64,000 nucleotides of DNA, taken from positions 1,868-65,867 of the IMG/VR virus record IMGVR_UViG_2767802493_000005, one strand, 5' to 3'. Source of the stretch: a virus (Duplodnaviria; Caudoviricetes). The position numbers and the translations under genes were made by a program. This document shows positions 1 through 64,000 of this stretch, piece after piece. Position 1 is the stretch's first letter; each line of letters starts with the position of its first letter. The notes beneath the pieces are model-generated. The model saw nothing but the letters and a program-made list of their open reading frames with translations. It did not search any database and had not been told where the DNA came from.

Positions 1-552
1 ACCAGTAAAGAGCCAACCAACGGGCCCTGGGGCACCAAGCTTCGTCAGTCAGCTGAATCGGGTCGCCTGAGCCCGGAGCAGGAGGTCGAGTACCTGCTGG
101 CGGATCGCCGTGATCACGTGGAGCAGTTCATCGAACCGGCTCTGCAGCGTGGAGAGGTGGTGATTCTCGACCGCTATTTTCCGTCGATGGTCGCCTACCA
201 GGGTGCCGCCGGGCTGCCGGTTGAGGACCTGTCGAAGGCCAACGACTTCGCGCCCCGGCCCCACCTGATGCTTCTTCTCGACGTTGAGCCAGCCACTGGC
301 CTGGAACGTATCCGTGCACGTGGGGATAGGCCGAACCACTTCGAGAACGAGGAGAATCTGGCTCTGTGCCGGAAGATTTTCCTGGACATGTCCGAGCGCA
401 CGAAGTGTGTGATCGACGCCTCCCAGCCTGAATCAGAGGTTTTGGACGCCTCCTATGTGATGGTGATCCGACAGTTCGCTCAGAACCTGGGGGATCCGTC
501 AGTGGAGAACGTCGAGAAATTGGGCGCCCTCATGGAGGGGCACCTGGCTTAA
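1..552 (+). CDS. tmk: Thymidylate (dTMP) kinase family protein, 5'-truncated by the window
   Basis: Frame 1 is open from base 1: TSKEPT..., LLADRRDH, VILDRYFPSMVAYQG, LLLDVEPATGLERIRARG..FE match Tmk motifs; the P-loop lies upstream of the window. Confidence 0.85.
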   Translation, partial: TSKEPTNGPWGTKLRQSAESGRLSPEQEVEYLLADRRDHVEQFIEPALQRGEVVILDRYFPSMVAYQGAAGLPVEDLSKANDFAPRPHLMLLLDVEPATGLERIRARGDRPNHFENEENLALCRKIFLDMSERTKCVIDASQPESEVLDASYVMVIRQFAQNLGDPSVENVEKLGALMEGHLA

Positions 553-565
553 CTAAGTCAGGATT

Positions 566-609
566 CAATCGCAGGATCTGCGACGCGCGGCCGTATCCTT
601 CCGGCCATG
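566..609 (+). promoter_or_regulatory. Palindromic operator TCGCAG-N3-CTGCGA plus -10 TATCCT, probable leaderless start
   Basis: CAATCGCAGgatCTGCGAC-N7-CGTATCCTtCCGGCCATG; the same motif with identical spacing occurs at 60727-60770. Confidence 0.6.
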
Positions 610-1116
610 CTTCCTTCGCACGGCTACCAAGGCTTCCGCACCGCCCCGATCCCCACCGGCTGGGTCCAGATGGGTGATATCTGGGTGCTGTGGTGGAGTG
701 GTCGACAGATCGCCAACATCAGATGCGGCAAGGATGGCGCTGTGCGCGTGCGTCTGGATGCCCGGAAGATGTGGCAGATCAAGGAAGTCCCGGCCGCCAG
801 CATCGCCCAGGGCAAGCGCTACGCCGAGCGGTGGTGCGCAGTCCGGCTCTACCCGGAGATGCGCCTGCGCGCGGCTGTGGCCCGGCTGCTGGACACCACA
901 CCAGCCGAACCGCTCGAACCGCTGCCCGGGCTGCCACCGACCCGCGAGCAGCAGGATCAGGCCCGGCGCCTGGCCGAGGCGACCGCGCTCGCCACAGCGC
1001 GGGTCAAGGAAGCGTTGGAGCCCTCCAAGCCGATGCCGGCGACCAAGCCCCGCCCGAGGGACGCCCGGAAGGCGTGGGTGAGGGCAGGGCTGCAGCAGAT
1101 GCGGCGGGGCGTGTAG
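607..1116 (+). CDS. Hypothetical protein, homologous to prophage ORF 60768-61112
   Basis: Shared DG..V.LD...S..QG...AE.W pattern and shared upstream motif. Confidence 0.65.
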   Translation: MLPSHGYQGFRTAPIPTGWVQMGDIWVLWWSGRQIANIRCGKDGAVRVRLDARKMWQIKEVPAASIAQGKRYAERWCAVRLYPEMRLRAAVARLLDTTPAEPLEPLPGLPPTREQQDQARRLAEATALATARVKEALEPSKPMPATKPRPRDARKAWVRAGLQQMRRGV

Positions 1117-1119
1117 GCG

Positions 1120-2325
1120 TCATCCGGCCCGCAGCTTCACCACGTTGCCATCGCGCAGGCCATCGAGATAATCCGCCCAGACCTGCATCATCCGCACGCG
1201 CTCCTGCAGGTGAGATGTGCGGTTGTAGGCCCGCCCGTTGGGATCCTTAACCGCGTGCGCCAGCTGGTGCTCGATGATGTCCGGGCGGAAGTGCAGGACC
1301 TCGTCCAGAATGGTGCGAGCGGTCGCGCGGAAGCCGTGGCCGGTCATCATCGTGCGGTCGTAACCCATGTTGCGCAGCGCTGCGGTTACGGCGTTCTCCG
1401 ACATCGGGCGTTTCGGATCGCGGGCGCCAGAGAACACCCACTTGTGCCGGCCGGTGATCGGCTTGATGTCCTCCAAGATCTGCAGCGCCTGTTTGGAGAG
1501 CGGCACCAGGTGTGCAGCACGCATCTTCATCTTGCTGGCGGGGATGGTCCACACGGCCGCGTCGAGGTCGAATTCCTCCCATTCCGCATGCCGCAGTTCT
1601 CCAGGACGCAGGAACACCAGCGGCGCCAGCCGCAGCGCCGCCCGGGTGATGGCAGATCCGCTGTATGCCTCGATGGAGCGCAGCAGGCCACCCAGCTGCA
1701 CGGGGTCGGTAATCGCTGCGTGGTGGGCTTCCTTCGGCGGCGCGAGCGCTCCCTTCAGGTCGGCAACAGGGTTTCGCTCCGCCCGGCCAGTGGCCACGGC
1801 GTACCGCATGATCTGGCCGCAGTTCTGCATGATCCGGTGCGCAGACTCGATCGCGCCGCGCTCCTCGATGCGCCGGGCCACACGGAGGAAGTCCGGCGCG
1901 GAAAGGTCGGCGACAGAGCGAGACCCGATCCACGGGAACACGTCGTTCTTCATCCAGGCCTCGACCTTCTCCGCATAGCTGGGCACCCAGGGGCGCGCGG
2001 CCAGCCACTCATTGGCGATGGTCTCGAAGCTGTCCGAGCCGAGGGCGGAATGGGCGAGGGCAGCGGCCTTCTTCTGCGCGCCCGGATCGACGCCTCGGGC
2101 CAGCAGCCGGCGGGCTTCGTCGCGGGCCTCGCGCGCGCGCGCCAAGGAGACATCCGGGTACAGGCCGATCGACAGCAGCTTCTCCTTGCCGGCGATGCGG
2201 TACTTCCAGCGCCAGCTGCGCGCGCCGGTCGGGGTGAGATAGAGGTACAGGCCGCCACCGTCGGTGATCTTCTGCGGCTTGTCGCTGGGCTTGGCGCGCC
2301 TGATGGCTGCGTCGGTCAGAGGCAT
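1120..2325 (-). CDS. int: P4-family tyrosine integrase (Arm-DNA-binding N-terminus)
   Basis: MPLTDAAIRRAKP..KITDGGGLYL..GARSWRWKYR; catalytic LRPGELR, HGFRATART, EHQLAH, AYNR; start moved to ATG 2325. Confidence 0.95.
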   Translation of the reverse strand: MPLTDAAIRRAKPSDKPQKITDGGGLYLYLTPTGARSWRWKYRIAGKEKLLSIGLYPDVSLARAREARDEARRLLARGVDPGAQKKAAALAHSALGSDSFETIANEWLAARPWVPSYAEKVEAWMKNDVFPWIGSRSVADLSAPDFLRVARRIEERGAIESAHRIMQNCGQIMRYAVATGRAERNPVADLKGALAPPKEAHHAAITDPVQLGGLLRSIEAYSGSAITRAALRLAPLVFLRPGELRHAEWEEFDLDAAVWTIPASKMKMRAAHLVPLSKQALQILEDIKPITGRHKWVFSGARDPKRPMSENAVTAALRNMGYDRTMMTGHGFRATARTILDEVLHFRPDIIEHQLAHAVKDPNGRAYNRTSHLQERVRMMQVWADYLDGLRDGNVVKLRAG

Positions 2326-2376
2326 TGGGGGTATCGCTTCAGTGGGTGCGGTCGGATACCCCTTGATATACCCCCA
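2325..2376. repeat. Arm-type integrase binding repeats (ATACCCC / GGGGTAT)
   Basis: TGGGGGTATC 2325-2334, GATACCCC 2355-2362 and ATATACCCCCA 2366-2376 lie between the int start and the att. Confidence 0.6.
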
Positions 2377-2422
2377 CCGTCTCATGGATTGAAACGGATT
2401 GCCCCGGTCTGCTGCGGACAAT

Positions 2423-2465
2423 AAAAAAGCCCGGAAACCCTTGTGATGCGGGGGTTTCCGGGCTT
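2423..2465 (-). terminator. Intrinsic terminator downstream of ssrA
   Basis: 14-bp stem AAGCCCGGAAACCC/GGGTTTCCGGGCTT followed by a U-tract on the minus strand. Confidence 0.85.
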
Positions 2466-2490
2466 CTCCGGTCCTTGACGAACCGTTCGT

Positions 2491-2844
2491 TGGTGGAGGT
2501 GGGCGGAATTGAACCGCCGTCCGAAGGCACTCCATCCCCAGCACTACATGCTTAGCTCACCGTTGGATCTCGTCCCCGAACAGCACGGTGCGCAAAGCGC
2601 ATCCGGGAACCAGCCTGTTGTGTTCTAGTGCCGGACTGACAGGCAGCCACCCAGCGCGATTCCATGATAGTGACTCTACACCGCGAGCATGGACACAAGC
2701 GGTTTCGAGGCTTAGGCCTTAAGCGGCCAGAGCGTAGTTGTCGTCGTTGGCAACTAGAGTTTTGCAGCTGGATTTACGAGGAAAGCTACCCCCTCGGCAT
2801 GCGCCAGGCGACTTCACAACCCCCGTCGAAACCAATGCACCCCC
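2491..2844 (-). ncRNA. ssrA: tmRNA; tag peptide ANDDNYALAA* at 2751-2719
   Basis: 5' GGGGGTGCATTGGTTTCGACGGGG; tag ORF GCCAACGACGACAACTACGCTCTGGCCGCTTAA; 3' T-arm GGCGGTTCAATTCCGCCCACCTCCACCA. Confidence 0.98.
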
Positions 2845-2851
2845 GGTTTCT
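2833..2851. repeat. attL core
   Basis: CAATGCACCCCCGGTTTCT identical to 62678-62696; covers tmRNA nt 1-12 plus 7 nt of leader. Confidence 0.93.
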
Positions 2852-2880
2852 TCAAGTATTGCAAGGCTTTCAGGCCCCTG

Positions 2881-2900
2881 GTTGACCAAATGTTGACCAA
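2881..2900. repeat. Integrase arm-type sites GTTGACCAA x2 (left arm)
   Basis: 2881-2889 and 2892-2900; the same 9-mer occurs three times near attR. Confidence 0.8.
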
Positions 2901-2910
2901 GAACCCGCCT

Positions 2911-2955
2911 AACGATGCGAATGTTACGGCAATCTTCCTGAACAGTCACGTGGTC
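2911..2955 (-). promoter_or_regulatory. Phage-borne copy of the ssrA sigma70 promoter (-35 GTGACT 2949-2944, 17 bp, -10 TAACAT 2926-2921)
   Basis: 43/45 identical to host-side block 62751-62795; canonical spacing; points into ssrA. Confidence 0.8.
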
Positions 2956-3559
2956 AGCCGGCACTGGCCGGCGGTCCGTCCCCGAGCTCGGGGTGGGTGT
3001 TCAGGTAGTCGATCACGTCATCTTGGAAGAATTGGCCGCGAAAGTAGCTGTGCGGGGCATTCAATGCGACCAATTCGGCTAGATATCTACGGGTGGACAC
3101 GCGATTGATGATGAATTGTCGATCGATAAGCAGCACTTTGTCGTGCGGTTCGGCCGACACGTCTATCACCCGGCCCGGAGGTGCGTCGGGCAAGGGGGTG
3201 TCACAGGGAGTCTTATCGTTGTTGATCTCGACCAAACGATCAAAATGCGTAGCGGTCGCATCCGTGCTGAGGATGTACTCACCACCTTCCATCACTCCCA
3301 TGTACTCGAAGGCGCCGAGCGGACCAGTGTGCTGAATCATTGGCACGTGCCCTTCTTCGTGAAGCCGCCCGCGAACTAAGCCGCCGCTGCGAGCGTCCAC
3401 GATCCAGCCTGCCAAGAACGCGGAAGTGAACTCTTCAGGAGTGCGGATGAAAAGCAGATCGTCATCGCCCCCCGCCGGCGGAGGCGTGGCAGGGGCGGTC
3501 CGTGCGCCTGTCGAATCGTCGTCCATTCCCAGGCTCCAGTCGTTCAGGTACGTCAGCAT
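2954..3559 (-). CDS. Hypothetical accessory protein with an internal repeat
   Basis: GGLVRGRLHEEG..EGGEYILSTDATATHFDRLVEINN and a second FIINRVSTRRYLAELVALNA; lies between int and attL. Confidence 0.65.
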   Translation of the reverse strand: MLTYLNDWSLGMDDDSTGARTAPATPPPAGGDDDLLFIRTPEEFTSAFLAGWIVDARSGGLVRGRLHEEGHVPMIQHTGPLGAFEYMGVMEGGEYILSTDATATHFDRLVEINNDKTPCDTPLPDAPPGRVIDVSAEPHDKVLLIDRQFIINRVSTRRYLAELVALNAPHSYFRGQFFQDDVIDYLNTHPELGDGPPASAG

Positions 3560-3565
3560 AGCCCA

Positions 3566-4729
3566 CTAGACGGCAGACTTCGGCATCCACACTGCAGCGG
3601 CCTTGGCGCCGGCGTCAGGGACCATTGAGGGGATCCACCGGCCGTACTTCTTGGCAGTGATCGTCCAGTCGCGATGCCCCATCTGCCTCGCCACCCACAT
3701 GACGTTTTCGCCCGCGCTGAGCGCCTGGGACGCGAAGGTGTGGCGCATCTGATACGGGTACCGGTACCGGACGCCAGCCTTGCGCAGCGCGCGCTGCCAT
3801 TCGCCGGCGCGGATGCTCTGATCCGACCCCCACCGTGCGTTCGTCCTGGGGTCGTGGAAGACGAACTCGCCGGCGGTGGCGGTATGGGCGCGCTGGGCCT
3901 TCAGGGCCTCGATCGCTGGCTGCAGCAGCTGCACTTCGCGCACGCCGGACTCGGTCTTGGGGGCCTTCATCTTGCCCATGACCCAGGCGCGTCGGATCTT
4001 GACCGTGCCCTTGCGCCAATCGATGTCCGACCAGCAGAGACCGATCATTTCCGAGGTGCGCAGGCCCGTGGCGAAGTTGAACTGGCAATAGTTGCGGACT
4101 TGGTCCTCGCGGCAGGCGGCCAGGATCGCGTGGACTTCCTCCGGCGTGAAGGGGTCGACCTCTTCGCGTGCGTTGGCCTTGGCGCGCCGCTTCACCCTGA
4201 ATCCATCGAGGGGATTGCTTGGGATCAAGTCGTCGGCCACCGCCTCGTCCAGGGCGCCGCGGAGCGGGCCCAGGACGTTGTTGATGCGCTTGGCCGACGT
4301 CGACTCGTCAAACGTGGCCACCAGCTCCTTCAGCGCGATACGGTCGAAGTCACGCAGCGCGATCGACCCGCAGCGCGGCACCAGGATGTTCTCGACGATG
4401 CGCCGGTAGCCAATTAGGCTGCTGTGCTCGAGCTCAGGCTCCTTCTGTGCCAGCCACCGTGTCAGCACCTGCTCCAGGGTGTCGAGGGCCGCTGGCTTCT
4501 CCGCCACCTGTACCGCGCGCTTGCTGCCGGGGAAGTGGGTGGCATAGTCGAAGGTGCCTTTCTCGATCTCGACCTTGATCTGCCCCAGCAGATTCTCGCA
4601 GTAGCGCAGGTTACGAGCGGTCGGGGCGAGCTTGATCCGCTCACGGCAACGCTTGCCCCGATAGTAGAAGTCTATTGCGATGCTGCTCTGTGTAGCTGGC
4701 CTGACGCCGCTTTGCCGTGCATTACCCAC
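3566..4729 (-). CDS. int: Prophage tyrosine integrase (DUF3596/Arm-DNA-binding type N-terminus)
   Basis: SIAIDFYYRGKRCRE..IEKGTFDYATHFPGS; TGLRTSE, YQMRHTFASQAL, QMGH, KYGRW. Confidence 0.95.
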   Translation of the reverse strand: MGNARQSGVRPATQSSIAIDFYYRGKRCRERIKLAPTARNLRYCENLLGQIKVEIEKGTFDYATHFPGSKRAVQVAEKPAALDTLEQVLTRWLAQKEPELEHSSLIGYRRIVENILVPRCGSIALRDFDRIALKELVATFDESTSAKRINNVLGPLRGALDEAVADDLIPSNPLDGFRVKRRAKANAREEVDPFTPEEVHAILAACREDQVRNYCQFNFATGLRTSEMIGLCWSDIDWRKGTVKIRRAWVMGKMKAPKTESGVREVQLLQPAIEALKAQRAHTATAGEFVFHDPRTNARWGSDQSIRAGEWQRALRKAGVRYRYPYQMRHTFASQALSAGENVMWVARQMGHRDWTITAKKYGRWIPSMVPDAGAKAAAVWMPKSAV

Positions 4730-4950
4730 TCTTCGTACCCCTCCAGGTCGATCAGGTTTCTTCCATCCGGCGCCTTGATGAACACGGCACCCTCCAGCCA
4801 GTCGCCCCGCTTGATCTTCGAGTTGACCGCGTCGACCGTGTAGCCGGTCAGCGTCTCGAACTGTTTGAGCGTGACGAACCGGACCGGGCGCAGATTCGCG
4901 GGGGATGCGCCCCTCGACAATCCTCGCGCTGAGGGGGCGTGGCTACTCAT
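4672..4950 (-). CDS. xis: Excisionase
   Basis: RFVTLKQFETLTGYTVDAVNSKIKRGDWLEG..KAPDGRNLIDLEGYEEWV; overlaps the int start; ATG 4950 overlaps the end of the upstream gene. Confidence 0.8.
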   Translation of the reverse strand: MSSHAPSARGLSRGASPANLRPVRFVTLKQFETLTGYTVDAVNSKIKRGDWLEGAVFIKAPDGRNLIDLEGYEEWVMHGKAASGQLHRAASQ

Positions 4951-5173
4951 GGGACACCGCCTGCAGGCTCCAGAGGACCGACGGCCGCTCGTCGGGGCCG
5001 TGGAAAGGCGCGCGCCGCACGCGGCCGGTCTTGGCCAACTGGTGCAGGTAGCTGCTGACCCGGTTCGAAGGCAACTGCAGTTCGGCGGCCAGCTCCCCGG
5101 CCAGGCCCGGCCCCTCCTGCAGCAGCTGCAGGATCCGGGTGGCTGTGCCGACGGCAATGCCTGCGTCAGCCAT
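4943..5173 (-). CDS. Small winged-HTH protein
   Basis: RILQLLQEGPGLAGELAAELQLPSNRVSSYLHQLAKTGRV. Confidence 0.7.
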   Translation of the reverse strand: MADAGIAVGTATRILQLLQEGPGLAGELAAELQLPSNRVSSYLHQLAKTGRVRRAPFHGPDERPSVLWSLQAVSHE

Positions 5174-5435
5174 GGTCTACCTCGTCCGCTGTGACGTGGC
5201 CCGGGCATCCGGTGCCGGTGTAGTCGAAGCCCTCACAGGGAGCGAGCGGGATGACCTTGCGGCCACTGGCCAGGTGGTCGGCCAGCACCCGCCGGGCTTC
5301 CGCTGCAGTTACCGGCTCTCCTGGCGGATTGCGTTGAAAGAGCCCGTCCAGATCCTGGTCGGTCATGTTCGACAGTGCGCCGGCGACGTCCAGGTGCACG
5401 TGGTAGCGCACGGGCAGGCGGTCAGAAGAATTCAT
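5166..5435 (-). CDS. Phage hypothetical protein
   Basis: ATGA-coupled start MNSSDRLPVRYHVHLD within the leftward operon. Confidence 0.6.
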   Translation of the reverse strand: MNSSDRLPVRYHVHLDVAGALSNMTDQDLDGLFQRNPPGEPVTAAEARRVLADHLASGRKVIPLAPCEGFDYTGTGCPGHVTADEVDHG

Positions 5436-5992
5436 GCGTCGGGCTCCTGGTGTTCGGCGCTGCGCTCGGCAGCATTCAAGGCGGCGCGCCGCTGGGCGAA
5501 GCCGCGGCAGGCGCTGATGGCGTTGCCGTGCTCGTCGACGGCTTCGTGGCAGAGGAAGGGGCGTTCGCCCGGGGTAGAGCAGTAGTCCGCGTCCTCCGTG
5601 GTCGGGAGGCACTGGTTGGCCACGGTGCCGGCGCGGAACGCACAGCCCCCGCAGAGCGGGCCAGGGTCGACGCCGGCGGCCAGCACAATGCCGTTGAGCG
5701 CGCCCAGGATGCAGGGCATGTTCACGCGCTCGGCCTCGTGCGGCCACACGTGACCCTGCAGCACCAGCAGGTCCTCGGCCTGCTGGCGGGCGTTGCGGGC
5801 GACCTGGTTGGCCAGGCCAATGAACTCGCCGAACAGGTCGGCCATAGCGCGGGTGCCGATCCGCGCGGCCAGGCGTCGCAGCGCCGGCCGGCGGAGATCC
5901 ATGGGTACCGCCGCAATCGCGCGTAATTCCATGGCCAGATCTGGGTGGATGTTGTGGTCGGTGGCGCGATCGCGCGCTGCGGGGTCAGCCAT
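5432..5992 (-). CDS. Hypothetical protein with a Cys-rich putative metal-binding C-terminus
   Basis: LCGGCAFR..QC..YC..FLCHE..ACRGF; overlapping junctions. Confidence 0.6.
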   Translation of the reverse strand: MADPAARDRATDHNIHPDLAMELRAIAAVPMDLRRPALRRLAARIGTRAMADLFGEFIGLANQVARNARQQAEDLLVLQGHVWPHEAERVNMPCILGALNGIVLAAGVDPGPLCGGCAFRAGTVANQCLPTTEDADYCSTPGERPFLCHEAVDEHGNAISACRGFAQRRAALNAAERSAEHQEPDA

Positions 5993-6281
5993 GGTCGATG
6001 ACCTCCCCTGTGCGGCTCCGCCACACGTCGCAGATGCCATGCGGCTTGGTCAGGAAGTTCCCGAAGCTGCAGCGGTCCACGATGGGGTTCAGGATGGGAT
6101 CCTTTCGCAGCGGCACCTTGCGCGTAACCATGTTGCCCCGACGATTCGGCCGGGAGACAAACCGGTGAAGGGTGTGGGGCTCGCGGCGGAAATAGACACA
6201 GGTCATGCAACGCGGCGGGTCGGGGTCGAAATTCTGAGCGGCCTTTGCCCCATGGGCGACCACGGTCATGTGCTCAGCCAT
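5985..6281 (-). CDS. Small Cys-containing phage protein
   Basis: RCMTCVYF..RC..GICDVW; operon coupling. Confidence 0.6.
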   Translation of the reverse strand: MAEHMTVVAHGAKAAQNFDPDPPRCMTCVYFRREPHTLHRFVSRPNRRGNMVTRKVPLRKDPILNPIVDRCSFGNFLTKPHGICDVWRSRTGEVIDHG

Positions 6282-7101
6282 TGCACACCGCCTGGCTGTC
6301 GATCAGCGCCAGCAGCGGGTACAGCGCAGCCTGTTCCTTCGATGCCTTGTCGCGTTCACTCCAAGGCATCATGTTGTCGCCGATTACGCTCTGTAGGCGG
6401 GTGTTCACCGCCGACACGACTTCCTGGAACTGCCCCAGGTCCACGGCCTGCACGGCCGCATCAGCACTCGCTGCCTGCCAGAACGGCTCCGCCCAGTGCC
6501 CAGCCGGTGGCGGCGTGTGGCCCTGCGCGCCGACCATCAGCGTGCCGGTGATCACGTCGCACACGCGGGCGCGGATACCTGCCGGGTCGGCATCGAGCGA
6601 GCAGGACAGGCCCACGGCCTGCGCGGGCGGAGCGGCGAACTCGGCCAGCGTGATGCTTCCTTCCTCTGGGCATTCGTCGCACGAGATATGCAGCCCATGC
6701 GCCTTTTCGCCATCATCGCCAGTGATTTCGCCAATCCATGCAGTGCAGTCCAGGAACGGCTGATCTTCGCCAGTGGAAGGGCCGCCGAACGCGAATGCGG
6801 CCGCATCCCACGCTTCGGCCGGGATGCCGAACTGCTTGGGAACCAGGACGAACCCAGCGGGTACATGCCCCACCGGCTGGCGGGCGCCATCAGCGTCCAG
6901 TTCTCCGGAATTTCCGGACAGCTGATTTGATGCCGCCGGCTGGCTGACCATTTTGCGGTCTTGCGCAAGATGGTCCCCCACCGGCTGGCGGGCGGCCAGT
7001 TCAGCCTCAGCGCGCAATGCACGCTCCTGCCAGTGGTCAATCGGTCCGTGCAGCGTGCCGTCGCCGCTCGGGCAGGAGCAGGCGTTGTTGACGTCGTTCA
7101 T
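6274..7101 (-). CDS. Mosaic early phage protein (Ead/Ea22-like style)
   Basis: ATGA-coupled start MNDVNNACSC; recurring ARQPVG linkers typical of these mosaic genes. Confidence 0.5.
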   Translation of the reverse strand: MNDVNNACSCPSGDGTLHGPIDHWQERALRAEAELAARQPVGDHLAQDRKMVSQPAASNQLSGNSGELDADGARQPVGHVPAGFVLVPKQFGIPAEAWDAAAFAFGGPSTGEDQPFLDCTAWIGEITGDDGEKAHGLHISCDECPEEGSITLAEFAAPPAQAVGLSCSLDADPAGIRARVCDVITGTLMVGAQGHTPPPAGHWAEPFWQAASADAAVQAVDLGQFQEVVSAVNTRLQSVIGDNMMPWSERDKASKEQAALYPLLALIDSQAVCNG

Positions 7102-7766
7102 GCTTCGATCCTCTTGAAGGTGATGACCCACACCCAGGGATTGCTGTTCCAGTCGCCGCCGGTGCTGTCCCACAGCGCGCTGAAGGCGATGCGCTCGTCC
7201 CCGGTGTCCAGGTCGCGAACGGGGGTGTCCTGCTCGCCGGCCCACGCCATGGCGCCCTCGGCAAGGGCATCGGCTGGGCGGATGGCCTGCAGCCGCTCCA
7301 CGCGCACATCGGTGATCTCCAACATCAGGCGGCAGGCCCAGCGGGGCATGTGGATCGATGGCAGATTGCCGCGAGCTGCAGCGTCGGGCAGATACCAGCT
7401 GTCCGGCACGGGAGCCTGAGACCAGGTGTGCAGCACCCATTCCCCGTCAGCCGCGAAGGTCACGCCGACGCTGTCGCAGTCGCAGGTATCCATCGCGCAG
7501 CTGTGCACGGTCTGCGGTCGCCATGTTTCCCTGACCCACAGCCGATCCCCTGGCTGCCCGAACGGGCACCGGAAGCCCGTCGTCATTTCCTGGCTGCCGG
7601 CGATGCGGAACTCGCCGGCATTGGAGAAGGCGCGGGCCTGGCTGAAGTCTGGATTGCAGCCAGGACGCCAAGGGATGCCCTTGATCGCGCGCCGTGTCTG
7701 AGTCTTCTGGCCTGCCAGGATCGCGCGCACCATGGCGCCGTTGAACAGGATGGGATGCTCACGCAT
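7098..7766 (-). CDS. ASCH/PUA-like phage protein
   Basis: MREHPILFNGAMVRAILAGQKTQTRR..PGDRLWVRETW..PSIHMPRWACRLMLEITDVRVERLQ..NPWVWVITF. Confidence 0.8.
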   Translation of the reverse strand: MREHPILFNGAMVRAILAGQKTQTRRAIKGIPWRPGCNPDFSQARAFSNAGEFRIAGSQEMTTGFRCPFGQPGDRLWVRETWRPQTVHSCAMDTCDCDSVGVTFAADGEWVLHTWSQAPVPDSWYLPDAAARGNLPSIHMPRWACRLMLEITDVRVERLQAIRPADALAEGAMAWAGEQDTPVRDLDTGDERIAFSALWDSTGGDWNSNPWVWVITFKRIEA

Positions 7767-8499
7767 GGGCGGCCACCCTGAGCGGCGCCGGCGCGGCAAT
7801 GTCATCGGGCAGGCCGGTTGGCCCGGCAGCGCCGGCAGCGTCATCGTAGGCACGAATCGTGCGGGCGATCGCGTACAGGCGCCAGATGAAATGGAACGTG
7901 TACTGCTGCAGGGACGATGCGTATTCCCAGGCGTCGGTGATCCGGAAGTCGCTGTAGTCGGGGTCCTGCGGCTCGAAGTCCGACATGGCGCTGATCGCGT
8001 TGCTCAGGGCATCGTGGTCTTCCGAGTCGTTCAGAACTTCGCGCTCGAGCTCCTGCCACAGCCGGGCCACCCATTCCGGCGCCGACGTGTCCGGATCCGC
8101 CAGCTCGTCTGGGTCCACGCGTTCCTCGACGTAGTCCTTGAACAGGCGCGTCACCAGGTCACGGAACAGGCGCGCGCTGAATTCCTGCTTCGCGCCGTCG
8201 TTGGCCACGCACTTCTCGGCCCAGTAGCCATCGTTCACGAACAGGCCGCCGGCCTTTTCGTGCTCCGCGGGCTTGGCGCGGAAGAACTCGAACATGTCAT
8301 GCAGGCGGCTGAAGACGGCCGCGCCCATGTCGCCGGAGATCGCCAGGTGCCCGGGCCAGGTGACGATGTCGAAGCCGTAGCAATAGGTTCCGGGGCGACG
8401 GAACTGCAGGTGCCGATGCACGCCATCGTCGACCACGATCCGAAGGTCGTGGCTGGCAGTATCGGCGAGGAAGCGGGGGAGGACGTCACTGCGGTTCAT
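7759..8499 (-). CDS. Conserved phage hypothetical protein
   Basis: HRHLQFRRPGTYCYGFDIVTWPGHLAISGDMG..VFSR..DMFEFFR..YWAEK, a recognisable phage family of unknown function. Confidence 0.7.
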   Translation of the reverse strand: MNRSDVLPRFLADTASHDLRIVVDDGVHRHLQFRRPGTYCYGFDIVTWPGHLAISGDMGAAVFSRLHDMFEFFRAKPAEHEKAGGLFVNDGYWAEKCVANDGAKQEFSARLFRDLVTRLFKDYVEERVDPDELADPDTSAPEWVARLWQELEREVLNDSEDHDALSNAISAMSDFEPQDPDYSDFRITDAWEYASSLQQYTFHFIWRLYAIARTIRAYDDAAGAAGPTGLPDDIAAPAPLRVAAHA

Positions 8500-8695
8500 G
8501 GGTATCTCCGGACCGTGCGGACGAGGCCTGGGCGGCCTTCAGGGCGGTTTGCCAAGCGGGTATCGAGCTGTCGTCGGGGCCGAGCAGCTGCAATAGGCCG
8601 GGCCGGTGGCCAGCGACGATGCGGCCGCCGGCGCGCAGCACCTCGAACACCTGCGACTTCTTTGTGAGCGGCTGTGGGCGATGGGTGCCGGTCAT
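8486..8695 (-). CDS. Small hypothetical protein
   Basis: Coupled ATGA start in the leftward operon. Confidence 0.5.
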   Translation of the reverse strand: MTGTHRPQPLTKKSQVFEVLRAGGRIVAGHRPGLLQLLGPDDSSIPAWQTALKAAQASSARSGDTHEPQ

Positions 8696-8814
8696 GCGCC
8701 CTCGACCTCATGCCGGACGGAAGGGCGATCCAAGTAGGTTTTGCCCAGGCCTTGCGCCACGAACAGGGCGTGAGCATGCTGGCGCGGTAGGGGCAGCCCA
8801 AGGCAACGAACAGA

Positions 8815-9390
8815 ATGACGACCCACCTGGAGCGTGGATGGACGCTCGGCCTCAAGTCCATCTGGGACATGCGTGCCAAGCTGGCTTGGGAAGCGACGAT
8901 AGTTCGAGACCAGGACCGCGACCGACCAGGCGTGCTCAAGACCGGCCCGAGGCATGAGCCGCGAGCCTTCCTTTTTGCTTCCGCCAACGCCATTGCAACG
9001 GCCTGGCACATGGTGGAATGGCTGCACTACCAGCTGGAAAAAGACGGGCTCGTTGCGAGCGCTTCGGCTGCGGTGGGGGCGGACCTTTCGACTGTAGATA
9101 AGGTCCAGAAATGGGTTTGTTTGAACGATGCCATGCGGACTTGCGGGGCAATTTGCCTGGCAGGCAAGCATCTGAATCTCAAGAACAAGGGCTTTGCTGG
9201 CTTGGACCTCGACGTCCCCGTCTTCTTCAATTTCTACGTTGAGCCCGGTTCGTCGCCGAGCATCCTGATGACATCCACGGCGGAAATCTCCACGGACGGC
9301 GGGACCTACACTCAGACGCTGTTGAACGTACTGCGGGATGCGGAGATCTTCTGGGACCACACGCTCAGCGTTACTGGAATTCCTCGCTGA
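8815..9390 (+). CDS. Counter-oriented moron, possible HEPN-like helical protein
   Basis: Opposite strand to the operon, more A/T-rich codons; NAIATAWHMVEWL and CGAICLAGKH motifs. Confidence 0.6.
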   Translation: MTTHLERGWTLGLKSIWDMRAKLAWEATIVRDQDRDRPGVLKTGPRHEPRAFLFASANAIATAWHMVEWLHYQLEKDGLVASASAAVGADLSTVDKVQKWVCLNDAMRTCGAICLAGKHLNLKNKGFAGLDLDVPVFFNFYVEPGSSPSILMTSTAEISTDGGTYTQTLLNVLRDAEIFWDHTLSVTGIPR

Positions 9391-9436
9391 GCAGCGCTTG
9401 CGAGTGCTGTTGGACGACGCGGGGCTGATGCTCATG

Positions 9437-9694
9437 TCAGCGCCTCTGGCCAGCCGGCAAAGTGGGGAGCTGCTGGGGCTCGGCAACCGCCGCCGTCAGG
9501 TTCCCGGTTTCGTGCGCTAACCGGATTGCATCGAGCTCGACCTTCACTGCGCCGATGTAGGTAGTGGCCACAATGGTCGAGGCCTTGGCGCGCTCGATGA
9601 CCTGGCCCATCTGTTCGGCACTCAGATCGTCGTCGCCCAGGCGTTCAAGCATGGCGACCAGGTGATCGCGGACGTCACTGACCTTGTTCTTCAT
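9437..9694 (-). CDS. Conserved small protein usually paired with phage HNH genes
   Basis: MKNKVSDVRDHLVAMLERLGDDDL..IERAKA. Confidence 0.7.
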   Translation of the reverse strand: MKNKVSDVRDHLVAMLERLGDDDLSAEQMGQVIERAKASTIVATTYIGAVKVELDAIRLAHETGNLTAAVAEPQQLPTLPAGQRR

Positions 9695-10397
9695 CTTGTT
9701 GCTCCTTGGTTCGCCTCCTGACCCGGCGGGTGATTCGCGCCTTCAGGTGGACAAGTTCTTTCAGTTCCGGCGGGTACCGGTTGTGGTAGCTGTTGCGCCG
9801 CATGTTCTCGGCGAGGGTCACGGTCTCGAGGCGATCAGCAGTGATCTCTGCGGCGACCAGCGTCTTCAGGCCTGGCCGGAACACCACGATGTGACCTTCC
9901 GGTACCGGGCCGTTTGCTGCCTCCCAGACCATCACGTGCACCGGGCGCCAGCGATTGACTGGGAACAGGGCCGGGTCGTCTGTGACCTTGCGCATCAGCA
10001 CCTTGCGCTTCGGATCCACCTTCTCCGTCCCGATCGGCACGTAGTTGCTTGCCTCGCTGGCCGGCCGCCCCTTCTTGAACTGGGTTTCTCGCATCCGGCC
10101 TGCATACCAGCCAGGTCGGCGCATCCCCTTGTTCGCCGGCGTAGCCCCGGGCTTGATCCGTGATGCGATCGATCCCGGTTCCTGGGTCCCGTTCCAGAGC
10201 GCGGCCAGCGGCTGGGTGTAGAAGTCCTCGGCCTTCTGCAGGCCCAGCACCGCTGCCCGTCGGTACACCGCGGCCTTGGGCCGCTGGAGGACATGCGCGA
10301 TCAGGAAGGCGGGGAACCGTGGCCAGTTGATCCGCAGCGTTTCGTCCTCGTCGGCCGTCCAGGGCCGTCGTGCGTTGGGGTGTGACTTGCGCGTCAT
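9675..10397 (-). CDS. HNH endonuclease-like protein
   Basis: ETQFKKG..PIGTE..VHVMVWEAANGPVPEGHIVVF..LETVTLAENMRRNS. Confidence 0.8.
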   Translation of the reverse strand: MTRKSHPNARRPWTADEDETLRINWPRFPAFLIAHVLQRPKAAVYRRAAVLGLQKAEDFYTQPLAALWNGTQEPGSIASRIKPGATPANKGMRRPGWYAGRMRETQFKKGRPASEASNYVPIGTEKVDPKRKVLMRKVTDDPALFPVNRWRPVHVMVWEAANGPVPEGHIVVFRPGLKTLVAAEITADRLETVTLAENMRRNSYHNRYPPELKELVHLKARITRRVRRRTKEQQDEEQGQ

Positions 10398-10400
10398 GGC

Positions 10401-11117
10401 TCATCGGATCCAGTCCGGGCGCTTCGGCCCCTGGATCTGCTGCCGCGCGCGCTGCCGAACGGCTTCCTTCCGGAAGTACTCGCGGTGTTCGAGTTTCTGG
10501 CCGCGGACGCGGAAGCCCCAGCTGCCAGCGCGCGGCGGCAGGGTCAGCACCAGGGTCCAGGTGCCTTCAGCCTGCAGGTCCTCGGGAAGGGCGATCCGAT
10601 GCCAGCCCTCGGCACGCCGGAACAGCAGCTGGCCAGCGCCGTACCAGGTCGACGAATACGGTTCCTCTGCGATCGCCGACGGCACCGCGTCCGGTACCGC
10701 CGGCAGCGGTCCGTCGAAGGGGCGGTGCTCGAAGTACCCACCGCGCAGGATCAGGCTGAAGAACGACCAGGGGTGATCATGGAAGACGCCGCCGAGGTCG
10801 CTGCTGCGGATGTGGTGCAGGCGCAGAGCCAGCCAAGGCCGCGGCTGGCCACGGTCATCGACGCCGGCGCGGCCGATGCGCAGCAGCCAGAAGCGATCCA
10901 TGTACGGCGTGCCGTCGGCGTTGGCCAGGTGGAAGTAGGGGGTGCGGGTGCCGCGCTGGATCAGTGCGGTGGCCAGCCGATCCAGTACGCGGCGGCCCAT
11001 GGTGCGCGGCGGCGCCTGCAGATCCAGGTAGCTGCCGCAGCGGCCGCACGATTCCATATCCGGCCAGTCACGCGCGCAGCCGAACAGGGCGCAGATGAAG
11101 GCGCGTACGCGGCTCAC
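10401..11117 (-). CDS. Cupin-like (HDHPW) phage protein
   Basis: LRLHHI..D..FHDHPWSFFSLILRGGYFEH..WHRI..WTLVLT..WGF. Confidence 0.65.
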   Translation of the reverse strand: MSRVRAFICALFGCARDWPDMESCGRCGSYLDLQAPPRTMGRRVLDRLATALIQRGTRTPYFHLANADGTPYMDRFWLLRIGRAGVDDRGQPRPWLALRLHHIRSSDLGGVFHDHPWSFFSLILRGGYFEHRPFDGPLPAVPDAVPSAIAEEPYSSTWYGAGQLLFRRAEGWHRIALPEDLQAEGTWTLVLTLPPRAGSWGFRVRGQKLEHREYFRKEAVRQRARQQIQGPKRPDWIR

Positions 11118-11362
11118 GGCTGCTCGTCCCTGTAGGTCGGGACCAGGCCGCCGGCAGTGGTCAAGGTGCCGGCTTGGATCTGGCGCACGCGGCGCGCGCG
11201 CTCGGCGTGGCCACCACCGGCCGGCGCCCAGGTTGTGCGGTGGCGTGGCGGCATGCGACGGACAGCGAGAGCGCGCGCAGCGCGCCTCGGCTGGTGGGCC
11301 AGCAGGGCAGGCAGGAGGACGTCGAGGGAAAAGCGGCCAGTGCCGAAAAGATGCGGATTCAT
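11114..11362 (-). CDS. Small basic hypothetical protein
   Basis: RBS GAGG upstream of MNPHLF; coupled to the next gene. Confidence 0.5.
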   Translation of the reverse strand: MNPHLFGTGRFSLDVLLPALLAHQPRRAARALAVRRMPPRHRTTWAPAGGGHAERARRVRQIQAGTLTTAGGLVPTYRDEQP

Positions 11363-11369
11363 GTGGACC

Positions 11370-12272
11370 TCATGCGTAGGTGGTGAGGCGGAAGCGCTCG
11401 CGGACCAGGTCGTAGAGCCGGCCGACTTCGCCGATCTGCAGGGCGAAGCGGGCATCGAACTCGGCGCGCCGGCCGTCTTCATCCCCGTGCTGCAGCTGCT
11501 CCACGGCGCCGTCCAGGAAGCGGAGCTTTCGGACGATCAGGTCGTCACCGAGGACGAAGGAGAGGTGGTCGTCCAGCACCAGGGCGAGCTTCGTGACCTG
11601 CTTGCCGGTCTCCAGGTGCAGGTCGACCTCGTCGCAGCGCAGTTCGTGGTGCTGGCAGCGAACGATGGCGCCGCCTTCGACCGGGTCGCGCAGTTCGCAT
11701 TCCTCGCCCAGGCTGAGGCCTTCGGGCAGGGGCTCGCCGGCGACCCAGCCGGTAAGGATCGCCCGCGGCGAGACCTCTGCGTTCAAGGGCAGAGCGGGGA
11801 AGCTGCCGACCACGTTGCGCAGCTGGCTCATGGCGTTCTCGCCGGTCTTGCGGCTGCTGGTGTCGACGAAGACCACGCCGCGCTGGTGGTCCAGGTAGAG
11901 ATCCGTGCGGGTCGGGCGGACGAAGGCCCGAGGCAGCAGCTCGTGCAGCAGATCGTCCTTGATGCGTTTCCGCTCGCGGCCGCCGGGGCGGCGCCCCTCT
12001 CGTTCTTCGATCTCCTGCAGCTTGAGCTCGAGCAGGTTGCTCACCACGGCCGGCGGCAGGATCTTCTCTTCGGCGCCGATGGCCATCCACATGCAGTGGC
12101 CGATCTCGTGCGATAGCAGCTCTTTCTCTTCGCGGCCGAACGGCGAAATGAAGCCGGCGGAGCACATTTCCAGGGGGCCTACCGGCTTCAGAGCGCTCGC
12201 CTTCAGGCCGTCCTGCCAGTCGAACATCTGCAGCTGCGGGTAGGTGAACATCGTGACGTTGCGGAAGAACAT
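11370..12272 (-). CDS. rdgC: Recombination-associated protein RdgC
   Basis: MFFRNVTMF..LKPVGPLEMCSAGFISP..EEKILPPAVV..LLPRAF..ELRCDEVDLHLETGKQVTKLAL. Confidence 0.92.
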   Translation of the reverse strand: MFFRNVTMFTYPQLQMFDWQDGLKASALKPVGPLEMCSAGFISPFGREEKELLSHEIGHCMWMAIGAEEKILPPAVVSNLLELKLQEIEEREGRRPGGRERKRIKDDLLHELLPRAFVRPTRTDLYLDHQRGVVFVDTSSRKTGENAMSQLRNVVGSFPALPLNAEVSPRAILTGWVAGEPLPEGLSLGEECELRDPVEGGAIVRCQHHELRCDEVDLHLETGKQVTKLALVLDDHLSFVLGDDLIVRKLRFLDGAVEQLQHGDEDGRRAEFDARFALQIGEVGRLYDLVRERFRLTTYA

Positions 12273-12430
12273 CAGGTGTCTCCGGTCTGTTCAGAGGTGA
12301 CGCTGCTGCCTTCGGGCAGCTCGGAAAGGCCCAGGGTGTAGAGCGCGTCGTCGATCGCGGCCTGCTCGGCTTCTGCGATGACGCTGTGCGGTCCAGCCAC
12401 GCCCGGGATGTGGACGTGGAAGAGCCTCAT
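12272..12430 (-). CDS. Small hypothetical protein
   Basis: MRLFHVHIPG; ATGA/TGATG coupling at both ends. Confidence 0.5.
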   Translation of the reverse strand: MRLFHVHIPGVAGPHSVIAEAEQAAIDDALYTLGLSELPEGSSVTSEQTGDT

Positions 12431-12690
12431 GGACGGCAGGCCTCGGCGATGCGCTGGAACTTCCGCGCCCAGGTGGCCAGGTCGGGCTTCATCCCCGCGC
12501 TCCAGGCGATCTGGAAGATCGTGCCGAAGCGGATCCGCAGCGCGCGCCACTGGTCCGGCGGTGCGATGGAGACCGCGCGCTGGTAGCGCTGCACGCGCGC
12601 TGCGGGGGTGATCGCCGGCGGCATGCGGTCCAGGTCGTGCTGCAGGATCGCGTCGAGGCCGTGGCCCAGCAGGTGCAGGTCCGCCGTCAT
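12427..12690 (-). CDS. Small hypothetical protein
   Basis: ATGA-coupled ORF. Confidence 0.55.
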   Translation of the reverse strand: MTADLHLLGHGLDAILQHDLDRMPPAITPAARVQRYQRAVSIAPPDQWRALRIRFGTIFQIAWSAGMKPDLATWARKFQRIAEACRP

Positions 12691-12935
12691 GACATGGCCC
12701 TCCCGTGCACCACCCAGCAGAGGTCGGCCAGTGCCCGCGGTACTGAGGGCATTGCCCGCGTCTCATAGAACGCAGCTTCGATGATCTGTTCGAAGCTACG
12801 GCCATCTGGCGCGCGCGCGGCTTCGCCTTCAACCTTCAGGAGGCGGGCCAGGTAGTCCCTGCTGAGAGGCCCCAGGTTCCCGACCAGGTCATCGAGGTCG
12901 ATCTCCGCGTCGACGTTCATGGTCACCAGGTTCAT
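12687..12935 (-). CDS. Small hypothetical protein
   Basis: MNLVTMNVDAEIDLDDL; coupled. Confidence 0.55.
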   Translation of the reverse strand: MNLVTMNVDAEIDLDDLVGNLGPLSRDYLARLLKVEGEAARAPDGRSFEQIIEAAFYETRAMPSVPRALADLCWVVHGRAMS

Positions 12936-13060
12936 GACAGCACCGCCCGGGATCCGAACCCTACTGCCACGCCCACCAAGAAGCCGGCCGTGCCACCAAT
13001 GGCCAGCACCCGCCGGAACAGCACTGCCGTGGCCTCGGCGATGATGTCTTCCGCCTTCAT
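12932..13060 (-). CDS. 42-aa single-TM membrane protein
   Basis: MKAEDIIAEATAVLFRRVLAIGGTAGFLVGVAVGFG; coupled. Confidence 0.5.
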   Translation of the reverse strand: MKAEDIIAEATAVLFRRVLAIGGTAGFLVGVAVGFGSRAVLS

Positions 13061-13320
13061 GCGGCACCGCCTTTGCCACGCGCCAGGGCGCGTTGGCAGC
13101 GAGGGCAGGTCACCGGATGCGATTCGCAGGCGGTCCAGCCCACGGATCGGCGGCCCGGTGCTGCTCCGCATAGCGCCTTGCCGGTGGCTTCGACATATCC
13201 GCCATGGCGCCGCACCTGCGCGGACGGGATCGCGTGCAGGTTGGTGCCTTGTCCCCGCTCGAGGCCGTTTGAGCATCGCCCAGCGAGCTTCGCCGCCAGC
13301 ACTTCCACCGCGGCGTTCAT
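13057..13320 (-). CDS. Small Cys/His-containing protein
   Basis: LH..ALCG..VTCPRC; coupled. Confidence 0.55.
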   Translation of the reverse strand: MNAAVEVLAAKLAGRCSNGLERGQGTNLHAIPSAQVRRHGGYVEATGKALCGAAPGRRSVGWTACESHPVTCPRCQRALARGKGGAA

Positions 13321-13616
13321 GCAGCACCGCCGTTGGAATGCTCAATGAGGAATGCCTGGATCTTCGGGGCGAGGGCGGCCGGCAGATCGAAGGAGGCCGA
13401 ACCAAGCCACAGAGTGGCCGGGGTGTCGGTGCCGGGATCATACGGATCCACGTGCGGCATCTGGCCAGGACGGGCGCATGCGAAGGCAATGCCTCGGTGC
13501 TTCCTGTCCTTCCCGACGATGGTGTAGAGCGACATGCGCCATGAGCTGTCGCTGTCCCGGGTGAGGCCGAGGTTGGCGCCGAAGCAGTTGGCGGTGAATT
13601 CGACCTGGGCGGTCAC
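13317..13616 (-). CDS. Hypothetical protein
   Basis: GTGA-coupled ORF. Confidence 0.55.
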   Translation of the reverse strand: MTAQVEFTANCFGANLGLTRDSDSSWRMSLYTIVGKDRKHRGIAFACARPGQMPHVDPYDPGTDTPATLWLGSASFDLPAALAPKIQAFLIEHSNGGAA

Positions 13617-14032
13617 GCGGCACCCCCTTGAGGCATCACGAAGCGGTAGCCGCGCAGGCGGATGGTCTCGATGGCGTGCTGGAATCCTTCGGCTGCGAGC
13701 TTGCGGCGCACGCGCGACACCAGCACCTGCAAGACGTTGGATTCACGCGACGGTGGCTTGCTGTCCGGATACATCGCGGCATGCAGCGTGCCGATCTCGA
13801 CCAGGCGGTCCGACGCCGAGATCAGCGTCTGCATGACCAGCGTCTCGGTGCGGCTCAGCTTGATGGCCTTGCCGGCGATCAGCAGGCGCTGCCCCATCAC
13901 CACAGGTGCGGCGTGGCTGGCAGCTTCGCCGCAGCTGCTGCAGATATCCTTGTCGATCCAGGAGCAGCCGCCGCGGCAGGCCTGCAGCTCGGTGCAGCCG
14001 CAGATGCGGCAGTGGCGTTCGGTGAAGGCCAT
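13613..14032 (-). CDS. Cys-rich domain fused to an OmpR/PhoB-type winged-helix DNA-binding domain
   Basis: CRICGCTELQACRGGCSWIDKDICSSC plus LSRTETLVMQTL..NVLQVLVSRVRRKL..IETIRLRGYRF. Confidence 0.75.
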   Translation of the reverse strand: MAFTERHCRICGCTELQACRGGCSWIDKDICSSCGEAASHAAPVVMGQRLLIAGKAIKLSRTETLVMQTLISASDRLVEIGTLHAAMYPDSKPPSRESNVLQVLVSRVRRKLAAEGFQHAIETIRLRGYRFVMPQGGAA

Positions 14033-14535
14033 CAGTGCACCTCCAGGAAAGCCAGGTCATAGATGACGCACTGCGCCCGGGCCACCACAGGGGAGGTGGC
14101 TTCACCCGTCGACAGGGGGACGACGGTATTGGCCCGGGCGCAGGCGTCGGGGGAAACGGAATAGGTACCGACGACAACGGCGTCGACAGCGTCAAGCGCG
14201 AGCTGCCAACGGTAGGGGGAGAAGTCCTTGGCCAGCGCGGCGGACACGCCGGCGGCGCAGTCCGGCACGCGGCCGGCCTCGTTGAAGCCGTTGAGCACGG
14301 CCTGCGCGATCGTCGTGCGCAGGCCCCAGTCGTTCTCGTTGGCCAGGGTGTAGACCTCCAGCGCCGCGCAGATGCGCGGGCTGGTGATCACCAGCGCTGC
14401 TGGTGCCCGGACGGTCTGGCCGGGTTCGTCTGTGGAAGGGGACGATGGGGAGAAGAGGGCGCCGACGCCGGTGGCTCCAAGAACCCCCAGGGCCAGGTAC
14501 AGCGACGAAGACAGTGCAGACATGTGCTCAACCAT
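14032..14535 (-). CDS. Exported SleB/cell-wall-hydrolase-like protein, probably catalytically degenerate
   Basis: N-terminal hydrophobic segment; CAALEVYTLANE..IAQAVLN..C..W..ALDAVDAVV aligns to CLA..IYFEARGE..VA.VVLNR. Confidence 0.5.
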   Translation of the reverse strand: MVEHMSALSSSLYLALGVLGATGVGALFSPSSPSTDEPGQTVRAPAALVITSPRICAALEVYTLANENDWGLRTTIAQAVLNGFNEAGRVPDCAAGVSAALAKDFSPYRWQLALDAVDAVVVGTYSVSPDACARANTVVPLSTGEATSPVVARAQCVIYDLAFLEVH

Positions 14536-14552
14536 CCGTGCTTGGGATGGTG

Positions 14553-14597
14553 AGCAAAATATTGCGCAAAACTTAACGTGTCAAGCAAAAGTTTGCT
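14553..14597 (-). promoter_or_regulatory. PL-like promoter (-35 TTGACA 14584-14579, -10 TATTTT 14561-14556) with operators at 14553-14566 and 14584-14597
   Basis: Perfect -35 and 17-bp spacer; AGCAAAAGTTTGCT is the exact reverse complement of operator 15487-15500. Confidence 0.8.
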
Positions 14598-15129
14598 ACG
14601 AAGATAGTTTAAGGACTATCTGGCCCGCGTGACGGCCGGCGCACCGCAAGAGGGCGTAAAGGATCCAGCCAGTGTTGAGGGCTTCGGGAGTGAAGCCTGC
14701 GACGTGCTCCAATGCATCAAACGGCAAGGGCCAGGCAAGCGCTCTATCGCGTGCCTCGCGCGCCAGCGCTGCCTCCCAAATGCTCAGGTCTGCATAGCGA
14801 ATGACATTGACCGTTGGAACGGAGAACGCAGGCGCTTGGCCCCGATCCACGGTGAACTGAGCGAAATCGTCAGTACCAATCCACCATTCGCGCCGATCAT
14901 AGATCTCTGATCCGTGCTGGCGCCGCGCGCGCCGAAAAGCTTCCTCGATACCGGCGCGCATTGCTTCAGTTGTGCGGTCGCCCGCGAAGAGAAACTGGGT
15001 CAGGCTCTCAACGAGCTCACCGGCCTCTACATCGGTCGTCGGGCTGAATGCCAACTCAGCCGGCCTTTGCCGCAAGGCCACCCGCTGGGAGACCTGCGTA
15101 CCGAACCTCAGCGTTTGCCACACGCTCAA
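14596..15129 (-). CDS. Hypothetical protein downstream of the repressor (start uncertain)
   Basis: Only plausible ORF between the repressor and PL; natural amino-acid composition. Confidence 0.4.
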   Translation of the reverse strand: MSVWQTLRFGTQVSQRVALRQRPAELAFSPTTDVEAGELVESLTQFLFAGDRTTEAMRAGIEEAFRRARRQHGSEIYDRREWWIGTDDFAQFTVDRGQAPAFSVPTVNVIRYADLSIWEAALAREARDRALAWPLPFDALEHVAGFTPEALNTGWILYALLRCAGRHAGQIVLKLSS

Positions 15130-15439
15130 TGTTGGTGCGGCCCTGCTCCGGGACCGCGATGTAGTCCTGGATGACTTGGTTGAGCCGCTGGCCGGTCAGG
15201 ACTTCTAGAGGGACATCCTGGATGAACAACATCCATGCCGGAACGCCGAAAGCCGCCGCCAAGCCGTCGACGGTGCGGACAGTAGGGGAGGTCTCGTGGG
15301 TCTTCCCATAGGTGACGACGTTGCCAACGTTGCGCTGGGAGAGCCCGGCGCGCTTGGCCACCTTCGCCTGAGTTTCGCCGCCTGCCTCCATGAGCCGGCG
15401 AACGTTGTCGGCGAGGATCAGGTTCGAATCAATGTTCAT
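15056..15439 (-). CDS. CI-like XRE-family repressor without an S24 peptidase domain
   Basis: LADNVRRLM..TQAKVAKRAGLSQRNVGNV..SPTVRTVDGLAAAFGVPAWMLF; divergent from cro; 127 aa. Confidence 0.85.
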   Translation of the reverse strand: MNIDSNLILADNVRRLMEAGGETQAKVAKRAGLSQRNVGNVVTYGKTHETSPTVRTVDGLAAAFGVPAWMLFIQDVPLEVLTGQRLNQVIQDYIAVPEQGRTNIERVANAEVRYAGLPAGGLAAKAG

Positions 15440-15442
15440 GTA

Positions 15443-15500
15443 AGCAGAATATTGATCGGCCTCGGCAAAGTACTGCTTTCCACCTGAGCAAACTTTTGCT
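15443..15500. promoter_or_regulatory. Three OR-like 14-bp operators between repressor and cro
   Basis: AGCAGAATATTGAT 15443, GGCAAAGTACTGCT 15464, AGCAAACTTTTGCT 15487 (spacing 21 and 23 bp). Confidence 0.75.
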
Positions 15501-15512
15501 ATATGTAGGCGC

Positions 15513-15833
15513 ATGGACGCCGATACCCTCTTGCATCAAACCGTGGTGCGCCTGCGTGCGCATGAAGGGAAGTACGCCGAGATCGCCCGGCAGAACCCGG
15601 ACATCGGCTATTCGTGGCTGACGAAGCTGGCGCACGGGCAGATCACGAACCCGACGATCGCCAGCCTGCAGCAGCTGATCGAGGCGCTGAATGCCTTCGA
15701 AGGCTTGGAGCGGGGCGGCCCAGCCGAACTGGTGGCGCAGGCCGATCCGGTTATGGATCCGGTTATGGAACTGCGCGCCGAACCGAGCGGCGACGTGGAC
15801 GCCGGCCGCATCGTTCCGCTGGAGACAGCCTGA
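15513..15833 (+). CDS. Cro-like HTH protein
   Basis: KYAEIARQNPDIGYSWLTKLAHGQITNPTIASLQQL. Confidence 0.8.
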   Translation: MDADTLLHQTVVRLRAHEGKYAEIARQNPDIGYSWLTKLAHGQITNPTIASLQQLIEALNAFEGLERGGPAELVAQADPVMDPVMELRAEPSGDVDAGRIVPLETA

Positions 15834-16222
15834 TGGCCCGTCGACACCTCAGCAATCCTCGCGAAGGGGAAGATCGCGGCCACGGCCGGGATCGCAGGGA
15901 GCTGCGCGCGCTGCGGCAGAGGGTGCGCGACCTGGAAGCCCAGGTCGCGATGTACCAGTTGCCTGGTAACGGGTTGATCGAGAAGGCGCTTGCAGAAGCC
16001 AATGCCAGCATCGCCTCGCTTGAACAGGAAACCTCGCGCGCGGTCACTCAGCGGCAGGTGCTAGCTCAATGCCAGGAAACACTGAGCGCGCAGCGATCAC
16101 AAATTGTTCGAGAAACGCTGGGTCGAAGCCCTGGGCGACGAACGCTTCGTACGCGACTTGGAGACCTGCTTCAACGTTTCGTCGCGTGGCTTGATCAGCA
16201 TTCGCAAGGAGGCCATCCGTGA
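15833..16222 (+). CDS. Coiled-coil hypothetical protein (module ORF A)
   Basis: TGATG-coupled to cro; LRQRVRDLEAQV resembles ORF A'. Confidence 0.55.
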   Translation: MARRHLSNPREGEDRGHGRDRRELRALRQRVRDLEAQVAMYQLPGNGLIEKALAEANASIASLEQETSRAVTQRQVLAQCQETLSAQRSQIVRETLGRSPGRRTLRTRLGDLLQRFVAWLDQHSQGGHP

Positions 16223-16403
16223 TGGTGCGTTGGGCTGCCTGCGTCCCGCCGGCCATGTGCTCGTTCACCAAGAGCTTTTGGAATGAACTGTGGGTGGCCT
16301 CGACGAAACCGTTGATGACACCAGCCATTCGCTCGTTCTGCACTTTCAGCTGGCCGACGGCAGCCTCGAGCCCTGCTAGTCGCTGGGCAATCTCTTGGTC
16401 CAT
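16044..16403 (-). CDS. Antisense gene C (coiled-coil N-terminus)
   Basis: RBS GGAG; MDQEIAQRLAGLEAAVGQLKVQN, paralogous to 16611-16994. Confidence 0.6.
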   Translation of the reverse strand: MDQEIAQRLAGLEAAVGQLKVQNERMAGVINGFVEATHSSFQKLLVNEHMAGGTQAAQRTITDGLLANADQATRRNVEAGLQVAYEAFVAQGFDPAFLEQFVIAARSVFPGIELAPAAE

Positions 16404-16512
16404 GGTGATCTCCGTGGTGGGAGTGGTTGGGTGGTACCGCCAAGCCTGCCCGGAGATTGCCGCCACTGCCAGCACCAGCCTTCGGCAATTGCAGGGGGTT
16501 ACCCATGGGTAA
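16219..16512 (+). CDS. Coupled ORF B overlapping the antisense gene
   Basis: GGAGG RBS and TGATG overlap at the start; overlaps the next ATG at the end; atypical composition. Confidence 0.35.
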   Translation: MMVRWAACVPPAMCSFTKSFWNELWVASTKPLMTPAIRSFCTFSWPTAASSPASRWAISWSMVISVVGVVGWYRQACPEIAATASTSLRQLQGVTHG

Positions 16513-16894
16513 GGGGTTACCCCAGACGACTCCGACGGTCATGACCGCGGCTCTGCAGCGCATTGGTGTCTTGGAGCGTCAGGTGCGCGCGCTGCAGAAG
16601 GTTGCGTCGCCTAGCGCTCCGGCTCCTGGTCATCGTTGCTGCTGCGACCGGTTCGCATCTGGCCAATCGCCCGGGCCGGCTCCGAGGTGCGTTCCTGCTG
16701 AGCTGCCGCTTGCCCGTCCCCCGCTGCCCGTGCTGCCTTCGACTTCAGAATCTTCGCAACCAATTCCTCCAGGCGTTTCGTTACCAAGACCGCAGAAGGG
16801 GAGAGGCCTTCGGGTCCGGCTTGCTCGTGCACTCTTTGGATGGCACCGCGAACCATCGCGAGCAGCATGTCCAAGTCCGGATGACTGCCAATGA
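16505..16894 (+). CDS. Module ORF A'
   Basis: ALQRIGVLERQV..GRGLRVRL resembles ORF A; coupled at both ends. Confidence 0.4.
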   Translation: MGKGLPQTTPTVMTAALQRIGVLERQVRALQKVASPSAPAPGHRCCCDRFASGQSPGPAPRCVPAELPLARPPLPVLPSTSESSQPIPPGVSLPRPQKGRGLRVRLARALFGWHREPSRAACPSPDDCQ

Positions 16895-16994
16895 GCGCGG
16901 TTGTGAACCAGCGATGCGCGGCGTTCTCTACCTTCAGCAGCGAAACGCCTCGCTCAAGTTTGGCGATTCGTTCTTCGATCTCGGTGGGGGTCAT
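16611..16994 (-). CDS. Antisense gene C'
   Basis: MTPTEIEERIAKLERGVSLLKVEN, paralogous to 16044-16403; AGGGA upstream. Confidence 0.6.
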   Translation of the reverse strand: MTPTEIEERIAKLERGVSLLKVENAAHRWFTTALIGSHPDLDMLLAMVRGAIQRVHEQAGPEGLSPSAVLVTKRLEELVAKILKSKAARAAGDGQAAAQQERTSEPARAIGQMRTGRSSNDDQEPER

Positions 16995-17217
16995 TCAACT
17001 GTCCCTGCAGGATGGTGAGAGTGATCGATTCTGCCATCCGTTCAGAAGTTTGTCTGCGCGTAAATTGCACCCCTTTTGCACGTATCTCGCACGTATCTCG
17101 CACACATTTCGCACATGCCGCGCGTCGCTTTACGCGCACCGCACGAACCGCAAAACCCGAGGACTCCCATGCCCTGGATCGATGAAACCTGGCTGCAGGA
17201 CGCACTGGCGGCCCTGA
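16891..17217 (+). CDS. Coupled ORF B' (doubtful)
   Basis: ATGA-coupled start; same phase as ORF B. Confidence 0.25.
   Translation: MSAVVNQRCAAFSTFSSETPRSSLAIRSSISVGVIQLSLQDGESDRFCHPFRSLSARKLHPFCTYLARISHTFRTCRASLYAHRTNRKTRGLPCPGSMKPGCRTHWRP
17065..17114. repeat. Five T(T/C)GCAC direct repeats at an exact 11-bp period
   Basis: 17065, 17076, 17087, 17098, 17109. Confidence 0.8.
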
Positions 17218-17696
17218 AGGCCACGTGCGATGTCGACGCACACACCCGCAATGCGATGATTCAGTTCCTGCTGGACAACGGCTTCTGGGACCAGGAGAAG
17301 CTGAAGGACTGGACCAGCGCTGTTGCCAAGTTCAACAGCTGCCTCAATCCGAACAAGGCCGAATTCTTCAAGATCGGCGAGCTGTGGGCGCTGATGCGCC
17401 GCTTCGGCCGTCACCAGCTCTTCCTGGCCATGGCCGCAGATCTCGGCTACGAGGTCCGCCCGATCCCCACCGAGCATCGCCGGCAGGAACTGATGCAGCA
17501 GCTGCTCGACGCCCAGGCGCAGTGTGCCGCCGCCACGGAGCGCGTCGCAGGTCAACTGGAACGCCTCAACACGCCGACGCCGGAGCCGCGCCCAGGTGCC
17601 GTCCATGGACAGGGTCGCGCGCATTTCAGCACCAGCCCGAGCGATTGGAGCGCGCCCTCCAGGGGCAACGCCGTCCAAAGCGTGGGCTGCCCGTAA
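17169..17696 (+). CDS. CII-like phage regulatory protein
   Basis: CLNPNKAEFFKIGELWALM..GRHQLFLAMAADLGY; position between cro and the replication gene. Confidence 0.6.
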   Translation: MPWIDETWLQDALAALKATCDVDAHTRNAMIQFLLDNGFWDQEKLKDWTSAVAKFNSCLNPNKAEFFKIGELWALMRRFGRHQLFLAMAADLGYEVRPIPTEHRRQELMQQLLDAQAQCAAATERVAGQLERLNTPTPEPRPGAVHGQGRAHFSTSPSDWSAPSRGNAVQSVGCP

Positions 17697-17713
17697 CGGG
17701 ATAGGCCTGCGCA

Positions 17714-18760
17714 ATGAGCAACAAAATCACGGAGCTCTGCTGGAAGCTGCAGATGCCGCCGCCCGCAAAGGCGTTGCTGATGGCGCTCGCGTGGCACGCG
17801 GACGACTTCGGCATGGCCTATCCGGGGTTCACCACGTTGATCCAGAAGACCTGCCTGAGCAAGACCGCGCTGCTCAGCGCGATCGCGTGGCTGGAAGAGC
17901 ACCACGTGCTGACCATTCGCCGCGGCGGCAGTGATGCCGGCGGCACCAAGTACAGCAACCGGTACAGCCTCAACCTTGGCCGCCTGGACCCAGAAGTGTT
18001 CGCATCGAAGCCACGGCGCGCGTCTAAACCGGTGCGGCAGACGGACCGGTCCGAGAGCGACGAAGTGGTTGACCGGTCCGCCACGAACACCGGTACGGAT
18101 GCCGAACCGGTCCGCGACGCGGACGGGTCGAGAGAGACTGAAGGTGCTGACCGGTACGCGGGAAGTACCGGTACGCAAGAACGACCGGTGCGTCTCGCGA
18201 ACTCGACCGGTACGTCTGGCGCACCTGACCGGTCCGTCTCGCGTACTCAACCGGTCCGCGAGACGGACCCTAAAGGTCATGAAAGGTCAGTAAAGGTCAT
18301 TGAATCGTCAAACGCGCAGGCGCGCGACGACGAAGCGGCGATGCCGCAGCTCACCGCCGACGAGGTCAACCGCGAGCTGATGGGCATCCCACGTTTGCCG
18401 GCGGGTCTGGACCCGCAAGTCCTGGCCAGGTTCGTGCGTCATCGCCGTGTGCTGGGAAAGCCGATGACGATCAGCAGCTGGCTGGAGCTGCAGCCGCGAT
18501 TCCGCCAGCTCATGGCCGATGGCCACGACCTCAACCGCTCCCTGCGCCAGACGATGGCTGCAGGCCTGGCACTGCCCGTAACACCGAAACCCGAGGGGAC
18601 CGACCATGCCAACAATTCAGGCTCTGCTGCCGAACGAGTCCGACGTCGAGCAGAAGAGGACGAGCTCCGTGACGCCGCTGCAGAGGCAGACGCAGCCGCC
18701 GGCGCAGCAGGCGCCCTTGACGGCCCGGGCTACGCGGACGCTCTGGGTGCGCATGGCTGA
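17714..18760 (+). CDS. Replication initiator (O-like, N-terminal HTH)
   Basis: KALLMALAWHADDFGMAYPGFTTLIQKTCLSKTALLSAIAWLEEH; internal iterons. Confidence 0.85.
   Translation: MSNKITELCWKLQMPPPAKALLMALAWHADDFGMAYPGFTTLIQKTCLSKTALLSAIAWLEEHHVLTIRRGGSDAGGTKYSNRYSLNLGRLDPEVFASKPRRASKPVRQTDRSESDEVVDRSATNTGTDAEPVRDADGSRETEGADRYAGSTGTQERPVRLANSTGTSGAPDRSVSRTQPVRETDPKGHERSVKVIESSNAQARDDEAAMPQLTADEVNRELMGIPRLPAGLDPQVLARFVRHRRVLGKPMTISSWLELQPRFRQLMADGHDLNRSLRQTMAAGLALPVTPKPEGTDHANNSGSAAERVRRRAEEDELRDAAAEADAAAGAAGALDGPGYADALGAHG
18028..18299. repeat. Replication origin: 11 ACCGGT(A/C/G)CG iterons plus 3 AAAGGTCA repeats
   Basis: Iterons at 18028, 18045, 18072, 18089, 18106, 18150, 18167, 18184, 18206, 18228, 18250; AAAGGTCA at 18272, 18282, 18292. 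Confidence 0.8.
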
Positions 18761-19307
18761 GATCTACGGCTACCGCTGGACCAGCGCCTACGGCGAAGAT
18801 CCCAGCGGCGGCGCTGCCGCGACCTGGGCGAAAGGACTTGCCGGACTCACCGGTGAGCAGCTGGCTGCGGGCCTGGGCTCGAGCATCGCCTCGGCTGATC
18901 CGTGGCCACCGACGCTGCCCGAATTCCGCCTGCGCTGCCTGGGGGTGCCCAGCTTCGCCGCCGTTCGCAACGACACCGGCCGCCGGGACGGCTTCACGCG
19001 CCTGGTGTGGCAGTACCTGGACGGCCACCGCTACCGCACCTCGAGCGCGGACAAGAGCGATCGCCTGTTGCGCGAAGCCTACGACCAGGCCCGCGAATAC
19101 GTGATGCGCGGCGGTAGGCTGCCGGAAGAGCCGGTGGCGACGCTCGGCCAGGCCGCGGCGCCGCCGCCGGTACCGGCCAGCCCCGAAGCGCTGCGTCGTG
19201 CAGAGCGCGAGATCGCGGAGATCTTCGGCCAGGGATCTGCAGAGCCCGGCAACGACGACCAGGCCCAAGCGACCGGCAAGATGGCAGCGGCAGGGCTGGA
19301 CCGATGA
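18606..19307 (+). CDS. P-like helicase loader (start uncertain)
   Basis: LWVRMAEIYGYRW..YG..W..GLAGLTGEQLAAG..WPPTLPEF..C. Confidence 0.7.
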   Translation: MPTIQALLPNESDVEQKRTSSVTPLQRQTQPPAQQAPLTARATRTLWVRMAEIYGYRWTSAYGEDPSGGAAATWAKGLAGLTGEQLAAGLGSSIASADPWPPTLPEFRLRCLGVPSFAAVRNDTGRRDGFTRLVWQYLDGHRYRTSSADKSDRLLREAYDQAREYVMRGGRLPEEPVATLGQAAAPPPVPASPEALRRAEREIAEIFGQGSAEPGNDDQAQATGKMAAAGLDR

Positions 19308-19843
19308 CCGACCAGGATCGACTGCGCAGCTACCACCGTCAGCAGGTGCTGTACGCCCTGCAGCAGGCCAGCGAGCCGATGACGGCCTCCGAAGTGCACG
19401 AGGGCATAACTACCCTGGCGCTGGCCATGGGCCACCCCAGGGAATGCTCCGCGATCACCCCAGCTGCTGTGGCCGGGATTCTGCGCGGCATGCTCGGCGA
19501 GCAGCTGGTCACCCAGGGCGAAGACAGGGCCAATCGGCGTTACGGTCGCGCCGAACCGACCTGGTCGGTCGCAGCTGGCCAGCCGGCGGTCACTCTGCCG
19601 CAAGCCCCGGGCCGAAATGCGATCGCACCGGTGGCCGCATCAACGCTGGGCGGGCAGGGTACGCAGCTGCGCCAGATCACCCTGGATCAGCGCATGGCAT
19701 TCCTGCAGGCCGAGTGCGCCGCACTGCTGGCGGATGTGACCAAGGAACATGCTGCGTTCGAGCTGCGGGTTCGAAGCCAGATCGAGGCGTTCGAAGCGCG
19801 CGCTGCACGGCTGCTCGGCCTGCCGCAGGACGGCGGCCAATGA
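19304..19843 (+). CDS. Hypothetical protein, possible winged helix plus coiled coil
   Basis: VLYALQQASEPMTASEV; ATGA coupling. Confidence 0.6.
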   Translation: MTDQDRLRSYHRQQVLYALQQASEPMTASEVHEGITTLALAMGHPRECSAITPAAVAGILRGMLGEQLVTQGEDRANRRYGRAEPTWSVAAGQPAVTLPQAPGRNAIAPVAASTLGGQGTQLRQITLDQRMAFLQAECAALLADVTKEHAAFELRVRSQIEAFEARAARLLGLPQDGGQ

Positions 19844-20271
19844 GCAATCGCGGACTTCGCTACAACCGCATCGAGGACATGCCGCAGGGCATGCAGCAGC
19901 TGGTGCACAAAGCTGGCCAGGGCGCCTCTAAGCGCGGGCCGGCCGAGCACCAGGAGCGCGCACCGGCGGAGAAGCGGCCGAAGTACGGCAACGTGATCAC
20001 CACGGTGGATGGGATCCGCTTCGATTCCAAGCGCGAGGCGCGCTACTACGAGCAGCTGAAACTGCGGCAGCAGGCTGGCGAGGTGCACTTCTGGCTTCGT
20101 CAGGTGCCGATGCACCTGCCAGGCGGCACCAGGTACGTGCTGGACTTCCTGGTGTTCCTGCGCGACGGGAGTGTCGACTTCGTGGACGTGAAGGGGCGGG
20201 AGACGAAGGAATTCCGCATCAAGAAGCGCGAAGTGGAACACCACTACCCGATCAAGGTGCTGCTGGCATGA
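19840..20271 (+). CDS. DUF1064-family PD-(D/E)XK nuclease
   Basis: KYGNV.T.VDGIRFDSKREARYY..LRQV..YVLDF..DVKG..FRIKK. Confidence 0.85.
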   Translation: MSNRGLRYNRIEDMPQGMQQLVHKAGQGASKRGPAEHQERAPAEKRPKYGNVITTVDGIRFDSKREARYYEQLKLRQQAGEVHFWLRQVPMHLPGGTRYVLDFLVFLRDGSVDFVDVKGRETKEFRIKKREVEHHYPIKVLLA

Positions 20272-20606
20272 GCGGCTGGAGATCGAGCGGCAGCGCAGGG
20301 CGCACCCGGGTCGACCTCACCGAGGTCCCCACCACCGACCTGCTGCGGGAGATCGAGCGGCGCTGCTCAGCTGGTAGACCCTCGAAGGCCCAGCCGCCGG
20401 CACAGGATCGGCCGTTCCCGACAAAGGCGCTCTGGGCCGAAGACAAGGTGAAGCAGGCACGTACGCGGCTTGCCGAGCTCCGCGCGCTGCCGGCGCCGGC
20501 AAGCGAGGCTGAGCGCGCCGCCCGTTCCGCCCAGGACGCTCAACTGGTCGCCGACGTCGTCAAGTACGACGGCATGGCCAAGGCATTCGCGAGGAAGGGT
20601 CAATGA
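20268..20606 (+). CDS. Hypothetical protein
   Basis: ATGA-coupled ORF. Confidence 0.55.
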   Translation: MSGWRSSGSAGRTRVDLTEVPTTDLLREIERRCSAGRPSKAQPPAQDRPFPTKALWAEDKVKQARTRLAELRALPAPASEAERAARSAQDAQLVADVVKYDGMAKAFARKGQ

Positions 20607-21430
20607 AACCTGCAGAGCTCAAGGCGCGGTTCCCGACGGAGGCTGCGCTGTGCACGTGCCTGATCGACTGCCTGACCGCGGCCGGCGGCTGGGAGATATA
20701 CCCCGAGACGGCCGGCTTCGACATCCTCGCCGTCTGGAGGGCCACCGGGCACCAGCTCGGCATTGAGGCGAAGCTGCAGCTCAACGCCAAGGTGGCCGAT
20801 CAGATCCTGCCGGCGCACTGGAGCAACAGCGACCAGCGGGGCCCCGACTTCAGGGCGGTGCTGGTGCCCTGCACGACGGAAGCGAACTACGGCATTGCAC
20901 GGATGCTCGATGCGCTGGGTGTGCAGGTCCTGGTGCCGGACAGCTGTACCAGCCGATGGAACCCACAGCCGGGCGAGGGAATCCAGCGCGAAGTGCATCG
21001 GCATGGCCTGCACCAGGCCGCCCCATGGGACCGCGCATCCGGCGATCTCCGCGAATGGGGACCCACAGCATGGTTCGACTGGAACCCCACCAAGCGCTGT
21101 GAATTGCCTGAGTTTGTGCCAAAGGTGGCCGCAGGCGTGCCGGCGCCGCTGCAGCTGACGCCGTGGAAGGTTGGCGCGCTGAAGGTGTTGGCCGACCTCG
21201 AGCTCGACGGATTCACCACTGCGAAGGGCGTCCGGGCCCATGGCGTGGATCCGCGCCGCTTCTGTGCGACCGACGGATGGCTGAAGCAGCTGGGCGGCGG
21301 GAAATGGGCCCGCGGGACCCTGCCGGCTTTCGAGGACCAGCACCCGGAGGCCTATGCCCAGGTGCTTGCCCAGGCGCGCGCCGCGCGCGCTGTATCCGAT
21401 CCCAAAAAGACTCTGGAACAGAAGACATGA
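20603..21430 (+). CDS. Hypothetical protein with a PD-(D/E)XK-like N-terminus
   Basis: YPETAGFDIL..IGIEAK-like motif (LGIEAKL). Confidence 0.55.
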   Translation: MKPAELKARFPTEAALCTCLIDCLTAAGGWEIYPETAGFDILAVWRATGHQLGIEAKLQLNAKVADQILPAHWSNSDQRGPDFRAVLVPCTTEANYGIARMLDALGVQVLVPDSCTSRWNPQPGEGIQREVHRHGLHQAAPWDRASGDLREWGPTAWFDWNPTKRCELPEFVPKVAAGVPAPLQLTPWKVGALKVLADLELDGFTTAKGVRAHGVDPRRFCATDGWLKQLGGGKWARGTLPAFEDQHPEAYAQVLAQARAARAVSDPKKTLEQKT

Positions 21431-22347
21431 ACGAAACCACTGTCGGTACAAGCGCGCTCGCAGCCGCGCGCGAGCTCGAGGTGGCGTTCCTCAAGGGCAA
21501 GAAGATTCCCTGCTGTGCCAACTGCAACGGCAAGGCGCGGGTGTGCTGGCCTGGCCGCGAGTCCCAGCTCGTACAGTTCCAGTGCCGGCGCTGCGGGCCG
21601 CGGGGAGCCATCTTCGACAGCAGCGTGCCAGTCCAGTGTGGCCGTTGTGGTACCGCCCCGACTGGCCTGTTCCCACGTGGCGCACAGATCCAGTGCTGCA
21701 GCTGCGGGGCATCCTCAGCCGTGTTCGTTGGCCAGGATCCCGCTGGTGCTCTGGCGGCTGCGCTGGATGCCTGGTGCCGCCGAGCACCAGTGCTTCCGCC
21801 GGCGACGGACGACAGTGCAGGGCAGCGGCGCCGTGGCGCAGCCCCGGATGGCTTTGACGACGAGGGCAAGGGCGACGTCCTGGAGCTGCTATCCCGCCTG
21901 CTGGTCGGCGGGAGCTACCGCATGCCCGTTGAAGGGCGCAGCACCTTGGCACCGTTGGGCAGCAGCGACATCGCCGGCGCGGTCGGCTACATGCGCAATC
22001 CGCTGGAGAAGCACACTGCGCTCGCCGTGGCGACCAGGATGGGCCCCGCCGCGATCGCACGGCTCTCCCTCGCTGCCTACCGTCAGGTGGCCAAGGACGT
22101 GCGTGCAATGCGGCCGCGGCCTCTGGATCTCGGCAAGCCCGCCGATCGCTGGCGCCTTCGCCTGGTGATCTATGACGCGGCGCACGAGCTGGTGTGGCCG
22201 GAGCGGCGCCAGCCGTTTGCCGGCCTGGCCAAGTCCGCCAAGATGCGCAAGGGCAACTACATCAAGGCCTACAAGTGCGCGAACTCTGTGCTACAGAATG
22301 CGCTGAGCAGCGGGCGGCACAGCTTCCGAACGTCGCTTTGGGCGTGA
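21427..22347 (+). CDS. Lar-like zinc ribbons fused to a probable late antiterminator (Q-like)
   Basis: Four CxxC pairs ending ALDAWCRRA, then VLELLSRL..SSDIAGAVG; last early gene before the terminator/tRNA/lysis block. Confidence 0.55.
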   Translation: MNETTVGTSALAAARELEVAFLKGKKIPCCANCNGKARVCWPGRESQLVQFQCRRCGPRGAIFDSSVPVQCGRCGTAPTGLFPRGAQIQCCSCGASSAVFVGQDPAGALAAALDAWCRRAPVLPPATDDSAGQRRRGAAPDGFDDEGKGDVLELLSRLLVGGSYRMPVEGRSTLAPLGSSDIAGAVGYMRNPLEKHTALAVATRMGPAAIARLSLAAYRQVAKDVRAMRPRPLDLGKPADRWRLRLVIYDAAHELVWPERRQPFAGLAKSAKMRKGNYIKAYKCANSVLQNALSSGRHSFRTSLWA

Positions 22348-22375
22348 TTTGCGAGCGATCAACATGCTGACAGGC

Positions 22376-22888
22376 CTAGTGGTTCAGCGTTAAGAAGCTT
22401 GCCATCATCTCCTCTAGCCGCGACAGATTCTTGGTAAGTGTCTCCCGCAACTCCCGGCGCCTGAGCACCGCAGCGTCTCGGGATTTCCTGACTTCTGGGT
22501 TGGTCAAGGCTCCCGGTTCCGCGATGGTGACCTTCGCATCCCAAAGGTCAATCAAGGGCTCGTAAATTTCCTGCCAGATGAAGTTGTAAATGGACTGGCC
22601 GAAAAGCCATCGAATGTCCTTGAGGCTGGAAAAGACCTGCTGCTCGGCGTCCTCGCGCCAGTCGGCTGAGATCGCTCTGAAGGTCGCGTCTCTAATTCGA
22701 TCGTAGGCTTCCATGCGCCTCGTGAAAAGATCGAACTTCAACTTGTTGCGGGCAGTCTCAGCCTGCATTTGAGCTGTACGCCATTGCCTCCACGCGATAA
22801 TGCCAACGGCAACGGCAACCAAGATCTGCCCCGTTGCGGTGAACAGCTTGATCTGCAGATCAGTCATGCCCAGTACGGTCTCAACCAT
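22376..22888 (-). CDS. Single-TM moron protein (family shared with 61216-61782)
   Basis: RBS GGGAG; TM then AWRQWRTA..ARNKLKFDLFTRR. Confidence 0.7.
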   Translation of the reverse strand: MVETVLGMTDLQIKLFTATGQILVAVAVGIIAWRQWRTAQMQAETARNKLKFDLFTRRMEAYDRIRDATFRAISADWREDAEQQVFSSLKDIRWLFGQSIYNFIWQEIYEPLIDLWDAKVTIAEPGALTNPEVRKSRDAAVLRRRELRETLTKNLSRLEEMMASFLTLNH

Positions 22889-22969
22889 TGCGACTCCCTC
22901 CCTGTTGGCCGGGATTATCACATTTGTTAAGGTTTGTTAGGGCCATGTTGGCCAGAAAAGGGAGCAGCA

Positions 22970-23401
22970 ATGTCGGGACAGTTCTTCAACCTCCAGGGGC
23001 AGATCGTGACGGCAGAGGAGGCCTTGCGCGCAGCCGCGAGCTTCATCGGAACCGATCTCAAGACGCGTGGCGACGTCCTTGATGGTCGGGTCGCTTGGGA
23101 GTACGTGCTCCGGATGGATACGGGTAACGGCCGACAGTTCGATCTGCGGGTCAAGATCTGGAGGTCGGACATCGCAGCAAGCCCATACCAATTCGCTCGC
23201 AGTGTCCATGTCAAAGCCCCGCATATGTTGAGTCCCTATGTAGGGAATGGTTTGGGGGATACGGTAGTGGAGGCCTTACTTACGGCTATCCGTGACACGA
23301 TGTACCCGATCGAGGAGGGGCGGAAACAGGGACTCCAGTTCGACATCACTTGGCTCCGCCCAAACCACGATTACGCCACAACACCCGGTTACAAAGACTG
23401 A
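22970..23401 (+). CDS. Hypothetical moron protein
   Basis: RBS GGAG; divergent from 22888; lower-GC segment. Confidence 0.6.
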   Translation: MSGQFFNLQGQIVTAEEALRAAASFIGTDLKTRGDVLDGRVAWEYVLRMDTGNGRQFDLRVKIWRSDIAASPYQFARSVHVKAPHMLSPYVGNGLGDTVVEALLTAIRDTMYPIEEGRKQGLQFDITWLRPNHDYATTPGYKD

Positions 23402-23441
23402 TCGGCGGCAGAGGAAACGTTTATCTAGATGACCTCAGTCG

Positions 23442-23475
23442 TTCCTCATGAGGAAGATTCTCTCCTCATGAGGAG
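23442..23475. promoter_or_regulatory. Two tandem perfect 14-bp palindromes
   Basis: TTCCTCATGAGGAA 23442-23455 and CTCCTCATGAGGAG 23462-23475. Confidence 0.5.
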
Positions 23476-23547
23476 CCGCAGTTGCCTCGGGAACCGAAAG
23501 TAGGTTTGAATTCCTACAGTGGGCGTTCTTATGGGCGCCTCAATTCA

Positions 23548-23606
23548 AAGGCCGTTGATTGACCAGGACGTGGGAGTCCGCTGGTCGATCAGCGGCCTTC
23601 TTGTTT
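23548..23606 (+). terminator. tR'-like intrinsic terminator ahead of the late operon
   Basis: Long stem AAGGCCGTTGATTGACCAG/CTGGTCGATCAGCGGCCTT followed by CTTGTTT. Confidence 0.65.
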
Positions 23607-23682
23607 GCGGGGTAGAGCAGTCCGGCAGCTCGCGTGGCTCATAACCACGAGGTCGGTGGTTCGAATCCACCTCCCGCTACCA
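23606..23682 (+). tRNA. tRNA-Met (CAT), initiator-like
   Basis: 77-nt cloverleaf with encoded CCA, 1:72 mismatch, A11-U24, anticodon arm CGTGG-CTCATAA-CCACG. Confidence 0.92.
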
Positions 23683-23685
23683 AAC

Positions 23686-23792
23686 GGCCGGTAGTCATGG
23701 CCACCACTCAAGCCAGCACATAGGCCGTCGTGAGACGCGCCGCTGGTGTCCGCGCGACCTTGCAACCGCGGTAGTGGTGGGCCATGCCGGCC
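23686..23792 (+). ncRNA. Candidate structured RNA or holin leader
   Basis: 19-bp interrupted closing stem plus an inner CCAGC/GCTGG stem and a CGTC-GTGA-GACG GNRA hairpin. Confidence 0.45.
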
Positions 23793-23814
23793 TCCTTTCA
23801 TTGGGGGAACCGCG

Positions 23815-24069
23815 GTGAGCATCAAAGAGCAGATCACAACGGACCTGGCGGTCGCAGGTTCGAAGATCGGAGCGGTTGTGAGCGTCACCGCTGCGACCTA
23901 CTCGCCGGGTTACACCCTCAGCGACTGGGCCCTGATCGGCACGATCATCTTCACCACCGTCCAGACCTTCACCGTCATGGTGAAGAACTGGGGTGACTGG
24001 TCGGCCTGGTGGACCGCCCGCATGGGTACAGCAAGGCGATTCTGGGCGTGGATCCGCCGCCGTGGCTGA
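23815..24069 (+). CDS. Holin (probable pinholin)
   Basis: GTG start with GGGGGA RBS, two hydrophobic segments, basic C-terminus, precedes the endolysin. Confidence 0.75.
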   Translation: MSIKEQITTDLAVAGSKIGAVVSVTAATYSPGYTLSDWALIGTIIFTTVQTFTVMVKNWGDWSAWWTARMGTARRFWAWIRRRG

Positions 24070-24604
24070 CACCAAGCTCAGCACCAAGCAGCGCGTCGGC
24101 TTCGCTGCCGCACCGCTGGTGCTGATCGGCGCGCTGGTCGCCGCCCTGGGCGCGAACGATTCGGCCCACGAGGGGCGCCGGTATACGGCGTACTACGATT
24201 CGGCCGGCATCCTGACCGTCTGCGCCGGCATCACCGGCCCGGCGGTGGTGAAGGGTAAGCGCTACACCGACGAGGAGTGCACCAGGCTGGAGACGGCCTA
24301 TGTGCGCACCATGCTCGGCCACATGGGGCAGTGCGTCCGCGGTGAGTTCGAATTCCACGAGATCAAGGCCTGGGGCCACTTCGCCTACAACATTGGCACC
24401 TCGGCATTCTGCGCCAGCACCGCGGCGAAGCGGCTCAACGCCGGCGAGCGCCAAGCTGCATGCACCGAAATGTGGAAGTGGCGGTACGTCACGATCGGCG
24501 GCGCCAAGCGTGACTGCGCGCTGCCGCAGTGGAGCTCGAAGTGTGGCGGCATCATCGATCGCCGGCAGTGGGAAATGGCCACGTGCCAAGGCCGCCTGCA
24601 GTGA
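24062..24604 (+). CDS. SAR endolysin, T4-lysozyme (GH24) family
   Basis: Gly/Ala-rich N-terminal TM; catalytic E-x8-D-x5-T (HEGRRYTAYYDSAGILT). Confidence 0.9.
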   Translation: MADTKLSTKQRVGFAAAPLVLIGALVAALGANDSAHEGRRYTAYYDSAGILTVCAGITGPAVVKGKRYTDEECTRLETAYVRTMLGHMGQCVRGEFEFHEIKAWGHFAYNIGTSAFCASTAAKRLNAGERQAACTEMWKWRYVTIGGAKRDCALPQWSSKCGGIIDRRQWEMATCQGRLQ

Positions 24605-24975
24605 TCACCTCATCGGCCGTCTCTGCCTGGTGGGCAGCCTGGAAGTGGGTTGCCATCCTGGCCGGCCTGCTGAGCCTGTCGCTCTGGCTCAACGTCAGGC
24701 AGTACGGCGATCGCCGGGAGGCTGCAGCTGCAGCCCGGGCCGCCACCCTCGAAGACACGCTCGAGGTGACAGCCGGAATCGCGCGCCAGGCTCAGTCCGA
24801 CAGTGGCCAGCTCCTGCAGCGCCTGGAGGCGATGGCCGCGCGCGGTGAGCGGACCCGAACCGTCTATCGAGCAGCAGCTGCCGCGCAGCCGCTGCCAGCC
24901 AACTGCGCCCCGGGTCAGGCCCGGGTCGACGCCATCAACCAGGCCCTCGGGCCGACCAGCAGGACCACGAAGTGA
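24601..24975 (+). CDS. Inner-membrane spanin (Rz-like)
   Basis: N-terminal TM followed by an Ala-rich coiled coil, after the endolysin. Confidence 0.75.
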   Translation: MITSSAVSAWWAAWKWVAILAGLLSLSLWLNVRQYGDRREAAAAARAATLEDTLEVTAGIARQAQSDSGQLLQRLEAMAARGERTRTVYRAAAAAQPLPANCAPGQARVDAINQALGPTSRTTK

Positions 24976-25301
24976 ACCAGAAGCCCTCCATCGGACGGAT
25001 CGTCCACTACACCCTGAGTGACACCGACGCGGTCCGCATCAATGCACGCCGTACCGATGGCCCGGCCATCCAGGAGAGATTGCTCGACAACACCTGGCCG
25101 GTGGGCGCCCAGGCGCACATCGGCAACAGGACCGCTGGCGGTGACGTGCTGCCCGCCCTGATTGTGGCGGTTCAACCCAACGGCCAGGTCAATGCCCAGG
25201 TGTTCCTGGATGGCAACGACGTGCTGTGGGTCACCAGCCGGGACGAGGCCAGCGAGGAATCCGGCAGCCACCCTGGTCGCTGGCACTGGCCGCAGCGCTA
25301 A
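24972..25301 (+). CDS. Conserved phage hypothetical protein
   Basis: KPSIGRIVHY..PALIVAV..VNAQVFLDG..GRWHWP. Confidence 0.7.
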   Translation: MNQKPSIGRIVHYTLSDTDAVRINARRTDGPAIQERLLDNTWPVGAQAHIGNRTAGGDVLPALIVAVQPNGQVNAQVFLDGNDVLWVTSRDEASEESGSHPGRWHWPQR

Positions 25302-25305
25302 CACT

Positions 25306-25602
25306 ATGCCGCCGCGCCAGCTTCTTCCGATCGCGGCACTGATCCTGCTGACCGGTTGCGCACAGCACCTGCAGCGTGTTCCGGCGCAGTGCGACGCGAT
25401 GTGCTTCCGCCCGTGCGTCGATGCCGGCGAAGACACCGGCGTGCGTGTGACTGCAGATCCTGGTGCCGCAGACGCCTGGGACAACATCGGCGGGGATGTG
25501 GTTGGCCAGCTGGCCGACAAGCTCCGCACCTGCGACGTCCGACGGAGGGCCTGCGAACAGTGCCTGCGCCGGCTCGACGCCAAGAACGTAATCCAGCTTT
25601 GA
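25306..25602 (+). CDS. Outer-membrane lipoprotein, probable o-spanin (Rz1-like)
   Basis: Lipobox LLTG-C; Cys-rich; follows Rz. Confidence 0.65.
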   Translation: MPPRQLLPIAALILLTGCAQHLQRVPAQCDAMCFRPCVDAGEDTGVRVTADPGAADAWDNIGGDVVGQLADKLRTCDVRRRACEQCLRRLDAKNVIQL

Positions 25603-25631
25603 GCGCCATCCCGGCGCAGGAGGAGAGCAGC

Positions 25632-25916
25632 ATGTTGAACCAGCAAGCCGGTACGAACACTCTGGCGGATCCTCAGTCCCCGATCGAATCCGCGGTAAAG
25701 GATCTGGCGCGCACCAACCAGGATCTGCATATCGCTGTCGAGCAGCTGGCGCGTCGCCTCGCGCCTGTGTTGGCGGAGTGCAAGTCCGACGCATCTGCAC
25801 CAACGGGACGCCCCATTGGCATCTCGCCGCTGCTCGAGGACCTGTTTCAGCAGAGGGACGCATCGGTGGCCACCCTTGACGTCATCAACGCGCTGCACGC
25901 TCAGCTGACCCTGTGA
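25632..25916 (+). CDS. Hypothetical coiled-coil protein
   Basis: AGGAG upstream of MLNQQAG. Confidence 0.55.
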   Translation: MLNQQAGTNTLADPQSPIESAVKDLARTNQDLHIAVEQLARRLAPVLAECKSDASAPTGRPIGISPLLEDLFQQRDASVATLDVINALHAQLTL

Positions 25917-26317
25917 GCCGGACACCCGCCAGCTTCAGCCTCACGGTCGTGCGCGGCGCGACGTGGGAGGACGATTTCACCTACACGAACCCGGATGGGA
26001 GCCCGTTCGACCTGACTGGCTACCAGGCGCGGATGCAGGTGCGGACGCTGGCGGGCCAGTTCGGGCTGACCCAGGCCGACACCCTGGTGCTGGAGCTCAG
26101 CACTGCGGCCGGCTCGCTCGTCATCGCGGAACCAGAGAACGGCGTGGTCGCGATCACCGTGCCGGCGGCGGACACCGAGGCGCTGAACCCGGCGAATGCG
26201 CGCAAGGTGAAGCTCTGCTACAGCCTGGAGCTGTTCAAGCCGGCAGGCGCGGATCCGGAGTACGTCATCCCGCTAGTGGCCGGCAAGGTCACTGTCCAGG
26301 GCGAGACGACACGCTGA
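25913..26317 (+). CDS. Fibre-attachment-type (BppU-N-like) structural protein
   Basis: LTVVRGATWEDDF..PFDLTGYQARMQVR..YSLEL..GKVTV. Confidence 0.65.
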   Translation: MSRTPASFSLTVVRGATWEDDFTYTNPDGSPFDLTGYQARMQVRTLAGQFGLTQADTLVLELSTAAGSLVIAEPENGVVAITVPAADTEALNPANARKVKLCYSLELFKPAGADPEYVIPLVAGKVTVQGETTR

Positions 26318-26865
26318 TGCCTGTGATTCGAGCCAGCGAGGGCGCGGCGCGCGTGATCGTGGTCGAGCGCCGCGGCGCCGTCGCCATCCGCGATCCCCGC
26401 ACTCCGATCGTGGCCACGGCGCGGCCGATCCAGGTCGAGGCAATCCAGGCGGACACGCGGACGGTTGAGGTTGCAGCGCGCGGCGGGCAGGGCCCAGCAG
26501 GTCCGGCCGGCCGCGATGGAACGTCGCCGGAAGCCACGTACCCAGTCGGTCAGCCGATCCATGGTCACCGCGTGGTCCGCCTGGACAAAGGCAAGGCCTA
26601 CCACCCGGACACGGCCGTGCTGGAACACGCGCAGGCCTGCATCGGCATCGCCCTTCAGTCGGCCACCACAGGCGAAGTCGCGGTGCGCCTGGCCGGCACG
26701 ATTGAGGAAGCCAGCTGGAGCTGGCATGACGGCGCGGTCTGGTGCGGCGTCGACGGTGCGCTGACCCAGGCCCCAGGCACAGCCGGGTGGCTGTTGTGCG
26801 TTGGCCGGGCGCTCAACGCCACCACCCTGATGATCGACTTCGACTCACCCATCGCCCGGATCTGA
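26317..26865 (+). CDS. Structural or decoration protein with a short collagen-like GXY run
   Basis: RGGQGPAGPAGRDG then IGIALQSATTGEVAVRLAG. Confidence 0.6.
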   Translation: MPVIRASEGAARVIVVERRGAVAIRDPRTPIVATARPIQVEAIQADTRTVEVAARGGQGPAGPAGRDGTSPEATYPVGQPIHGHRVVRLDKGKAYHPDTAVLEHAQACIGIALQSATTGEVAVRLAGTIEEASWSWHDGAVWCGVDGALTQAPGTAGWLLCVGRALNATTLMIDFDSPIARI

Positions 26866-26869
26866 ACCC

Positions 26870-27397
26870 ATGGCCGACAAGACCCTGCAGCTCAAGAACA
26901 ACATCACCACCGAGGTCGAAGGCGTCACCGCGTCAGCTGGTGCTGCCGATGCCGGCAAGATCGCGGCCCTGGGCCCGGACGGCCGCTTCGACGACTCGCT
27001 GCTGCCTGCCGGCATTGGCGCCGACACCAAGATCTATCCGGCCAGCGAGGTGCTGGCCGCCGGCGACTACGTGAACATCTGGGACGATGCCGGCACGGCC
27101 AAGGTGCGCAAGGCCGATGCCAGCGCTGCCAACGCCGGCAAGCGCGCCCATGGCTTCGTGCGAGCTGGCGTCGGCACCATTGGCAGTGACGCCACCGTGT
27201 ACTTCGAAGGGCCGAACAGCTCGCTTTCGGGGCTGACCCCGGGCGCGACCTACGTACTGAGCCACACCACCCCGGGCGGCGTGGTGCCTCTGGCTTCGGG
27301 CACCACGACGGCGGGCCACATCCTGCAGATCCTGGGCGTGGCCACCGACGTGGGCGAGATCAACGCCGAGATCGGCACTCCGGTGGTCAGGGCCTGA
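26870..27397 (+). CDS. Virion fibre or decoration protein
   Basis: AGAADAGKIAALGPDGRFD..LAAGDYVNIW..VRKADA..AHGFV..VYFEG. Confidence 0.65.
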   Translation: MADKTLQLKNNITTEVEGVTASAGAADAGKIAALGPDGRFDDSLLPAGIGADTKIYPASEVLAAGDYVNIWDDAGTAKVRKADASAANAGKRAHGFVRAGVGTIGSDATVYFEGPNSSLSGLTPGATYVLSHTTPGGVVPLASGTTTAGHILQILGVATDVGEINAEIGTPVVRA

Positions 27398-27398
27398 T

Positions 27399-27602
27399 AT
27401 GGCGGCGCGACGTCCGCTTGTCCTCGACGAGAGCAACCGTACGAGGGAACTGCCCGTCAGTGACATCCTGGTTGGTGTTCCGCTCCAGCTCGCGGTCGGG
27501 CTCCGGGCTGGTGGGGTGTTCAACGTCGCCCTGTCCTCGACCTACACGATGACGATCGGCCTGCGCGCAGGCGGCACGTTCGACGTACAGGCGACTACCT
27601 GA
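27399..27602 (+). CDS. Small virion protein
   Basis: MAARRPLVL resembles the N-terminus of the next gene (MALRTPLIL). Confidence 0.55.
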   Translation: MAARRPLVLDESNRTRELPVSDILVGVPLQLAVGLRAGGVFNVALSSTYTMTIGLRAGGTFDVQATT

Positions 27603-28684
27603 TGGCACTGCGCACTCCACTGATCCTCAACCAGAGCACAGGGCGTATTGAAGAGCTTGCGGCTGGCGATACGCTTTTCGGCAACTATGTCGAAGGTTTG
27701 GTCGGCCAGAACCGACTGATCAACGGTACGATGCGGTGGTGGCAGCGCGGCACTAGCTTCACGTCTCCGGGGTACTCTGCCGACCGCTGGTATTTCAACG
27801 CTGCAGGCGTCAACACGCCCAGTTTGTCGCGCAACCCGATTACGGCGGGAAGCGTAGACACCGAGTGCATTTATTTCGCCAAAATCGCCTACGGCACCAT
27901 CACGGACGCAGCGAACCACTACGTTGTGCTGGAGCAGCGGATCGAGAACGTCACCACGCTCGCGGGTCGCACGGTTACGGTGAGCTTCAAGGTATTCAAC
28001 AGCGGATCCGCTGGCCGCCAAATTGCTGTAGAACTCGGCCAGTTCTTCGGAGCCAGCGGTAGCGCGCAGGTTTCAGGTATCGGCGCGGCAAAGTACAGCC
28101 TTGCAGCGGGCCTCAACACCATTACACACACCGCACAGCTCCCGTCCATCAGCGGGAAGACCGTCGGCGCCAACAGCTCAGTGGTTCTCACCCTTTGGGC
28201 GTCGGGCGGCAGCAACTTCAACGCGCGCAACGCATCGCTCGGCGCGCAAACCGGCGACGTGCACTTCACGCAGGTGCAGTTGGAGGCAGGTTCTTCAGCA
28301 AGCGCATTTGACTATCGATCGGATGCGCTGGAGCTGGCGCTGTGCCAGCGTTACTACGAAAAGAGTTACAACGCCGATACGCCTCCTGCGACAGTAACGA
28401 CGGTCGGCCAAGTAGCGTTCTTCCAGTATGGCCTACCCAATACTAACTACGCGGGAGGCATGACCACCGCGTTCAAGGTAAGCAAGCGCGCGGACCCCTC
28501 CATTACGCTGTTCAGTCCGCTAACGGGGGCGACAGGTAAACTTCACAACGCTGGCAACGCCAATGACGTCAATGGCAGCGCGACGGACATTGGGCAGAGC
28601 GGGTTCTTTGCGCAGAGCGCGTCCTTTGGCCCAACCAATACAATCAATCTACGCTGGCAATGGGCAGCTGACGCGGAGCTTTAG
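27602..28684 (+). CDS. Tail fibre / receptor-binding protein with a carbohydrate-binding-like domain
   Basis: NRLINGTMRWWQRG..ADRW..TLAGRTVTVSF..QVQLEAG..F..R..ELALCQRYYEK. Confidence 0.8.
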   Translation: MALRTPLILNQSTGRIEELAAGDTLFGNYVEGLVGQNRLINGTMRWWQRGTSFTSPGYSADRWYFNAAGVNTPSLSRNPITAGSVDTECIYFAKIAYGTITDAANHYVVLEQRIENVTTLAGRTVTVSFKVFNSGSAGRQIAVELGQFFGASGSAQVSGIGAAKYSLAAGLNTITHTAQLPSISGKTVGANSSVVLTLWASGGSNFNARNASLGAQTGDVHFTQVQLEAGSSASAFDYRSDALELALCQRYYEKSYNADTPPATVTTVGQVAFFQYGLPNTNYAGGMTTAFKVSKRADPSITLFSPLTGATGKLHNAGNANDVNGSATDIGQSGFFAQSASFGPTNTINLRWQWAADAEL

Positions 28685-28686
28685 CC

Positions 28687-29151
28687 ATGTACCGACTTAC
28701 CGAAAGCCCCGATGTGCTGTTCTGTCTTGAAACCGGAGCGTTCGTTCCGCGGGGCCACTACCTCTGGCCGACCGAGTGGCTGAAGGCGAACACTCCTTTG
28801 CCGATTCTGCCGCCGTATGAACCCAACACTCCAGAGCATCACCGCGCTATTCGCGACGCAGCGTGGGCTTGGATGACCAGCGTTGTCCAGGCGCGCCAGT
28901 ACGACAGCGTCGAGAGTTGCGTGGGGTACTACAACAGCGGCGTGGAGCGCTACCGGTTGGAAGCCCACGCAATGGTGGCCTGGCGTGACGCCGTGAACGA
29001 AAAGCTGATAGCCCTGGTATTGGATCCGCCGCCGGGAGTCGTGACATGGCCGCAGGTAAAGGCACTGTTGCCGCAGCCATCCCAGTTCAACTGGCCGTCT
29101 ACTGTCGAACTCCCGCTCGGGGTAGGTGACGGCCCCGCAGTGCAACTTTGA
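28687..29151 (+). CDS. Tail fibre assembly chaperone (DUF4376-like)
   Basis: QARQYDSVESCVGY..EAHAMVAWRDAV..LPQP..WP. Confidence 0.75.
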   Translation: MYRLTESPDVLFCLETGAFVPRGHYLWPTEWLKANTPLPILPPYEPNTPEHHRAIRDAAWAWMTSVVQARQYDSVESCVGYYNSGVERYRLEAHAMVAWRDAVNEKLIALVLDPPPGVVTWPQVKALLPQPSQFNWPSTVELPLGVGDGPAVQL

Positions 29152-29175
29152 TCCAATCTGAGAGGAACCCAGCCA

Positions 29176-29784
29176 GTGGCCGGAAAGATTGACCCGGCGA
29201 CGGGGCTGCAGGACCAGCAACGGCGGTTCGCGGACGAGTACCTGGTCGATTTCAATGGCACCGCGGCCTACATGCGCGCCGGCTACAAGGCCACCGGTGC
29301 CGCGGCCAGCGCCGCCGCTGCGAGGCTGCTGGCCAACCCCAAGGTGCAGGCCTACCTGGCCAGCAGGAAGGAAGAGCTGCTGCTGTCGCAGCGGGTCGAT
29401 CAGGAAGCGGTGCTTGCCCGGCTGGCCTTCATGGCGCTGGGTGACATCCGCACCCTGTTCGATCAGCACGGCAACCTGAAGCCGATGAGCGAGCTCACGG
29501 CGGAAGAGGCCAGCCTGGTCCAGGGTGTGGAGGTGTTCGAAGAGTGGGAGGGGCGAGGCGACGAACGGCGCGCAGTCGGCCTGACCAAGAAGATCAAGCT
29601 GGTCAGTCGCCTCGATGCGGTGAAGACCTTGGGCACGCACTTCGGCATGTTCGCCAAGAAGGTCGAGCACACCGGCAAGAATGGTGGTCCGATCGAGAGC
29701 CAGACGCGGATCCTGGGCGACGTGATGGATCTCATCGACGGGTCCGACACCGGCCCAGGGCCTTCGAGCTCGCGGAGCAAGTAA
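29176..29784 (+). CDS. terS: Terminase small subunit
   Basis: QQRRFADEYLVDFNGTAAYMRAGY..AARLLANPKV. Confidence 0.92.
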   Translation: MAGKIDPATGLQDQQRRFADEYLVDFNGTAAYMRAGYKATGAAASAAAARLLANPKVQAYLASRKEELLLSQRVDQEAVLARLAFMALGDIRTLFDQHGNLKPMSELTAEEASLVQGVEVFEEWEGRGDERRAVGLTKKIKLVSRLDAVKTLGTHFGMFAKKVEHTGKNGGPIESQTRILGDVMDLIDGSDTGPGPSSSRSK

Positions 29785-29787
29785 GTC

Positions 29788-31341
29788 GTGCAGGAACTGA
29801 GCGACCAGGACGCCAGCCGAATCATCGAGAAGCTGGGCGATAGGTGGTGGCGGCTGAACAACCTGTACTACATCACCGACAAGTTCGGTCGGCGGGTGCA
29901 GTTCAAGCTGAACGAGGTGCAGGCAGACCTCGACGACAACCTGCACACGTTGAACCTGGCGCTGAAGTCGCGCCAGCACGGCATCACGACCTGGGCCTGC
30001 ATCCGGGCCCTGGACATGGCGCTGTTCAAGAAGAACACCAAGGCCGGCGTCGTCGCCCACACCGCCGGGGACGCCGCCAAGTTCTTCCGCAGCAAGGTGC
30101 TCTACGCCTACGACAACCTGCCGGACTGGTTGAAGAAGATCCGTCCGGCCGTCCGCCGGGACATGCGCGACGGCGTCCTCGAGCTGGCCAATGGCTCCAG
30201 CATCGAGGTCTCGGTGTCCCACCGTGGCGGCACGCTGACGTTCCTGCATATCTCCGAGTACGGCCCGATGTGCGCCATGTACCCGGAGCGGGCGGGAGAG
30301 GTCGCATCGGGTGCACTGAACGCGATCGCCTCCGGCAACATCGTGGTGATCGAGTCGACCGCCTACGGCGCCGCAGGCGACTTCTACGAGCGCTGCCAGA
30401 CAGCGATCGAGCTGGACCGGCAGATCCGCGCCGGCACGGCCAAGCTGACGGCGATGGACTACCGCTTCCACTTCTATCCGTGGTTCCGGGATCCGATCAA
30501 CGAGCTCGACCCGGACGGCGTCACGCTCACCGCCGAGGATGAGGCCTACTTCGCCAAGGTCGAGGCGGAGATGCACTACACGCTGCGGCCTGAGCAGAAG
30601 GCCTGGTACGTCAAGAAGGCGGCCGAGCAGCGCGACAAGATGAAGCGGGAACACCCCAGCACGCCGGAGGAGGCATTCCAGGCGAGCACCGAGGGTGCGT
30701 ACTACGGCAAGGAAATGGCCGCCGCCGACAGCAGCGGACGGATCACCGATCTGCCGATCAACCCGCAGGTGCCCATCCACACCTTCTGGGACATCGGCCG
30801 CAGTGACGCGACGAGCATCTGGTTCATGCAGGAGAACGGCCCCTGGCTGGACTTCGTCGACTTCTACGAGAACTCCGGCTTCGGCGTGGCGCACTACGCC
30901 AAGGTGCTAAAGGAGCGCGGCTACCTGTACGGCAAGCACTACTGGCCGCACGACGGTGCCAATGAAGACTGGTCCGCCAACGAGAACCGGGTGCAGGTCG
31001 CCGGCAAGCTGGGGGTCAAGCCGATTGTGGTGGTGCCCCGGATCAATGACATCACCGAGGGCATCGACATGGTGCGCAACATGCTGCCGCGCTGCCGGTT
31101 CGACAGGGTCCGGTGCGGCCCGCCCAAGGCAGGCGAGGGCCGCGGAGGGCTGGAAGCCCTGCGGCGCTACACCAAGGTCTGGAACGAAAAGACCGAAACC
31201 TACTCCGACCTCCCATTCCACAACTGGGCCAGTAACCCTGCCGACGCGTTCCGGCAGGCAGCCCAGGGCTACGTCAGCAGCAGCGGCCGCCGTGTTGGTG
31301 AGTCGCGCGGCATGGCCAACGACAACTGGAGAACCGCATGA
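29788..31341 (+). CDS. terL: Terminase large subunit
   Basis: LALKSRQHGITT, LHISE, VIESTAYG; nuclease TFWDIG..DATSIW, HNWASNPADAFR. Confidence 0.92.
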   Translation: MQELSDQDASRIIEKLGDRWWRLNNLYYITDKFGRRVQFKLNEVQADLDDNLHTLNLALKSRQHGITTWACIRALDMALFKKNTKAGVVAHTAGDAAKFFRSKVLYAYDNLPDWLKKIRPAVRRDMRDGVLELANGSSIEVSVSHRGGTLTFLHISEYGPMCAMYPERAGEVASGALNAIASGNIVVIESTAYGAAGDFYERCQTAIELDRQIRAGTAKLTAMDYRFHFYPWFRDPINELDPDGVTLTAEDEAYFAKVEAEMHYTLRPEQKAWYVKKAAEQRDKMKREHPSTPEEAFQASTEGAYYGKEMAAADSSGRITDLPINPQVPIHTFWDIGRSDATSIWFMQENGPWLDFVDFYENSGFGVAHYAKVLKERGYLYGKHYWPHDGANEDWSANENRVQVAGKLGVKPIVVVPRINDITEGIDMVRNMLPRCRFDRVRCGPPKAGEGRGGLEALRRYTKVWNEKTETYSDLPFHNWASNPADAFRQAAQGYVSSSGRRVGESRGMANDNWRTA

Positions 31342-31616
31342 ACGTTTCCCCGCGCGAGCGGAACAAACCCACCTCGGTCGAGCTGGTCGACCTGCTGTCG
31401 CTGCTGGTGGCTGCAGCAGATGAAGGGCAACTGGTAAGCGTCGCTTTCATGTTGCGATCGCCGGAGGGCGACACGATGGTCGACTACCGCGGCAGCCACG
31501 AGCTGAGCGAGCTCACTGCTCGCACCGTCTTGCAGCGCATTGCCCAGGACGTTGCCGGCCCCCATCCGGCGATCGCCGCCCAGATCGCCTCCGACCTCGC
31601 CAGGAAGGCGAACTGA
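31338..31616 (+). CDS. Hypothetical protein
   Basis: ATGA-coupled to terL. Confidence 0.55.
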   Translation: MNVSPRERNKPTSVELVDLLSLLVAAADEGQLVSVAFMLRSPEGDTMVDYRGSHELSELTARTVLQRIAQDVAGPHPAIAAQIASDLARKAN

Positions 31617-31617
31617 C

Positions 31618-31806
31618 GTGGAAGACCGTGACGTCGAGCAGCTTGCCATCCACCTGCAGCAGGCCCGCGCCTACGCGCGTTACCTGCCAGGGGGCGAGAA
31701 CCACGGCAGCCTGGTCGAGGACCACGTCCTGTCACCGGACCAGGCGGTAGCAGCGGTAGTGGAAGAGCTGGACGCAGCCCTGGAGCTGCTGGGAGCTGAG
31801 GCATGA
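31618..31806 (+). CDS. Hypothetical protein
   Basis: GTG start after AGGAAGG; coupled to the next gene. Confidence 0.5.
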   Translation: MEDRDVEQLAIHLQQARAYARYLPGGENHGSLVEDHVLSPDQAVAAVVEELDAALELLGAEA

Positions 31807-32276
31807 GCGCCGAGGTCGAGCTCGCGCCAGATGGCTTCGTGTGGTGTGGCAAGAAGGGAGACCTCACCCTGTACCTGACCCACATCGTGCGCGATGGCGA
31901 CGACGACGCGGCCCTTTACATCCGGAACGAAAACCGCCGCGTCGAAGGTGTGAACCCTGTGACCGGGATGATCGCCTATGGCAGCCCGGCCTACCTCGTG
32001 CCGTTCCGCGACTTCTGGATCTTCCGGCCGGAGGACAGGGATCGGGGCCGGCACCACCACATCGGCGACATGGTCGCCCGCCTGCAGAACGCCTCGGTTG
32101 CCCTCTACGGCCTGGACGTCCCCGCCTACCGGCACCGCATTCACGACGCCATCCTCGAATTCTGCGACGACGTGAAGAACCTGCGGCCGCCGACGGAGCA
32201 GACCCGGGAGCAGTGGCTCGCCGAGATGGCCCGGATGGGGATCCAGATCAAGATCAACGGGCAGAAGGTGAACTGA
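31803..32276 (+). CDS. Hypothetical protein
   Basis: Coupled ORF immediately before the portal. Confidence 0.6.
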   Translation: MSAEVELAPDGFVWCGKKGDLTLYLTHIVRDGDDDAALYIRNENRRVEGVNPVTGMIAYGSPAYLVPFRDFWIFRPEDRDRGRHHHIGDMVARLQNASVALYGLDVPAYRHRIHDAILEFCDDVKNLRPPTEQTREQWLAEMARMGIQIKINGQKVN

Positions 32277-34447
32277 TGCAGACGATCGAGAACTTGCGGA
32301 GCGAGCCGGCCTACGACCCCGGCGCGGCCGACGTGGCCACCGCGGCGCCTCCAGATGTTGAAGGCCACCCGCTTGACAGCCTGGAGAACCGCCGCCTCCA
32401 CGCGAAGCTGCTGGACTACTGGTACACCGCCCTTGATGCGTTCTACGACAACCGCATCGAGCAGATGCTGGACTACGACTTCTACGACCACATCCAGTGG
32501 TCGGAGGAAGACCGCGCTGTCCTGGCTGCCCGGCACCAGGCCCCGCTGACGTACAACAAGATCAAGATGGCCATCGACTGGGTCATCGGCACGGAGCGCC
32601 GCACCCGCATCGATGGCGTGGTGCACCCCCGCGCGGAGGACGATGTCGACATTGCTGCGGTGAAGTCGGAGCTGATGAAGTACCTCAGCGACACCAACCG
32701 CGTGCCGTGGGCGCGCAGCCAAGCCTTCAAGGACGCAGCGATCGCTGGGTGCGGCTGGACCGAGGAATCGATCCGGACCGATCGCGCCGACGAGCCGGTG
32801 ATGGTGGGCCACATTCCCTGGCGGCAGATGCGGCGCGATCCAGTCAGTCGGGCATTGGACCTGAGCGACTGCCGCTTCCTGCTGCGGGAGAAGTTCGCCG
32901 ACCTGGACTATTCCGAAGCGATGTTTCCTGATCGCATCGAACTGGTGAACCGGGCGGCCCAGGACCACTACGACGGCGACAACGGCGCCTTCGACGAAGA
33001 GCTGGACCTGCCCCAGGTCTTCCGCCGCTACGACAGCCGCGGCCACACCGTGACCGGACGGCGCATCACCGGCAGGGCCTCCCTGGATAGCCGGTGTCGG
33101 CTTCGGGTCCGTCTGATCGAGTGCTGGTTCAAACGCCCGGTCGCGCATAAGCGCCTGTGGGGTGGTGAGTTCCAGGGCGATCGCTTCGATCCGAACAACC
33201 CCGACCACCAAGCGGCGCTCGCAGCAATGAAGGGCCAGGCCTCGCCGGTCTACTCGCTGTCCGACGCCGTGGTCGAGGAAATGTGGTGCGCGATCTTCAC
33301 CGAGGGCGGCCTGCTGCAGCTCAAACGCAGTCCGTTCCGACACGGTCGGTTCCCCTACACGCCGTACTGGTGCTATCGCCGCAACCGCGACGGGATGGAG
33401 TACGGCCTGGTCCGCGGCGTGCGCGACTCGCAGGAGGATCTGAACAAGCGCATGAGCAAGCTGCTTTGGGCGCTCAGCACCAATCAGCTGTTCTACGAGG
33501 AAGGCGCCATCGATGAGGACCGCGTCGAAGAAGCGAAGCGCGAGATCGCCAAGCCAAATGGCGCGATCCCGCTGAAGAATGGCGGCCTGAACAAGATCAA
33601 AGTCGAGCGCAACCTCGATGTGGCCGAGGCTCAGATCAAGCTGCTGGAGCTGGACGCGGCACACATCCATGACGGCTCCGGTGTGAACCGCGAACTCCTG
33701 GGCCGCGAGACCAACGCGGCCAGCGGCCGGGCGATCCTGGCCAAGCAGCAGGAAGGTGCCGTGAGCACGGCGGAGCTGTTCGACAACTACCGCCTGGGCA
33801 TCCAGCTCAGCGGTGAAAAGCAGTTGTCGCTCACCGAGCAGTTCATGACCGAGGAACGCCAGTTCCGCATCGTTGGCGAGCGCAAGGGGTTGGACTGGCG
33901 CGTGATCAACCAGCTCCGCCTGGACACGCTCAACAACGTCTGGGTGGTCGACAACGACATCAGCCGCAACCAGGCCGATTTCATCGTCGACCAGCAGGAC
34001 TTCCGCGAATCGATGCGCCAGGCCTTCGCCGAGCAGTTCTTCGACATGCTGGGCAAGCTGCCTCCGGAGATGTCCATCCAGCTGCTGGACCTGGCCTTCG
34101 ACATGATCGACATGCCGGGCAAGGACGAGGTGGTGCAGCGCATCCGCAAGATCACCGGGCAGTCCGAGAACGACCAGGACCTCGACAGTCCCGAAGCGCT
34201 GGCCCGCCAGCAACAGGAAGCGCAAGACCGCGAGGTCGCCCTGCGCGAACGCATGGCCAAGGTCGGGCTGGACGAGGCCAGGCGCGAAGAGATCATGGCC
34301 AAGGCCAAGGCTTTGCAGATCAAGACCAAGGGCGACGCCCTCAACGTCGCCGAGCTGATCGAGATCCTGCTTCCCCTCGCTCCGGCGGCCGACCGCCTCC
34401 TGAGCACCCAACAGACCCCCGAGGAAACCTCTCATGCAGCAGCCTGA
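32276..34447 (+). CDS. Portal protein, P22-like
   Basis: DYDFYDHIQW..PLTYNKIKMAIDWVIGTE..DLNKRMSK..LLGRETNAASGRAILAKQQEG. Confidence 0.9.
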   Translation: MQTIENLRSEPAYDPGAADVATAAPPDVEGHPLDSLENRRLHAKLLDYWYTALDAFYDNRIEQMLDYDFYDHIQWSEEDRAVLAARHQAPLTYNKIKMAIDWVIGTERRTRIDGVVHPRAEDDVDIAAVKSELMKYLSDTNRVPWARSQAFKDAAIAGCGWTEESIRTDRADEPVMVGHIPWRQMRRDPVSRALDLSDCRFLLREKFADLDYSEAMFPDRIELVNRAAQDHYDGDNGAFDEELDLPQVFRRYDSRGHTVTGRRITGRASLDSRCRLRVRLIECWFKRPVAHKRLWGGEFQGDRFDPNNPDHQAALAAMKGQASPVYSLSDAVVEEMWCAIFTEGGLLQLKRSPFRHGRFPYTPYWCYRRNRDGMEYGLVRGVRDSQEDLNKRMSKLLWALSTNQLFYEEGAIDEDRVEEAKREIAKPNGAIPLKNGGLNKIKVERNLDVAEAQIKLLELDAAHIHDGSGVNRELLGRETNAASGRAILAKQQEGAVSTAELFDNYRLGIQLSGEKQLSLTEQFMTEERQFRIVGERKGLDWRVINQLRLDTLNNVWVVDNDISRNQADFIVDQQDFRESMRQAFAEQFFDMLGKLPPEMSIQLLDLAFDMIDMPGKDEVVQRIRKITGQSENDQDLDSPEALARQQQEAQDREVALRERMAKVGLDEARREEIMAKAKALQIKTKGDALNVAELIEILLPLAPAADRLLSTQQTPEETSHAAA

Positions 34448-35438
34448 CAACGCGGGCCAGCAGTCGCTGGCCGCGAACGAACTGGAAATGACCGAGGGCG
34501 AGCGTGCGGCGCTGGCCAGCGCTGACGGTGCCGCCGCCGGCGATGTCCCAGCTGCAACCGGCACCACCGAGGCACCGGCCGCCGCGAGCTCGACCGCCAC
34601 GCCGGCCGCCGATGGCTCAGCTGCACCAGCAGCAGCTGCTCCAGCGGACGGTGCGGCGCAGCCCGATGCGGCTACCGCGGCTGCGGCTGCTGCCGCGGCA
34701 GCTGCTGCGGAAGGGGCGACCCCCGCTGCACCGGCAGCGTCCGAGCCGCCGCCGTCCGCCCCCTTCGTGCCGACGTATGCAGCCGACGAACGCGACTACG
34801 ACAAGGAAATCGGCGACATCAACGGCAAGTTGCAGGCCCTGAAGGAAAAGTACAAGGCTGGCGACGTGGAGGATGAGGCCTACGAGGAGCAGTACGAGAG
34901 TCTGCGCGACGAGCGCAGCCGCATCGAGCGCGCTCAGGATATGGCCACCCTGCAGCAGCAGATGAGCCAGCAGAACGCGGACCAGTCCTGGGCGTACCTG
35001 CAGCGCCAGTTCCTCTCCCGGCCGGAGAATGCCGCGATCGCCGCAAGCCCGATGCGTTTCGCCGCGTGGGAGCAGGCGATGCAATCGGTGGTGAATGATG
35101 CCGCAGCTGCCGGCCGCCAGCTCACGGACTGGGACATCCTGGCCGGCGCGCGCGACCTGTTGGTGACCGAGGGCCTGCTGCAGGCATCCGCCGCCGCGAC
35201 CGCGCCGCCCGTAGCGCAGGCCCCGGCGAAGCCGGATCGCAGCGCGCCGCTGGGAGACGTGCCGGCCACGCTGAGCACAGTGCCAGCGGCGGCGGATCCC
35301 ACCTCCCGCTCGACCGCCGATGCGGCCGCTGGAATGGACAACATCGAGGACATCGAGTCATTCCTGGCAGGCAAGTCGGAGAGTGAACGCGATCGCATCC
35401 TGCGCGACGTGCCGGGCTCCTTCGTGGCGGACAACTGA
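34434..35438 (+). CDS. Scaffolding protein
   Basis: Ala/Pro-rich acidic coiled coil between portal and capsid. Confidence 0.7.
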   Translation: MQQPDNAGQQSLAANELEMTEGERAALASADGAAAGDVPAATGTTEAPAAASSTATPAADGSAAPAAAAPADGAAQPDAATAAAAAAAAAAAEGATPAAPAASEPPPSAPFVPTYAADERDYDKEIGDINGKLQALKEKYKAGDVEDEAYEEQYESLRDERSRIERAQDMATLQQQMSQQNADQSWAYLQRQFLSRPENAAIAASPMRFAAWEQAMQSVVNDAAAAGRQLTDWDILAGARDLLVTEGLLQASAAATAPPVAQAPAKPDRSAPLGDVPATLSTVPAAADPTSRSTADAAAGMDNIEDIESFLAGKSESERDRILRDVPGSFVADN

Positions 35439-35443
35439 GCCTC

Positions 35444-35659
35444 ATGCCCAAGCTGCACACCACCCTGGAGCCCGGCGACGTGGTCCTGATCCCGTCGGGC
35501 TCAGGCGCATCGATCACCTTCACCGAGAAGAGCGGTAAGCGCTCGCGCGTGATCATCGAATCCAACACCCCGGTGACCATCACGCGAGCCGGTGAGCAGC
35601 AACCTACTGGCGGCACGCTGCAGCGCGTGGCGCGCCGCCCAACGCCCACAACGGGCTGA
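35444..35659 (+). CDS. CsrA-like small protein
   Basis: LHTTLEPGDVVLI..SITFTEKSGKRSRVIIESNTPVTITR aligns to the CsrA beta-strand pattern. Confidence 0.5.
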   Translation: MPKLHTTLEPGDVVLIPSGSGASITFTEKSGKRSRVIIESNTPVTITRAGEQQPTGGTLQRVARRPTPTTG

Positions 35660-35737
35660 ACATTCTCAAACACCTGCGCAGCAGTGCGGGTCAACGACAG
35701 AGGCGCAGAAGTGCCGTGATCTCCCTGGAGAAGCAAC

Positions 35738-36847
35738 ATGGCACAGACGATCGTGGGTCTGAACGACCCCAAGGCCCGGAAGCTGTGGTCTGCGGACCTC
35801 ATGGTTTCGGTATCCAAACAGTCCTACTGGACGCGCAAGATGATGGGCAAGGGGTCGGAGACCTCGATGCCGGTCATGCTGCAGACCGACCTGGAACAGG
35901 AAGCGGGCGACACCATCAGCTACGACCTGTCCGTGCAGCTGTCCGGTGGCGTCATCGAAGGCGACCAGAAGGCCGAGGGCAAGGGCGAGAAGCTCGACTT
36001 CTTCACCGATAAGGTCTTCATCGACCAGGCCCGTAAGCCGGTCAGCTGCGGTGGCCGTATGAGCCGCAAGCGCACCGTCCACGACCTGCGCAAGGTCGGC
36101 CGCAATCGCCTGACGGAGTTCTGGGCGCGCTTCTACGACGAGCTCTTCTTCATGTACGGCTCGGGCGCTCGCGGCATCAACGAGGACTACAACGTCCCGC
36201 TGAACTACGCCGGCCGCGCAGGCAACGCGTTCGAGTCGCCGGACAGCTCGCACATCCTGTTCGGCGACGGCGCCAGCAAGGCATCGCTGACCGCGGCCGG
36301 CAAGATGAGCCGCGTCCTGATCGAGCGCGCCAATACCAAGGCGGCTTCGCAGGGTGGTGGTTCGACCCAGGTGGCGGAGATCCAGCCGATCACCATTGCC
36401 GGCGGCGAGCACTTCGTCACCGTCATGCACCCGTTCCAGGCGCATGACCTGAAGACCTCCACGGACCCGGGCAACTGGCTGGACATCCAGAAGGCGGCTG
36501 CGGCTGCCGAAGGTGCCAGCAACCCGATCTTCAAGGACAACCTGGGCATGATCGGCAACACGATCCTGCACAAGCACAAGTCCGTGGTGCGCTTCGGGGA
36601 CTACGGCGCCGGTGGCAACGTTGCAGCGGCTCGCGCGCTGTACCTGGGCCGCCAGGCCCTGGTGTTGGCCTTCGGTTCGCCGGGCAACGGTCTGCGCTTC
36701 GACTGGTCCGAGGTTCCGCTCGACCATGGCAACGACATCGAGATCTGCGCCGGCGCAATCTTCGGCATCAAGAAGACGCGCTTCAACGGCAAGGACTTCG
36801 GCACGATTGCCCTGGACACCGCCGCGGCCGATCCGAACCCGCAGTAA
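35738..36847 (+). CDS. Major capsid protein (N4-gp56/DUF4043 type)
   Basis: KLWSADL..GDTISYDL..IDQARKPV..MSRKRTVHDLRK..YLGRQAL..GIKKTRF. Confidence 0.88.
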   Translation: MAQTIVGLNDPKARKLWSADLMVSVSKQSYWTRKMMGKGSETSMPVMLQTDLEQEAGDTISYDLSVQLSGGVIEGDQKAEGKGEKLDFFTDKVFIDQARKPVSCGGRMSRKRTVHDLRKVGRNRLTEFWARFYDELFFMYGSGARGINEDYNVPLNYAGRAGNAFESPDSSHILFGDGASKASLTAAGKMSRVLIERANTKAASQGGGSTQVAEIQPITIAGGEHFVTVMHPFQAHDLKTSTDPGNWLDIQKAAAAAEGASNPIFKDNLGMIGNTILHKHKSVVRFGDYGAGGNVAAARALYLGRQALVLAFGSPGNGLRFDWSEVPLDHGNDIEICAGAIFGIKKTRFNGKDFGTIALDTAAADPNPQ

Positions 36848-36857
36848 GCCTCACACC

Positions 36858-36883
36858 AAGAGCCCCGGCACGCCGGGGCTCTT
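36858..36883 (+). terminator. Hairpin after the capsid gene
   Basis: AAGAGCCCCGG-CACG-CCGGGGCTCTT. Confidence 0.6.
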
Positions 36884-36918
36884 GCGTTCAGAACCTACAT
36901 CCTTCGCAGGAGAAATCC

Positions 36919-37365
36919 ATGTCCACGAAACTCGCAATTGGCCGCAACAGCGGCGCATCGTCGCCGGCCGCCGGCCTGCTGGTGGTCAACGACTACAGCT
37001 GGCCGGTTGAAGCCGGTGCGGATGGCGATCTGGTGTTGATCGGTGAGCTGCCGGCCAACCACAAGCTGCACAGCCAGGGCTCCGGCCTGTTCGCCAAGCT
37101 GGACGCCGGCGGCAAGCTGGCCGCGCAGAACGTGAGCGTCTTCATCCCCGACGCGATCGATGGCGCCTCGGCGGCCGGCAACACCGTTATCGCGCCGACC
37201 GCGGTGGTTGCCGATACCGCCGCATTTGTCCCGGTGAGCCTGCATCTGATTGCCGAGGCCCTGGGCTCCAAGCCGGTGAACCGCCCGGTGTACGTGAAGC
37301 TCAATACCGCCCCCGGTGCCCAGCAGGGCGAGCTGATCCTGCGCCTGGCTGCTTTCCCGGCCTGA
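36919..37365 (+). CDS. Head-associated structural protein
   Basis: AGGAG RBS; follows the capsid gene. Confidence 0.6.
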   Translation: MSTKLAIGRNSGASSPAAGLLVVNDYSWPVEAGADGDLVLIGELPANHKLHSQGSGLFAKLDAGGKLAAQNVSVFIPDAIDGASAAGNTVIAPTAVVADTAAFVPVSLHLIAEALGSKPVNRPVYVKLNTAPGAQQGELILRLAAFPA

Positions 37366-37418
37366 GCCCCCAACCGTAGCGGGGCTGCGCACGCAGCCCC
37401 GCATACCAGGAGCATCCC

Positions 37419-37982
37419 ATGCTGATTGCATGCAAGTTCAAGCGCCCGAAGGCGCCCGTTGAGCTGGACGGAACCGTGTACTTCTTCGTGCCGATCGATC
37501 CCGCCAATGCCGATGCGGAGCACGTCGCCGACGTCGAGAACTCCGACCATATCCAGCGGCTGCTGGGCATTCCGGAGGCTTACTACATCGCCCGGGCCCA
37601 GACCCTGCAGACCACCGCCAAGCCGGTCCCGCCGGTCGACCCGGCCGCAGGCCAGGAACCGCCAGCGCCGCCGGTTGTCAGCAACACCGGTACCGATGCC
37701 GGCGGCGCGGACGCGGGCGCCAGCACCACCACGAGCACCGACACCGGCACCAGTGAGCCGCCGGCAGGCGCGAACGTCGCAGCTACGCTGCCCCCGGAGA
37801 TCGTCGAAGCCGCGGCGCAACTGAACGGACTGAGCTGGCAAAAGCTGAAGGCCGAGCTGGCCAAGGGCGGCATCGCCAAGGTCGTGATCAAGGCCGCCCT
37901 CGACCTGGAGCTGGCCAAGCCGGAGCCCGACCAGCGCGGAACCACCCTGAAGGTGCTGAGCCAGGCGCTCGAGGAGGCCTGA
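37419..37982 (+). CDS. Virion-associated hypothetical protein
   Basis: AGGAG RBS; low-complexity linker between two folded ends. Confidence 0.55.
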   Translation: MLIACKFKRPKAPVELDGTVYFFVPIDPANADAEHVADVENSDHIQRLLGIPEAYYIARAQTLQTTAKPVPPVDPAAGQEPPAPPVVSNTGTDAGGADAGASTTTSTDTGTSEPPAGANVAATLPPEIVEAAAQLNGLSWQKLKAELAKGGIAKVVIKAALDLELAKPEPDQRGTTLKVLSQALEEA

Positions 37983-37983
37983 C

Positions 37984-38664
37984 GTGGAGGCGCGCACCCT
38001 CAGCCAGTTGATCGAGGAATGCCGGGAAGAGCTCGACGACGACGTGGCTCCCTACCTGTGGAGTGACGCCGCGCTGACCCGCCACCTCAACGAAGCTGTG
38101 GAAGAGGCGTGCATTCGGGCGCGGCTGCTCGTGGAGAGCGGCCGCCCCGATATTTGCCACATCAACCTGGAGCCGGGCCGCGCTGACTACACGCTTCATC
38201 CAACCGTGTACGTGATTCGGCGCGCGGTGCTGGCCAGCAATCTGTCCGACCCGCTCTGCAGGACCACCAGCGGCGCCCTGGACGGATGGCACTGCCACTG
38301 GCGCACCGAGGCAGGGCGCCCGGAGTACCTGGTGCGCGATCGGCAGGCGCGCGAGGTATCGGTCAGCCCGGTACCGGCAGAGTCGGACGTGCTGCAGCTC
38401 ACCCTCTGGCGTGTGCCAGAAGCCGCCGAGGCGATGGAAGACAGCGAGGATGAGCCGGTGATCGATGCCATCCACCACCGGAAGCTGGTGCACTGGGCCT
38501 GCTGGCGGGCATTGAACAAGCGCGATTCCGAGCAGCGCAGCACCGCCGACGCCGACCGTCACCTCGCACTGTTCGAGGGCTACTTCGGCGAGCGGCCCAC
38601 CGCGCGGGCGCTGCAGCAGCTGTCGATCGACCCCACCACCGGCACCCAACCCATGTGGTTCTGA
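37984..38664 (+). CDS. Head-tail adaptor
   Basis: LIEECREELDD..PYLWSDAALTRHLNEAVEEAC..HRKLVHWACWRA. Confidence 0.7.
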   Translation: MEARTLSQLIEECREELDDDVAPYLWSDAALTRHLNEAVEEACIRARLLVESGRPDICHINLEPGRADYTLHPTVYVIRRAVLASNLSDPLCRTTSGALDGWHCHWRTEAGRPEYLVRDRQAREVSVSPVPAESDVLQLTLWRVPEAAEAMEDSEDEPVIDAIHHRKLVHWACWRALNKRDSEQRSTADADRHLALFEGYFGERPTARALQQLSIDPTTGTQPMWF

Positions 38665-38665
38665 C

Positions 38666-39979
38666 ATGCCCGTTCGCGATGAAGATCTCCGCCCAGCAGG
38701 CCCTTGGCCCTGGGGCATCAACAACGTGGCCGGAGAAGGGGCGCTGCCGACCGATGAAAACGGGATCCCGCGTGCGCTGCGCGAGGCGGACAACGTCGAC
38801 CTGGACGCCGCCGGCAGGCCGCAGCGCCGGCGGGGGCATCAGCGCTTCCGGCCTGGCGCCCTGACCCATTCGCTGTGGAGCCATGACCATCTGCAGTACG
38901 GACTCTTCGTCGATGGCGGTCAGCTTCATGCCCTGCACGAGGATGAGCGTGTGGAAGCGCTGGGCATCGACGTTGGCCTGGATCCGCTGAGCTATGCACT
39001 GATCGGCGATCGCGTCTTCTTCAGCAACAGCACCGCCAGCGGCATCCTCGACATCGACCTGCAGGTGCAACCCTGGTCGCCGGAACACCCTGCGGGCCAA
39101 CCGCTGTTGGAACCAACCTCTGACAGCGCCCTTGCACCAGGTCAGTACCAGGTGGCGGCGACCTTCATCGATCGGCTGGGTCGGGAATCGGGCAGTACCC
39201 TGGCCGCGGCAATCGACGTTGCCGAGGGCGGCGGGTTCGAGCTCAGTGACATCCCGCTGCCGGTGGCGCCGGACACGGCCTCGGTCGCGGTGTACGTCTC
39301 CGGGCCGAATGACCAGGTGATGCGGCAGTACGTCATCCTGCCCGCCGGCACCCGCTCGGCACCGGTGCTGGCGCCTGGCGAGGGGAGGGCGCTTACGACG
39401 CAGTTCCTGCGGCCGCTGCCACCGGGCCACATCGTCCGTGGTGCGCACGGCCGGCAGTTCGTAGCCTGTGGCCAGGAGGTGCTGTGGTCGGAGGCACTGC
39501 GATACGGGATGTTCCGGCCTGCGACCAACCGCATGCGCTTCAACGCACCGATCGACCTGATGGAACCCATTGGCGACGGGCTGCAGGACGGCGCCGGCCT
39601 CTACGTCGCCGCCGGCGCGCGGACCTATTGGTACGCCGGCGCGGACCCCAAGGACTTCAGCCAGGAAGTCGCGCGCGGTAGCGGCGCGGTGCCGGGCTCG
39701 GCCATGGTCGTCAACGGTGACGTGATTGGACTGCAGTCCGCGGTACCGGTGCTGATCTGGCTCGCCCGCGATGGCTACTTCTGCATCGGGCTGCCGGGCG
39801 GCCAGGTGCAGGTGCTGAAGAAGGGTGAGGCGGTCGTTGATGACGCCGACCATGCCGCACTGCTACTGCGCCAGCAGGACGGACTGAGCCAGCTCGTTGC
39901 CGCGCTGCGGGCACCCAAGGGCCAGGCGCTGGCCGTCACCGACCGGGCCGTCGCCCACGTCATCCACCGAGACCCATGA
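38666..39979 (+). CDS. Tail hub or nozzle protein
   Basis: GINNV..LREADNVDLDAAG..RRRG; position after the adaptor. Confidence 0.65.
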   Translation: MPVRDEDLRPAGPWPWGINNVAGEGALPTDENGIPRALREADNVDLDAAGRPQRRRGHQRFRPGALTHSLWSHDHLQYGLFVDGGQLHALHEDERVEALGIDVGLDPLSYALIGDRVFFSNSTASGILDIDLQVQPWSPEHPAGQPLLEPTSDSALAPGQYQVAATFIDRLGRESGSTLAAAIDVAEGGGFELSDIPLPVAPDTASVAVYVSGPNDQVMRQYVILPAGTRSAPVLAPGEGRALTTQFLRPLPPGHIVRGAHGRQFVACGQEVLWSEALRYGMFRPATNRMRFNAPIDLMEPIGDGLQDGAGLYVAAGARTYWYAGADPKDFSQEVARGSGAVPGSAMVVNGDVIGLQSAVPVLIWLARDGYFCIGLPGGQVQVLKKGEAVVDDADHAALLLRQQDGLSQLVAALRAPKGQALAVTDRAVAHVIHRDP

Positions 39980-39982
39980 CCT

Positions 39983-40156
39983 ATGGCTGTGTTGGCCAAG
40001 CCAGACGACGTGAAGCGTCGCCTGGAGATCTGCCGTGCGTGTCCGAACGTCGAACGGCTCGGACGTCGCCTATTCCTGCGCTGCAGCCTCTGCAGCTGTC
40101 CCCTGGCAAGCAAGACCCGATTCCAAGGGGCTTCCTGCCCCGCGGGCAAATGGTAA
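39983..40156 (+). CDS. 57-aa Cys-rich protein (below the ORF-track cutoff)
   Basis: MAVLAKPDDVKRRLEICRACPNVERLGRRLFLRCSLCSCPLASKTRFQGASCPAGKW*. Confidence 0.65.
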   Translation: MAVLAKPDDVKRRLEICRACPNVERLGRRLFLRCSLCSCPLASKTRFQGASCPAGKW

Positions 40157-40175
40157 CCACCGAAGGAGCAAACCG

Positions 40176-40808
40176 ATGAAAATCATGAAGGCCCTGCAGA
40201 ATCTGGGCACGGTGGGGCGCGACGCCATTCGCGCAATCCGCCGGCACAAATACGAGCTGTCCGAGGCGGGCATCTACATTCCCGCGGCGCGCGCGACCAT
40301 CGGCGGCACTTTCCGGCATGCCCACGCCGCTGCAGGCGATGAGTTCGGACCATGGCAGGTCGACCCGAATCGACTGGTCAACGAAGGTCTGAACTACATC
40401 CTCAATTCCGCACTCGGCGGCGCCAGCCAGCAGACAGCGTTCTACCTGGCACCGTTCGCCGGTAACGTGACGCCGGCGGCGGACTGGAAGGGATCCACGT
40501 TCAAGGACGTGGCCACCGAGTTCACGGGGTACACCAATGCCAGCCGTCTGCCCTGGACCACCACACCCTCGACGGCTGAGGCGATCGGCAATAGCGCCGC
40601 CCTTGCCGCGGCGACGCTGGTCTACTCGGCAGGCGGGCCCTACAACCTCTACGGCATCGGCCTGCTGACGGGGTCCGCCAAGGGCGCCACGGCGAACATC
40701 CTGATCGCAGCTACCCGCTTCGCAACGCCGCGCACCAACCAGCTCGCCGGGGACAAGCTGGCACTGGAATACGTGCTGTCGGCCAAGGACGAGGGCGACG
40801 TCACCTGA
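40176..40808 (+). CDS. Tail protein
   Basis: AAGGAG RBS; NRLVNEGLNYIL..FYLAPF. Confidence 0.65.
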   Translation: MKIMKALQNLGTVGRDAIRAIRRHKYELSEAGIYIPAARATIGGTFRHAHAAAGDEFGPWQVDPNRLVNEGLNYILNSALGGASQQTAFYLAPFAGNVTPAADWKGSTFKDVATEFTGYTNASRLPWTTTPSTAEAIGNSAALAAATLVYSAGGPYNLYGIGLLTGSAKGATANILIAATRFATPRTNQLAGDKLALEYVLSAKDEGDVT

Positions 40809-42709
40809 TGAGCGGGCCGCGGTACAGCGGGTGGACGCCGATCGTGGTCGTTGGCGATCGAGAGGTCGCGGCTCAGCACGTCCCGGAAGCAAGGAAGCTG
40901 CTGGGCTTCGTGCTCGAAGAGGCCAAACGGAATGGCCTCGGAATCGCGAATCTGCGCCGGGAACTGCAAGACGGCACGGTGCTGCTGGCCGAGAAGATCG
41001 GCGAGCTGCCACGGGTCACGATCATAGCCCCGGGGCCACCACCGGTAGAGGAACCGCCGGAGCCCCGCGGCGGCTTCATCGTCTGGCCACGATGGGACGT
41101 GCCCACGGGCGATCCGGCGCAGCGCGGCACGCAGGTGGATCCGACAGGCAACGATCCGACCGGGTGGCTGGAGTTCGCCGGCAGCCGGGTGGTGACCCGC
41201 TACTGGCGCAGATGGGATGTGGTCGATCAGATCCAGGGCGCCCGCTACGAAAGCTACGACCGGCTGGACCTGTATCCCGATGGGCTGTACTTCTTCGGGA
41301 ATATCGACTGGAAGGACGGCGAGGATCTGGCGCTGTCGTTTTATGGCTTCTGCTCAAGGTACGTGCACGACGTTGCCTTGCTCGACATCGGCGCGCGCTG
41401 GGTGCTGCAGCAGGGCCAGGCGCTGTTCGACCGGATCTCGTACGCCCAGGAACTGCAGCAGGATCCGCCCGAATACCTGTCGTGGCGCGTCAACTCCGCC
41501 TGCGTGCGCAAGACGTCAGCCGGCGTCCAAGAACTGCTGGTGGCATTCACGAACTACACCCAGGGGCAGCCCACCACCGCGCAGTCGGCCTTCGTGGCCT
41601 TCAGGCTGCATCGCAATGAGGGGACGCCGCAGAAGGGCGACTGGGTCGTAGAGCCCGGCAGCCACCGCCTGCTGGGCATGACGCCCGGGCAGATCAATCC
41701 CGAGGGCAGCACTTCGGGGAACACGTTCACCGATTCGGCCATGCCGTGGTTCTTCAACGGTGATGGCACCCGGGCGATCCGCACCGTCAACAGTGAGCAG
41801 ACGGTGGTCGCTGCGTTGATCAACACCATGACCCAAGAGGTGGAAATCTCCGACAGCGGCATCACCCATAACGCAGTCCAGGCCGCCTACCTGCAGGGCA
41901 ACTACGCCGGAAGCGGTGGGAACTTCGCATTGGTGGCGCCCACGCGCGGCCTGGTCGTGTCCGACTTCGCCGGCATGGAGCGGAAAGATGCCTATCTGGC
42001 GCTGCGCCGGAGCGAGGGGCGGTTTGCTGTGGAGGCCAACAACTACCAGGGAATGGTGCGCGTGTCGGTGGTGCTGGAGTTCGACGGCGGCGAGATCACC
42101 TTGATCGATCGGGACTTCGCGGTCGGCAATGACCGCCAGGACTATCACCTGTTGGCGTACATGGACGTGCGCCACAACCTGTTCTCGGGATGGCGGATCC
42201 AGGGTTTCAACGGTGCCCACACGATCCAGCCATTCGCCTACATGGCAGGCCGAATGGTGTATGGCGAACCCGAGCCTGTGGCATGGGATCCGAGCTCGGG
42301 CACCGGAGCACCATTTCCGGGCCTGGACACGCGTGCGCCTGGCGCCGTCACCGACGGTCTCGTGTTCGGCAGCTACTGGGTTGGCGCCAGCGGATCTGGC
42401 TGGGGGCCACGCACACCGAACCAGACCGGCGTGATCTGGAACAAGCACCCCCGCGAGGGCCTGATTGCGTTCAGCGGTTCCTCGCTGCTGGTGCCGCTGA
42501 TGATGGACCGACAGGGCGTGAGGGACTTCCTCGGCTTCGATTGGGCCGGGGGCTGGAACTACAACAAGGGGCGCTACTGCGTCTCGATACCTGGCGCCTA
42601 CACCGGTGCACTGAACTACCTGACGGGTCATGACCTGGGGGCGTTGCTCGGCGTTACCGCCGAGGACAGGCGCTTCTACCCGCTGACCGTCCTACCCAAG
42701 CCCATCTAG
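40808..42709 (+). CDS. Tail protein (beta-rich)
   Basis: 633 aa, coupled, aromatic/beta-rich. Confidence 0.6.
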   Translation: MSGPRYSGWTPIVVVGDREVAAQHVPEARKLLGFVLEEAKRNGLGIANLRRELQDGTVLLAEKIGELPRVTIIAPGPPPVEEPPEPRGGFIVWPRWDVPTGDPAQRGTQVDPTGNDPTGWLEFAGSRVVTRYWRRWDVVDQIQGARYESYDRLDLYPDGLYFFGNIDWKDGEDLALSFYGFCSRYVHDVALLDIGARWVLQQGQALFDRISYAQELQQDPPEYLSWRVNSACVRKTSAGVQELLVAFTNYTQGQPTTAQSAFVAFRLHRNEGTPQKGDWVVEPGSHRLLGMTPGQINPEGSTSGNTFTDSAMPWFFNGDGTRAIRTVNSEQTVVAALINTMTQEVEISDSGITHNAVQAAYLQGNYAGSGGNFALVAPTRGLVVSDFAGMERKDAYLALRRSEGRFAVEANNYQGMVRVSVVLEFDGGEITLIDRDFAVGNDRQDYHLLAYMDVRHNLFSGWRIQGFNGAHTIQPFAYMAGRMVYGEPEPVAWDPSSGTGAPFPGLDTRAPGAVTDGLVFGSYWVGASGSGWGPRTPNQTGVIWNKHPREGLIAFSGSSLLVPLMMDRQGVRDFLGFDWAGGWNYNKGRYCVSIPGAYTGALNYLTGHDLGALLGVTAEDRRFYPLTVLPKPI

Positions 42710-42717
42710 GAGCCTTC

Positions 42718-43191
42718 ATGGCCGTGAACACTTCCACGGGGTTCGAGGCGTCGATCCTTGGCCCGTCGGCATTCGAGGGGATCTTCCGCGCCGGTTGCAT
42801 CGAGATCCGCACCGGGCCCCAGCCGGAAACTGCAGATATGCCGGCCACCGGTGCGTTGCTGGCGAGAATCACCGTTGACGGCGGCGTCTGGCAGCCAGGC
42901 GTTTCCGCCAATGGCCTGAGCTTCGTGCGCAACGGCCGCTACGTCTACAAGGACGCCGCCCAGCGGTGGGTACTTCGCGGGCTCGCCGCGGGAACCGCGG
43001 GCTGGTTCCGCCTGGTCGGCAACGCGCCCGACGCCGGTGCGGTCTCCTTCGAATCTCCCCGCATCGATGGCGCGATCGGTCTAGACGACGACAGCCCGGG
43101 CGACTTCCAGATGCGCCTGCCCACCCTGGCAATGGCCACCGACACCAGCATCGAGATCGGTGAATGGTGGTTTGCGATCCCCCCACTCTGA
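42718..43191 (+). CDS. Tail protein, paralog of 43207-43677
   Basis: IEIRTGPQPETAD..TGALLA..AGWFRL. Confidence 0.6.
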   Translation: MAVNTSTGFEASILGPSAFEGIFRAGCIEIRTGPQPETADMPATGALLARITVDGGVWQPGVSANGLSFVRNGRYVYKDAAQRWVLRGLAAGTAGWFRLVGNAPDAGAVSFESPRIDGAIGLDDDSPGDFQMRLPTLAMATDTSIEIGEWWFAIPPL

Positions 43192-43206
43192 CGAAGGAAC
43201 AGCACC

Positions 43207-43677
43207 ATGACGATCTCCATCCCGCTCGCGCAGGCCCTGCTTGGGCAGGTCAAGAATGCCCTCGACGGCGGCTTCCTTTACGTGTTCGCTGGGCCGGTAC
43301 CGGCCTCGGCCGACGCTGCCCTGGATATGGTGGGCAGTCACACGCAGCTGGCGAAACTCTCGGTCAGCGGCGGCGGCCTGACCTTCTCCGCTCCCGTCGG
43401 CAATGTCCTGCCCAAGGCACCGAGCGAAGAGTGGGAAGGCCTGATCCAGTTTGAGGGTGCCAATGCCGGCGCCACGAGCCTTTCCCCCTCGTTCTACCGC
43501 TTCTGCGCTGCAGCCGACGATGGCCGTGGGTCCACCACCGGCGTTCGCCTGCAGGGCACTGCGGGCGGGCCTGCCTCCAATGCGGCTGTGCTGTTCAGCA
43601 GCGACGTGATGACGGCCAACGGCAGCAACAGCACCGGCGTGAGCATCTTCAACGTGGTTGTCGACCAGGCCAGCTGA
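43207..43677 (+). CDS. Tail protein
   Basis: LYVFAGPVPASAD..TQLAKL..SFYRF. Confidence 0.6.
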   Translation: MTISIPLAQALLGQVKNALDGGFLYVFAGPVPASADAALDMVGSHTQLAKLSVSGGGLTFSAPVGNVLPKAPSEEWEGLIQFEGANAGATSLSPSFYRFCAAADDGRGSTTGVRLQGTAGGPASNAAVLFSSDVMTANGSNSTGVSIFNVVVDQAS

Positions 43678-43678
43678 C

Positions 43679-44419
43679 ATGTTGTCCAAGCCGCCAGTCT
43701 CCAGGTACGTCCCGCCCCAACCCGCGAAACCCGCGGTGCCGTACCGGGCTTCCTATACCGTCTGCGGCGCCTCGCCGGCCCAGGGCTACTGGCGGCAGGA
43801 GTGCAGCGAAGGCCGGATGCCGGCTCCGAGCAATGGCGCTGTGCAGTTGCCGAAGGGCGCCACCATCCTTGCCTATGAAGAGCAGAACGGCGTCACCTAC
43901 GTGCGGTACATGCTGTGCAGGAGCCTGTTCGTTCAGACCTCGCCGCCTGGACCAGTCACTTGCACCACTTACCCCGAGCAGAAGGCTGAGCCTCCAGTAC
44001 CGGCCGTTCCGCCGCGCCGGGAATCCCTCTCGGTGTTCGAGTGGAACGCCGGTGCCGACAGTGTCGACGAGCTCAACGGCGACGTAACGATGCGACTGAC
44101 GATGAGCCGCGCCGTGGGCGTGGTGGTCGGGTTCGCCATCCTGGGCGAGGCGGAGCTGTTCGACCCAGCCCGGATTCGACACGGCCTGTACTTCCATCAA
44201 AGCGAGGGCGGCCGCCTGCAGGCTTGTGTGCTGGAGCGCGGCCGCCGCGTATCGCCGATCCGGTTCTATGCACCCCAAGACCTCTGGGAGGCAAGGCGCA
44301 TCGGCGGCAGCGTCCACTACCTGCACAACGGACAGCGCTTCTACACGTCGCAGCAAGCCAGCCACGGGCTCGTGGTCGTGGGTTGTGCGATCTACGCGAC
44401 CGGAGATTTCATCGAATGA
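43679..44419 (+). CDS. Tail protein with a beta-sandwich C-terminus
   Basis: Pro-rich N-terminus; VGF..HGLYF..RIGGSVHYLHNG. Confidence 0.55.
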   Translation: MLSKPPVSRYVPPQPAKPAVPYRASYTVCGASPAQGYWRQECSEGRMPAPSNGAVQLPKGATILAYEEQNGVTYVRYMLCRSLFVQTSPPGPVTCTTYPEQKAEPPVPAVPPRRESLSVFEWNAGADSVDELNGDVTMRLTMSRAVGVVVGFAILGEAELFDPARIRHGLYFHQSEGGRLQACVLERGRRVSPIRFYAPQDLWEARRIGGSVHYLHNGQRFYTSQQASHGLVVVGCAIYATGDFIE

Positions 44420-45897
44420 CCATCGAGTTCCTGCCGCTGCAGCATGCGGAGATCGAGGGGCGTGGCCAGGTCACGTTGTCACTGAGGGCCGTGGGGGTTG
44501 GCTCAGGGCTCGGCGCGGCCGGCAGTGCCGTGCTGCGCCTGGGCTCGTCTGGACAGGGGCAGATCTACTTCGGCGGCGGGGTAGACCCGGTGGTACCCGC
44601 CAACGGCGCCGCCGCATTGAACCTGGTCACATCCGGGCAGGGCTACGGCCGCGACATCGGCGGCGGTGCCGCGGGGATCAGCGTGCGCGCTGCGGGCTTC
44701 CAGACTGCCCCCGGCCGTGGAGCAGGCGGCGCGCGCCTGGCGCTGTATGGCAGCGGTCGACAGGTCACCACGCCGCTTGCCTATGCAGGCCTGTCTGCCC
44801 GACCGCGCATGATCTCTGCGTTCGGCGGGCGCTGGTTTGCGTCGCCGCGTTCATCGCTGGCTATCGGCGAGACCCGAAGCAGCCTGCCAACGCACGTGCT
44901 GAACGAAGTGCTCTCCATCGACGAGACCCGGCGCAGCGCGCTGCTGGCCAGCTGCAGGACGGCAGACACGCTGAGCCTGGAAGATGCAGCGGCGGTGGTG
45001 TTCATGCTGCTGGTCGAAGAGGGGATTGCCTTCAGCCCGGACATTCGCGCTGACGCGATCAGGCTGGAGCGCGTCATCGACCGCCTGCTGATGCTGGGAG
45101 TGGCCACGTCCTACGCCGATGCGTTGAACGCCCTGGTCGGTGGCCTGTGGTTCGGCGCCCTCACCGAGGCACTACGCACGGAGACGGTCACCGATGGACT
45201 GCTGGGCTCGGACCTGGTGGCCAGCCTGCAGCGCGCGGCAGAGCGCGTGGTGGACGGCATGCTGGCTGATGCCGCGGCATTCGAAGCCGGTACCGGCGTT
45301 GTGATGGTGGATGAGCAGCTGCTCGTCGGCGCCGCCGGCGGCGCGACGGCCGAGCTGGCCCAGCTGCTGAAGGACGGGCTGGGATTCGTGACCCGCCTGG
45401 CGCTGGACACCGGCGAATACGTCGCATGGGTCATGAACACCGAAAGCCGCGCGCTGAGCCGTTACACCCAGTATCCATTCAACAGCTTCGCCAAGATCGG
45501 CGGTCGCTACTACGCGGCGGCTGCAGACGGCCTGCATCGGCTTGACGGCGATGACGACGACGGCACCCCGATTGCTGCGCGGCTGCGGCTGGGCCTTTCC
45601 GCACTCGGCACGCGCCGCCTGAAGCGGCTGCCCGAGGCGTTCGTCGGCTACACCGCCACGGGCGCACTGCTGCTGCATGTGATCACGGTCAACGAGCAGA
45701 GCGGCCAGAAGGAATCGGCCATCTACCGGATCCTGGAGCGACCTGCATCGAGCGAGCGAGAAACCCGCTGGAAGCTGGGGAAGGGGATCAAGGCCGTCGA
45801 CTTCGACTTCGTGATCGAGAACGTGGACGGCGCCGACTTCGAGCTCGCAGCCATCGACTTCAGGCCGATCTATCTTGATCGCCGGACCAGGGGATGA
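44416..45897 (+). CDS. Tail protein
   Basis: ATGA-coupled start MTIEFLP; C-terminal WVMNT..YTQYPFNSFAKIGG..LHRLDGDDDDG. Confidence 0.6.
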   Translation: MTIEFLPLQHAEIEGRGQVTLSLRAVGVGSGLGAAGSAVLRLGSSGQGQIYFGGGVDPVVPANGAAALNLVTSGQGYGRDIGGGAAGISVRAAGFQTAPGRGAGGARLALYGSGRQVTTPLAYAGLSARPRMISAFGGRWFASPRSSLAIGETRSSLPTHVLNEVLSIDETRRSALLASCRTADTLSLEDAAAVVFMLLVEEGIAFSPDIRADAIRLERVIDRLLMLGVATSYADALNALVGGLWFGALTEALRTETVTDGLLGSDLVASLQRAAERVVDGMLADAAAFEAGTGVVMVDEQLLVGAAGGATAELAQLLKDGLGFVTRLALDTGEYVAWVMNTESRALSRYTQYPFNSFAKIGGRYYAAAADGLHRLDGDDDDGTPIAARLRLGLSALGTRRLKRLPEAFVGYTATGALLLHVITVNEQSGQKESAIYRILERPASSERETRWKLGKGIKAVDFDFVIENVDGADFELAAIDFRPIYLDRRTRG

Positions 45898-46241
45898 CCA
45901 TGGCAGGACCTTGCTTCTGGCGCGAGCCATTCAACCTTGTTCAGGACTGTGGCGAAGATCAGCAGCCCAGTGACTGGATGCTCACCTTCAACAACGGAAT
46001 GGTCGAAGCCGAAGAGGCATCCGAGCTCCCCGGATTCGTCGTAGGCACTGACTTCCTGCTGAAGATCGAGGGGGACGTGGACGGGCGCACCCTCGAGATG
46101 CGCTATCGCATCGACAGCGACCGCTATGCCGCCTACTACATGGGTGAACAGACCAGCTACAACGGCCCGGACGGAACTCCTGCCGTGGCTACCCAAGGTG
46201 CGAATCGTTGGGACGTTTCGATCTACGTCCTGTGGAGCTGA
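45894..46241 (+). CDS. Hypothetical virion protein
   Basis: ATGA-coupled ORF. Confidence 0.5.
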   Translation: MTMAGPCFWREPFNLVQDCGEDQQPSDWMLTFNNGMVEAEEASELPGFVVGTDFLLKIEGDVDGRTLEMRYRIDSDRYAAYYMGEQTSYNGPDGTPAVATQGANRWDVSIYVLWS

Positions 46242-46255
46242 CCGGAGAAGCATGA

Positions 46256-48145
46256 ATGGCAACTACCTGGTGTCCTGACCTTTCGGCGGACGCAGCAATC
46301 ACGCTGGTCGGCAGCGCGCATGACAAGTTCATGGATCTCGGCACGACCACGTACAACATGGCCGTGTCCAATCTGCAGGGTCTAAACAGCGTCAGGCTGG
46401 ATCCGATCGACTTCAACGTCGATTTCCGCTTTGCTGACCCGCAGGCTACGTTCCAGCGGCCGCGCCGGCCCGACATGGATGAAGGGGCGCTTGAGTTCCG
46501 CGCGCCGGACGTGCCGTTGCCCAGTGCGCCGGGGTTCGTTGCGGCTCCGATTTCGATCAGCGAAGCGCCCGAGCTCGATGCTCAACCGCCGACGCTGGCA
46601 TTCGGCGCAAAGCCGACCACGCCGAATGTGCTCGAGCCGACACTCCCGGTGGACCCGGCTCCGATTGTGCTCCCGGGGGAGCCTAGCTACGTCCTGCCGC
46701 AGGTACCGACGTTCGAGGCGCTGAACCTGCCCGACGTGCCAAATATCTCCCTGCCGGAGTTCGACGCGGAGAAGCCGATCTTTATCGAGCCACCGTTCAA
46801 CGAGACCTGGCAGTTTGAGGCCACACCCTACGTCAGCACGCTGGTGGACACGCTCACGGCCACGCTCAAGCCGATGATCGTCGGCAGCCAGGCGCTGCCC
46901 AGGATCATCGAGGACGCGATCTTCCAGCGAGCCCGCAGCCGCATCGAGCTGGAGACCCAGCGGAACGTGGACCAGGCGGTGTCCGAGTTCGCCGCCCGTG
47001 GCTTTACCGAGCCCCAGGGCATGCTGGCCGGAAGGATCCTGGAAGTCCGGCAGACCGGACAGGGTGCCGTGGCCGAGGCCTCCCGTGACGCAGCGATCAA
47101 GCAGTTTGAGGAATCGCTGGCCAACCAGCGCATGGCCATTGCCCAGGGAGCGGCGCTGGAAGGAACGCTGGCGCAACTGCACACGGAAGAGCAGAAGGTG
47201 ATGCTGCAGGCAGCAACGTTCCAGCGCGAGACCGTCATCGCCGTGCTGAACGCCAGGATCTCGGTGTTCAACGCCCGCCTGCAGGCGTATCAGACCGACG
47301 CCCAGGTGCTGCGCGATCGCATCCAGGCGGAGCTGGCCAAGGTCGAGGTATTCCGGGCCCAGATCGAGGGCGAGCGGGCTCGCGGCGAGATCAATGAGCA
47401 GCGGGTGCGCCTCTACGAGTCCCAGCTGCGCGGCGTGACCACCCTGGCCGACTTCTACCGCACCCGCGTCGAGGCGGTGAAAGTGCAGGCCGACATCAAT
47501 CGCTTCGGAATCGACAAGTACCGCGCCCAGGTCGACGCCTACGAGGCGCGTTGGCGTGCCCATGTTGCCGAGTGGCAGGGCTATACGGCGAGCGTAGAGG
47601 GTGAGGGCAAACGGGCGGATCTGTACCGCACGCTGGTCGACGCCAATGCCAAACGCGTCGATGCCTGGGCGGCCAGCAACAACATGCAATTCGAGGCCGA
47701 GCGCCTTCGCATGGCTCAGCACGGGGTCGACCTGGACGTGTGGCGCGCCGGCATCACCCGCTGGGACGCGACCCTGAGCGGCGAGCGTGCACGCTTGGCC
47801 GCGGTTGGCCAGGCATTCGATGCGAAGGCGCGGATCTACAGCGCCGACGCCGGTGTGGAGCAGGCCGCCTCGGCCGCTGCCGATCGCAGCTTCGAACTCG
47901 GCCTGGCGCGGGAACGTGCCGACGTCGATGTCCAGCTGCAGCAGGCCCAGATGCGCATCCAGCAGATGCTGGGCTTGCTGGCGCAGTCGGCGGAGATCCA
48001 GCGCGCGAAGGCGCAGATCTCGAGCCAGCTCGCCGCCAGCACGATGAGCGCTGTCAACTACGGGGCAAGCGTTTCCAGCGGCCGCAGCAAATCCAACTCC
48101 TGCTCGCAGAACTACAGCTTCCAGGGCGAGATCGCGGACGCGTGA
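46256..48145 (+). CDS. Probable internal virion (ejection) protein
   Basis: 629 aa, long helical/coiled-coil C-terminal half. Confidence 0.55.
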   Translation: MATTWCPDLSADAAITLVGSAHDKFMDLGTTTYNMAVSNLQGLNSVRLDPIDFNVDFRFADPQATFQRPRRPDMDEGALEFRAPDVPLPSAPGFVAAPISISEAPELDAQPPTLAFGAKPTTPNVLEPTLPVDPAPIVLPGEPSYVLPQVPTFEALNLPDVPNISLPEFDAEKPIFIEPPFNETWQFEATPYVSTLVDTLTATLKPMIVGSQALPRIIEDAIFQRARSRIELETQRNVDQAVSEFAARGFTEPQGMLAGRILEVRQTGQGAVAEASRDAAIKQFEESLANQRMAIAQGAALEGTLAQLHTEEQKVMLQAATFQRETVIAVLNARISVFNARLQAYQTDAQVLRDRIQAELAKVEVFRAQIEGERARGEINEQRVRLYESQLRGVTTLADFYRTRVEAVKVQADINRFGIDKYRAQVDAYEARWRAHVAEWQGYTASVEGEGKRADLYRTLVDANAKRVDAWAASNNMQFEAERLRMAQHGVDLDVWRAGITRWDATLSGERARLAAVGQAFDAKARIYSADAGVEQAASAAADRSFELGLARERADVDVQLQQAQMRIQQMLGLLAQSAEIQRAKAQISSQLAASTMSAVNYGASVSSGRSKSNSCSQNYSFQGEIADA

Positions 48146-48173
48146 TCCGCCTCCACTTCCAAAGGGGAACCGC

Positions 48174-49673
48174 ATGGCCATCAACGATCGAGACGAACTG
48201 AACCCCGCCGGCGTCGCGCCCGGACAGCCCCGCATTGCCGCCCGGCCAAGCCCTGGCACGGCCTTCGGCTCGGCGCTGCGCAGCGGTGTCGCCGGAACCG
48301 CCACGTTGGCGCGGCAGGCCGCCGGCGCAGGATTGCGTGCCGCCGGTACCGTCGCGGATGCGGTGACGGCGCCAGGTCGGGAGGCGGCAGGCTTCGTGCG
48401 CGATGCAGGTCGAGCTGCCGCCGGCGCGGCGCCGTCGCCCCAGCAGGGGCAGCCGTTGAGGGCGCCCAGCGAGCTCAATCCGATCGGCGGCGCCGCCAGC
48501 GCGCTGAGCCGCCTGGCTCCGGTGAGGCTTGGCGGTGCCGCGAAGCCGAAGCCCACCTTCGCTGGCGTGAGCTCGAGCGTCGACTCGACTGCAGGCCTCG
48601 CCGGTTCACGCCTGGCCAGCCGGCCGTCGAACGGGGCGGACTTCACCGGTGTCAGTTCCAGCGTGAACTCCACTGCATCGCCTGCAGGTGCAGCAGGTCT
48701 GGCAGCTCCCCGGGCCGCCGCGGCTGTTGCAGCTGCTCCCAGCACGTACACGACGCAGGACGGCCGCACGGCGACCCTGCCGGCAGGCATCACCCGCACC
48801 GTAGATGCCAACGGCAACTCGGTGTTCACCGGATCCTCCGCCACCATCGCAGCCGCTCGCGGGCCGGCGCCGGCCGCTCCGGCCAGCGGCGCACCGGCGT
48901 CGCCCCTCGTGACGCCTCTCGCGGCCGCACCTGCAGCGCCGACAGTGGTTGCTCCGCGGCCGACTCCGCAGATTGCGCAGCGCGGGCGCCAGGGCGGGAT
49001 CATCGAGAATCCGGCCGACACCACGGTGGACAAGCTCACGCGCGCGATGGGCAGCGCAAGCCTGAAGGGCAGCCCGAGTGGCCGCGCCGCAGTAGCGCAA
49101 GCGATCTTGGGCGAGGCCGGCGCGCGCCAGGCAGAGCGCGCATCTGCGCTCCGCACGCAGGACGAAGCCGACCTTGCCGCCGGCCAGGTCAACGCCGTCG
49201 CTGCCCAGGGCGATGCGAACCGCGCGCTGCAGGCCGGCCAGTTCAATGCCCAGATGCAGGACAACGTCGCCAATCGCCAGGCGTCGCTGGAAACGGCCCG
49301 CATCGCTCGGCGGCCGGAGATCTCGGTTGCGGCGGATGGAAGCATGGGGGTTGTGGGCAGCGACGGCGGCTGGCGCCCCGTGACTGGTGCCGACGGACAG
49401 AACGTGCGGGCGGTCCAGGCGCCGCGCCAAACCGGCGAGCTCACCGATGCCGACCGCCTGAAGTCCTACACCGATCGATTCAACGCCATTTCCGGGAACG
49501 TCACGATGGACGAAGCCGCGAAGACCGCCGCTCTGGCCCAGCTCGATGCGGATCCGCTCTATGCCGGCCTGCGCCCGCAAGAAGCCCCGCCTGTGGCCGG
49601 TGCGCGTAGGGCACCCGATGGCAACTGGTACGTGCAGAACAACGACGGCAGCTACTCGAAGGTGAATCTCTGA
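48174..49673 (+). CDS. Probable internal virion (ejection) protein
   Basis: Ala/Gly-rich; C-terminal APDGNWYVQ..GSYSKV; coupled to the giant gene. Confidence 0.55.
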   Translation: MAINDRDELNPAGVAPGQPRIAARPSPGTAFGSALRSGVAGTATLARQAAGAGLRAAGTVADAVTAPGREAAGFVRDAGRAAAGAAPSPQQGQPLRAPSELNPIGGAASALSRLAPVRLGGAAKPKPTFAGVSSSVDSTAGLAGSRLASRPSNGADFTGVSSSVNSTASPAGAAGLAAPRAAAAVAAAPSTYTTQDGRTATLPAGITRTVDANGNSVFTGSSATIAAARGPAPAAPASGAPASPLVTPLAAAPAAPTVVAPRPTPQIAQRGRQGGIIENPADTTVDKLTRAMGSASLKGSPSGRAAVAQAILGEAGARQAERASALRTQDEADLAAGQVNAVAAQGDANRALQAGQFNAQMQDNVANRQASLETARIARRPEISVAADGSMGVVGSDGGWRPVTGADGQNVRAVQAPRQTGELTDADRLKSYTDRFNAISGNVTMDEAAKTAALAQLDADPLYAGLRPQEAPPVAGARRAPDGNWYVQNNDGSYSKVNL

Positions 49674-52600
49674 TGGCAACGTTCGAGAAGGTTGATGGAA
49701 ATCCGTTCGGTGCGAGCCCGGCGCCGACTCAGGCGCCAGCGCCAACCACCGGCAAGGTTGCGCGCCGGCCGACGCTTTCACCCGTCCAGGGCGACCCGTT
49801 CCAGAAGGTCGCGAAGCGCCCGGAGCGCACCTGGGGGGAGGCCATCAAGGACACCGGCCTGGGCATCGCATCCGGCGCCGCCAACATCATCGGTGGCGCC
49901 GTGGAGCAGCGAAACTCCATGGAGCCGACCAACGTCGTGCGGCAGGGCCTGCGCTTCCTGGACAGGCTGGGTGTCAAGGGCGCATCTGAAACCGCTGCCC
50001 TGGTGCCGGGAACGCCCTCGGAGATCTTCGGCGGGCGCCGTGCTGGGTCCGATACAGCGGCCCTGTCCAAGGCAACGCAGGCGGCCACCGACTACCTGGC
50101 CGAGAGTCAGTCGGATGCGCTGAAGCAGGAGAAACAGGACCTGCAGGACACCAAGGGGTTCTTCCCCAGCGCCGGCAAGGTACTGTCCTCACCGCGACTG
50201 ATCGGCAACTTCCTGGCAGAGCAGGTGCCCAACGTCGCCGCGATGGGAGCCGGCACTCGACTTGCTGCTGCGCGTGCCGGTGAACGCGCACTCGCGGGTG
50301 CGGTGGCCAAGGGTCTCGGTACCGAGGCCGCAGAAACGGCTGCCACGGCCGCTGGTCACCGCGCAGCGACCGCCGCTGCCACTGGCATGACGACCATCAT
50401 GGAGACCGGGTCGGCGGGCCAGCAGACCTACCAGCAGGCCATGGCGCAGCCGCAGTCGGTCTGGGATGCCAACCCGGAGTACAAGCGCATGGTCGCCGCC
50501 GGCGGCGATCCGCAGACGGTGAAGGAAACGATCGCGCGCGGCGCATCGATGGAGGCGCAGGCGATCACTGCGCCGATCGCGGCGATCGCCGGCCGCATTG
50601 CGGCACCCTTCGAAGCGGACGTGTTCACCCGTGGCCTGGCTCGCAAGCCCAAGGCAATGCTTGCCGGCGCCGCTCGCGAGACCGTGGAAGAAGGCATCCA
50701 GGAAGGCGGCTCCCAGCTTGCCGGCAACCTTGGCCAGCGGCAGATCGATCCGACCCAGGCTGCATGGGAGGGTGTCCCCGAAGCGGCCGGTACCGGCGCG
50801 GCGATCGGCGGCCTGCTCGGCGGCGGCATGGCCGCCGGTGGTGCTCTGGCCAGCCGCGGCGACAACCAGGCTGCGGTGGCAGCCGATGCGGAACGGGAGC
50901 GCCTGGCGCGTCGGCCGACTCCGACACCCCCGTCACTGCCGCCGCCGCCGATTCCCCAGATGCTGGCGCTGCCTCCGCCGGAGGTAATGACTGCAGGACC
51001 CGATGGCACTATCACGCCGGGCAGTGTTCGCCCGGAGGTCATGGCAGAACCCGAAATGCGGTTCCCACAGGGTCGCGGCATGTCCGCGCCGTTTGACGGG
51101 CGCCGAGTCGCCGCGCGGCCGCAGCCGACGGTCCCGTTCCCGGATGCGGCACCTGACTCGATCGCCGGCATCGCCAACCTGGTATCGCGTGCTCGTCGGT
51201 CGGCAGATCCAGCTGCTGCAGGTGCACCTGCAACTGCAAGCACAGAGGCCCCAGCTCCGCAGGTTCAAGATGTGCAGCCCGGCCTGGCGACGCCGGAGGT
51301 CCCCGCGCCGGCATCGCCTGCATCGCCGCCGGCGCCGGCGGTGGCGCCGCCGTGGGTCGATGCGCAGACGGGCGAAACTCTGCGGGAGCCGACCTCGACC
51401 GACATCAAGCAGCTGCTACACACCGGTCTGCAGTACCAGGTCGAGACCCATGGCGGGATCAACACGCCGACCCTGCTGCGCTCCATGCGCGACCAGTACG
51501 GGCTGCCCAGCGCCCGGGTGCGGCCGCTGCTGGAAGAGGTCAAGGGCGAGCGTCGACGTGGCTTGACCGAGCCGCCGGCGGACGCCGGCAACGAGGCAAC
51601 GGGTGAAGTAGCAGGCGCGGCGCAGCAGCCGCCGAAGGGCGCGGCGCCGCAGGCTGATCTGCAGCTGGATGGCACCGCAACCGCCGACCGTGCCGCGCCG
51701 GCTCCACTGGCCAGCGAACTGCAGCTCGAGCCAAGGCAAGCAGAGGCGCAAGGGGATACCGGTTCGTCTCGCGAACCGGTCGGCGAGCCGCGTGCGGTTG
51801 GCACCAGGCAGGCTACCAGCGCGGGCGATACCGCTCCGGAGCAGCCCATTGCAGAGGCGTCGGCTGGCCAGAACAGCGCGGCGGTGCCCGCGGACGCACC
51901 GAAAGTGGCCACCGCGGCAGCCGAGGCGGCGACCAACCCGGGGAACGACTTGCCGCTGCCTTCGGATGCGCAGAAGGAAGCTGGGAACTACAAGAAGGGC
52001 CATGTCCGCATCAATGGCCATGACATCAGCATCGAGAACCCTGCAGGTAGCCAGCGTGATCCTCGCTGGCCGGCGCTGAAGAACCACTACGGCTACTTCA
52101 AGGGCACGGTCGGCAAGGACAAGGACCACGTCGACGTGTTCATGACCGACCGCGCAGAAGATCCGTCCCTGCCGGTCTACGTGGTCGACCAGGTCAACAA
52201 GGACGGCTCCTTCGACGAGCACAAGGTCATCATGGGAACCGCGTCGGAGCAGGAAGCGCGCGACACCTACCTGGCCAACTATTCGAAGGGCTGGACCGGC
52301 CTGGGCGGCATCAAGGAAATGTCGCAGGAGCAATTCAAGGCGTGGGTGCGCGACCCGAAGAAGACTACGCGCCGGGTAACCAAGGCCGTGCCGGCGGCGC
52401 AGGCGCCAGCCACGAACGTAAGTGAACCAGGGCAGGGCGTCAGCGCTTCGGTCGAAAGCGTCAGTGCGCCGGCAGAAAGCGGCGGTGCGTTGGCCAAGAC
52501 CGGGATGGAACCTGCAGCAGCTGCAGCTGCTGCAGCGCCGGCCGCAGGTGAGGCTGGCCCGGTCTATACGCCCAAGGTGCGACGCATCGGTGGCTCCCCG

Positions 52601-55600
52601 CAGTATGACCGCGGCGACATTGGCACCCTTGGTACGTACTTCGCGCCGGGGCGCATCGTGAACGCCTATGGCAACACCCGGGATCGAGTGATTGAGTTTC
52701 GTCCGCCGGGGAAGGATCCGCGCTGGCAGGTGAAGGTTCAGCAGGTCGATTCCGCTGGCAACCCGCTGCCAGGTGAGGAGCCGCGCTGGCACAGCACGAT
52801 CCCGTCGCCGAACGACTTGGAACAGGTGCTCGGCAAGCCGGTCGCGAAGGCGCGCAAGGCTACCGCCTCTGCACAGAACAGCACCGCGGCGAACGACGCC
52901 GCGCCCGCGCTGCCGCAGAAGCAGGCCGCCACTCCGGCGGTGATCGAAGACCTGGGTGAGAAGCTGGGCGGTGCGCGCAAAGACCTGGCCAAGCCGACCG
53001 GTGCCCGGCCGCAGCGTCGGGCAGATCCGGACGGCGACCAGGACACCGGCGCCGCCTGGTCAAAGAAGTACGTCGCGATGGAAGACACCCGCAACCCGGG
53101 AACCTGGCGCCTGTTCAAGGCGAAGAAGGGCCGCTTGGGCAACCCGTTGGCCAGCCGGCAGACCTTTGCCAGCCAGGCCGAGGCCGACGCGGCAATCCCG
53201 ATGGTCGAGCTGGCTCGCAATCACCGCGCTGTAGAGCGCGAGCCCAACAACTGGGCGATCGCGCGCGACGTCACCGACCGCAAGCGCGTCTATCTCAAGG
53301 ACGGCTTCGACACCCGCGCGGCGGCGCTGCAGTACATGGCGGAGCACGCGCCAGCGCTGATCGATACCAAAACCACCGTGGGCGAGGATGCACTGCCGCG
53401 GCCGGACAAGGTCATGCGCATCGGTGAGGCGCGGCGGGAAGGTGATGTCCAGGGCCAGCAGTTCATGGACACCTTCGGCTTCCGAGGTGTCGAGTTCGGC
53501 AAGTGGAACAACCAGGACGAGCGCCAGGAGGTGATGAATCACGCCTTCGACGCGCTGGTCGACCTGTCCGAGCTGCTGAACCTGCCTCCGCGGGCGATGA
53601 GTCTGGACGGTCAGATTGGGCTGGCCTTCGGCGCGCGTGGCCACGGCCTCAGCGGTGCCCGTGCGCACTACGAGCGCGACTACGCGGTGATCAACCTAAC
53701 CAAGCTGAAGGGTGCCGGCTCCCTGGCCCACGAATGGATGCACGCGCTTGACCATTACCTCGGCAGGCAGGATGGCCGGGGATCGGAGCAGGTGACCAAC
53801 GGCCGCGGTGACAAGGTCATGAAGGCGTCCGGGGTCGAAGACTACCTGAGCAATGCGAGCCGCCTGCGGGGCAATGTGCGCCCGGAGCTCCGCGCGGCAT
53901 TCCAGGAGCTCATGGACACCATGCGTACCCGTGCCGAGCAGTACGTCGAAGACACGGCGCGCGCTGAGTCCTTCCTCGGCAAGGCCCGTGACCAGGTGCA
54001 GAAGCAACTGGGGGACCTGCGCGCCCACATCGAGAAGGAGCGGGCCTGGGGCTCGCGGAAGCGACCCGCCACCCAGCAGGAGCTGGCCACCTTCGATGCT
54101 GCTGCCGATCGGCTGCTCAACGGTGACACGTTCAGCACCGATGCGAAGCCGACCAAGGGTGGTGGCGTCCGGTTCACCAACGAAGAACTGGACACGCTGG
54201 ATGGCGTCCTGAAGGCGGTTACCAACCGCACCGGCTTCAACTCCGATCGCACCGGTTCGCTCGATCGGCTGCGCGACGCAATGGGTACGTACCAGCGCCG
54301 GGTGGAGCTCTGGCGGTCGGCTGATGCCGGCGAGACGAAGACCAAGAGCGTGCCGACCTCGTTCATGACCGAGGCCCGAAAGCTGGATGATGGCCGCGTG
54401 GGCAACTACTGGACCACGCCGCACGAGCTCCTGGCGCGCGCCTTCAGTTCCTACGTTGAAGACCGCCTGCAGGACGCCGGCCGCGCCAGTGCGTTCATGT
54501 CTTTCGGTTCGGATCCGCGCTTCGCTGTGCCGGTCGGTACCGAGTTCGCTCGGCCGTTCCCCGGCGGGGTCGAGCGCCAGGCCATGAATGCCGCGTTCGA
54601 CCGCTTCTTCGCCGAGGTCAAGCACGAAGAGACCTCGACCGGTGGTGTCCGCCTCTTCTCCCGCCGTGGGTGGGAGGCCGACTTCCCCGATGTCGTGACG
54701 GCTCACCGTCCCGGTCGCCTGAGCGCGCATGCGGATTACGCAGCAGCCAAAGCCGGTGACGACACTGCGGCGCTGCGCGTAGCGCGCGACGTCATCACCC
54801 CGGAGTTTGTCCAGGACGTGCGTGCTGCGCTGCCGGAGGGCAGCAAGCCCCTGGTGGTGGCCGTGCAGTCCCAGGAAGCCACGGGCAACAACCGCATCCC
54901 GCGGATGGCTGCCGAGGTGCTGGCCCAGCGGCTGGGACTGCAGGTGTCCGAAGACATCGTCCAGGCCGCGAAGGTCAACCGTAGTGCCGGCGATGCTCTG
55001 CACCGGCTGGCCAACCAGCCCCCGTTCACCGGCAAGGTGGAGAAGGGCCGCGACTATGTTCTGATCGATGACACGCTGACCCAGGGCGGCACGCTGGCTC
55101 AGCTGAAAACCCACATCGAGGACAACGGCGGGAAGGTGGTGCTGGCCACGGCTTTGACCGGCAAGGACTATTCGCGGAAAATCGCCCTCAACTCCCAGAG
55201 CCTGGCCGACGTCCGTGAACGTTTCGGATCAATCGAACCCTGGTGGCGCGACCAGTTCGGCTACGGCTTCGAAGGCCTCACCGAGTCCGAAGCGCGCACC
55301 ATCCTCACCCTCGACAAGGGACGTCTCGATGCTGACGCCCTCCGAGATCGAGTCGCTGAAGGCCGAGTATCGGGCCTCCGGCCAGTGGGCGAAGGAGCAG
55401 CTGGCGAAGGATCCGGAGCTGAAGCACCTGGGCCCGGCGGGCGGGTAAACCGATCCGCTGCACCGGCTGCCAGCGGCGGCCTTGACTTCGACCGCGCGCT
55501 GCAGCTCAAAACCGACCTGACCCAGCACTGGGGCGAGAACGCGCCCAGCGTGGTCGTGGTGCGCTCGGCCGAGGACTTCCCAGCCAGCGCCAAGGTCGAC

Positions 55601-58600
55601 CCGGGCTATCGCCGGGCCGAAGGTGTGTACGACGGGCGGCCCACGGTCTGGATCAACGCCGGCAACATCGCCACCGAGCAGCGCTTCGCTCAGGTGCTGG
55701 CCCACGAGGCAATTGGCCACTACGGCGTCGAGTCCGTGGTGGGGGCCAAGGATTGGACCCAGATCGTGGACGCGATCGACAAGCTGGCCGCCGACGGAAC
55801 CGGTACCGCTGCATTGAAGTCGGTGCTGGCTGATGTGACCAGGCGCTACGGCACCGTCGATCGCGAGACCTTCGCCAAGGAAGCGATCGCCGTCATGGCC
55901 GAGCGGGGGATCCGCAACAGCTTCACCAGTCGCGTCGCCGCCGCGGTGCGCCGGTTCCTGCGCCGCGTCATGCCGTCGCTGAAGTGGTCCGAGGCCGAGG
56001 TTCGGGACCTGTTGAGCCAGGCCGACGGCTTCCTGCGCGCCGGCATGTCGGCGCAGGCACAGCGGGAAATGGTGCGCTCCTACTCGTTCTCACAGCCGCA
56101 GATTGATGGCCGCGGCGAAGCCTTCCTCGAGCAGAATGGCGGTCGATTTCTTCGCCGCGACGATCAGTGGTACCTCGCCGACGAGCGCGGTCGACCGGCC
56201 GACTTCCTGACCCTTGGCGCCGCGCGTGCTGAGGCCGAGCGCACCGGTGGCCAGGTCCTGGCCGATCCGGTCGAGAATGGGCCGCGGACCTGGAGCGTGG
56301 TCCTGCCCAACGGTGCCGAGGTGACGCGCGCTGCTCGCGGCCGCCTCTTCAGCATGCCGCCGGCGGACGCACTGGCTGACATCGATGCGATCCAGCAGGG
56401 CATTCAGGGCGAGGGTGTGCTGGCGCGTGCCCGGCAGAAGCTGGCAGACCTCAGCCTGAGCAAGGTGAAAGACACATTGCGGCCCACCTGGCTCGGTACG
56501 CTGGCCACCCGGCACCTGACGGAGCTGGGACGCGACTATTTTCCGACCATCGATCGCTATTCGGACTACCTGGCCGAAATGCAGGCCGATCGGAACAAGC
56601 TGCAGGCGGAGGCGGACACGATCGCGGAGGCGGCGCGCCAGTGGGCCAGCAAGAACAAGGCCGAAAGCAGGCGCCTGTTCGATCTCATGCATCAGGCCAC
56701 TATGGACGGCGTGGACCCGTCCCGCGAGTACCAGCCCCTGCAGTTCCGGATGCCTGGCGAGAAGGGCCTGCAGGAGGTCAACCGCAAAAACGTGCTACAT
56801 GCCATCAAGGTGAAACAGCAGCAGATGCGGGAGCGCAGCGGCGACAGCAAAACGAACATCATGAACGAGGTCAAGGCGCTGAAGGCCATGCTGAAGGCGG
56901 AGCCGCGCCGGCGCCGGCAGTACGCTCCGTTGGTTGAGCAGTGGTCGCAGCTGTCGCCTGAAGCACGGAGGTTCTACATCCAGTTCCGTGATGCCTATCG
57001 AGCCAGGTCCGACGCGGTGGAGGAGGCCTTGGTACAGCGCATTGAGGATCTGAAGGGCGGCGACATGGTGGGAGGAACGGCCCTAAGCGATAGCAGTCGC
57101 CGCATGTTGGTGCACAAGGTTCGAGAACAGTTCGAATCGGCACGCCTGCAGGGTGTCTACTTCCCCCTGCAGCGCTTCGGCAAGTTCTTCGTTGCAGCGG
57201 AGAAGGACGGCACCAACACCTTCCTGATGTTCGAATCGCTGAATGAGCTGGATCGTGCGGCGGAGGATCTGCAGCGCAGGGAGTGGGTCATTACCGCTCG
57301 AGGGCAGAAGATGGAGGGCAAGGCAGCTGACGCACCGAGCGGCACCTTCGTTGCCGACGTGATCGACCAGTTGCGCACGGCCCATGTGTCCGACGCGGTC
57401 CAGGACCAGGTCTACCAGCTGTATCTGCAGACCATGCCGGAACTGTCGATGCGCAAGCATCAGATTCACCGCAAGTCGGTGCCTGGCTTCGATCCCGATG
57501 CCGTGCGTGCGTTCGCCTACAACATGCAGCACGGTTCCCACCAGCTGGCCCGGCTGCGCTACGCCCATAAGTTGCAGGGGGTGCTGACCGACCTGAAGGA
57601 CGCACAGAAGAAGATCCAGGCGTCCCCCAGCGTCGACACGCGAAAGATCGTGGCCGGTGACGCTCTCCTGGAAGAGCTGGGCAAGCGGCACGACTGGATC
57701 ATGAACCCCACCGACTCGGCGCTGACCAATCTGATTTCGTCGTTCGGCTTCACCTACTACCTGGGCGCCACGCCGGCGGCCGCACTGGTGAACGTTACCC
57801 AGACCGCCCTGGTCAGCTACCCCTACCTGGCCTCCCGGCACGGTGGGGTCAAGGCCATGAACTACCTGCTGGCCGCAAGCCGCGACGCCGTGCGCACCGT
57901 GGGCAACATCCAGAAGACCCTGACCGATCCTGACGAACTGCGTGCATATCAGGCGCTGGAAGTCGCCGGCGCGATCGAGAAGACGCAGGCCCACAACCTG
58001 GCCGGCATCGCCGAAGGCGGCATGACCGGCTACAACCCGGCCTGGAGCAAGGCCATGGAGATCATCGGCTGGGGCTTCCACAAGACCGAGGTCATCAACC
58101 GCGAGGCGACGGGCATGGCCGCCTACCGTCTGGCGCGCGCGGATGGCAAGTCGTTCGACGAGGCGGTGAAATTCGCCCGGGACGCCATCTTCGACACCCA
58201 CTTCGACTACAGCAACGCCAACCGCGCCCGCTTCATGCAGAGCGGCACCGCCAAGGTGCTGCTGATGTTCAGGCAGTACAGCTTGAACATGACCTGGGCG
58301 CTCGGGCGAATGGTGTGGCAGGCCACCAAGGGGCAGGATCCGCAGGTGCGCCAGATTGCCCGGCGCAACTTGACCGGCCTGCTGGGCATGAGCGCGCTGT
58401 TCTCCGGCGCGATGGGCCTGCCGATGATGGGCATGATCATGGGTGCGCTGAACGGGATCCAGGCCACCTTCGGGGATGACGACGAACCCTGGGATGCCGA
58501 GACCGAGCTGCGGGCTTTCCTTACCGGCATGCTGGGGCAGGGCGGCGCGGATCTGCTGCTGCACGGGCCGGCCGACAAGCTGACCGGTGCGAACATTTCC

Positions 58601-59221
58601 GGCCGAGTCGGCCTGGACAGCCTGTGGATCCGAGACGCCGATCGCGAGCTCGACGGGCGCGGCATGTTCAACAACCTGCTCGAGCAGGCCGCAGGGCCGA
58701 TGGGCGGCGTCCTGAAGAACGTGCTGGTCGGCAAGCAGCAGGTCGACGAGGGCCACATCATGCGCGGCGTCGAAACCATGCTTCCGAAGGGCCTGAAGGA
58801 CATGATCAAGGCCGGCCGCTACGCCACCCAGGGCGTGAACACCCTGCGTGGCGATCCGGTCGTCGAGGACCTGTCGCCCTGGGAGATCCTGCTGCAGGCC
58901 AACGGGTTTGCGCCGGAGAAGGTGTCCCGCCAGTACGAGACCACCCGCGCGCTGAAGAACTACGAGCAGCACATCCTCGACCGCCGCAAGTCGCTGGTGA
59001 ACGCTTTCGCCATGGCCTTGCGCAACGGCGACGCCAGCGACCGGGCTTCGGTGCTCAGCAAGATCGGCGCCTTCAACAAGGCAAACCCGGAGCTGGCGAT
59101 CACCTCGAGCGGTCTACAGCAGTCCATCAAAAACCGGGCCCGCTACAGCGCCAGGGCGGAGGCCGGCATCGTGCTCAACCCGAAGCTGGAGGCGCGGCTG
59201 AACAAAGCCGTGACCGAGTGA
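49673..59221 (+). CDS. 3182-aa large polyvalent ejection protein (InPase, LPD5, LPD1/metallopeptidase, PRTase, second metallopeptidase, PLxRFG)
   Basis: GNYKKGH..IENPAGS..HYGY..GKDKDHVDVF..DEHKV (~51950-52355); EDLGEKLGGARKD (~52945); SLAHEWMHALD (~53720); YWTTPHELLARAF (~54405); VLIDDTLTQGGT (~55060); LAHEAIGH (~55700); YFPLQRFG (~57160). Confidence 0.85.
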   Translation: MATFEKVDGNPFGASPAPTQAPAPTTGKVARRPTLSPVQGDPFQKVAKRPERTWGEAIKDTGLGIASGAANIIGGAVEQRNSMEPTNVVRQGLRFLDRLGVKGASETAALVPGTPSEIFGGRRAGSDTAALSKATQAATDYLAESQSDALKQEKQDLQDTKGFFPSAGKVLSSPRLIGNFLAEQVPNVAAMGAGTRLAAARAGERALAGAVAKGLGTEAAETAATAAGHRAATAAATGMTTIMETGSAGQQTYQQAMAQPQSVWDANPEYKRMVAAGGDPQTVKETIARGASMEAQAITAPIAAIAGRIAAPFEADVFTRGLARKPKAMLAGAARETVEEGIQEGGSQLAGNLGQRQIDPTQAAWEGVPEAAGTGAAIGGLLGGGMAAGGALASRGDNQAAVAADAERERLARRPTPTPPSLPPPPIPQMLALPPPEVMTAGPDGTITPGSVRPEVMAEPEMRFPQGRGMSAPFDGRRVAARPQPTVPFPDAAPDSIAGIANLVSRARRSADPAAAGAPATASTEAPAPQVQDVQPGLATPEVPAPASPASPPAPAVAPPWVDAQTGETLREPTSTDIKQLLHTGLQYQVETHGGINTPTLLRSMRDQYGLPSARVRPLLEEVKGERRRGLTEPPADAGNEATGEVAGAAQQPPKGAAPQADLQLDGTATADRAAPAPLASELQLEPRQAEAQGDTGSSREPVGEPRAVGTRQATSAGDTAPEQPIAEASAGQNSAAVPADAPKVATAAAEAATNPGNDLPLPSDAQKEAGNYKKGHVRINGHDISIENPAGSQRDPRWPALKNHYGYFKGTVGKDKDHVDVFMTDRAEDPSLPVYVVDQVNKDGSFDEHKVIMGTASEQEARDTYLANYSKGWTGLGGIKEMSQEQFKAWVRDPKKTTRRVTKAVPAAQAPATNVSEPGQGVSASVESVSAPAESGGALAKTGMEPAAAAAAAAPAAGEAGPVYTPKVRRIGGSPQYDRGDIGTLGTYFAPGRIVNAYGNTRDRVIEFRPPGKDPRWQVKVQQVDSAGNPLPGEEPRWHSTIPSPNDLEQVLGKPVAKARKATASAQNSTAANDAAPALPQKQAATPAVIEDLGEKLGGARKDLAKPTGARPQRRADPDGDQDTGAAWSKKYVAMEDTRNPGTWRLFKAKKGRLGNPLASRQTFASQAEADAAIPMVELARNHRAVEREPNNWAIARDVTDRKRVYLKDGFDTRAAALQYMAEHAPALIDTKTTVGEDALPRPDKVMRIGEARREGDVQGQQFMDTFGFRGVEFGKWNNQDERQEVMNHAFDALVDLSELLNLPPRAMSLDGQIGLAFGARGHGLSGARAHYERDYAVINLTKLKGAGSLAHEWMHALDHYLGRQDGRGSEQVTNGRGDKVMKASGVEDYLSNASRLRGNVRPELRAAFQELMDTMRTRAEQYVEDTARAESFLGKARDQVQKQLGDLRAHIEKERAWGSRKRPATQQELATFDAAADRLLNGDTFSTDAKPTKGGGVRFTNEELDTLDGVLKAVTNRTGFNSDRTGSLDRLRDAMGTYQRRVELWRSADAGETKTKSVPTSFMTEARKLDDGRVGNYWTTPHELLARAFSSYVEDRLQDAGRASAFMSFGSDPRFAVPVGTEFARPFPGGVERQAMNAAFDRFFAEVKHEETSTGGVRLFSRRGWEADFPDVVTAHRPGRLSAHADYAAAKAGDDTAALRVARDVITPEFVQDVRAALPEGSKPLVVAVQSQEATGNNRIPRMAAEVLAQRLGLQVSEDIVQAAKVNRSAGDALHRLANQPPFTGKVEKGRDYVLIDDTLTQGGTLAQLKTHIEDNGGKVVLATALTGKDYSRKIALNSQSLADVRERFGSIEPWWRDQFGYGFEGLTESEARTILTLDKGRLDADALRDRVAEGRVSGLRPVGEGAAGEGSGAEAPGPGGRVNRSAAPAASGGLDFDRALQLKTDLTQHWGENAPSVVVVRSAEDFPASAKVDPGYRRAEGVYDGRPTVWINAGNIATEQRFAQVLAHEAIGHYGVESVVGAKDWTQIVDAIDKLAADGTGTAALKSVLADVTRRYGTVDRETFAKEAIAVMAERGIRNSFTSRVAAAVRRFLRRVMPSLKWSEAEVRDLLSQADGFLRAGMSAQAQREMVRSYSFSQPQIDGRGEAFLEQNGGRFLRRDDQWYLADERGRPADFLTLGAARAEAERTGGQVLADPVENGPRTWSVVLPNGAEVTRAARGRLFSMPPADALADIDAIQQGIQGEGVLARARQKLADLSLSKVKDTLRPTWLGTLATRHLTELGRDYFPTIDRYSDYLAEMQADRNKLQAEADTIAEAARQWASKNKAESRRLFDLMHQATMDGVDPSREYQPLQFRMPGEKGLQEVNRKNVLHAIKVKQQQMRERSGDSKTNIMNEVKALKAMLKAEPRRRRQYAPLVEQWSQLSPEARRFYIQFRDAYRARSDAVEEALVQRIEDLKGGDMVGGTALSDSSRRMLVHKVREQFESARLQGVYFPLQRFGKFFVAAEKDGTNTFLMFESLNELDRAAEDLQRREWVITARGQKMEGKAADAPSGTFVADVIDQLRTAHVSDAVQDQVYQLYLQTMPELSMRKHQIHRKSVPGFDPDAVRAFAYNMQHGSHQLARLRYAHKLQGVLTDLKDAQKKIQASPSVDTRKIVAGDALLEELGKRHDWIMNPTDSALTNLISSFGFTYYLGATPAAALVNVTQTALVSYPYLASRHGGVKAMNYLLAASRDAVRTVGNIQKTLTDPDELRAYQALEVAGAIEKTQAHNLAGIAEGGMTGYNPAWSKAMEIIGWGFHKTEVINREATGMAAYRLARADGKSFDEAVKFARDAIFDTHFDYSNANRARFMQSGTAKVLLMFRQYSLNMTWALGRMVWQATKGQDPQVRQIARRNLTGLLGMSALFSGAMGLPMMGMIMGALNGIQATFGDDDEPWDAETELRAFLTGMLGQGGADLLLHGPADKLTGANISGRVGLDSLWIRDADRELDGRGMFNNLLEQAAGPMGGVLKNVLVGKQQVDEGHIMRGVETMLPKGLKDMIKAGRYATQGVNTLRGDPVVEDLSPWEILLQANGFAPEKVSRQYETTRALKNYEQHILDRRKSLVNAFAMALRNGDASDRASVLSKIGAFNKANPELAITSSGLQQSIKNRARYSARAEAGIVLNPKLEARLNKAVTE

Positions 59222-59320
59222 TTGTTGGAACTTAGTGGCCCAATCGGATCAGTCGGGATGAAAGCAATGTGAAGGCGCCGGCGCTGGTGCCGGCGTTACC
59301 GATACAGGGGTCAGTAACCG

Positions 59321-59674
59321 ATGGACAAGAAGGACTCGCAGGTGGTGGCCATTGGAGAAGGAAAGCAGGAGAAGGGCCAGCCCACGGGCAGTGGTGCTGG
59401 TTTTCTTTCCCCTGCAACAGGCCTGGAGGTGGTGCCCAAGGCATCCAGGGGGCGGCACTCCCGCCGCCAGACGCTGGAGAAGGGCATGGAAGATGAGCGC
59501 CACAAGGCTCAGGTGGTCTCGATGGAGGCCTTCAAGGCAGGCCGGGTGGGGCAAATCCCCCCGGAAGTGCTGGACATGTATGACCAGCTGACCCGTGACC
59601 AGCACGCGCTGGTTCGGACCTCGATCGTCCTCCTGGCCGCCCTGCGGCGGCGATTGGGCTTGCCGGACCTGTAA
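59321..59674 (+). CDS. Hypothetical protein
   Basis: AGGGG upstream; followed by a hairpin. Confidence 0.5.
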   Translation: MDKKDSQVVAIGEGKQEKGQPTGSGAGFLSPATGLEVVPKASRGRHSRRQTLEKGMEDERHKAQVVSMEAFKAGRVGQIPPEVLDMYDQLTRDQHALVRTSIVLLAALRRRLGLPDL

Positions 59675-59682
59675 CGGTCCAC

Positions 59683-59705
59683 GGGGCCGCCGAGGCGGCC
59701 CCTTT
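59683..59705 (+). terminator. Intrinsic terminator
   Basis: GGGGCCGC-CGAG-GCGGCCCC-TTT. Confidence 0.6.
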
Positions 59706-59757
59706 CGCGGCCTCAGGCGCTCACGGCGCCATAAGGCCGGCATGGTGTAATCGAGCC

Positions 59758-60690
59758 ATGTGCTATTCCGCCCAGATCACCGCCGCCTATCAGAAGCTGG
59801 TCCGCATGACTGGCGCCACGATCTCCCTGCAGGAGTTCGCTGCTCTCTACGCCCATGACCCGGGGAAGAAGCGGCCGAAGACGCCGAAGGCGATGGATGA
59901 TGCGTTCCGCGCCGGCGCGAGCCCGGCTGAGCTGGCCGTGTGGGCTGAGATCGAACAGTGGAACCGCGCCGAGACCGCCGTCCTGGAGCAGGAGCTGTTC
60001 GCGAACCGGAAGCGCCTGGCCGACGCGGAGCGCGCGCTGCAGGTGAAGGAAACCAAGAAGGCCCGGGAAGACGTGCGGATCGCCGGCAACAAGATCGAGC
60101 GCGCCCTGGGCAAACTGGCTGACCTCAAGCGCTCCGAGCCGAAGGACCGTGACAGCCGAATCTTCCCCGGGGTCTATGCCCCGGTGATCATTTCAGAGGG
60201 CGGGAAGCTGGTCATCAAGCCCATGCGCTACCAGTGCCGCCTGGCCGGGAAGCCGGCCAACTACGACCAGCGCTTCCCGGGCACCTACAACGCGCGCCGG
60301 GATAGCCTGGAGAAATTCTGGGCGCCGGCATTCGGCCACACCCACGGGCTGATGGTGGTGGAGACGTTCTACGAGAACGTGGAAGGTCCGGACGGCAAGA
60401 ACCAGGTGGTGCAGTTCACGCCGCGCACCGGCGAACCGATGCTGGTGGCGTGCCTGTGGTCGCACTGGACGGACCCCGCGGGGAAAGAGCTCGATCTCCT
60501 GTCGTTCGCGGCGATCACCGACGATCCCGAGCCCGAAGTCGCTGCGGCTGGCCACGATCGAACGATCATCAACATCAAGCCCGAGCACGTCGACGCCTGG
60601 CTCCATCCGGACCCGGCTGACCTGGCCGCGTTGTATCGGATCTTCGACGACAAGCGTCACCCCTTCTACGAGCACCAGCTCGCGGCGTAG
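59758..60690 (+). CDS. SOS response-associated peptidase (SRAP/YedK/HMCES family), long form
   Basis: N-terminal MC, YNARRD, FYE, FAAITDDP..GHDR; internal coiled-coil insertion. Confidence 0.88.
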   Translation: MCYSAQITAAYQKLVRMTGATISLQEFAALYAHDPGKKRPKTPKAMDDAFRAGASPAELAVWAEIEQWNRAETAVLEQELFANRKRLADAERALQVKETKKAREDVRIAGNKIERALGKLADLKRSEPKDRDSRIFPGVYAPVIISEGGKLVIKPMRYQCRLAGKPANYDQRFPGTYNARRDSLEKFWAPAFGHTHGLMVVETFYENVEGPDGKNQVVQFTPRTGEPMLVACLWSHWTDPAGKELDLLSFAAITDDPEPEVAAAGHDRTIINIKPEHVDAWLHPDPADLAALYRIFDDKRHPFYEHQLAA

Positions 60691-60726
60691 GAGGGGAGCG
60701 ACGGTGGCGTGGCAATAGAGTGCTCA

Positions 60727-60770
60727 CAATCGCAGCCGCTGCGACCGAGATTCGTATCCTGCCGGCCATG
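60727..60770 (+). promoter_or_regulatory. Palindromic operator TCGCAG-N3-CTGCGA plus -10 TATCCT, probable leaderless start
   Basis: CAATCGCAGccgCTGCGAC-N7-CGTATCCTgCCGGCCATG, matching 566-609. Confidence 0.6.
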
Positions 60771-61112
60771 CCGCTTCCCGACTCCTTCTACTGGACCACA
60801 CGTTCGGCCAGCTGGCCAAGCGACCCGCTGACTGTGATCGCCTGCCAGGGGATCTGGGTCGTCTCCATGACCCAGCGTGTCGATGACGGGATCTGGGTGG
60901 CACACCTCGATCGACATAGGAATGGTCCTGGCGGACCATGCCGGCGCTGCAGTAGCTACGACCAAGGTCGGGTCGGCGCCGAGCTCTGGGTCACTAGGCA
61001 CCAAGCTCGATTGCGGGAGGACGTGGCCAAGATCACCGCCTGGCGGGAGGCTGTGCGGGCAAACAGGCTGACCAAGGCGCACATCGAGCCACCGTTCGGC
61101 TGGACGGGATAG
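60768..61112 (+). CDS. Hypothetical protein homologous to 607-1116
   Basis: DGIWVAHLDRHR..SSYDQGRVGAELW; start reassigned to ATG 60768 from the conserved promoter. Confidence 0.65.
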   Translation: MPLPDSFYWTTRSASWPSDPLTVIACQGIWVVSMTQRVDDGIWVAHLDRHRNGPGGPCRRCSSYDQGRVGAELWVTRHQARLREDVAKITAWREAVRANRLTKAHIEPPFGWTG

Positions 61113-61215
61113 CGAGGCGTGGAGAGCCTTGGCTCTCGATCAGCGTTGAATCCAGCTCGGTTTCTTGGCAAGCACGGCTCTGCTAGAGTTCCTGAACGAA
61201 ATGCAAGGAGCACTC

Positions 61216-61782
61216 ATGTCCGGTCGATGGCAGGGGATAGCATTTGCAGTCGCCGCAGTGGTGATTGCTTGCGGCACAGCATGGGCGGGCTACTGGATGG
61301 GCTTTGCCGGGCATCTGCCGAGCGACGCCTTGTTGCAAGCAGATCGCCACGTGGCCGGCTTGCTGAAGGCAGCAGCCCTCTTCACCCCACTGTTCGTCCT
61401 CTACTTGACGTGGAGGAACTGGCTGACCGCTCGACACAAGATCAAGGTTGATTTGTTCGATCGACGTTGGGGTCTTTGGCGCGAAGTGGAGCGCATCTAC
61501 TCCGAAACAATAGAGGGGCGTGATTTCACCAGGGCGCTGCAGCTCAGTGCCATTCAGGCTTCTTGGCAGGCGCAGTACCTCTTCAGTGACGCTGCCGGAG
61601 AATACCTGCGCGACAGCTTCTTCGCGGATTTGAATGCTTGGTCGCTGGAAATGAATCGATCGGTTGCACCCGAACAAGAGGCTGATTGGTCGAAACGGGT
61701 GGACGAGCTGAACGATAGGCTGGGCAAACATGCATTTCGGTTTCACGAGGTGGTTGGCCAGCAGATGACAATTCGAGAGTAG
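61216..61782 (+). CDS. Membrane moron protein (family shared with 22376-22888)
   Basis: AAGGAG RBS; two TMs then TWRNWLTARHKIKVDLFDRR. Confidence 0.7.
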   Translation: MSGRWQGIAFAVAAVVIACGTAWAGYWMGFAGHLPSDALLQADRHVAGLLKAAALFTPLFVLYLTWRNWLTARHKIKVDLFDRRWGLWREVERIYSETIEGRDFTRALQLSAIQASWQAQYLFSDAAGEYLRDSFFADLNAWSLEMNRSVAPEQEADWSKRVDELNDRLGKHAFRFHEVVGQQMTIRE

Positions 61783-61851
61783 TGTCGAAAGTGCCGCGGT
61801 GAACGCCAAAACTTCGGGTTGGATGGCAGAAGATCCCTGGGGGAATTGAAG

Positions 61852-62505
61852 ATGCTGGAGGCTTTCTTCCTGGCGACCGCCAAGGCGGCGCCGGCGACCA
61901 CTGCCGCGGCGAGTGCCGGCGAAGACTGGAAGTGGCTAGTGCCGGTAGCTACGCTGATCTTGGGCTTCGCTCTGAAGTGGTTTCAGGATTTCGTCACTGA
62001 GCGCCACCGTCGGGGCCATGAGCGGGCGTTGCGCCGAGAACAACGGTTTGACCAACTCCGAGCACGCAGGGTCGATGCGGAACGCGCGAATCTTCTAGAG
62101 TTGCAGCCCCTAGTGGTGAACTTCGTGCAGGCTGCGACCGACGCATACAGGCTGAAGATGAGGTCGTTTGCACAAGGGCTTGGACCGGCCTCGTATTTGC
62201 CGGGCAGCGAGTATCAGCATGAGGGGTCGCGTAAGGCCATGGCTGCGGTCGACGACGCGGTACGGCGGTCGTCGGCGGCAATTATCCCGCTACAGGCTCG
62301 GCTGCACTCCGTAGAAGTGCGAGTAGCGCTGAACGATCTGATCGACGTGGTCTGGGCGGCAATGGACGCCAAGTCCAGTGAGGACATGAGAAGGGCTTGG
62401 GACCAAGTCGATCTACCGCACAACAATCTGCACGGAGTGATGGGGCGAACCATCAAGCAGCTCGAGGACGAGAACCAGCAGCTCGGGGATCCGCCGATCC
62501 GCTGA
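61852..62505 (+). CDS. Single-TM helical moron protein
   Basis: WKWLVPVATLILGFALKWF followed by a charged coiled coil. Confidence 0.65.
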   Translation: MLEAFFLATAKAAPATTAAASAGEDWKWLVPVATLILGFALKWFQDFVTERHRRGHERALRREQRFDQLRARRVDAERANLLELQPLVVNFVQAATDAYRLKMRSFAQGLGPASYLPGSEYQHEGSRKAMAAVDDAVRRSSAAIIPLQARLHSVEVRVALNDLIDVVWAAMDAKSSEDMRRAWDQVDLPHNNLHGVMGRTIKQLEDENQQLGDPPIR

Positions 62506-62513
62506 TCGTGGTG

Positions 62514-62550
62514 TTGGTCAACATCTAATGTTGACCAAGAAGTTGACCAA
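62514..62550. repeat. Integrase arm-type sites (right arm)
   Basis: TTGGTCAAC 62514-62522 (inverted); GTTGACCAA 62530-62538 and 62542-62550. Confidence 0.8.
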
Positions 62551-62594
62551 ACGCTGCCAATCGATGCCCATTTCAGCCCATGCGGCAGTGATCA

Positions 62595-62631
62595 ACGAAA
62601 AAGCCCATCAAGCTAAAGCATTGATGGGCTT
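62595..62631 (-). terminator. Minus-strand intrinsic terminator inside the right phage arm
   Basis: AAGCCCATCAA-N9-TTGATGGGCTT followed by TTTCGTT on the minus strand. Confidence 0.75.
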
Positions 62632-62677
62632 CGTTATTTCTGCTTTCTGGAAGCCGGCGCCGATGGCGTCACGGGGA

Positions 62678-62696
62678 CAATGCACCCCCGGTTTCT
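62678..62696. repeat. attR core
   Basis: Identical to 2833-2851. Confidence 0.93.
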
Positions 62697-62750
62697 ACAG
62701 TGCTGCAAGGTACAGGGCCGATTCCGTGTCGCCACGGGCAGGGCCTGCCC

Positions 62751-62795
62751 AACGATGCGAATGTTACGGCAATCTTGCTGAACAGTCACGCGGTC
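62751..62795 (-). promoter_or_regulatory. Displaced native ssrA promoter (-35 GTGACT 62789-62784, -10 TAACAT 62766-62761)
   Basis: On the host side of attR; 43/45 identical to 2911-2955. Confidence 0.8.
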
Positions 62796-62908
62796 GGGCT
62801 TCACGTAGAGGCAGCAGTGCATTCCCGGCCGCGCGGCGGGTCACCTGGCACATTGCCGTGCCTGGTTCGACATGTTCGAATCCGTGGGTGCCTCTCCAGG
62901 ATTGCGCG

Positions 62909-64000
62909 ATGGCCGTTTTCATCAGTTCCGGCAGGATGCGGTTGCGATGGATGGGGATGGTGGCCGTGGGGGCCCTGGCACTGCAGGCCGGGACTGTCGC
63001 GGCCGCAGAATCCTCGCGTGCGTCGGTGGAGGTGGCGTACAGCCCCCCGCTGGACCTGTTCAACCTGCTCGACAACCTTCCGGATTGGCTGCCGGGCTAT
63101 ACCACTGCGGCCTACCAGCAGGAATGGCAGCGGCACTTTGGTCTGGACGAGCGTGATCGCCACTTGCTCGCCGGCTACGCTGCATTCCGCCGGCGTACGT
63201 CACCATTGGCACGGGACGATGAGGCCAAGGGCACGCCGGCTGATCGCCTGTTCGCGGGCTCCGATACCCGCACGGGTGATTCATATACGCGCCATTTCCT
63301 CGCTGCGGCCTCTTTCGATGCCGCCACTGAGAGTGCGATCGCCGCCCAGACTCCCGACGATCAGGCGCTGCTGAGGCAGTATTACGCGCGCTTCGCGCCG
63401 CGTGCACGGCGCCTGTTGACGGCGGCGCAACCGTTCCACGAGCAGCAGGACGCGCTTGCCCGTCAGCTCACGTCGCCTCCAGTGGGCAGGCTTGCGGATG
63501 AAATGAAAGCCTTCTTCAAGGTGGATGCTCCCCCGACCTTCCAGGTTCGTTTCCTCTGGTGGCCGGATGCCACGCAGACGCAGGCAAAGCTCCGTGGCGG
63601 TTACATTTTCCTGTTCTCGACGTTCGATGCCAAAGAAGACTGGGCACCGATCGTGATGCATGAATACAGCCATTTTCTTTCCGCGGGACAACCATTGAAG
63701 CAGCGGCAGCTGTTGGCTGGGGCGTTTGCTGCGCTATGTCCGGAAGCATTGACGTTGCCCAATCCGTTGAATGCCCTGGAGGAGCCGCTGGCCATCTACT
63801 GGGGCCAGTATCGGTTCCAGCATCAGGTGCGTGGCGAGACGCTGTCGGCGGCGTCCTCGTGGTACATCCAGCCGCGTGCGGATCGTGCGGCGAAGGCACT
63901 TGCCATTGCGTTTCCGGCGGGACGGCCCGCGCCACGCCTGGAGGTCGGCCCGCTGCTGGATGCGGCGGCATCGGTGTGTGCTTACGCCAAGGTTGAATAG
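62909..64000 (+). CDS. Host exported protein with an HExxH zinc-metallopeptidase motif
   Basis: Signal peptide (..ALALQAGTVAAA), IVMHEYSHF and downstream LEEPLA; stop TAG at 63998-64000. Confidence 0.65.
   Translation: MAVFISSGRMRLRWMGMVAVGALALQAGTVAAAESSRASVEVAYSPPLDLFNLLDNLPDWLPGYTTAAYQQEWQRHFGLDERDRHLLAGYAAFRRRTSPLARDDEAKGTPADRLFAGSDTRTGDSYTRHFLAAASFDAATESAIAAQTPDDQALLRQYYARFAPRARRLLTAAQPFHEQQDALARQLTSPPVGRLADEMKAFFKVDAPPTFQVRFLWWPDATQTQAKLRGGYIFLFSTFDAKEDWAPIVMHEYSHFLSAGQPLKQRQLLAGAFAALCPEALTLPNPLNALEEPLAIYWGQYRFQHQVRGETLSAASSWYIQPRADRAAKALAIAFPAGRPAPRLEVGPLLDAAASVCAYAKVE

What the first reader, a model, noticed from the sequence alone, without database searches (positions are those of the whole stretch)
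2833..2955. Prophage integrates at the 5' end of ssrA and supplies its own copy of the tmRNA promoter
Seen: the only long direct repeat bounding the prophage (19 bp) covers tmRNA nt 1-12 plus 7 leader nt. A 45-bp block with GTGACT-N17-TAACAT occurs inside the phage (2911-2955) and on the host side of attR (62751-62795) at 43/45 identity, while the 54-59 bp between core and block have diverged. Established: tRNA/tmRNA-targeting tyrosine integrases normally cross over in the gene body or 3' end and restore the 3' portion, leaving the host promoter in place. Inference: this phage cuts ssrA off from its promoter and replaces it with a captured copy under selection, putting ribosome rescue under phage-encoded cis control.
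Basis: partly seen in the sequence, partly recalled or inferred. Interest (0 to 1): 0.88.

Follow-up and report, generated by a model that had tools for sequence, protein, structure and literature searches.

The report
Prophage at ssrA 5' end brings promoter
A 60-kb Stenotrophomonas prophage has inserted between the tmRNA (ribosome-rescue) gene and that gene's promoter, and it carries a replacement promoter in its own attachment site, the mirror image of the usual way phages use tRNA-like genes.

Summary
It covers tmRNA nt 1-12 plus 7 leader nt and bounds a ~59.8-kb prophage that has terminase, portal and a DUF3596-type tyrosine integrase. A GTGACT-N17-TAACAT block occurs on the phage side (2921-2949) and the host side (62761-62789), 43/45 identical.

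- Prophage-free Stenotrophomonas genomes join ssrA directly to the attR-side leader, promoter block and neighbouring host gene.
- All 20 IMG/VR relatives (76-98% integrase) whose sequence reaches the site carry the block 105-106 nt upstream of the core. In three of them it sits in an intact attP-type junction.

The block matches the native ssrA promoter pattern found in 54 of 58 Stenotrophomonas species. The phage's similarity to the host begins exactly at the -35.

The replacement leader holds two integrase arm-type sites. The far phage arm has three more, plus a terminator facing the orphaned native promoter.

Integrase relatives at 42-49% identity (Pseudomonas and Halomonas phages) use the classical ssrA 3' end, so this clade has switched ends.

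Promoter activity and the transcription start were not measured, and no evidence shows altered regulation of ribosome rescue. I rate it a new variant of a known kind.

The parts
2491..2844 (-). ssrA (tmRNA gene), intact, tag ANDDNYALAA
   Evidence: ARAGORN; Rfam RF00023 196 bits
2833..2851 (.). attL core: 19-bp identity (tmRNA nt 1-12 plus 7 leader nt); the crossover must lie here
   Evidence: attP, attL and attR comparison
2852..2920 (-). Phage-supplied ssrA leader, which is also the P' arm of att. It holds two arm-type sites GTTGACCAA at 2881-2889 and 2892-2900
   Evidence: 5 copies in the window, all at the two att arms; 0.24 expected; same layout with a different motif in L068
2921..2949 (-). 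Phage-supplied promoter candidate: -35 GTGACT (2949-2944), 17-nt spacer, -10 TAACAT (2926-2921). Predicted start near 2914, giving a leader of about 70 nt
   Evidence: activity not measured
2954..3559 (-). Cargo ORF of 201 aa with no family hit. Its stop codon lies 5 nt upstream of the -35
3566..4729 (-). Tyrosine integrase with an Arm-DNA-bind_2 (DUF3596) N-domain, co-directional with ssrA
   Evidence: Pfam PF12167 at 9e-22 and PF00589 at 1.6e-20
2852..62677 (.). Prophage body, about 59.8 kb (terminase large subunit, portal, head closure, virion proteins, tRNA-Met)
   Evidence: PHROGs; IMG/VR provirus with CheckV completeness 89%
62514..62550 (.). P arm: three arm-type sites GTTGACCAA (62514-62522 inverted; 62530-62538 and 62542-62550 direct)
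62594..62631 (-). Hairpin plus U-tract on the ssrA-sense strand of the P arm. This terminator candidate faces the orphaned native promoter
   Evidence: fold at -22.9 kcal/mol, z -5.75. Same position in L068 and in G041 attR with different stem letters. Not called by the simple scanner
62678..62696 (.). attR core: displaced 12-nt 5' stub of tmRNA plus 7 leader nt
62697..62789 (-). Native ssrA leader (type B) and native promoter (-10 at 62766-62761, -35 at 62789-62784), now pointing into the prophage end
   Evidence: Near-identical to the uninterrupted ssrA upstream regions of L034 and L005
62936..64000 (+). Host gene for a secreted HExxH protein. It is the direct upstream neighbour of ssrA in prophage-free relatives

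Best explanation
A temperate Stenotrophomonas phage integrates with a lambda-type (arm-binding) tyrosine integrase. Its attB straddles the 5' boundary of the tmRNA gene. The crossover lies within a 19-bp core made of the last 7 leader nt and tmRNA nt 1-12.

This cuts ssrA off from its native promoter. The integrase-proximal arm of attP therefore carries a working substitute. It consists of a -35/-10 promoter matching the native Stenotrophomonas ssrA promoter, placed about 105 nt upstream of tmRNA +1, and a roughly 70-nt leader that also serves as the P' arm with two arm-type integrase sites.

After integration ssrA is transcribed from phage DNA, and its mature 5' end is presumably cut out as usual. 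The orphaned native promoter at attR reads through the 12-nt stub into the phage P arm. A conserved hairpin with a U-tract there should stop it after about 160 nt.

Shown: the anatomy, the empty site, attP in relatives, and the conservation pattern. Inferred: promoter and terminator activity, the exact strand-exchange positions, and integrase binding to the repeats.
For: Site and integrase:
- The core repeat and tmRNA 5' end are as described.
- The integrase has PF12167 and PF00589 domains and lies 720 bp upstream of ssrA on the same strand.

Empty sites:
- ssrA is directly followed by the attR-type leader, block and host gene in L005. L034 shows the same leader and block.

Relatives in IMG/VR:
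- Of 30 loci with 76-98% integrase, 20 reach the site. All 20 have GTGAC..TTCA-N-TAnnAT 105-106 nt before the core. Seventeen continue into tmRNA (attL).
- Three continue into the same P-arm sequence as the window's attR phage side (L059, L068, L065). So attP itself holds the block, leader and 12-nt stub.
- L068 is internal to a 52.7-kb metagenomic phage contig.

Independent genomes:
- G041 (77% integrase) has a phage copy at attL and a native copy at attR on another contig. It also has its own P-arm terminator and arm repeats.
- G413 and G442 have full integrases upstream of ssrA; G428 and G286 have remnants.

Promoter pattern:
- It is present in 54 of 58 Stenotrophomonas species, 83-108 nt upstream of tmRNA +1.
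- A family-wide pattern search gave 18 hits against 0 for the reversed control.
- Across five phage arm subtypes only the -35 region and the GTAnnAT -10 are kept, and similarity ends right at the -35.

Arm sites:
- GTTGACCAA occurs 5 times, only on the two arms, against 0.24 expected.
- In L068 the motif is TTGCCAGC on both arms in the same layout: two direct in P', two direct plus one inverted in P.
- In 8 of 9 phages with that arm type the integrase N-domain is 81-84% identical to the window's, while the rest of the protein is 94-96%.

RNA:
- An RNA-seq contig (X6) runs from tmRNA through a phage-type leader and stops about 78 nt upstream of +1.
- Raw RNA reads of another strain extend past +1 at about 0.2% of mature depth.
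Against: - No transcription start was mapped. The reads available came from strains with other leaders.
- The X6 contig ends inside the predicted -10, about 8 nt upstream of the expected start. It may contain DNA or end at an assembly branch.
- The hexamers match only 8 of 12 consensus positions and a simple scanner does not call them. The same scanner does not call the terminator.
- L068 has an A1-type integrase N-domain with A2-type arm repeats, so the covariation of domain and repeats is imperfect.
- Phage-type leaders also occur in genomes with no such integrase (G001, G002). The direction of transfer of the arm, host to phage or phage to host, is therefore not settled.
Confidence: 0.85

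Rival explanations
1. The 45-61-bp block is not a promoter that the phage needs. It is leftover host DNA picked up once by imprecise excision, or a protein-binding part of an extended att site. ssrA in the lysogen would be transcribed by read-through from phage genes (orf201, int) or from another start.
For: The hexamers match only 8 of 12 consensus positions and the scanner does not call them. orf201 and int are co-directional and end 5 nt before the -35. No transcription start was measured.
Against: Phage clades with 76-98% integrase and five unrelated leader types all keep the -35 and -10 letters and the distance to +1, while the spacer, the leader and everything upstream differ. The same pattern sits upstream of ssrA in 54 of 58 host species. 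Dependence on read-through from a repressed prophage's int operon would be a poor way to express an abundant RNA (inference).
Confidence: 0.08
2. The phage-supplied region does more than restore ssrA. It places ssrA under phage regulation: integrase or excisionase bound to the two arm sites inside the leader, or the 2 differences out of 45 in the promoter, change tmRNA levels in lysogens or at induction.
For: Two arm-type sites lie between the predicted start and tmRNA +1. The leader is entirely phage DNA. tmRNA is known to matter for some phages' development (my own knowledge, not tested here).
Against: The promoter copies are nearly identical at 43/45. Phage-type leaders persist in genomes without the phage (G001, G002), so they are compatible with normal host life. 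No expression data exist.
Confidence: 0.15
3. The real crossover is in the promoter block rather than the 19-bp core, so that 2852-2910 is host DNA and the prophage starts at about 2956.
For: The block is the longer repeat (61 nt at 87%). The attL-type leader also occurs in prophage-free S. maltophilia (L003, L004).
Against: attP-type junctions (L068, L059) read integrase, block, A-type leader, core, P arm. attR reads host gene, block, B-type leader, core, P arm. Only an exchange at the core gives these products. The arm-type repeats in 2881-2900 recur on the far arm.
Confidence: 0.03

Closest known systems
ssrA 3'-end integrating phages with DUF3596-type integrases (Pseudomonas phages JBD68 and MR13, Halomonas phage vB_HmeY_H4907; also PhiNP and LLS according to earlier scan notes)
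   Same: Same integrase family at 42-49% identity. Same target gene. Same attP layout: integrase, then arm repeats, then a tmRNA piece co-directional with the integrase.
   Different: Those phages carry the tmRNA 3' end (...CTCCACCA) plus a terminator downstream of the integrase gene and restore the 3' part of the gene. This phage carries a promoter, a leader and only tmRNA nt 1-12, and restores the 5' side.
t(m)DNA integration sublocations (Williams 2002, NAR 30:866; cited from my own knowledge, the paper is not held in the library)
   Same: A tyrosine integrase targets a tRNA-like gene, and the element repairs the gene it splits.
   Different: The described sublocations (anticodon loop, T loop, 3' end) all displace a 3' fragment and leave the host promoter in place. 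Here the displaced fragment is the 5' stub and the promoter is replaced.
dusA-specific integrases and islands (Farrugia et al. 2015, PMC4482086)
   Same: The element inserts in the 5' end of its target gene, supplies a new 5' end, and putative -35/-10 elements are present after insertion.
   Different: The target is a protein-coding gene and the integrase family is different. Here the replaced part is non-coding (promoter and leader) and also serves as the arm of att.
tRNA-dependent lysogeny of mycobacteriophages (PMC10865867)
   Same: Integration would disable a tRNA-like gene unless the phage compensates.
   Different: Those phages carry a whole substitute tRNA gene elsewhere in the genome. 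This phage repairs the host gene in cis with a promoter.

Membership tests
Heterobivalent (lambda-Int-like) tyrosine integrase, DUF3596 / Arm-DNA-bind_2 subgroup | C-terminal tyrosine recombinase catalytic domain | tested here: met
   PF00589, E 1.6e-20, 74 bits against a cut-off of 27.1, residues 195-362
Heterobivalent (lambda-Int-like) tyrosine integrase, DUF3596 / Arm-DNA-bind_2 subgroup | N-terminal arm-DNA-binding domain | tested here: met
   PF12167, E 9e-22, 77 bits, residues 8-70
Heterobivalent (lambda-Int-like) tyrosine integrase, DUF3596 / Arm-DNA-bind_2 subgroup | Repeated arm-type sites on both arms of attP, distinct from the core | tested here: met
   GTTGACCAA occurs 5 times, only at the two arms, against 0.24 expected. 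The motif changes on both arms together in L068 and G041. Binding itself was not tested.
Heterobivalent (lambda-Int-like) tyrosine integrase, DUF3596 / Arm-DNA-bind_2 subgroup | Core-binding (SAM-like) domain | tested here: inconclusive
   PF14659 scores 21.2 bits, just under the 22.6 cut-off
Classical t(m)DNA-integrating elements (3'-side sublocations) | Crossover in the tRNA-like 3' part; the element supplies the 3' segment; a displaced 3' fragment sits at the far end | tested here: not met
   The displaced fragment is tmRNA nt 1-12 at 62678-62689. No 3' fragment is repeated anywhere in the record. Rfam finds no tmRNA piece in the free attP of L068 but does in JBD68, MR13 and H4907.
5'-end-targeting elements that supply a new 5' end and promoter (dusA-island type) | Insertion in the 5' end of the target, with element-borne replacement of the upstream part | tested here: met
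5'-end-targeting elements that supply a new 5' end and promoter (dusA-island type) | Integrase belongs to the dusA-associated integrase family | not tested
   The nearest characterised relatives found are ssrA 3'-end phage integrases. No comparison with dusA integrases was made.
Sigma-70-type promoter | -35 and -10 hexamers at 16-18 nt spacing | tested here: inconclusive
   GTGACT-17-TAACAT matches 8 of 12 consensus positions, below the scanner's threshold. T1, A2 and T6 of the -10 are invariant across hosts and phages.
Sigma-70-type promoter | Transcripts start 5-9 nt downstream of the -10 | tested here: inconclusive
   Read laying: precursor reads pass +1, but those strains' leaders differ from the window. 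One RNA contig ends about 78 nt upstream of +1.

The most novel reading that the evidence does not exclude
The ssrA upstream region of Stenotrophomonas is repeatedly overwritten by phage attP arms. Each lysogeny swaps in a phage promoter and leader. Loss of the prophage by recombination between the two promoter copies then leaves the phage leader fixed in the chromosome. This would explain why the leader is hypervariable while the promoter and tmRNA are conserved. While the phage is resident, integrase or excisionase bound to the arm sites inside the leader would let it tune trans-translation.
Probability: 0.2. Interest if true: 0.85.

Novelty: new variant of a known kind. Interest (0 to 1): 0.66.

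Why it matters
Integration into tRNA and tmRNA genes is taught, and coded into island-finding software, as a 3'-side event in which the host promoter stays and the element restores the 3' end. Here a whole phage lineage does the reverse on the same gene. It appears in dozens of IMG/VR records and several Stenotrophomonas genomes. Its attachment-site arm serves three purposes at once: promoter, RNA leader and integrase docking platform.

This has three consequences.
- Tools that look for displaced 3' fragments will miss such elements or set their ends wrongly.
- A core housekeeping RNA can end up permanently transcribed from phage-derived DNA.
- Comparing these integrases with the 42-49% identical ones that use the 3' end of the same gene offers a natural way to study how integrases change target.

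Tried and rejected
- RNA evidence. The only raw-read RNA runs came from strains whose leader differs from the window beyond about 2868, so no start could be read. Depth past +1 was about 0.2% of mature tmRNA in X24.
- Simple promoter and terminator scans called nothing at either att site.
- Relatives could not be drawn directly because the window is a virus record. I reached host genomes through the neighbouring host gene instead.
- The family-wide integrase search found only 3 of 401 genomes at E <= 1e-60. One of them, G390, is unpublished and has no tmRNA nearby; nothing in this report rests on it or on G449.
- The promoter pattern search found little outside Stenotrophomonas-like genomes (18 of 401). 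The pattern requires this genus's tmRNA 5' end, so the result says nothing about other genera.
- Literature searches returned no paper on integration at the 5' end of ssrA. Williams 2002 and 2003 are not held, so I could not check them for exceptions.
- The idea that the crossover lies in the block is rejected by the attP junctions.
- Ralstonia phage Dina (44% integrase) showed no tmRNA fragment next to its integrase gene, so its site is unknown.

Full report
**What is in the window**

The window is an IMG/VR provirus record. The tmRNA gene lies at 2491-2844 on the minus strand and is complete. The 19-mer CAATGCACCCCCGGTTTCT occurs exactly twice in the record, at 2833-2851 and 62678-62696. On the ssrA sense strand it is 7 leader nt followed by tmRNA nt 1-12.

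Between the two copies lie about 59.8 kb with terminase large subunit, portal, head-closure and virion proteins. A tyrosine integrase with an Arm-DNA-bind_2 (DUF3596) N-domain lies at 3566-4729, co-directional with ssrA.

The second repeat is real: 2911-2955 versus 62751-62795 is 43/45 identical, or 61 nt at 87%. On the ssrA strand each copy reads GTGACT, 17 nt, TAACAT.

**Host and empty site**

The gene right of attR (62936-64000) encodes a secreted HExxH protein. It led to three Stenotrophomonas genomes in which ssrA sits directly upstream of its homologue, about 225 bp away.

A survey of 58 Stenotrophomonas species representatives included genomes such as L034 and L005. Their uninterrupted ssrA upstream region is almost identical to the window's attR side: leader type B plus block, about 3 mismatches in 105 for L034.

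**The phage carries the promoter**

Thirty IMG/VR loci encode integrases 76-98% identical. Twenty reach the site. All twenty have GTGAC..TTCA-N-TAnnAT beginning 105-106 nt before GGGGGTGCA(T/C)TG.
- Seventeen continue into tmRNA (attL).
- Three (L068, L059, L065) continue instead into the P-arm sequence found on the phage side of the window's attR. These are attP-type junctions.
- L068 lies inside a 52.7-kb metagenomic phage contig.
- L059 lies in a record with two integrases (see L069), which indicates tandem prophages.

Only an exchange at the core turns these junctions into the observed attL and attR. This rules out a crossover in the block.

G041 is an independent genome with a 77% integrase. 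It has a phage copy of the promoter next to ssrA and the native copy at attR on another contig. G413 and G442 have full integrases upstream of ssrA. G428 and G286 retain integrase remnants there.

**Is the block a promoter?**

The pattern is found 83-108 nt upstream of tmRNA +1 in 54 of 58 Stenotrophomonas species. A family-wide search gave 18 hits against 0 for the reversed control.

Among five phage arm subtypes, only the -35 region (GTGAC, TTCA) and GTAnnAT stay fixed. The spacer and leader differ, and all similarity to the host stops at the -35. That is what selection on a promoter would produce.

Direct evidence is thin. An RNA-seq contig runs from tmRNA through a phage-type leader to about 78 nt upstream of +1. 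Raw RNA reads from another strain pass +1 at about 0.2% of mature depth. The strains' leaders differ from the window, so no start could be read. The hexamers match only 8 of 12 consensus positions.

**The leader is also an att arm**

GTTGACCAA occurs five times in 64 kb against 0.24 expected. Two copies lie in the attL leader and three in the far arm. In L068 the motif is TTGCCAGC, again two copies in the leader and two direct plus one inverted in the far arm. G041 has a third motif on both arms.

In 8 of 9 phages with the TTGCCAGC arms, the first 75 integrase residues are 81-84% identical to the window's, against 94-96% for the rest. L068 is the exception.

About 47 nt past the core, the far arm has a hairpin with a U-tract on the ssrA sense strand (-22.9 kcal/mol, z -5.75). 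It is conserved in position in L068 and G041, with different stem letters in G041. It should terminate transcripts from the orphaned native promoter.

**Relatives use the other end**

The nearest named phage integrases (42-49% identity) are those of Pseudomonas phages JBD68 and MR13 and Halomonas phage vB_HmeY_H4907. All three carry the tmRNA 3' end (...CTCCACCA) plus a terminator downstream of the integrase gene. A close relative of the Halomonas phage is reported inserted in ssrA (PMC11131426). The Stenotrophomonas clade has therefore moved from the 3' to the 5' end of the same gene.

**Phage-type leaders without a phage**

G001 and G002 have the host gene directly next to ssrA and no integrase homologue at E <= 1e-20. 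Yet their leaders are of the window's attL type with degenerate copies of the arm repeats. Three further species carry decayed TTGCCAGC-type leaders with no integrase within 8 kb.

Exact tandem repeats occur only where an integrase or its remnant is present. My reading, at about 60%, is that these are scars left when a prophage was lost by recombination between the two promoter copies. The alternative is that the phage arm was captured from such hosts.

**Comparison and verdict**

The closest analogue in logic is the dusA islands, which replace the 5' end of dusA and supply putative promoter elements (PMC4482086). tRNA-dependent lysogeny solves the same problem with a whole spare tRNA gene (PMC10865867).

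I found no paper on 5'-end integration at ssrA in the library. The two Williams papers are not held, so I could not check them. Earlier notes of this scan describe only 3'-end cases.

It is a new variant of a known kind.

Noticed in passing
window 1120-2330 (-), 607-1116 (+): A P4-type integrase (NF007246, E 1e-76) abuts the 3' end of ssrA, so the gene is flanked by integrases of two families. The same pair (integrase plus the 169-aa ORF) lies 3' of ssrA in Stenotrophomonas sp. AN71 (L005). No repeat of the tmRNA 3' end was found in the record.
   Followed up: partly
L003/L022 (G001), L004/L023 (G002), L072-L074, G353: Phage-type ssrA leaders with degenerate arm repeats occur in genomes that lack the integrase. 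They look like scars of lost prophages, meaning that ssrA there is permanently expressed from phage-derived DNA.
   Followed up: partly
L059 and L069 (one IMG/VR record, 63.9 kb): There are two integrases (91-92% identity) and two promoter-leader-core units in one provirus record. One is joined to tmRNA and one to a P arm. This is consistent with tandem prophages at the ssrA 5' site.
   Followed up: no
IMG/VR loci L042-L071, between int and attL: The distance from the integrase stop to the promoter block varies from about 70 bp to about 3.9 kb, so this is a variable cargo slot. The window's occupant (orf201, 2954-3559) has no Pfam, NCBIfam or PHROG hit. In G286 and L061 the integrase reading frame ends immediately before the block; the exact position of its stop codon relative to the -35 was not checked.
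   Followed up: no
L068 4001-5160 and 5260-5510: This phage has an integrase N-domain of the window's type (96% identity) but arm repeats of the other type (TTGCCAGC). It is a mismatch with the otherwise consistent pairing. It could be a recombinant, or the domain may tolerate both motifs.
   Followed up: no
window 2836-2846 versus L125 2745-2760 and L121 4655-4670: On the strand co-directional with the integrase, the window's core reads CGGGGGTGCA. The Pseudomonas phages' tmRNA T-arm piece reads CGGGGGTTCA. This may hint at how the clade moved to the 5' end, but it could be coincidence, since the Stenotrophomonas T-arm is also similar.
   Followed up: no
leaders of hosts and phages, about 8-15 nt after the -10: A short motif (CGTCAAG, CGTCAGC, CGTTAGG or CGTTGGG) is kept in nearly all native and phage-borne leaders although the rest of the leader varies. 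Its function is unknown.
   Followed up: no
window 49673-59221 (+): A 3182-aa ORF lies in the virion module.
   Followed up: no

What the first reader, a model, noticed from the sequence alone, without database searches (positions are those of the whole stretch)
15833..17217. Diverged tandem duplication of a module that codes on both strands downstream of cro
Seen: the plus strand has a chain of stop/start-coupled ORFs A (15833-16222), B (16219-16512), A' (16505-16894) and B' (16891-17217). The minus strand has C (16403-16044) and C' (16994-16611) with RBSs and matching N-termini (EIAQRLAGLEAAVGQLKVQN / EIEERIAKLERGVSLLKVEN). A and A' also match (LRQRVRDLEAQV..LRTRL / LQRIGVLERQV..LRVRL). Relative frames are the same in both units, and none is the codon-aligned shadow frame. 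Inference: antisense genes, possibly lysogen-expressed, are overprinted in the lytic early operon while sense ORFs keep translation continuous towards cII/O/P.
Basis: partly seen in the sequence, partly recalled or inferred. Interest (0 to 1): 0.72.

Follow-up and report, generated by a model that had tools for sequence, protein, structure and literature searches.

The report
Antisense overlapping genes between cro and cII
Between the cro and cII switch genes of a Stenotrophomonas prophage, two rightward and two leftward small genes converge and overlap, and for one pair (A'/C') comparison with related phages shows that the same 284 bases encode two conserved proteins on opposite strands, one of which no annotation lists.

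Summary
All six ORFs lie at the stated coordinates, but they are not equivalent.

- **Real genes.** C and C' (minus strand) are under purifying selection. A and A' (plus strand) are also real: they have conserved N-termini, ribosome-binding sites and coupled starts.
- **A'/C' is dual-coding.** The 13 bases GATGACTGCCAAT (16880-16892) read ..DDCQ-stop in A' and I-G-S-H in C', the latter with rare codons. They are identical in all five C' subtypes and in two distant loci. The three other distinct distant loci differ at one base each, and each change alters C' while leaving A' unchanged or conservatively changed. The A' frame stays open in about nine lineages where roughly 10 stops are expected.
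- **A/C overlap (179 nt).** C dominates it. Most of A's tail shows no protein-level selection.
- **B and B'.** These are third-position-aligned shadow frames of C and C'. B has a conserved Shine-Dalgarno sequence and ends at the A' start, so it may be translated as a bridge. This is unproven, and B' is not conserved.
- **Duplication.** A vs A' and C vs C' are not significantly similar. The same plus/minus architecture and phase do recur one to three times in related phages.

All functions are unknown. No expression data could be obtained.

The parts
15513..15833 (+). cro-like gene, 96-97% identical in related phages; its TGA shares one base with the A start codon
   Evidence: phrog_9425 E=8.7e-4; tblastn; sequence
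15833..16222 (+). A: real rightward gene of 129 aa. Codons 1-38 are strongly conserved and 39-72 moderately. The last ~59 codons run antisense into C, mostly without amino-acid-level selection
   Evidence: pN/pS 0.07-0.16 (codons 1-38), 0.34-0.67 (39-72), 1.0-1.9 in the overlap. Shorter A variants of 78-97 aa without any C partner occur in most related loci
16044..16403 (-). C: real leftward gene of 119 aa, convergent with A and overlapping it by 179 nt
   Evidence: pN/pS 0.12-0.52 in the overlap; coding-type GC123; three subtypes; present in NCBI protein sets
16219..16512 (+). B: third-position-aligned shadow frame of C; a possible translated bridge from the A stop to the A' start, unproven
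   Evidence: GC123 0.48/0.62/0.74; P(open given C protein) 0.33-0.53; its stop lies 0-8 nt from the A' ATG in four subtypes
16206..16212 (+). AAGGAGG Shine-Dalgarno-like sequence 6-9 nt before GTG 16219 / ATG 16222. Its AGGAGG core is invariant in all three C subtypes because C spells Leu-Leu with non-preferred codons (CTC CTT in two subtypes, CTC CTG in the third)
   Evidence: plus-strand alignment of the A/C overlap; Leu codon usage CTG 93, CTC 29, CTT 6
16505..16894 (+). A': real, unannotated rightward gene (129 aa from ATG 16505; conserved Met at 16541). It has an N-terminal helix, a disordered Pro-rich linker and a C-terminal helix, and ends ..DDCQ
   Evidence: three-base wobble periodicity; it is the only frame that is open in every sequence and also selected, pN/pS 0.27; RBS and ATGA coupling to short A; homologs in a distant clade; AF2 model; its exact sequence, and two other A' start choices tried, are absent from predicted-protein collections, and only 5 relatives turn up in 5.8 billion clusters
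16611..16994 (-). C': real leftward gene of 127 aa, a predicted three-helix protein with an L-I-G-S-H-P motif, overlapping A' by 284 nt
   Evidence: pN/pS 0.11-0.42; at least 5 subtypes; AF2 pLDDT 77; narrow family of 16 representatives in 1.84 billion
16880..16892 (.). GATGACTGCCAAT: 13 bases coding D-D-C-Q in A' and I-G-S-H in C', identical in every close-clade locus and in two distant loci
16836..16843 (.). TTGGATGG (TTGCATGG in one subtype): A' residues (F/L/I)-(G/A)-W opposite C' (A/T)-(I/M)-Q. C' third positions are held as C, C (G in one sequence) and A, the A being the rare CAA codon
16891..17217 (+). B': shadow frame over the C' N-terminus and the C'-cII spacer; not conserved as an ORF in other subtypes
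   Evidence: GC123; tblastn matches mostly only its last ~25 residues next to cII; no ATG in the L019 group
17028..17036 (-). TGGCAGAAT on the minus strand: a conserved extended -10-like element upstream of the first leftward gene; candidate leftward promoter (inference)
   Evidence: alignments; the consensus scan itself found no promoter
17065..17114 (.). five T(T/C)GCAC copies at exact 11-bp spacing upstream of that element; candidate activator sites (inference)
   Evidence: sequence; present only in some subtypes
17169..17696 (+). CII-like activator gene, the right-hand border of the variable interval
   Evidence: phrog_101 E=1.2e-10; PF06892 25.9 bits against a cutoff of 26

Best explanation
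The cro-cII interval of this Stenotrophomonas lambdoid prophage holds two convergent gene pairs whose 3' parts overlap on opposite strands.

**Genes.** The rightward genes A and A' follow cro in the early operon; A's start is coupled to the cro stop. The leftward genes C and C' are separate small helical proteins.

**A'/C' overlap.** This 284-nt overlap is truly dual-coding. Codon position 1 faces position 1, so every base is a first or second codon position in at least one frame. Both proteins are conserved at the point where A' ends (..DDCQ-stop opposite C' L-I-G-S-H-P).

**A/C overlap.** C carries most of the constraint. A's tail is largely a run-on that ends where C's conserved T-I-T forces a stop.

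**B and B'.** These are shadow frames. B may be translated only as a bridge that hands ribosomes from A to A'.

**Proposed mechanism (inferred, not shown).** The rightward genes are made from the early lytic promoter. The leftward genes are made from a promoter next to cII. Convergent transcription through shared DNA would then make the two sets mutually exclusive, tying these fast-evolving proteins to the lysis-lysogeny decision. The biochemical functions of all four proteins are unknown.
For: **Context.** HTH repressor, cro-like, CII-like and O-like genes flank the interval. The host is Stenotrophomonas.

**C and C' are selected.** pN/pS is 0.11-0.52.

**A is real.** Codons 1-38 give pN/pS 0.07-0.16. 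Short A variants with no antisense partner exist.

**A' is real.**
- The DNA alignment shows third-base wobble.
- It is the only frame that is open in every sequence and also under selection, pN/pS 0.27.
- Ribosome-binding sites precede its ATG, and in short-A loci the A stop and A' start form ATGA.
- The distant clade (cro about 60% identical) has a 137-164 aa homolog with the same N-terminal motif and the same ..DCQ-stop end.

**Dual constraint in the A'/C' overlap.**
- C' spells I-G-S-H with the codons ATT GGC AGT CAT in all 20 distinct close-clade sequences, although ATT, AGT and CAT are minority codons here.
- The only changes across clades are GGC>GAC, AGT>AAT and CAT>CTT. Each is non-synonymous in C'. 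In A' two are synonymous and one is Asp>Glu.
- The A' stop alternates between TGA and TAA, and C' never uses the preferred G-ending Leu/Val codon at that position.
- C' synonymous divergence falls to 0.39 in codons 34-58, against 0.70 and 0.56 in the flanking parts.
- In the distant pair L037/L038 both frames have pN/pS below 1 in the overlap: 0.44 for A' and 0.64 for C'.
- The A' frame is open in every lineage. P(open) per lineage is 0.04-0.60, and about 10 stops are expected in total, not counting the window.

**Recurring architecture.** A third unit and further units in distant loci have the same phase and the same stop position at a hydrophobic-Ile junction.
Against: - No transcript, ribosome or peptide evidence could be obtained.
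- Across the A' linker and most of A's tail the plus-frame pN/pS is 0.9-1.9, so most of each overlap shows no protein-level selection on the plus frame.
- Stops in this phase arise mechanically at (F/L/I/V)-codon + A-starting-codon junctions. The plus ORFs ending at an L-I junction is therefore partly automatic.
- The promoter scan found no consensus promoter on either strand. The leftward promoter and the mutual-exclusion mechanism are inference only.
- None of the four proteins matches a known family, and C' has no structural match.
- The lineages treated as independent share ancestry.
Confidence: 0.7

Rival explanations
1. Cover or bridge ORFs. The plus-strand frames over C and C' matter mainly because they are translated. 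Unbroken, coupled translation from cro to cII would protect the early transcript from polarity while it crosses antisense genes, and the amino-acid sequence of the overlapping parts would be irrelevant.
For: - Coupled junctions cro/A, A/B, B/A' and A'/B'.
- The AGGAGG core of the Shine-Dalgarno sequence at the A stop is kept by non-preferred Leu codons in C in three subtypes.
- B's stop falls 0-8 nt from the A' ATG in four subtypes.
- In three-unit loci an ATGA-coupled ORF runs from the A' stop to a TGAATG junction with AAGGAG before the next plus gene.
- The A' linker is unconstrained as protein yet never interrupted.
Against: - Both strands are almost fully tiled by ORFs throughout this GC-rich window.
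- B stays open with probability 0.33-0.53 per lineage, about 0.08 for three lineages.
- B' is not conserved, and the L019 group has no start codon at the A' stop.
- Both ends of A' are conserved as protein across clades, so A' is more than a spacer.
- cII has its own strong ribosome-binding site.
Confidence: 0.2
2. Only the minus-strand genes are real. A' and the overlapping part of A are chance open frames of GC-rich DNA, and the conserved 13-mer is a DNA or RNA signal (a protein-binding site, promoter element or recombination linker) that happens to lie inside C'.
For: - Gene callers list C and C' but not A'.
- The A' overlap has non-coding-type GC123 in the window.
- pN/pS is about 1 or higher in the linker.
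- A second conserved block, TTGGATGG, lies 36 nt upstream in roughly inverted orientation.
Against: - The conserved 75 nt before C' show wobble periodicity, and the A' frame is the only one of the six that is both open in every sequence and selected.
- The base after the 13-mer varies G/A, keeping a stop in the A' frame.
- The three changes inside the motif all fall on A' third positions.
- The motif occurs once per locus and nowhere else in the window.
- Distant-clade A' has coding-type composition and pN/pS 0.44 in the overlap.
Confidence: 0.07

Closest known systems
Long antisense overlapping genes in bacteria (for example the Pseudomonas aeruginosa pairs in PMC8850804, and the E. coli O157:H7 genes laoB in PMC5810103 and those in PMC9927249)
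   Same: A second protein-coding frame lies on the opposite strand of an annotated gene. Annotation pipelines miss it, and the case rests on an intact ORF across relatives plus selection in both frames.
   Different: - Here the partners are convergent genes sharing only their 3' parts; one is not embedded in the other.
- The overlap sits in a phage lysis-lysogeny region.
- The same arrangement recurs in tandem.
- The evidence is purely comparative, whereas the published cases have RNA-seq and ribosome-profiling support (as stated in their abstracts).
Lambda PRE and coliphage 186 pE: a CII-activated leftward promoter reading antisense through the early rightward genes (my own knowledge of these systems)
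   Same: A CII-like gene (the 186 CP76 family by Pfam and PHROG) lies directly right of a spacer carrying a conserved leftward -10-like element. Leftward transcripts from it would be antisense to the cro-side early genes.
   Different: In lambda and 186 the antisense stretch carries no protein genes of its own. Here one to three leftward genes lie in it. Neither the promoter nor its dependence on CII was tested, and the consensus scan found nothing.
Shadow ORFs of GC-rich genomes
   Same: B and B' have the position-3-to-position-3 phase, non-coding codon-position composition and no independent conservation.
   Different: A' and the first 70-80 codons of A do not fit. They carry selection signals of their own.

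Membership tests
Antisense overlapping gene pair under dual selection (A'/C') | Both ORFs intact in all relatives | tested here: met
   A' and C' are open in every locus that carries them, in 5 close subtypes and 5 distinct distant loci. P(open) for the A' frame is 0.04-0.60 per lineage.
Antisense overlapping gene pair under dual selection (A'/C') | Purifying selection detectable in both frames within the overlap | tested here: met
   - C' pN/pS is 0.11-0.42.
- A' C-terminus: an invariant 13-mer spelled with rare C' codons, with changes only at A' third positions.
- C' pS is reduced over codons 34-58.
- In the distant pair pN/pS is 0.44 for A' and 0.64 for C'.
- This is not met over the A' linker, where pN/pS is 0.9-1.75.
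Antisense overlapping gene pair under dual selection (A'/C') | Start codon with ribosome-binding site for each gene | tested here: met
   - A': GGGGG 6 nt before ATG 16505 in the window; AAGGAG in L006; ATGA coupling in short-A loci.
- C': AAGGAG or GAGGA in L019 and L004, weaker in the window.
Antisense overlapping gene pair under dual selection (A'/C') | Transcription and translation of both strands | not testable with these tools
Antisense overlapping gene pair under dual selection (A/C) | Purifying selection in both frames within the overlap | tested here: inconclusive
   pN/pS is 0.12-0.52 for C and 1.0-1.9 for A. C's synonymous rate is not lowered in the overlap. Rare C codons (CCT, ATT, CTA, GCT) are fixed opposite A's conserved Q-R-Q-x-L-A-x-C-Q.
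Diverged tandem duplication of one module | Significant sequence similarity between the two copies | tested here: not met
   - A vs A': E=1.7; profiles give probability 4%.
- B vs B': no alignment.
- C vs C': only a 20-residue coil, hhalign probability 1.2%.
- No DNA repeat links the units.
- The third-unit gene C'' against the C' profile gives E=4.7e-4, probability 32%.
Diverged tandem duplication of one module | Same architecture and reading-frame phase in each copy | tested here: met
   Position 1 faces position 1 in A/C, A'/C', the third unit and the distant-clade units. The plus ORF stops at a hydrophobic-Ile junction of the minus gene. This is partly a mechanical consequence of the phase.
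Lambdoid immunity/early region | Divergent HTH repressor and cro-like gene, followed rightward by CII-like and O-like genes | tested here: met
   - Repressor: HTH_31 24.2 bits (cutoff 27) and HTH_3 21.3 bits (cutoff 23), both below cutoff, plus several PHROG repressor families.
- cro-like: phrog_9425.
- CII-like: phrog_101 E=1.2e-10.
- O-like: phrog_391 E=2.7e-15.

GC-rich shadow ORF (B, B') | Third positions aligned with a real gene, non-coding GC123, no independent conservation | tested here: met
   GC123 is 0.48/0.62/0.74 for B and 0.49/0.61/0.63 for B'. Openness is as expected from C's protein. B' is not conserved.

The most novel reading that the evidence does not exclude
The cro-cII interval carries a repeatable bidirectional coding cassette. 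Each unit would encode a lytic-programme protein (A type, from the early rightward promoter) and a lysogenic-programme protein (C type, from a CII-side leftward promoter) on opposite strands of shared DNA. The two could then never be made together and would be forced to co-evolve. Units would be duplicated, swapped and diversified between phages as a specificity module of the lysis-lysogeny decision or of superinfection control. The unconstrained parts of the plus frames would be kept open so that ribosomes travel without a gap from cro to cII.
Probability: 0.2. Interest if true: 0.85.

Novelty: new variant of a known kind. Interest (0 to 1): 0.64.

Why it matters
Well-supported antisense overlapping genes are few, and most rest on expression data with weak evolutionary support. 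The A'/C' pair gives an unusually clean comparative signature:
- 13 invariant bases;
- changes that alter the annotated protein but spare the hidden one;
- an alternating stop codon.

The pair sits at the heart of a temperate phage's decision region. Its neighbours are nearly identical between phages while this interval is hypervariable.

It also exposes a conserved gene family (A') that essentially no annotation contains. Only 5 called proteins match it among 5.8 billion clusters. It offers a natural system for asking whether convergent overlap enforces mutually exclusive expression, and whether open 'bridge' frames are selected to prevent polarity.

Tried and rejected
**Searches that found nothing**
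- DNA search and tblastn of A, C' and distant-clade A' against 50,697 isolated phage records: no match.
- Pfam, PHROGs, PADLOC and NCBIfam scans of A, A', C, C' and C'': nothing above cutoff.
- Rfam scan of 14900-17800: nothing.
- Promoter/terminator scan: no promoter, and one weak terminator-like hairpin at 16950-16966, below the shuffle expectation.
- ESM Atlas look-up for C': only unnamed clusters scoring below 0.9.
- Foldseek of the C' model against PDB: best E=0.46, nothing usable.
- A six-frame search of 400 family genomes found C' strongly in 2 and A' strongly in 1, so both are rare prophage cargo.

**Ideas rejected**
- An ORF chain as evidence by itself: rejected after the tiling control.
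- Whole-overlap pN/pS as the sole test: it hid the local constraint at the A' C-terminus, which appeared only when the overlap was split.
- A'' vs short A: BLASTP did not align their shared L-R-A-L-F-L-R-G ending, so I treat that motif as a lead only.

- The genome search would not draw relatives for a virus record.

As a result no expression data, no extra contigs for the further C' subtypes seen as proteins, and no A'-C' binding test were available.
Full report
**1. Context**

The window is a virus record, a Stenotrophomonas prophage. The genome search called it a virus record, and a near relative lies in S. maltophilia EA1.

The finding sits in a lambdoid early region:
- an HTH repressor (15056-15514, minus strand);
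- a cro-like gene (15513-15833, plus strand);
- a CII-like gene of the 186/CP76 type (17169-17696);
- an O-like replication gene (17714-18760).

The DNA is about 60-70% GC.

**2. The observation**

All six ORFs and their stop/start junctions are present as described.

The frame arithmetic gives two relations. A and A' have codon position 1 opposite position 1 of C and C', so position 2 of one frame faces position 3 of the other. B and B' have position 3 opposite position 3 of C and C'.

Codon-position GC content is gene-like for A, C and C'. It is not gene-like for B and B' (low GC1, high GC2). It is ambiguous for A'.

An ORF chain alone means little here. In 1340-nt windows across the 64 kb, the less-covered strand is still at least 95% tiled by ORFs of 40 codons or more in 67% of windows.

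- C vs C' matches only the N-terminal coil, E=8e-5 with 26% gaps.
- A vs A' gives E=1.7.
- B vs B' gives no alignment.
- No DNA repeat links the units.
- Family profiles do not rescue either pair. hhalign probability is 1.2% for C/C' and 4% for A/A'.

**3. Related loci**

I collected about 30 related prophage loci using A, C, cro and the C' profile.

cro, cII and O are 85-97% identical among them. A, C, A' and C' are only 30-60% identical. The interval is therefore hypervariable between conserved flanks.

C' occurs in at least five subtypes and C in three. Most loci carry a shorter A (78-97 aa) with no C at all.

**4. Which frames are selected**

Nei-Gojobori counts within subtypes:

| Region | Frame | pN/pS |
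|---|---|---|
| A'/C' overlap | C' | 0.11-0.42 |
| A'/C' overlap | A' | 0.94-1.37 |
| A/C overlap | C | 0.12-0.52 |
| A/C overlap | A | 1.0-1.9 |
| A codons 1-38 | A | 0.07-0.16 |
| A codons 39-72 | A | 0.34-0.67 |

C and C' are therefore real. A is real, but its last ~59 codons look mostly like a run-on into C. A ends where C's conserved T-I-T makes a stop unavoidable in that phase.

**5. A' is a real gene**

- The 75 nt upstream of the C' stop are conserved with clear third-base wobble.
- Of the six frames, only A' is open in every sequence and also under selection, pN/pS 0.27. The one other frame with a similar ratio carries stops in 4 of 20 sequences.
- Ribosome-binding sites precede its ATG. 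In the window GGGGG lies 6 nt upstream, and in L006 the site is AAGGAG. In short-A loci the A stop and the A' start form ATGA.

**6. The A'/C' overlap is dual-coding**

Splitting the overlap changed the picture.

- *Fixed rare codons.* C' codons 34-37 (I-G-S-H) are spelled ATT GGC AGT CAT in all 20 distinct sequences of five subtypes. ATT, AGT and CAT are minority codons in this phage. On the plus strand this stretch reads GAT GAC TGC CAA, which is D-D-C-Q, followed by the A' stop.
- *Alternating stop.* The stop is TGA or TAA, and C' never uses its preferred G-ending Leu/Val codon at that position.
- *Second fixed block.* Further C' third positions are fixed with rare A-ending codons (CAA, and NNA at the next codon). 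They sit opposite hydrophobic residues and an invariant Trp of A'.
- *Lowered synonymous rate.* C' synonymous divergence drops to 0.39 over codons 34-58, against 0.70 and 0.56 on either side. The same drop appears within two of three subtype groups and, in the third, relative to the C-terminal flank only.
- *Distant loci.* The exact 13-mer also turned up in two loci whose cro is only about 60% identical. All six distant loci, five of them distinct and one from a Thermomonas MAG, carry an A' homolog of 137-164 aa. It has the N-terminal motif D-I-K-N-P-T-L-A-A-A-x-L-R-R-x-G-A-x-E-R and the ending ..DCQ-stop. It overlaps a C'-like gene in the same phase.
- *Direction of the changes.* The only changes inside the motif across clades are GGC>GAC, AGT>AAT and CAT>CTT. 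Each alters C' (G>D, S>N, H>L). In A' they are silent, silent and Asp>Glu. This is the reverse of what a C'-only gene would show.
- *Both frames selected.* In the distant pair L037/L038 both frames have pN/pS below 1 in the overlap, 0.44 for A' and 0.64 for C'. That requires constraint on both.
- *Open frame.* Given each C' protein and the phage's codon usage, the A' frame should stay open with probability 0.04-0.41 per close subtype and 0.16-0.60 per distant locus. About 10 stops are expected outside the window, and none is seen.

**7. Structure predictions**

The AlphaFold2 model of A' has an N-terminal helix, a disordered Pro-rich linker of about 65 residues and a short C-terminal helix (pLDDT 60). 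This matches where selection is seen and where it is not.

C' is predicted as a three-helix protein (pLDDT 77) with no significant PDB match.

**8. B and B'**

Both have shadow-frame composition.

Given C's protein, B stays open with probability 0.33-0.53 per lineage, which is unremarkable. Two features keep a bridge role alive:
- The AGGAGG core of an AAGGAGG sequence 6-9 nt before the GTG/ATG at A's stop is invariant in three C subtypes, because C spells Leu-Leu with non-preferred codons.
- B's stop lies 0-8 nt from the A' ATG in four subtypes.

B' is not conserved. In the L019 group there is not even a start codon at the A' stop.

**9. Is it a repeated module?**

By sequence, no (section 2). 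By architecture, yes.

- In loci with a longer A'-to-cII spacer there is a third unit. Its plus ORF has AAGGAG and a TGAATG junction. It overlaps a leftward gene carrying G-L-I-A-A-L-P-D in the same phase, and it stops at the L-I junction.
- That leftward gene matches the C' profile weakly (E=4.7e-4, probability 32%).
- Across 14 representative loci almost every leftward gene in the interval has a plus ORF in this phase, overlapping its 3' part by 150-330 nt and ending at a hydrophobic-Ile junction.
- Part of this is mechanical. In this phase stops arise only at NTY or NCT codons followed by an A-starting codon.

**10. Mechanism**

What is shown:
- Two gene sets of opposite orientation share DNA.
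- The rightward set is coupled to cro.
- The leftward set has its own ribosome-binding sites.

What is inferred:
- A conserved TGGCAGAAT (minus strand, 17028-17036) sits upstream of the first leftward gene in close and distant loci.
- In this window it is preceded by five T(T/C)GCAC copies at 11-bp spacing (17065-17114).
- Together they look like an activator-dependent leftward promoter, placed like lambda PRE or 186 pE.
- If so, C' and C would be made with, or instead of, the repressor-side programme, and A and A' with the lytic programme. Convergent transcription would make the two sets exclusive.

None of this was tested. The consensus scan found no promoter.

**11. What is known**

- C' has only 24 close protein clusters, all unnamed or called hypothetical, mostly from Stenotrophomonas, and 16 representatives in 1.84 billion proteins.
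- A' matches only 5 called proteins among 5.8 billion clusters. Its exact window sequence is in no collection.
- No isolated phage carries any of these genes.
- Antisense overlapping genes are an established but thinly populated category.

**12. Verdict**

- Coding on both strands is real for A'/C'.
- The A/C overlap is dominated by C.
- B and B' are shadows, with an open question over B.
- Lysogen-specific expression and an anti-polarity role remain untested.

Noticed in passing
window 17065-17114: Five copies of T(T/C)GCAC at exact 11-bp spacing (starts 17065, 17076, 17087, 17098, 17109) between the C' start and the cII start. They occur only in some subtypes, with 3-6 copies. They may be phased activator sites.
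   Followed up: partly
window 17028-17036: ATTCTGCCA (TGGCAGAAT on the minus strand) is conserved upstream of the first leftward gene next to cII, in close and in distant loci. It resembles an extended -10 element.
   Followed up: partly
window 16430-16441 and 16499-16512: Two palindromes. GGTGGTACCGCC lies in the highly conserved 5' region of C and is a perfect GGTGGTACCACC in relatives. TTACCCATGGGTAA lies across the A' ATG.
   Followed up: no
window 15439-15514: The repressor ORF start (15514) overlaps the cro start (15513) by 2 nt. A later Met (about 15439) would leave a 73-nt divergent promoter region and is the more likely start.
   Followed up: no
window 15744-15767: An exact 12-nt tandem duplication GATCCGGTTATG x2 inside cro, encoding D-P-V-M twice. 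One relative group has three copies.
   Followed up: no
L006 2776-4001, L010 3322-4001, L019 3818-5043: Extra cassettes of 0.7-1.2 kb are inserted between cro and A in some relatives. They again contain a leftward gene (M-A-L-P-A-D-V-R-I-D-Q-L-H-E-L-L..) overlapped at its 3' part by a plus ORF in the same phase.
   Followed up: partly
window 8692-9486: A plus-strand gene (8815-9390) inside the leftward operon is completely covered by a minus-strand ORF of 264 codons. I confirmed only that the ORFs exist.
   Followed up: partly
L066 1489-1854 and L067 1486-1827: Distant C'-like proteins (V-I-S-S-H-P-Q-P and L-L-E-S-H-P-D-L) occur in other Xanthomonadaceae-family genomes outside this prophage context, with no A'-like partner. 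The C-type fold may therefore predate the overlap.
   Followed up: partly
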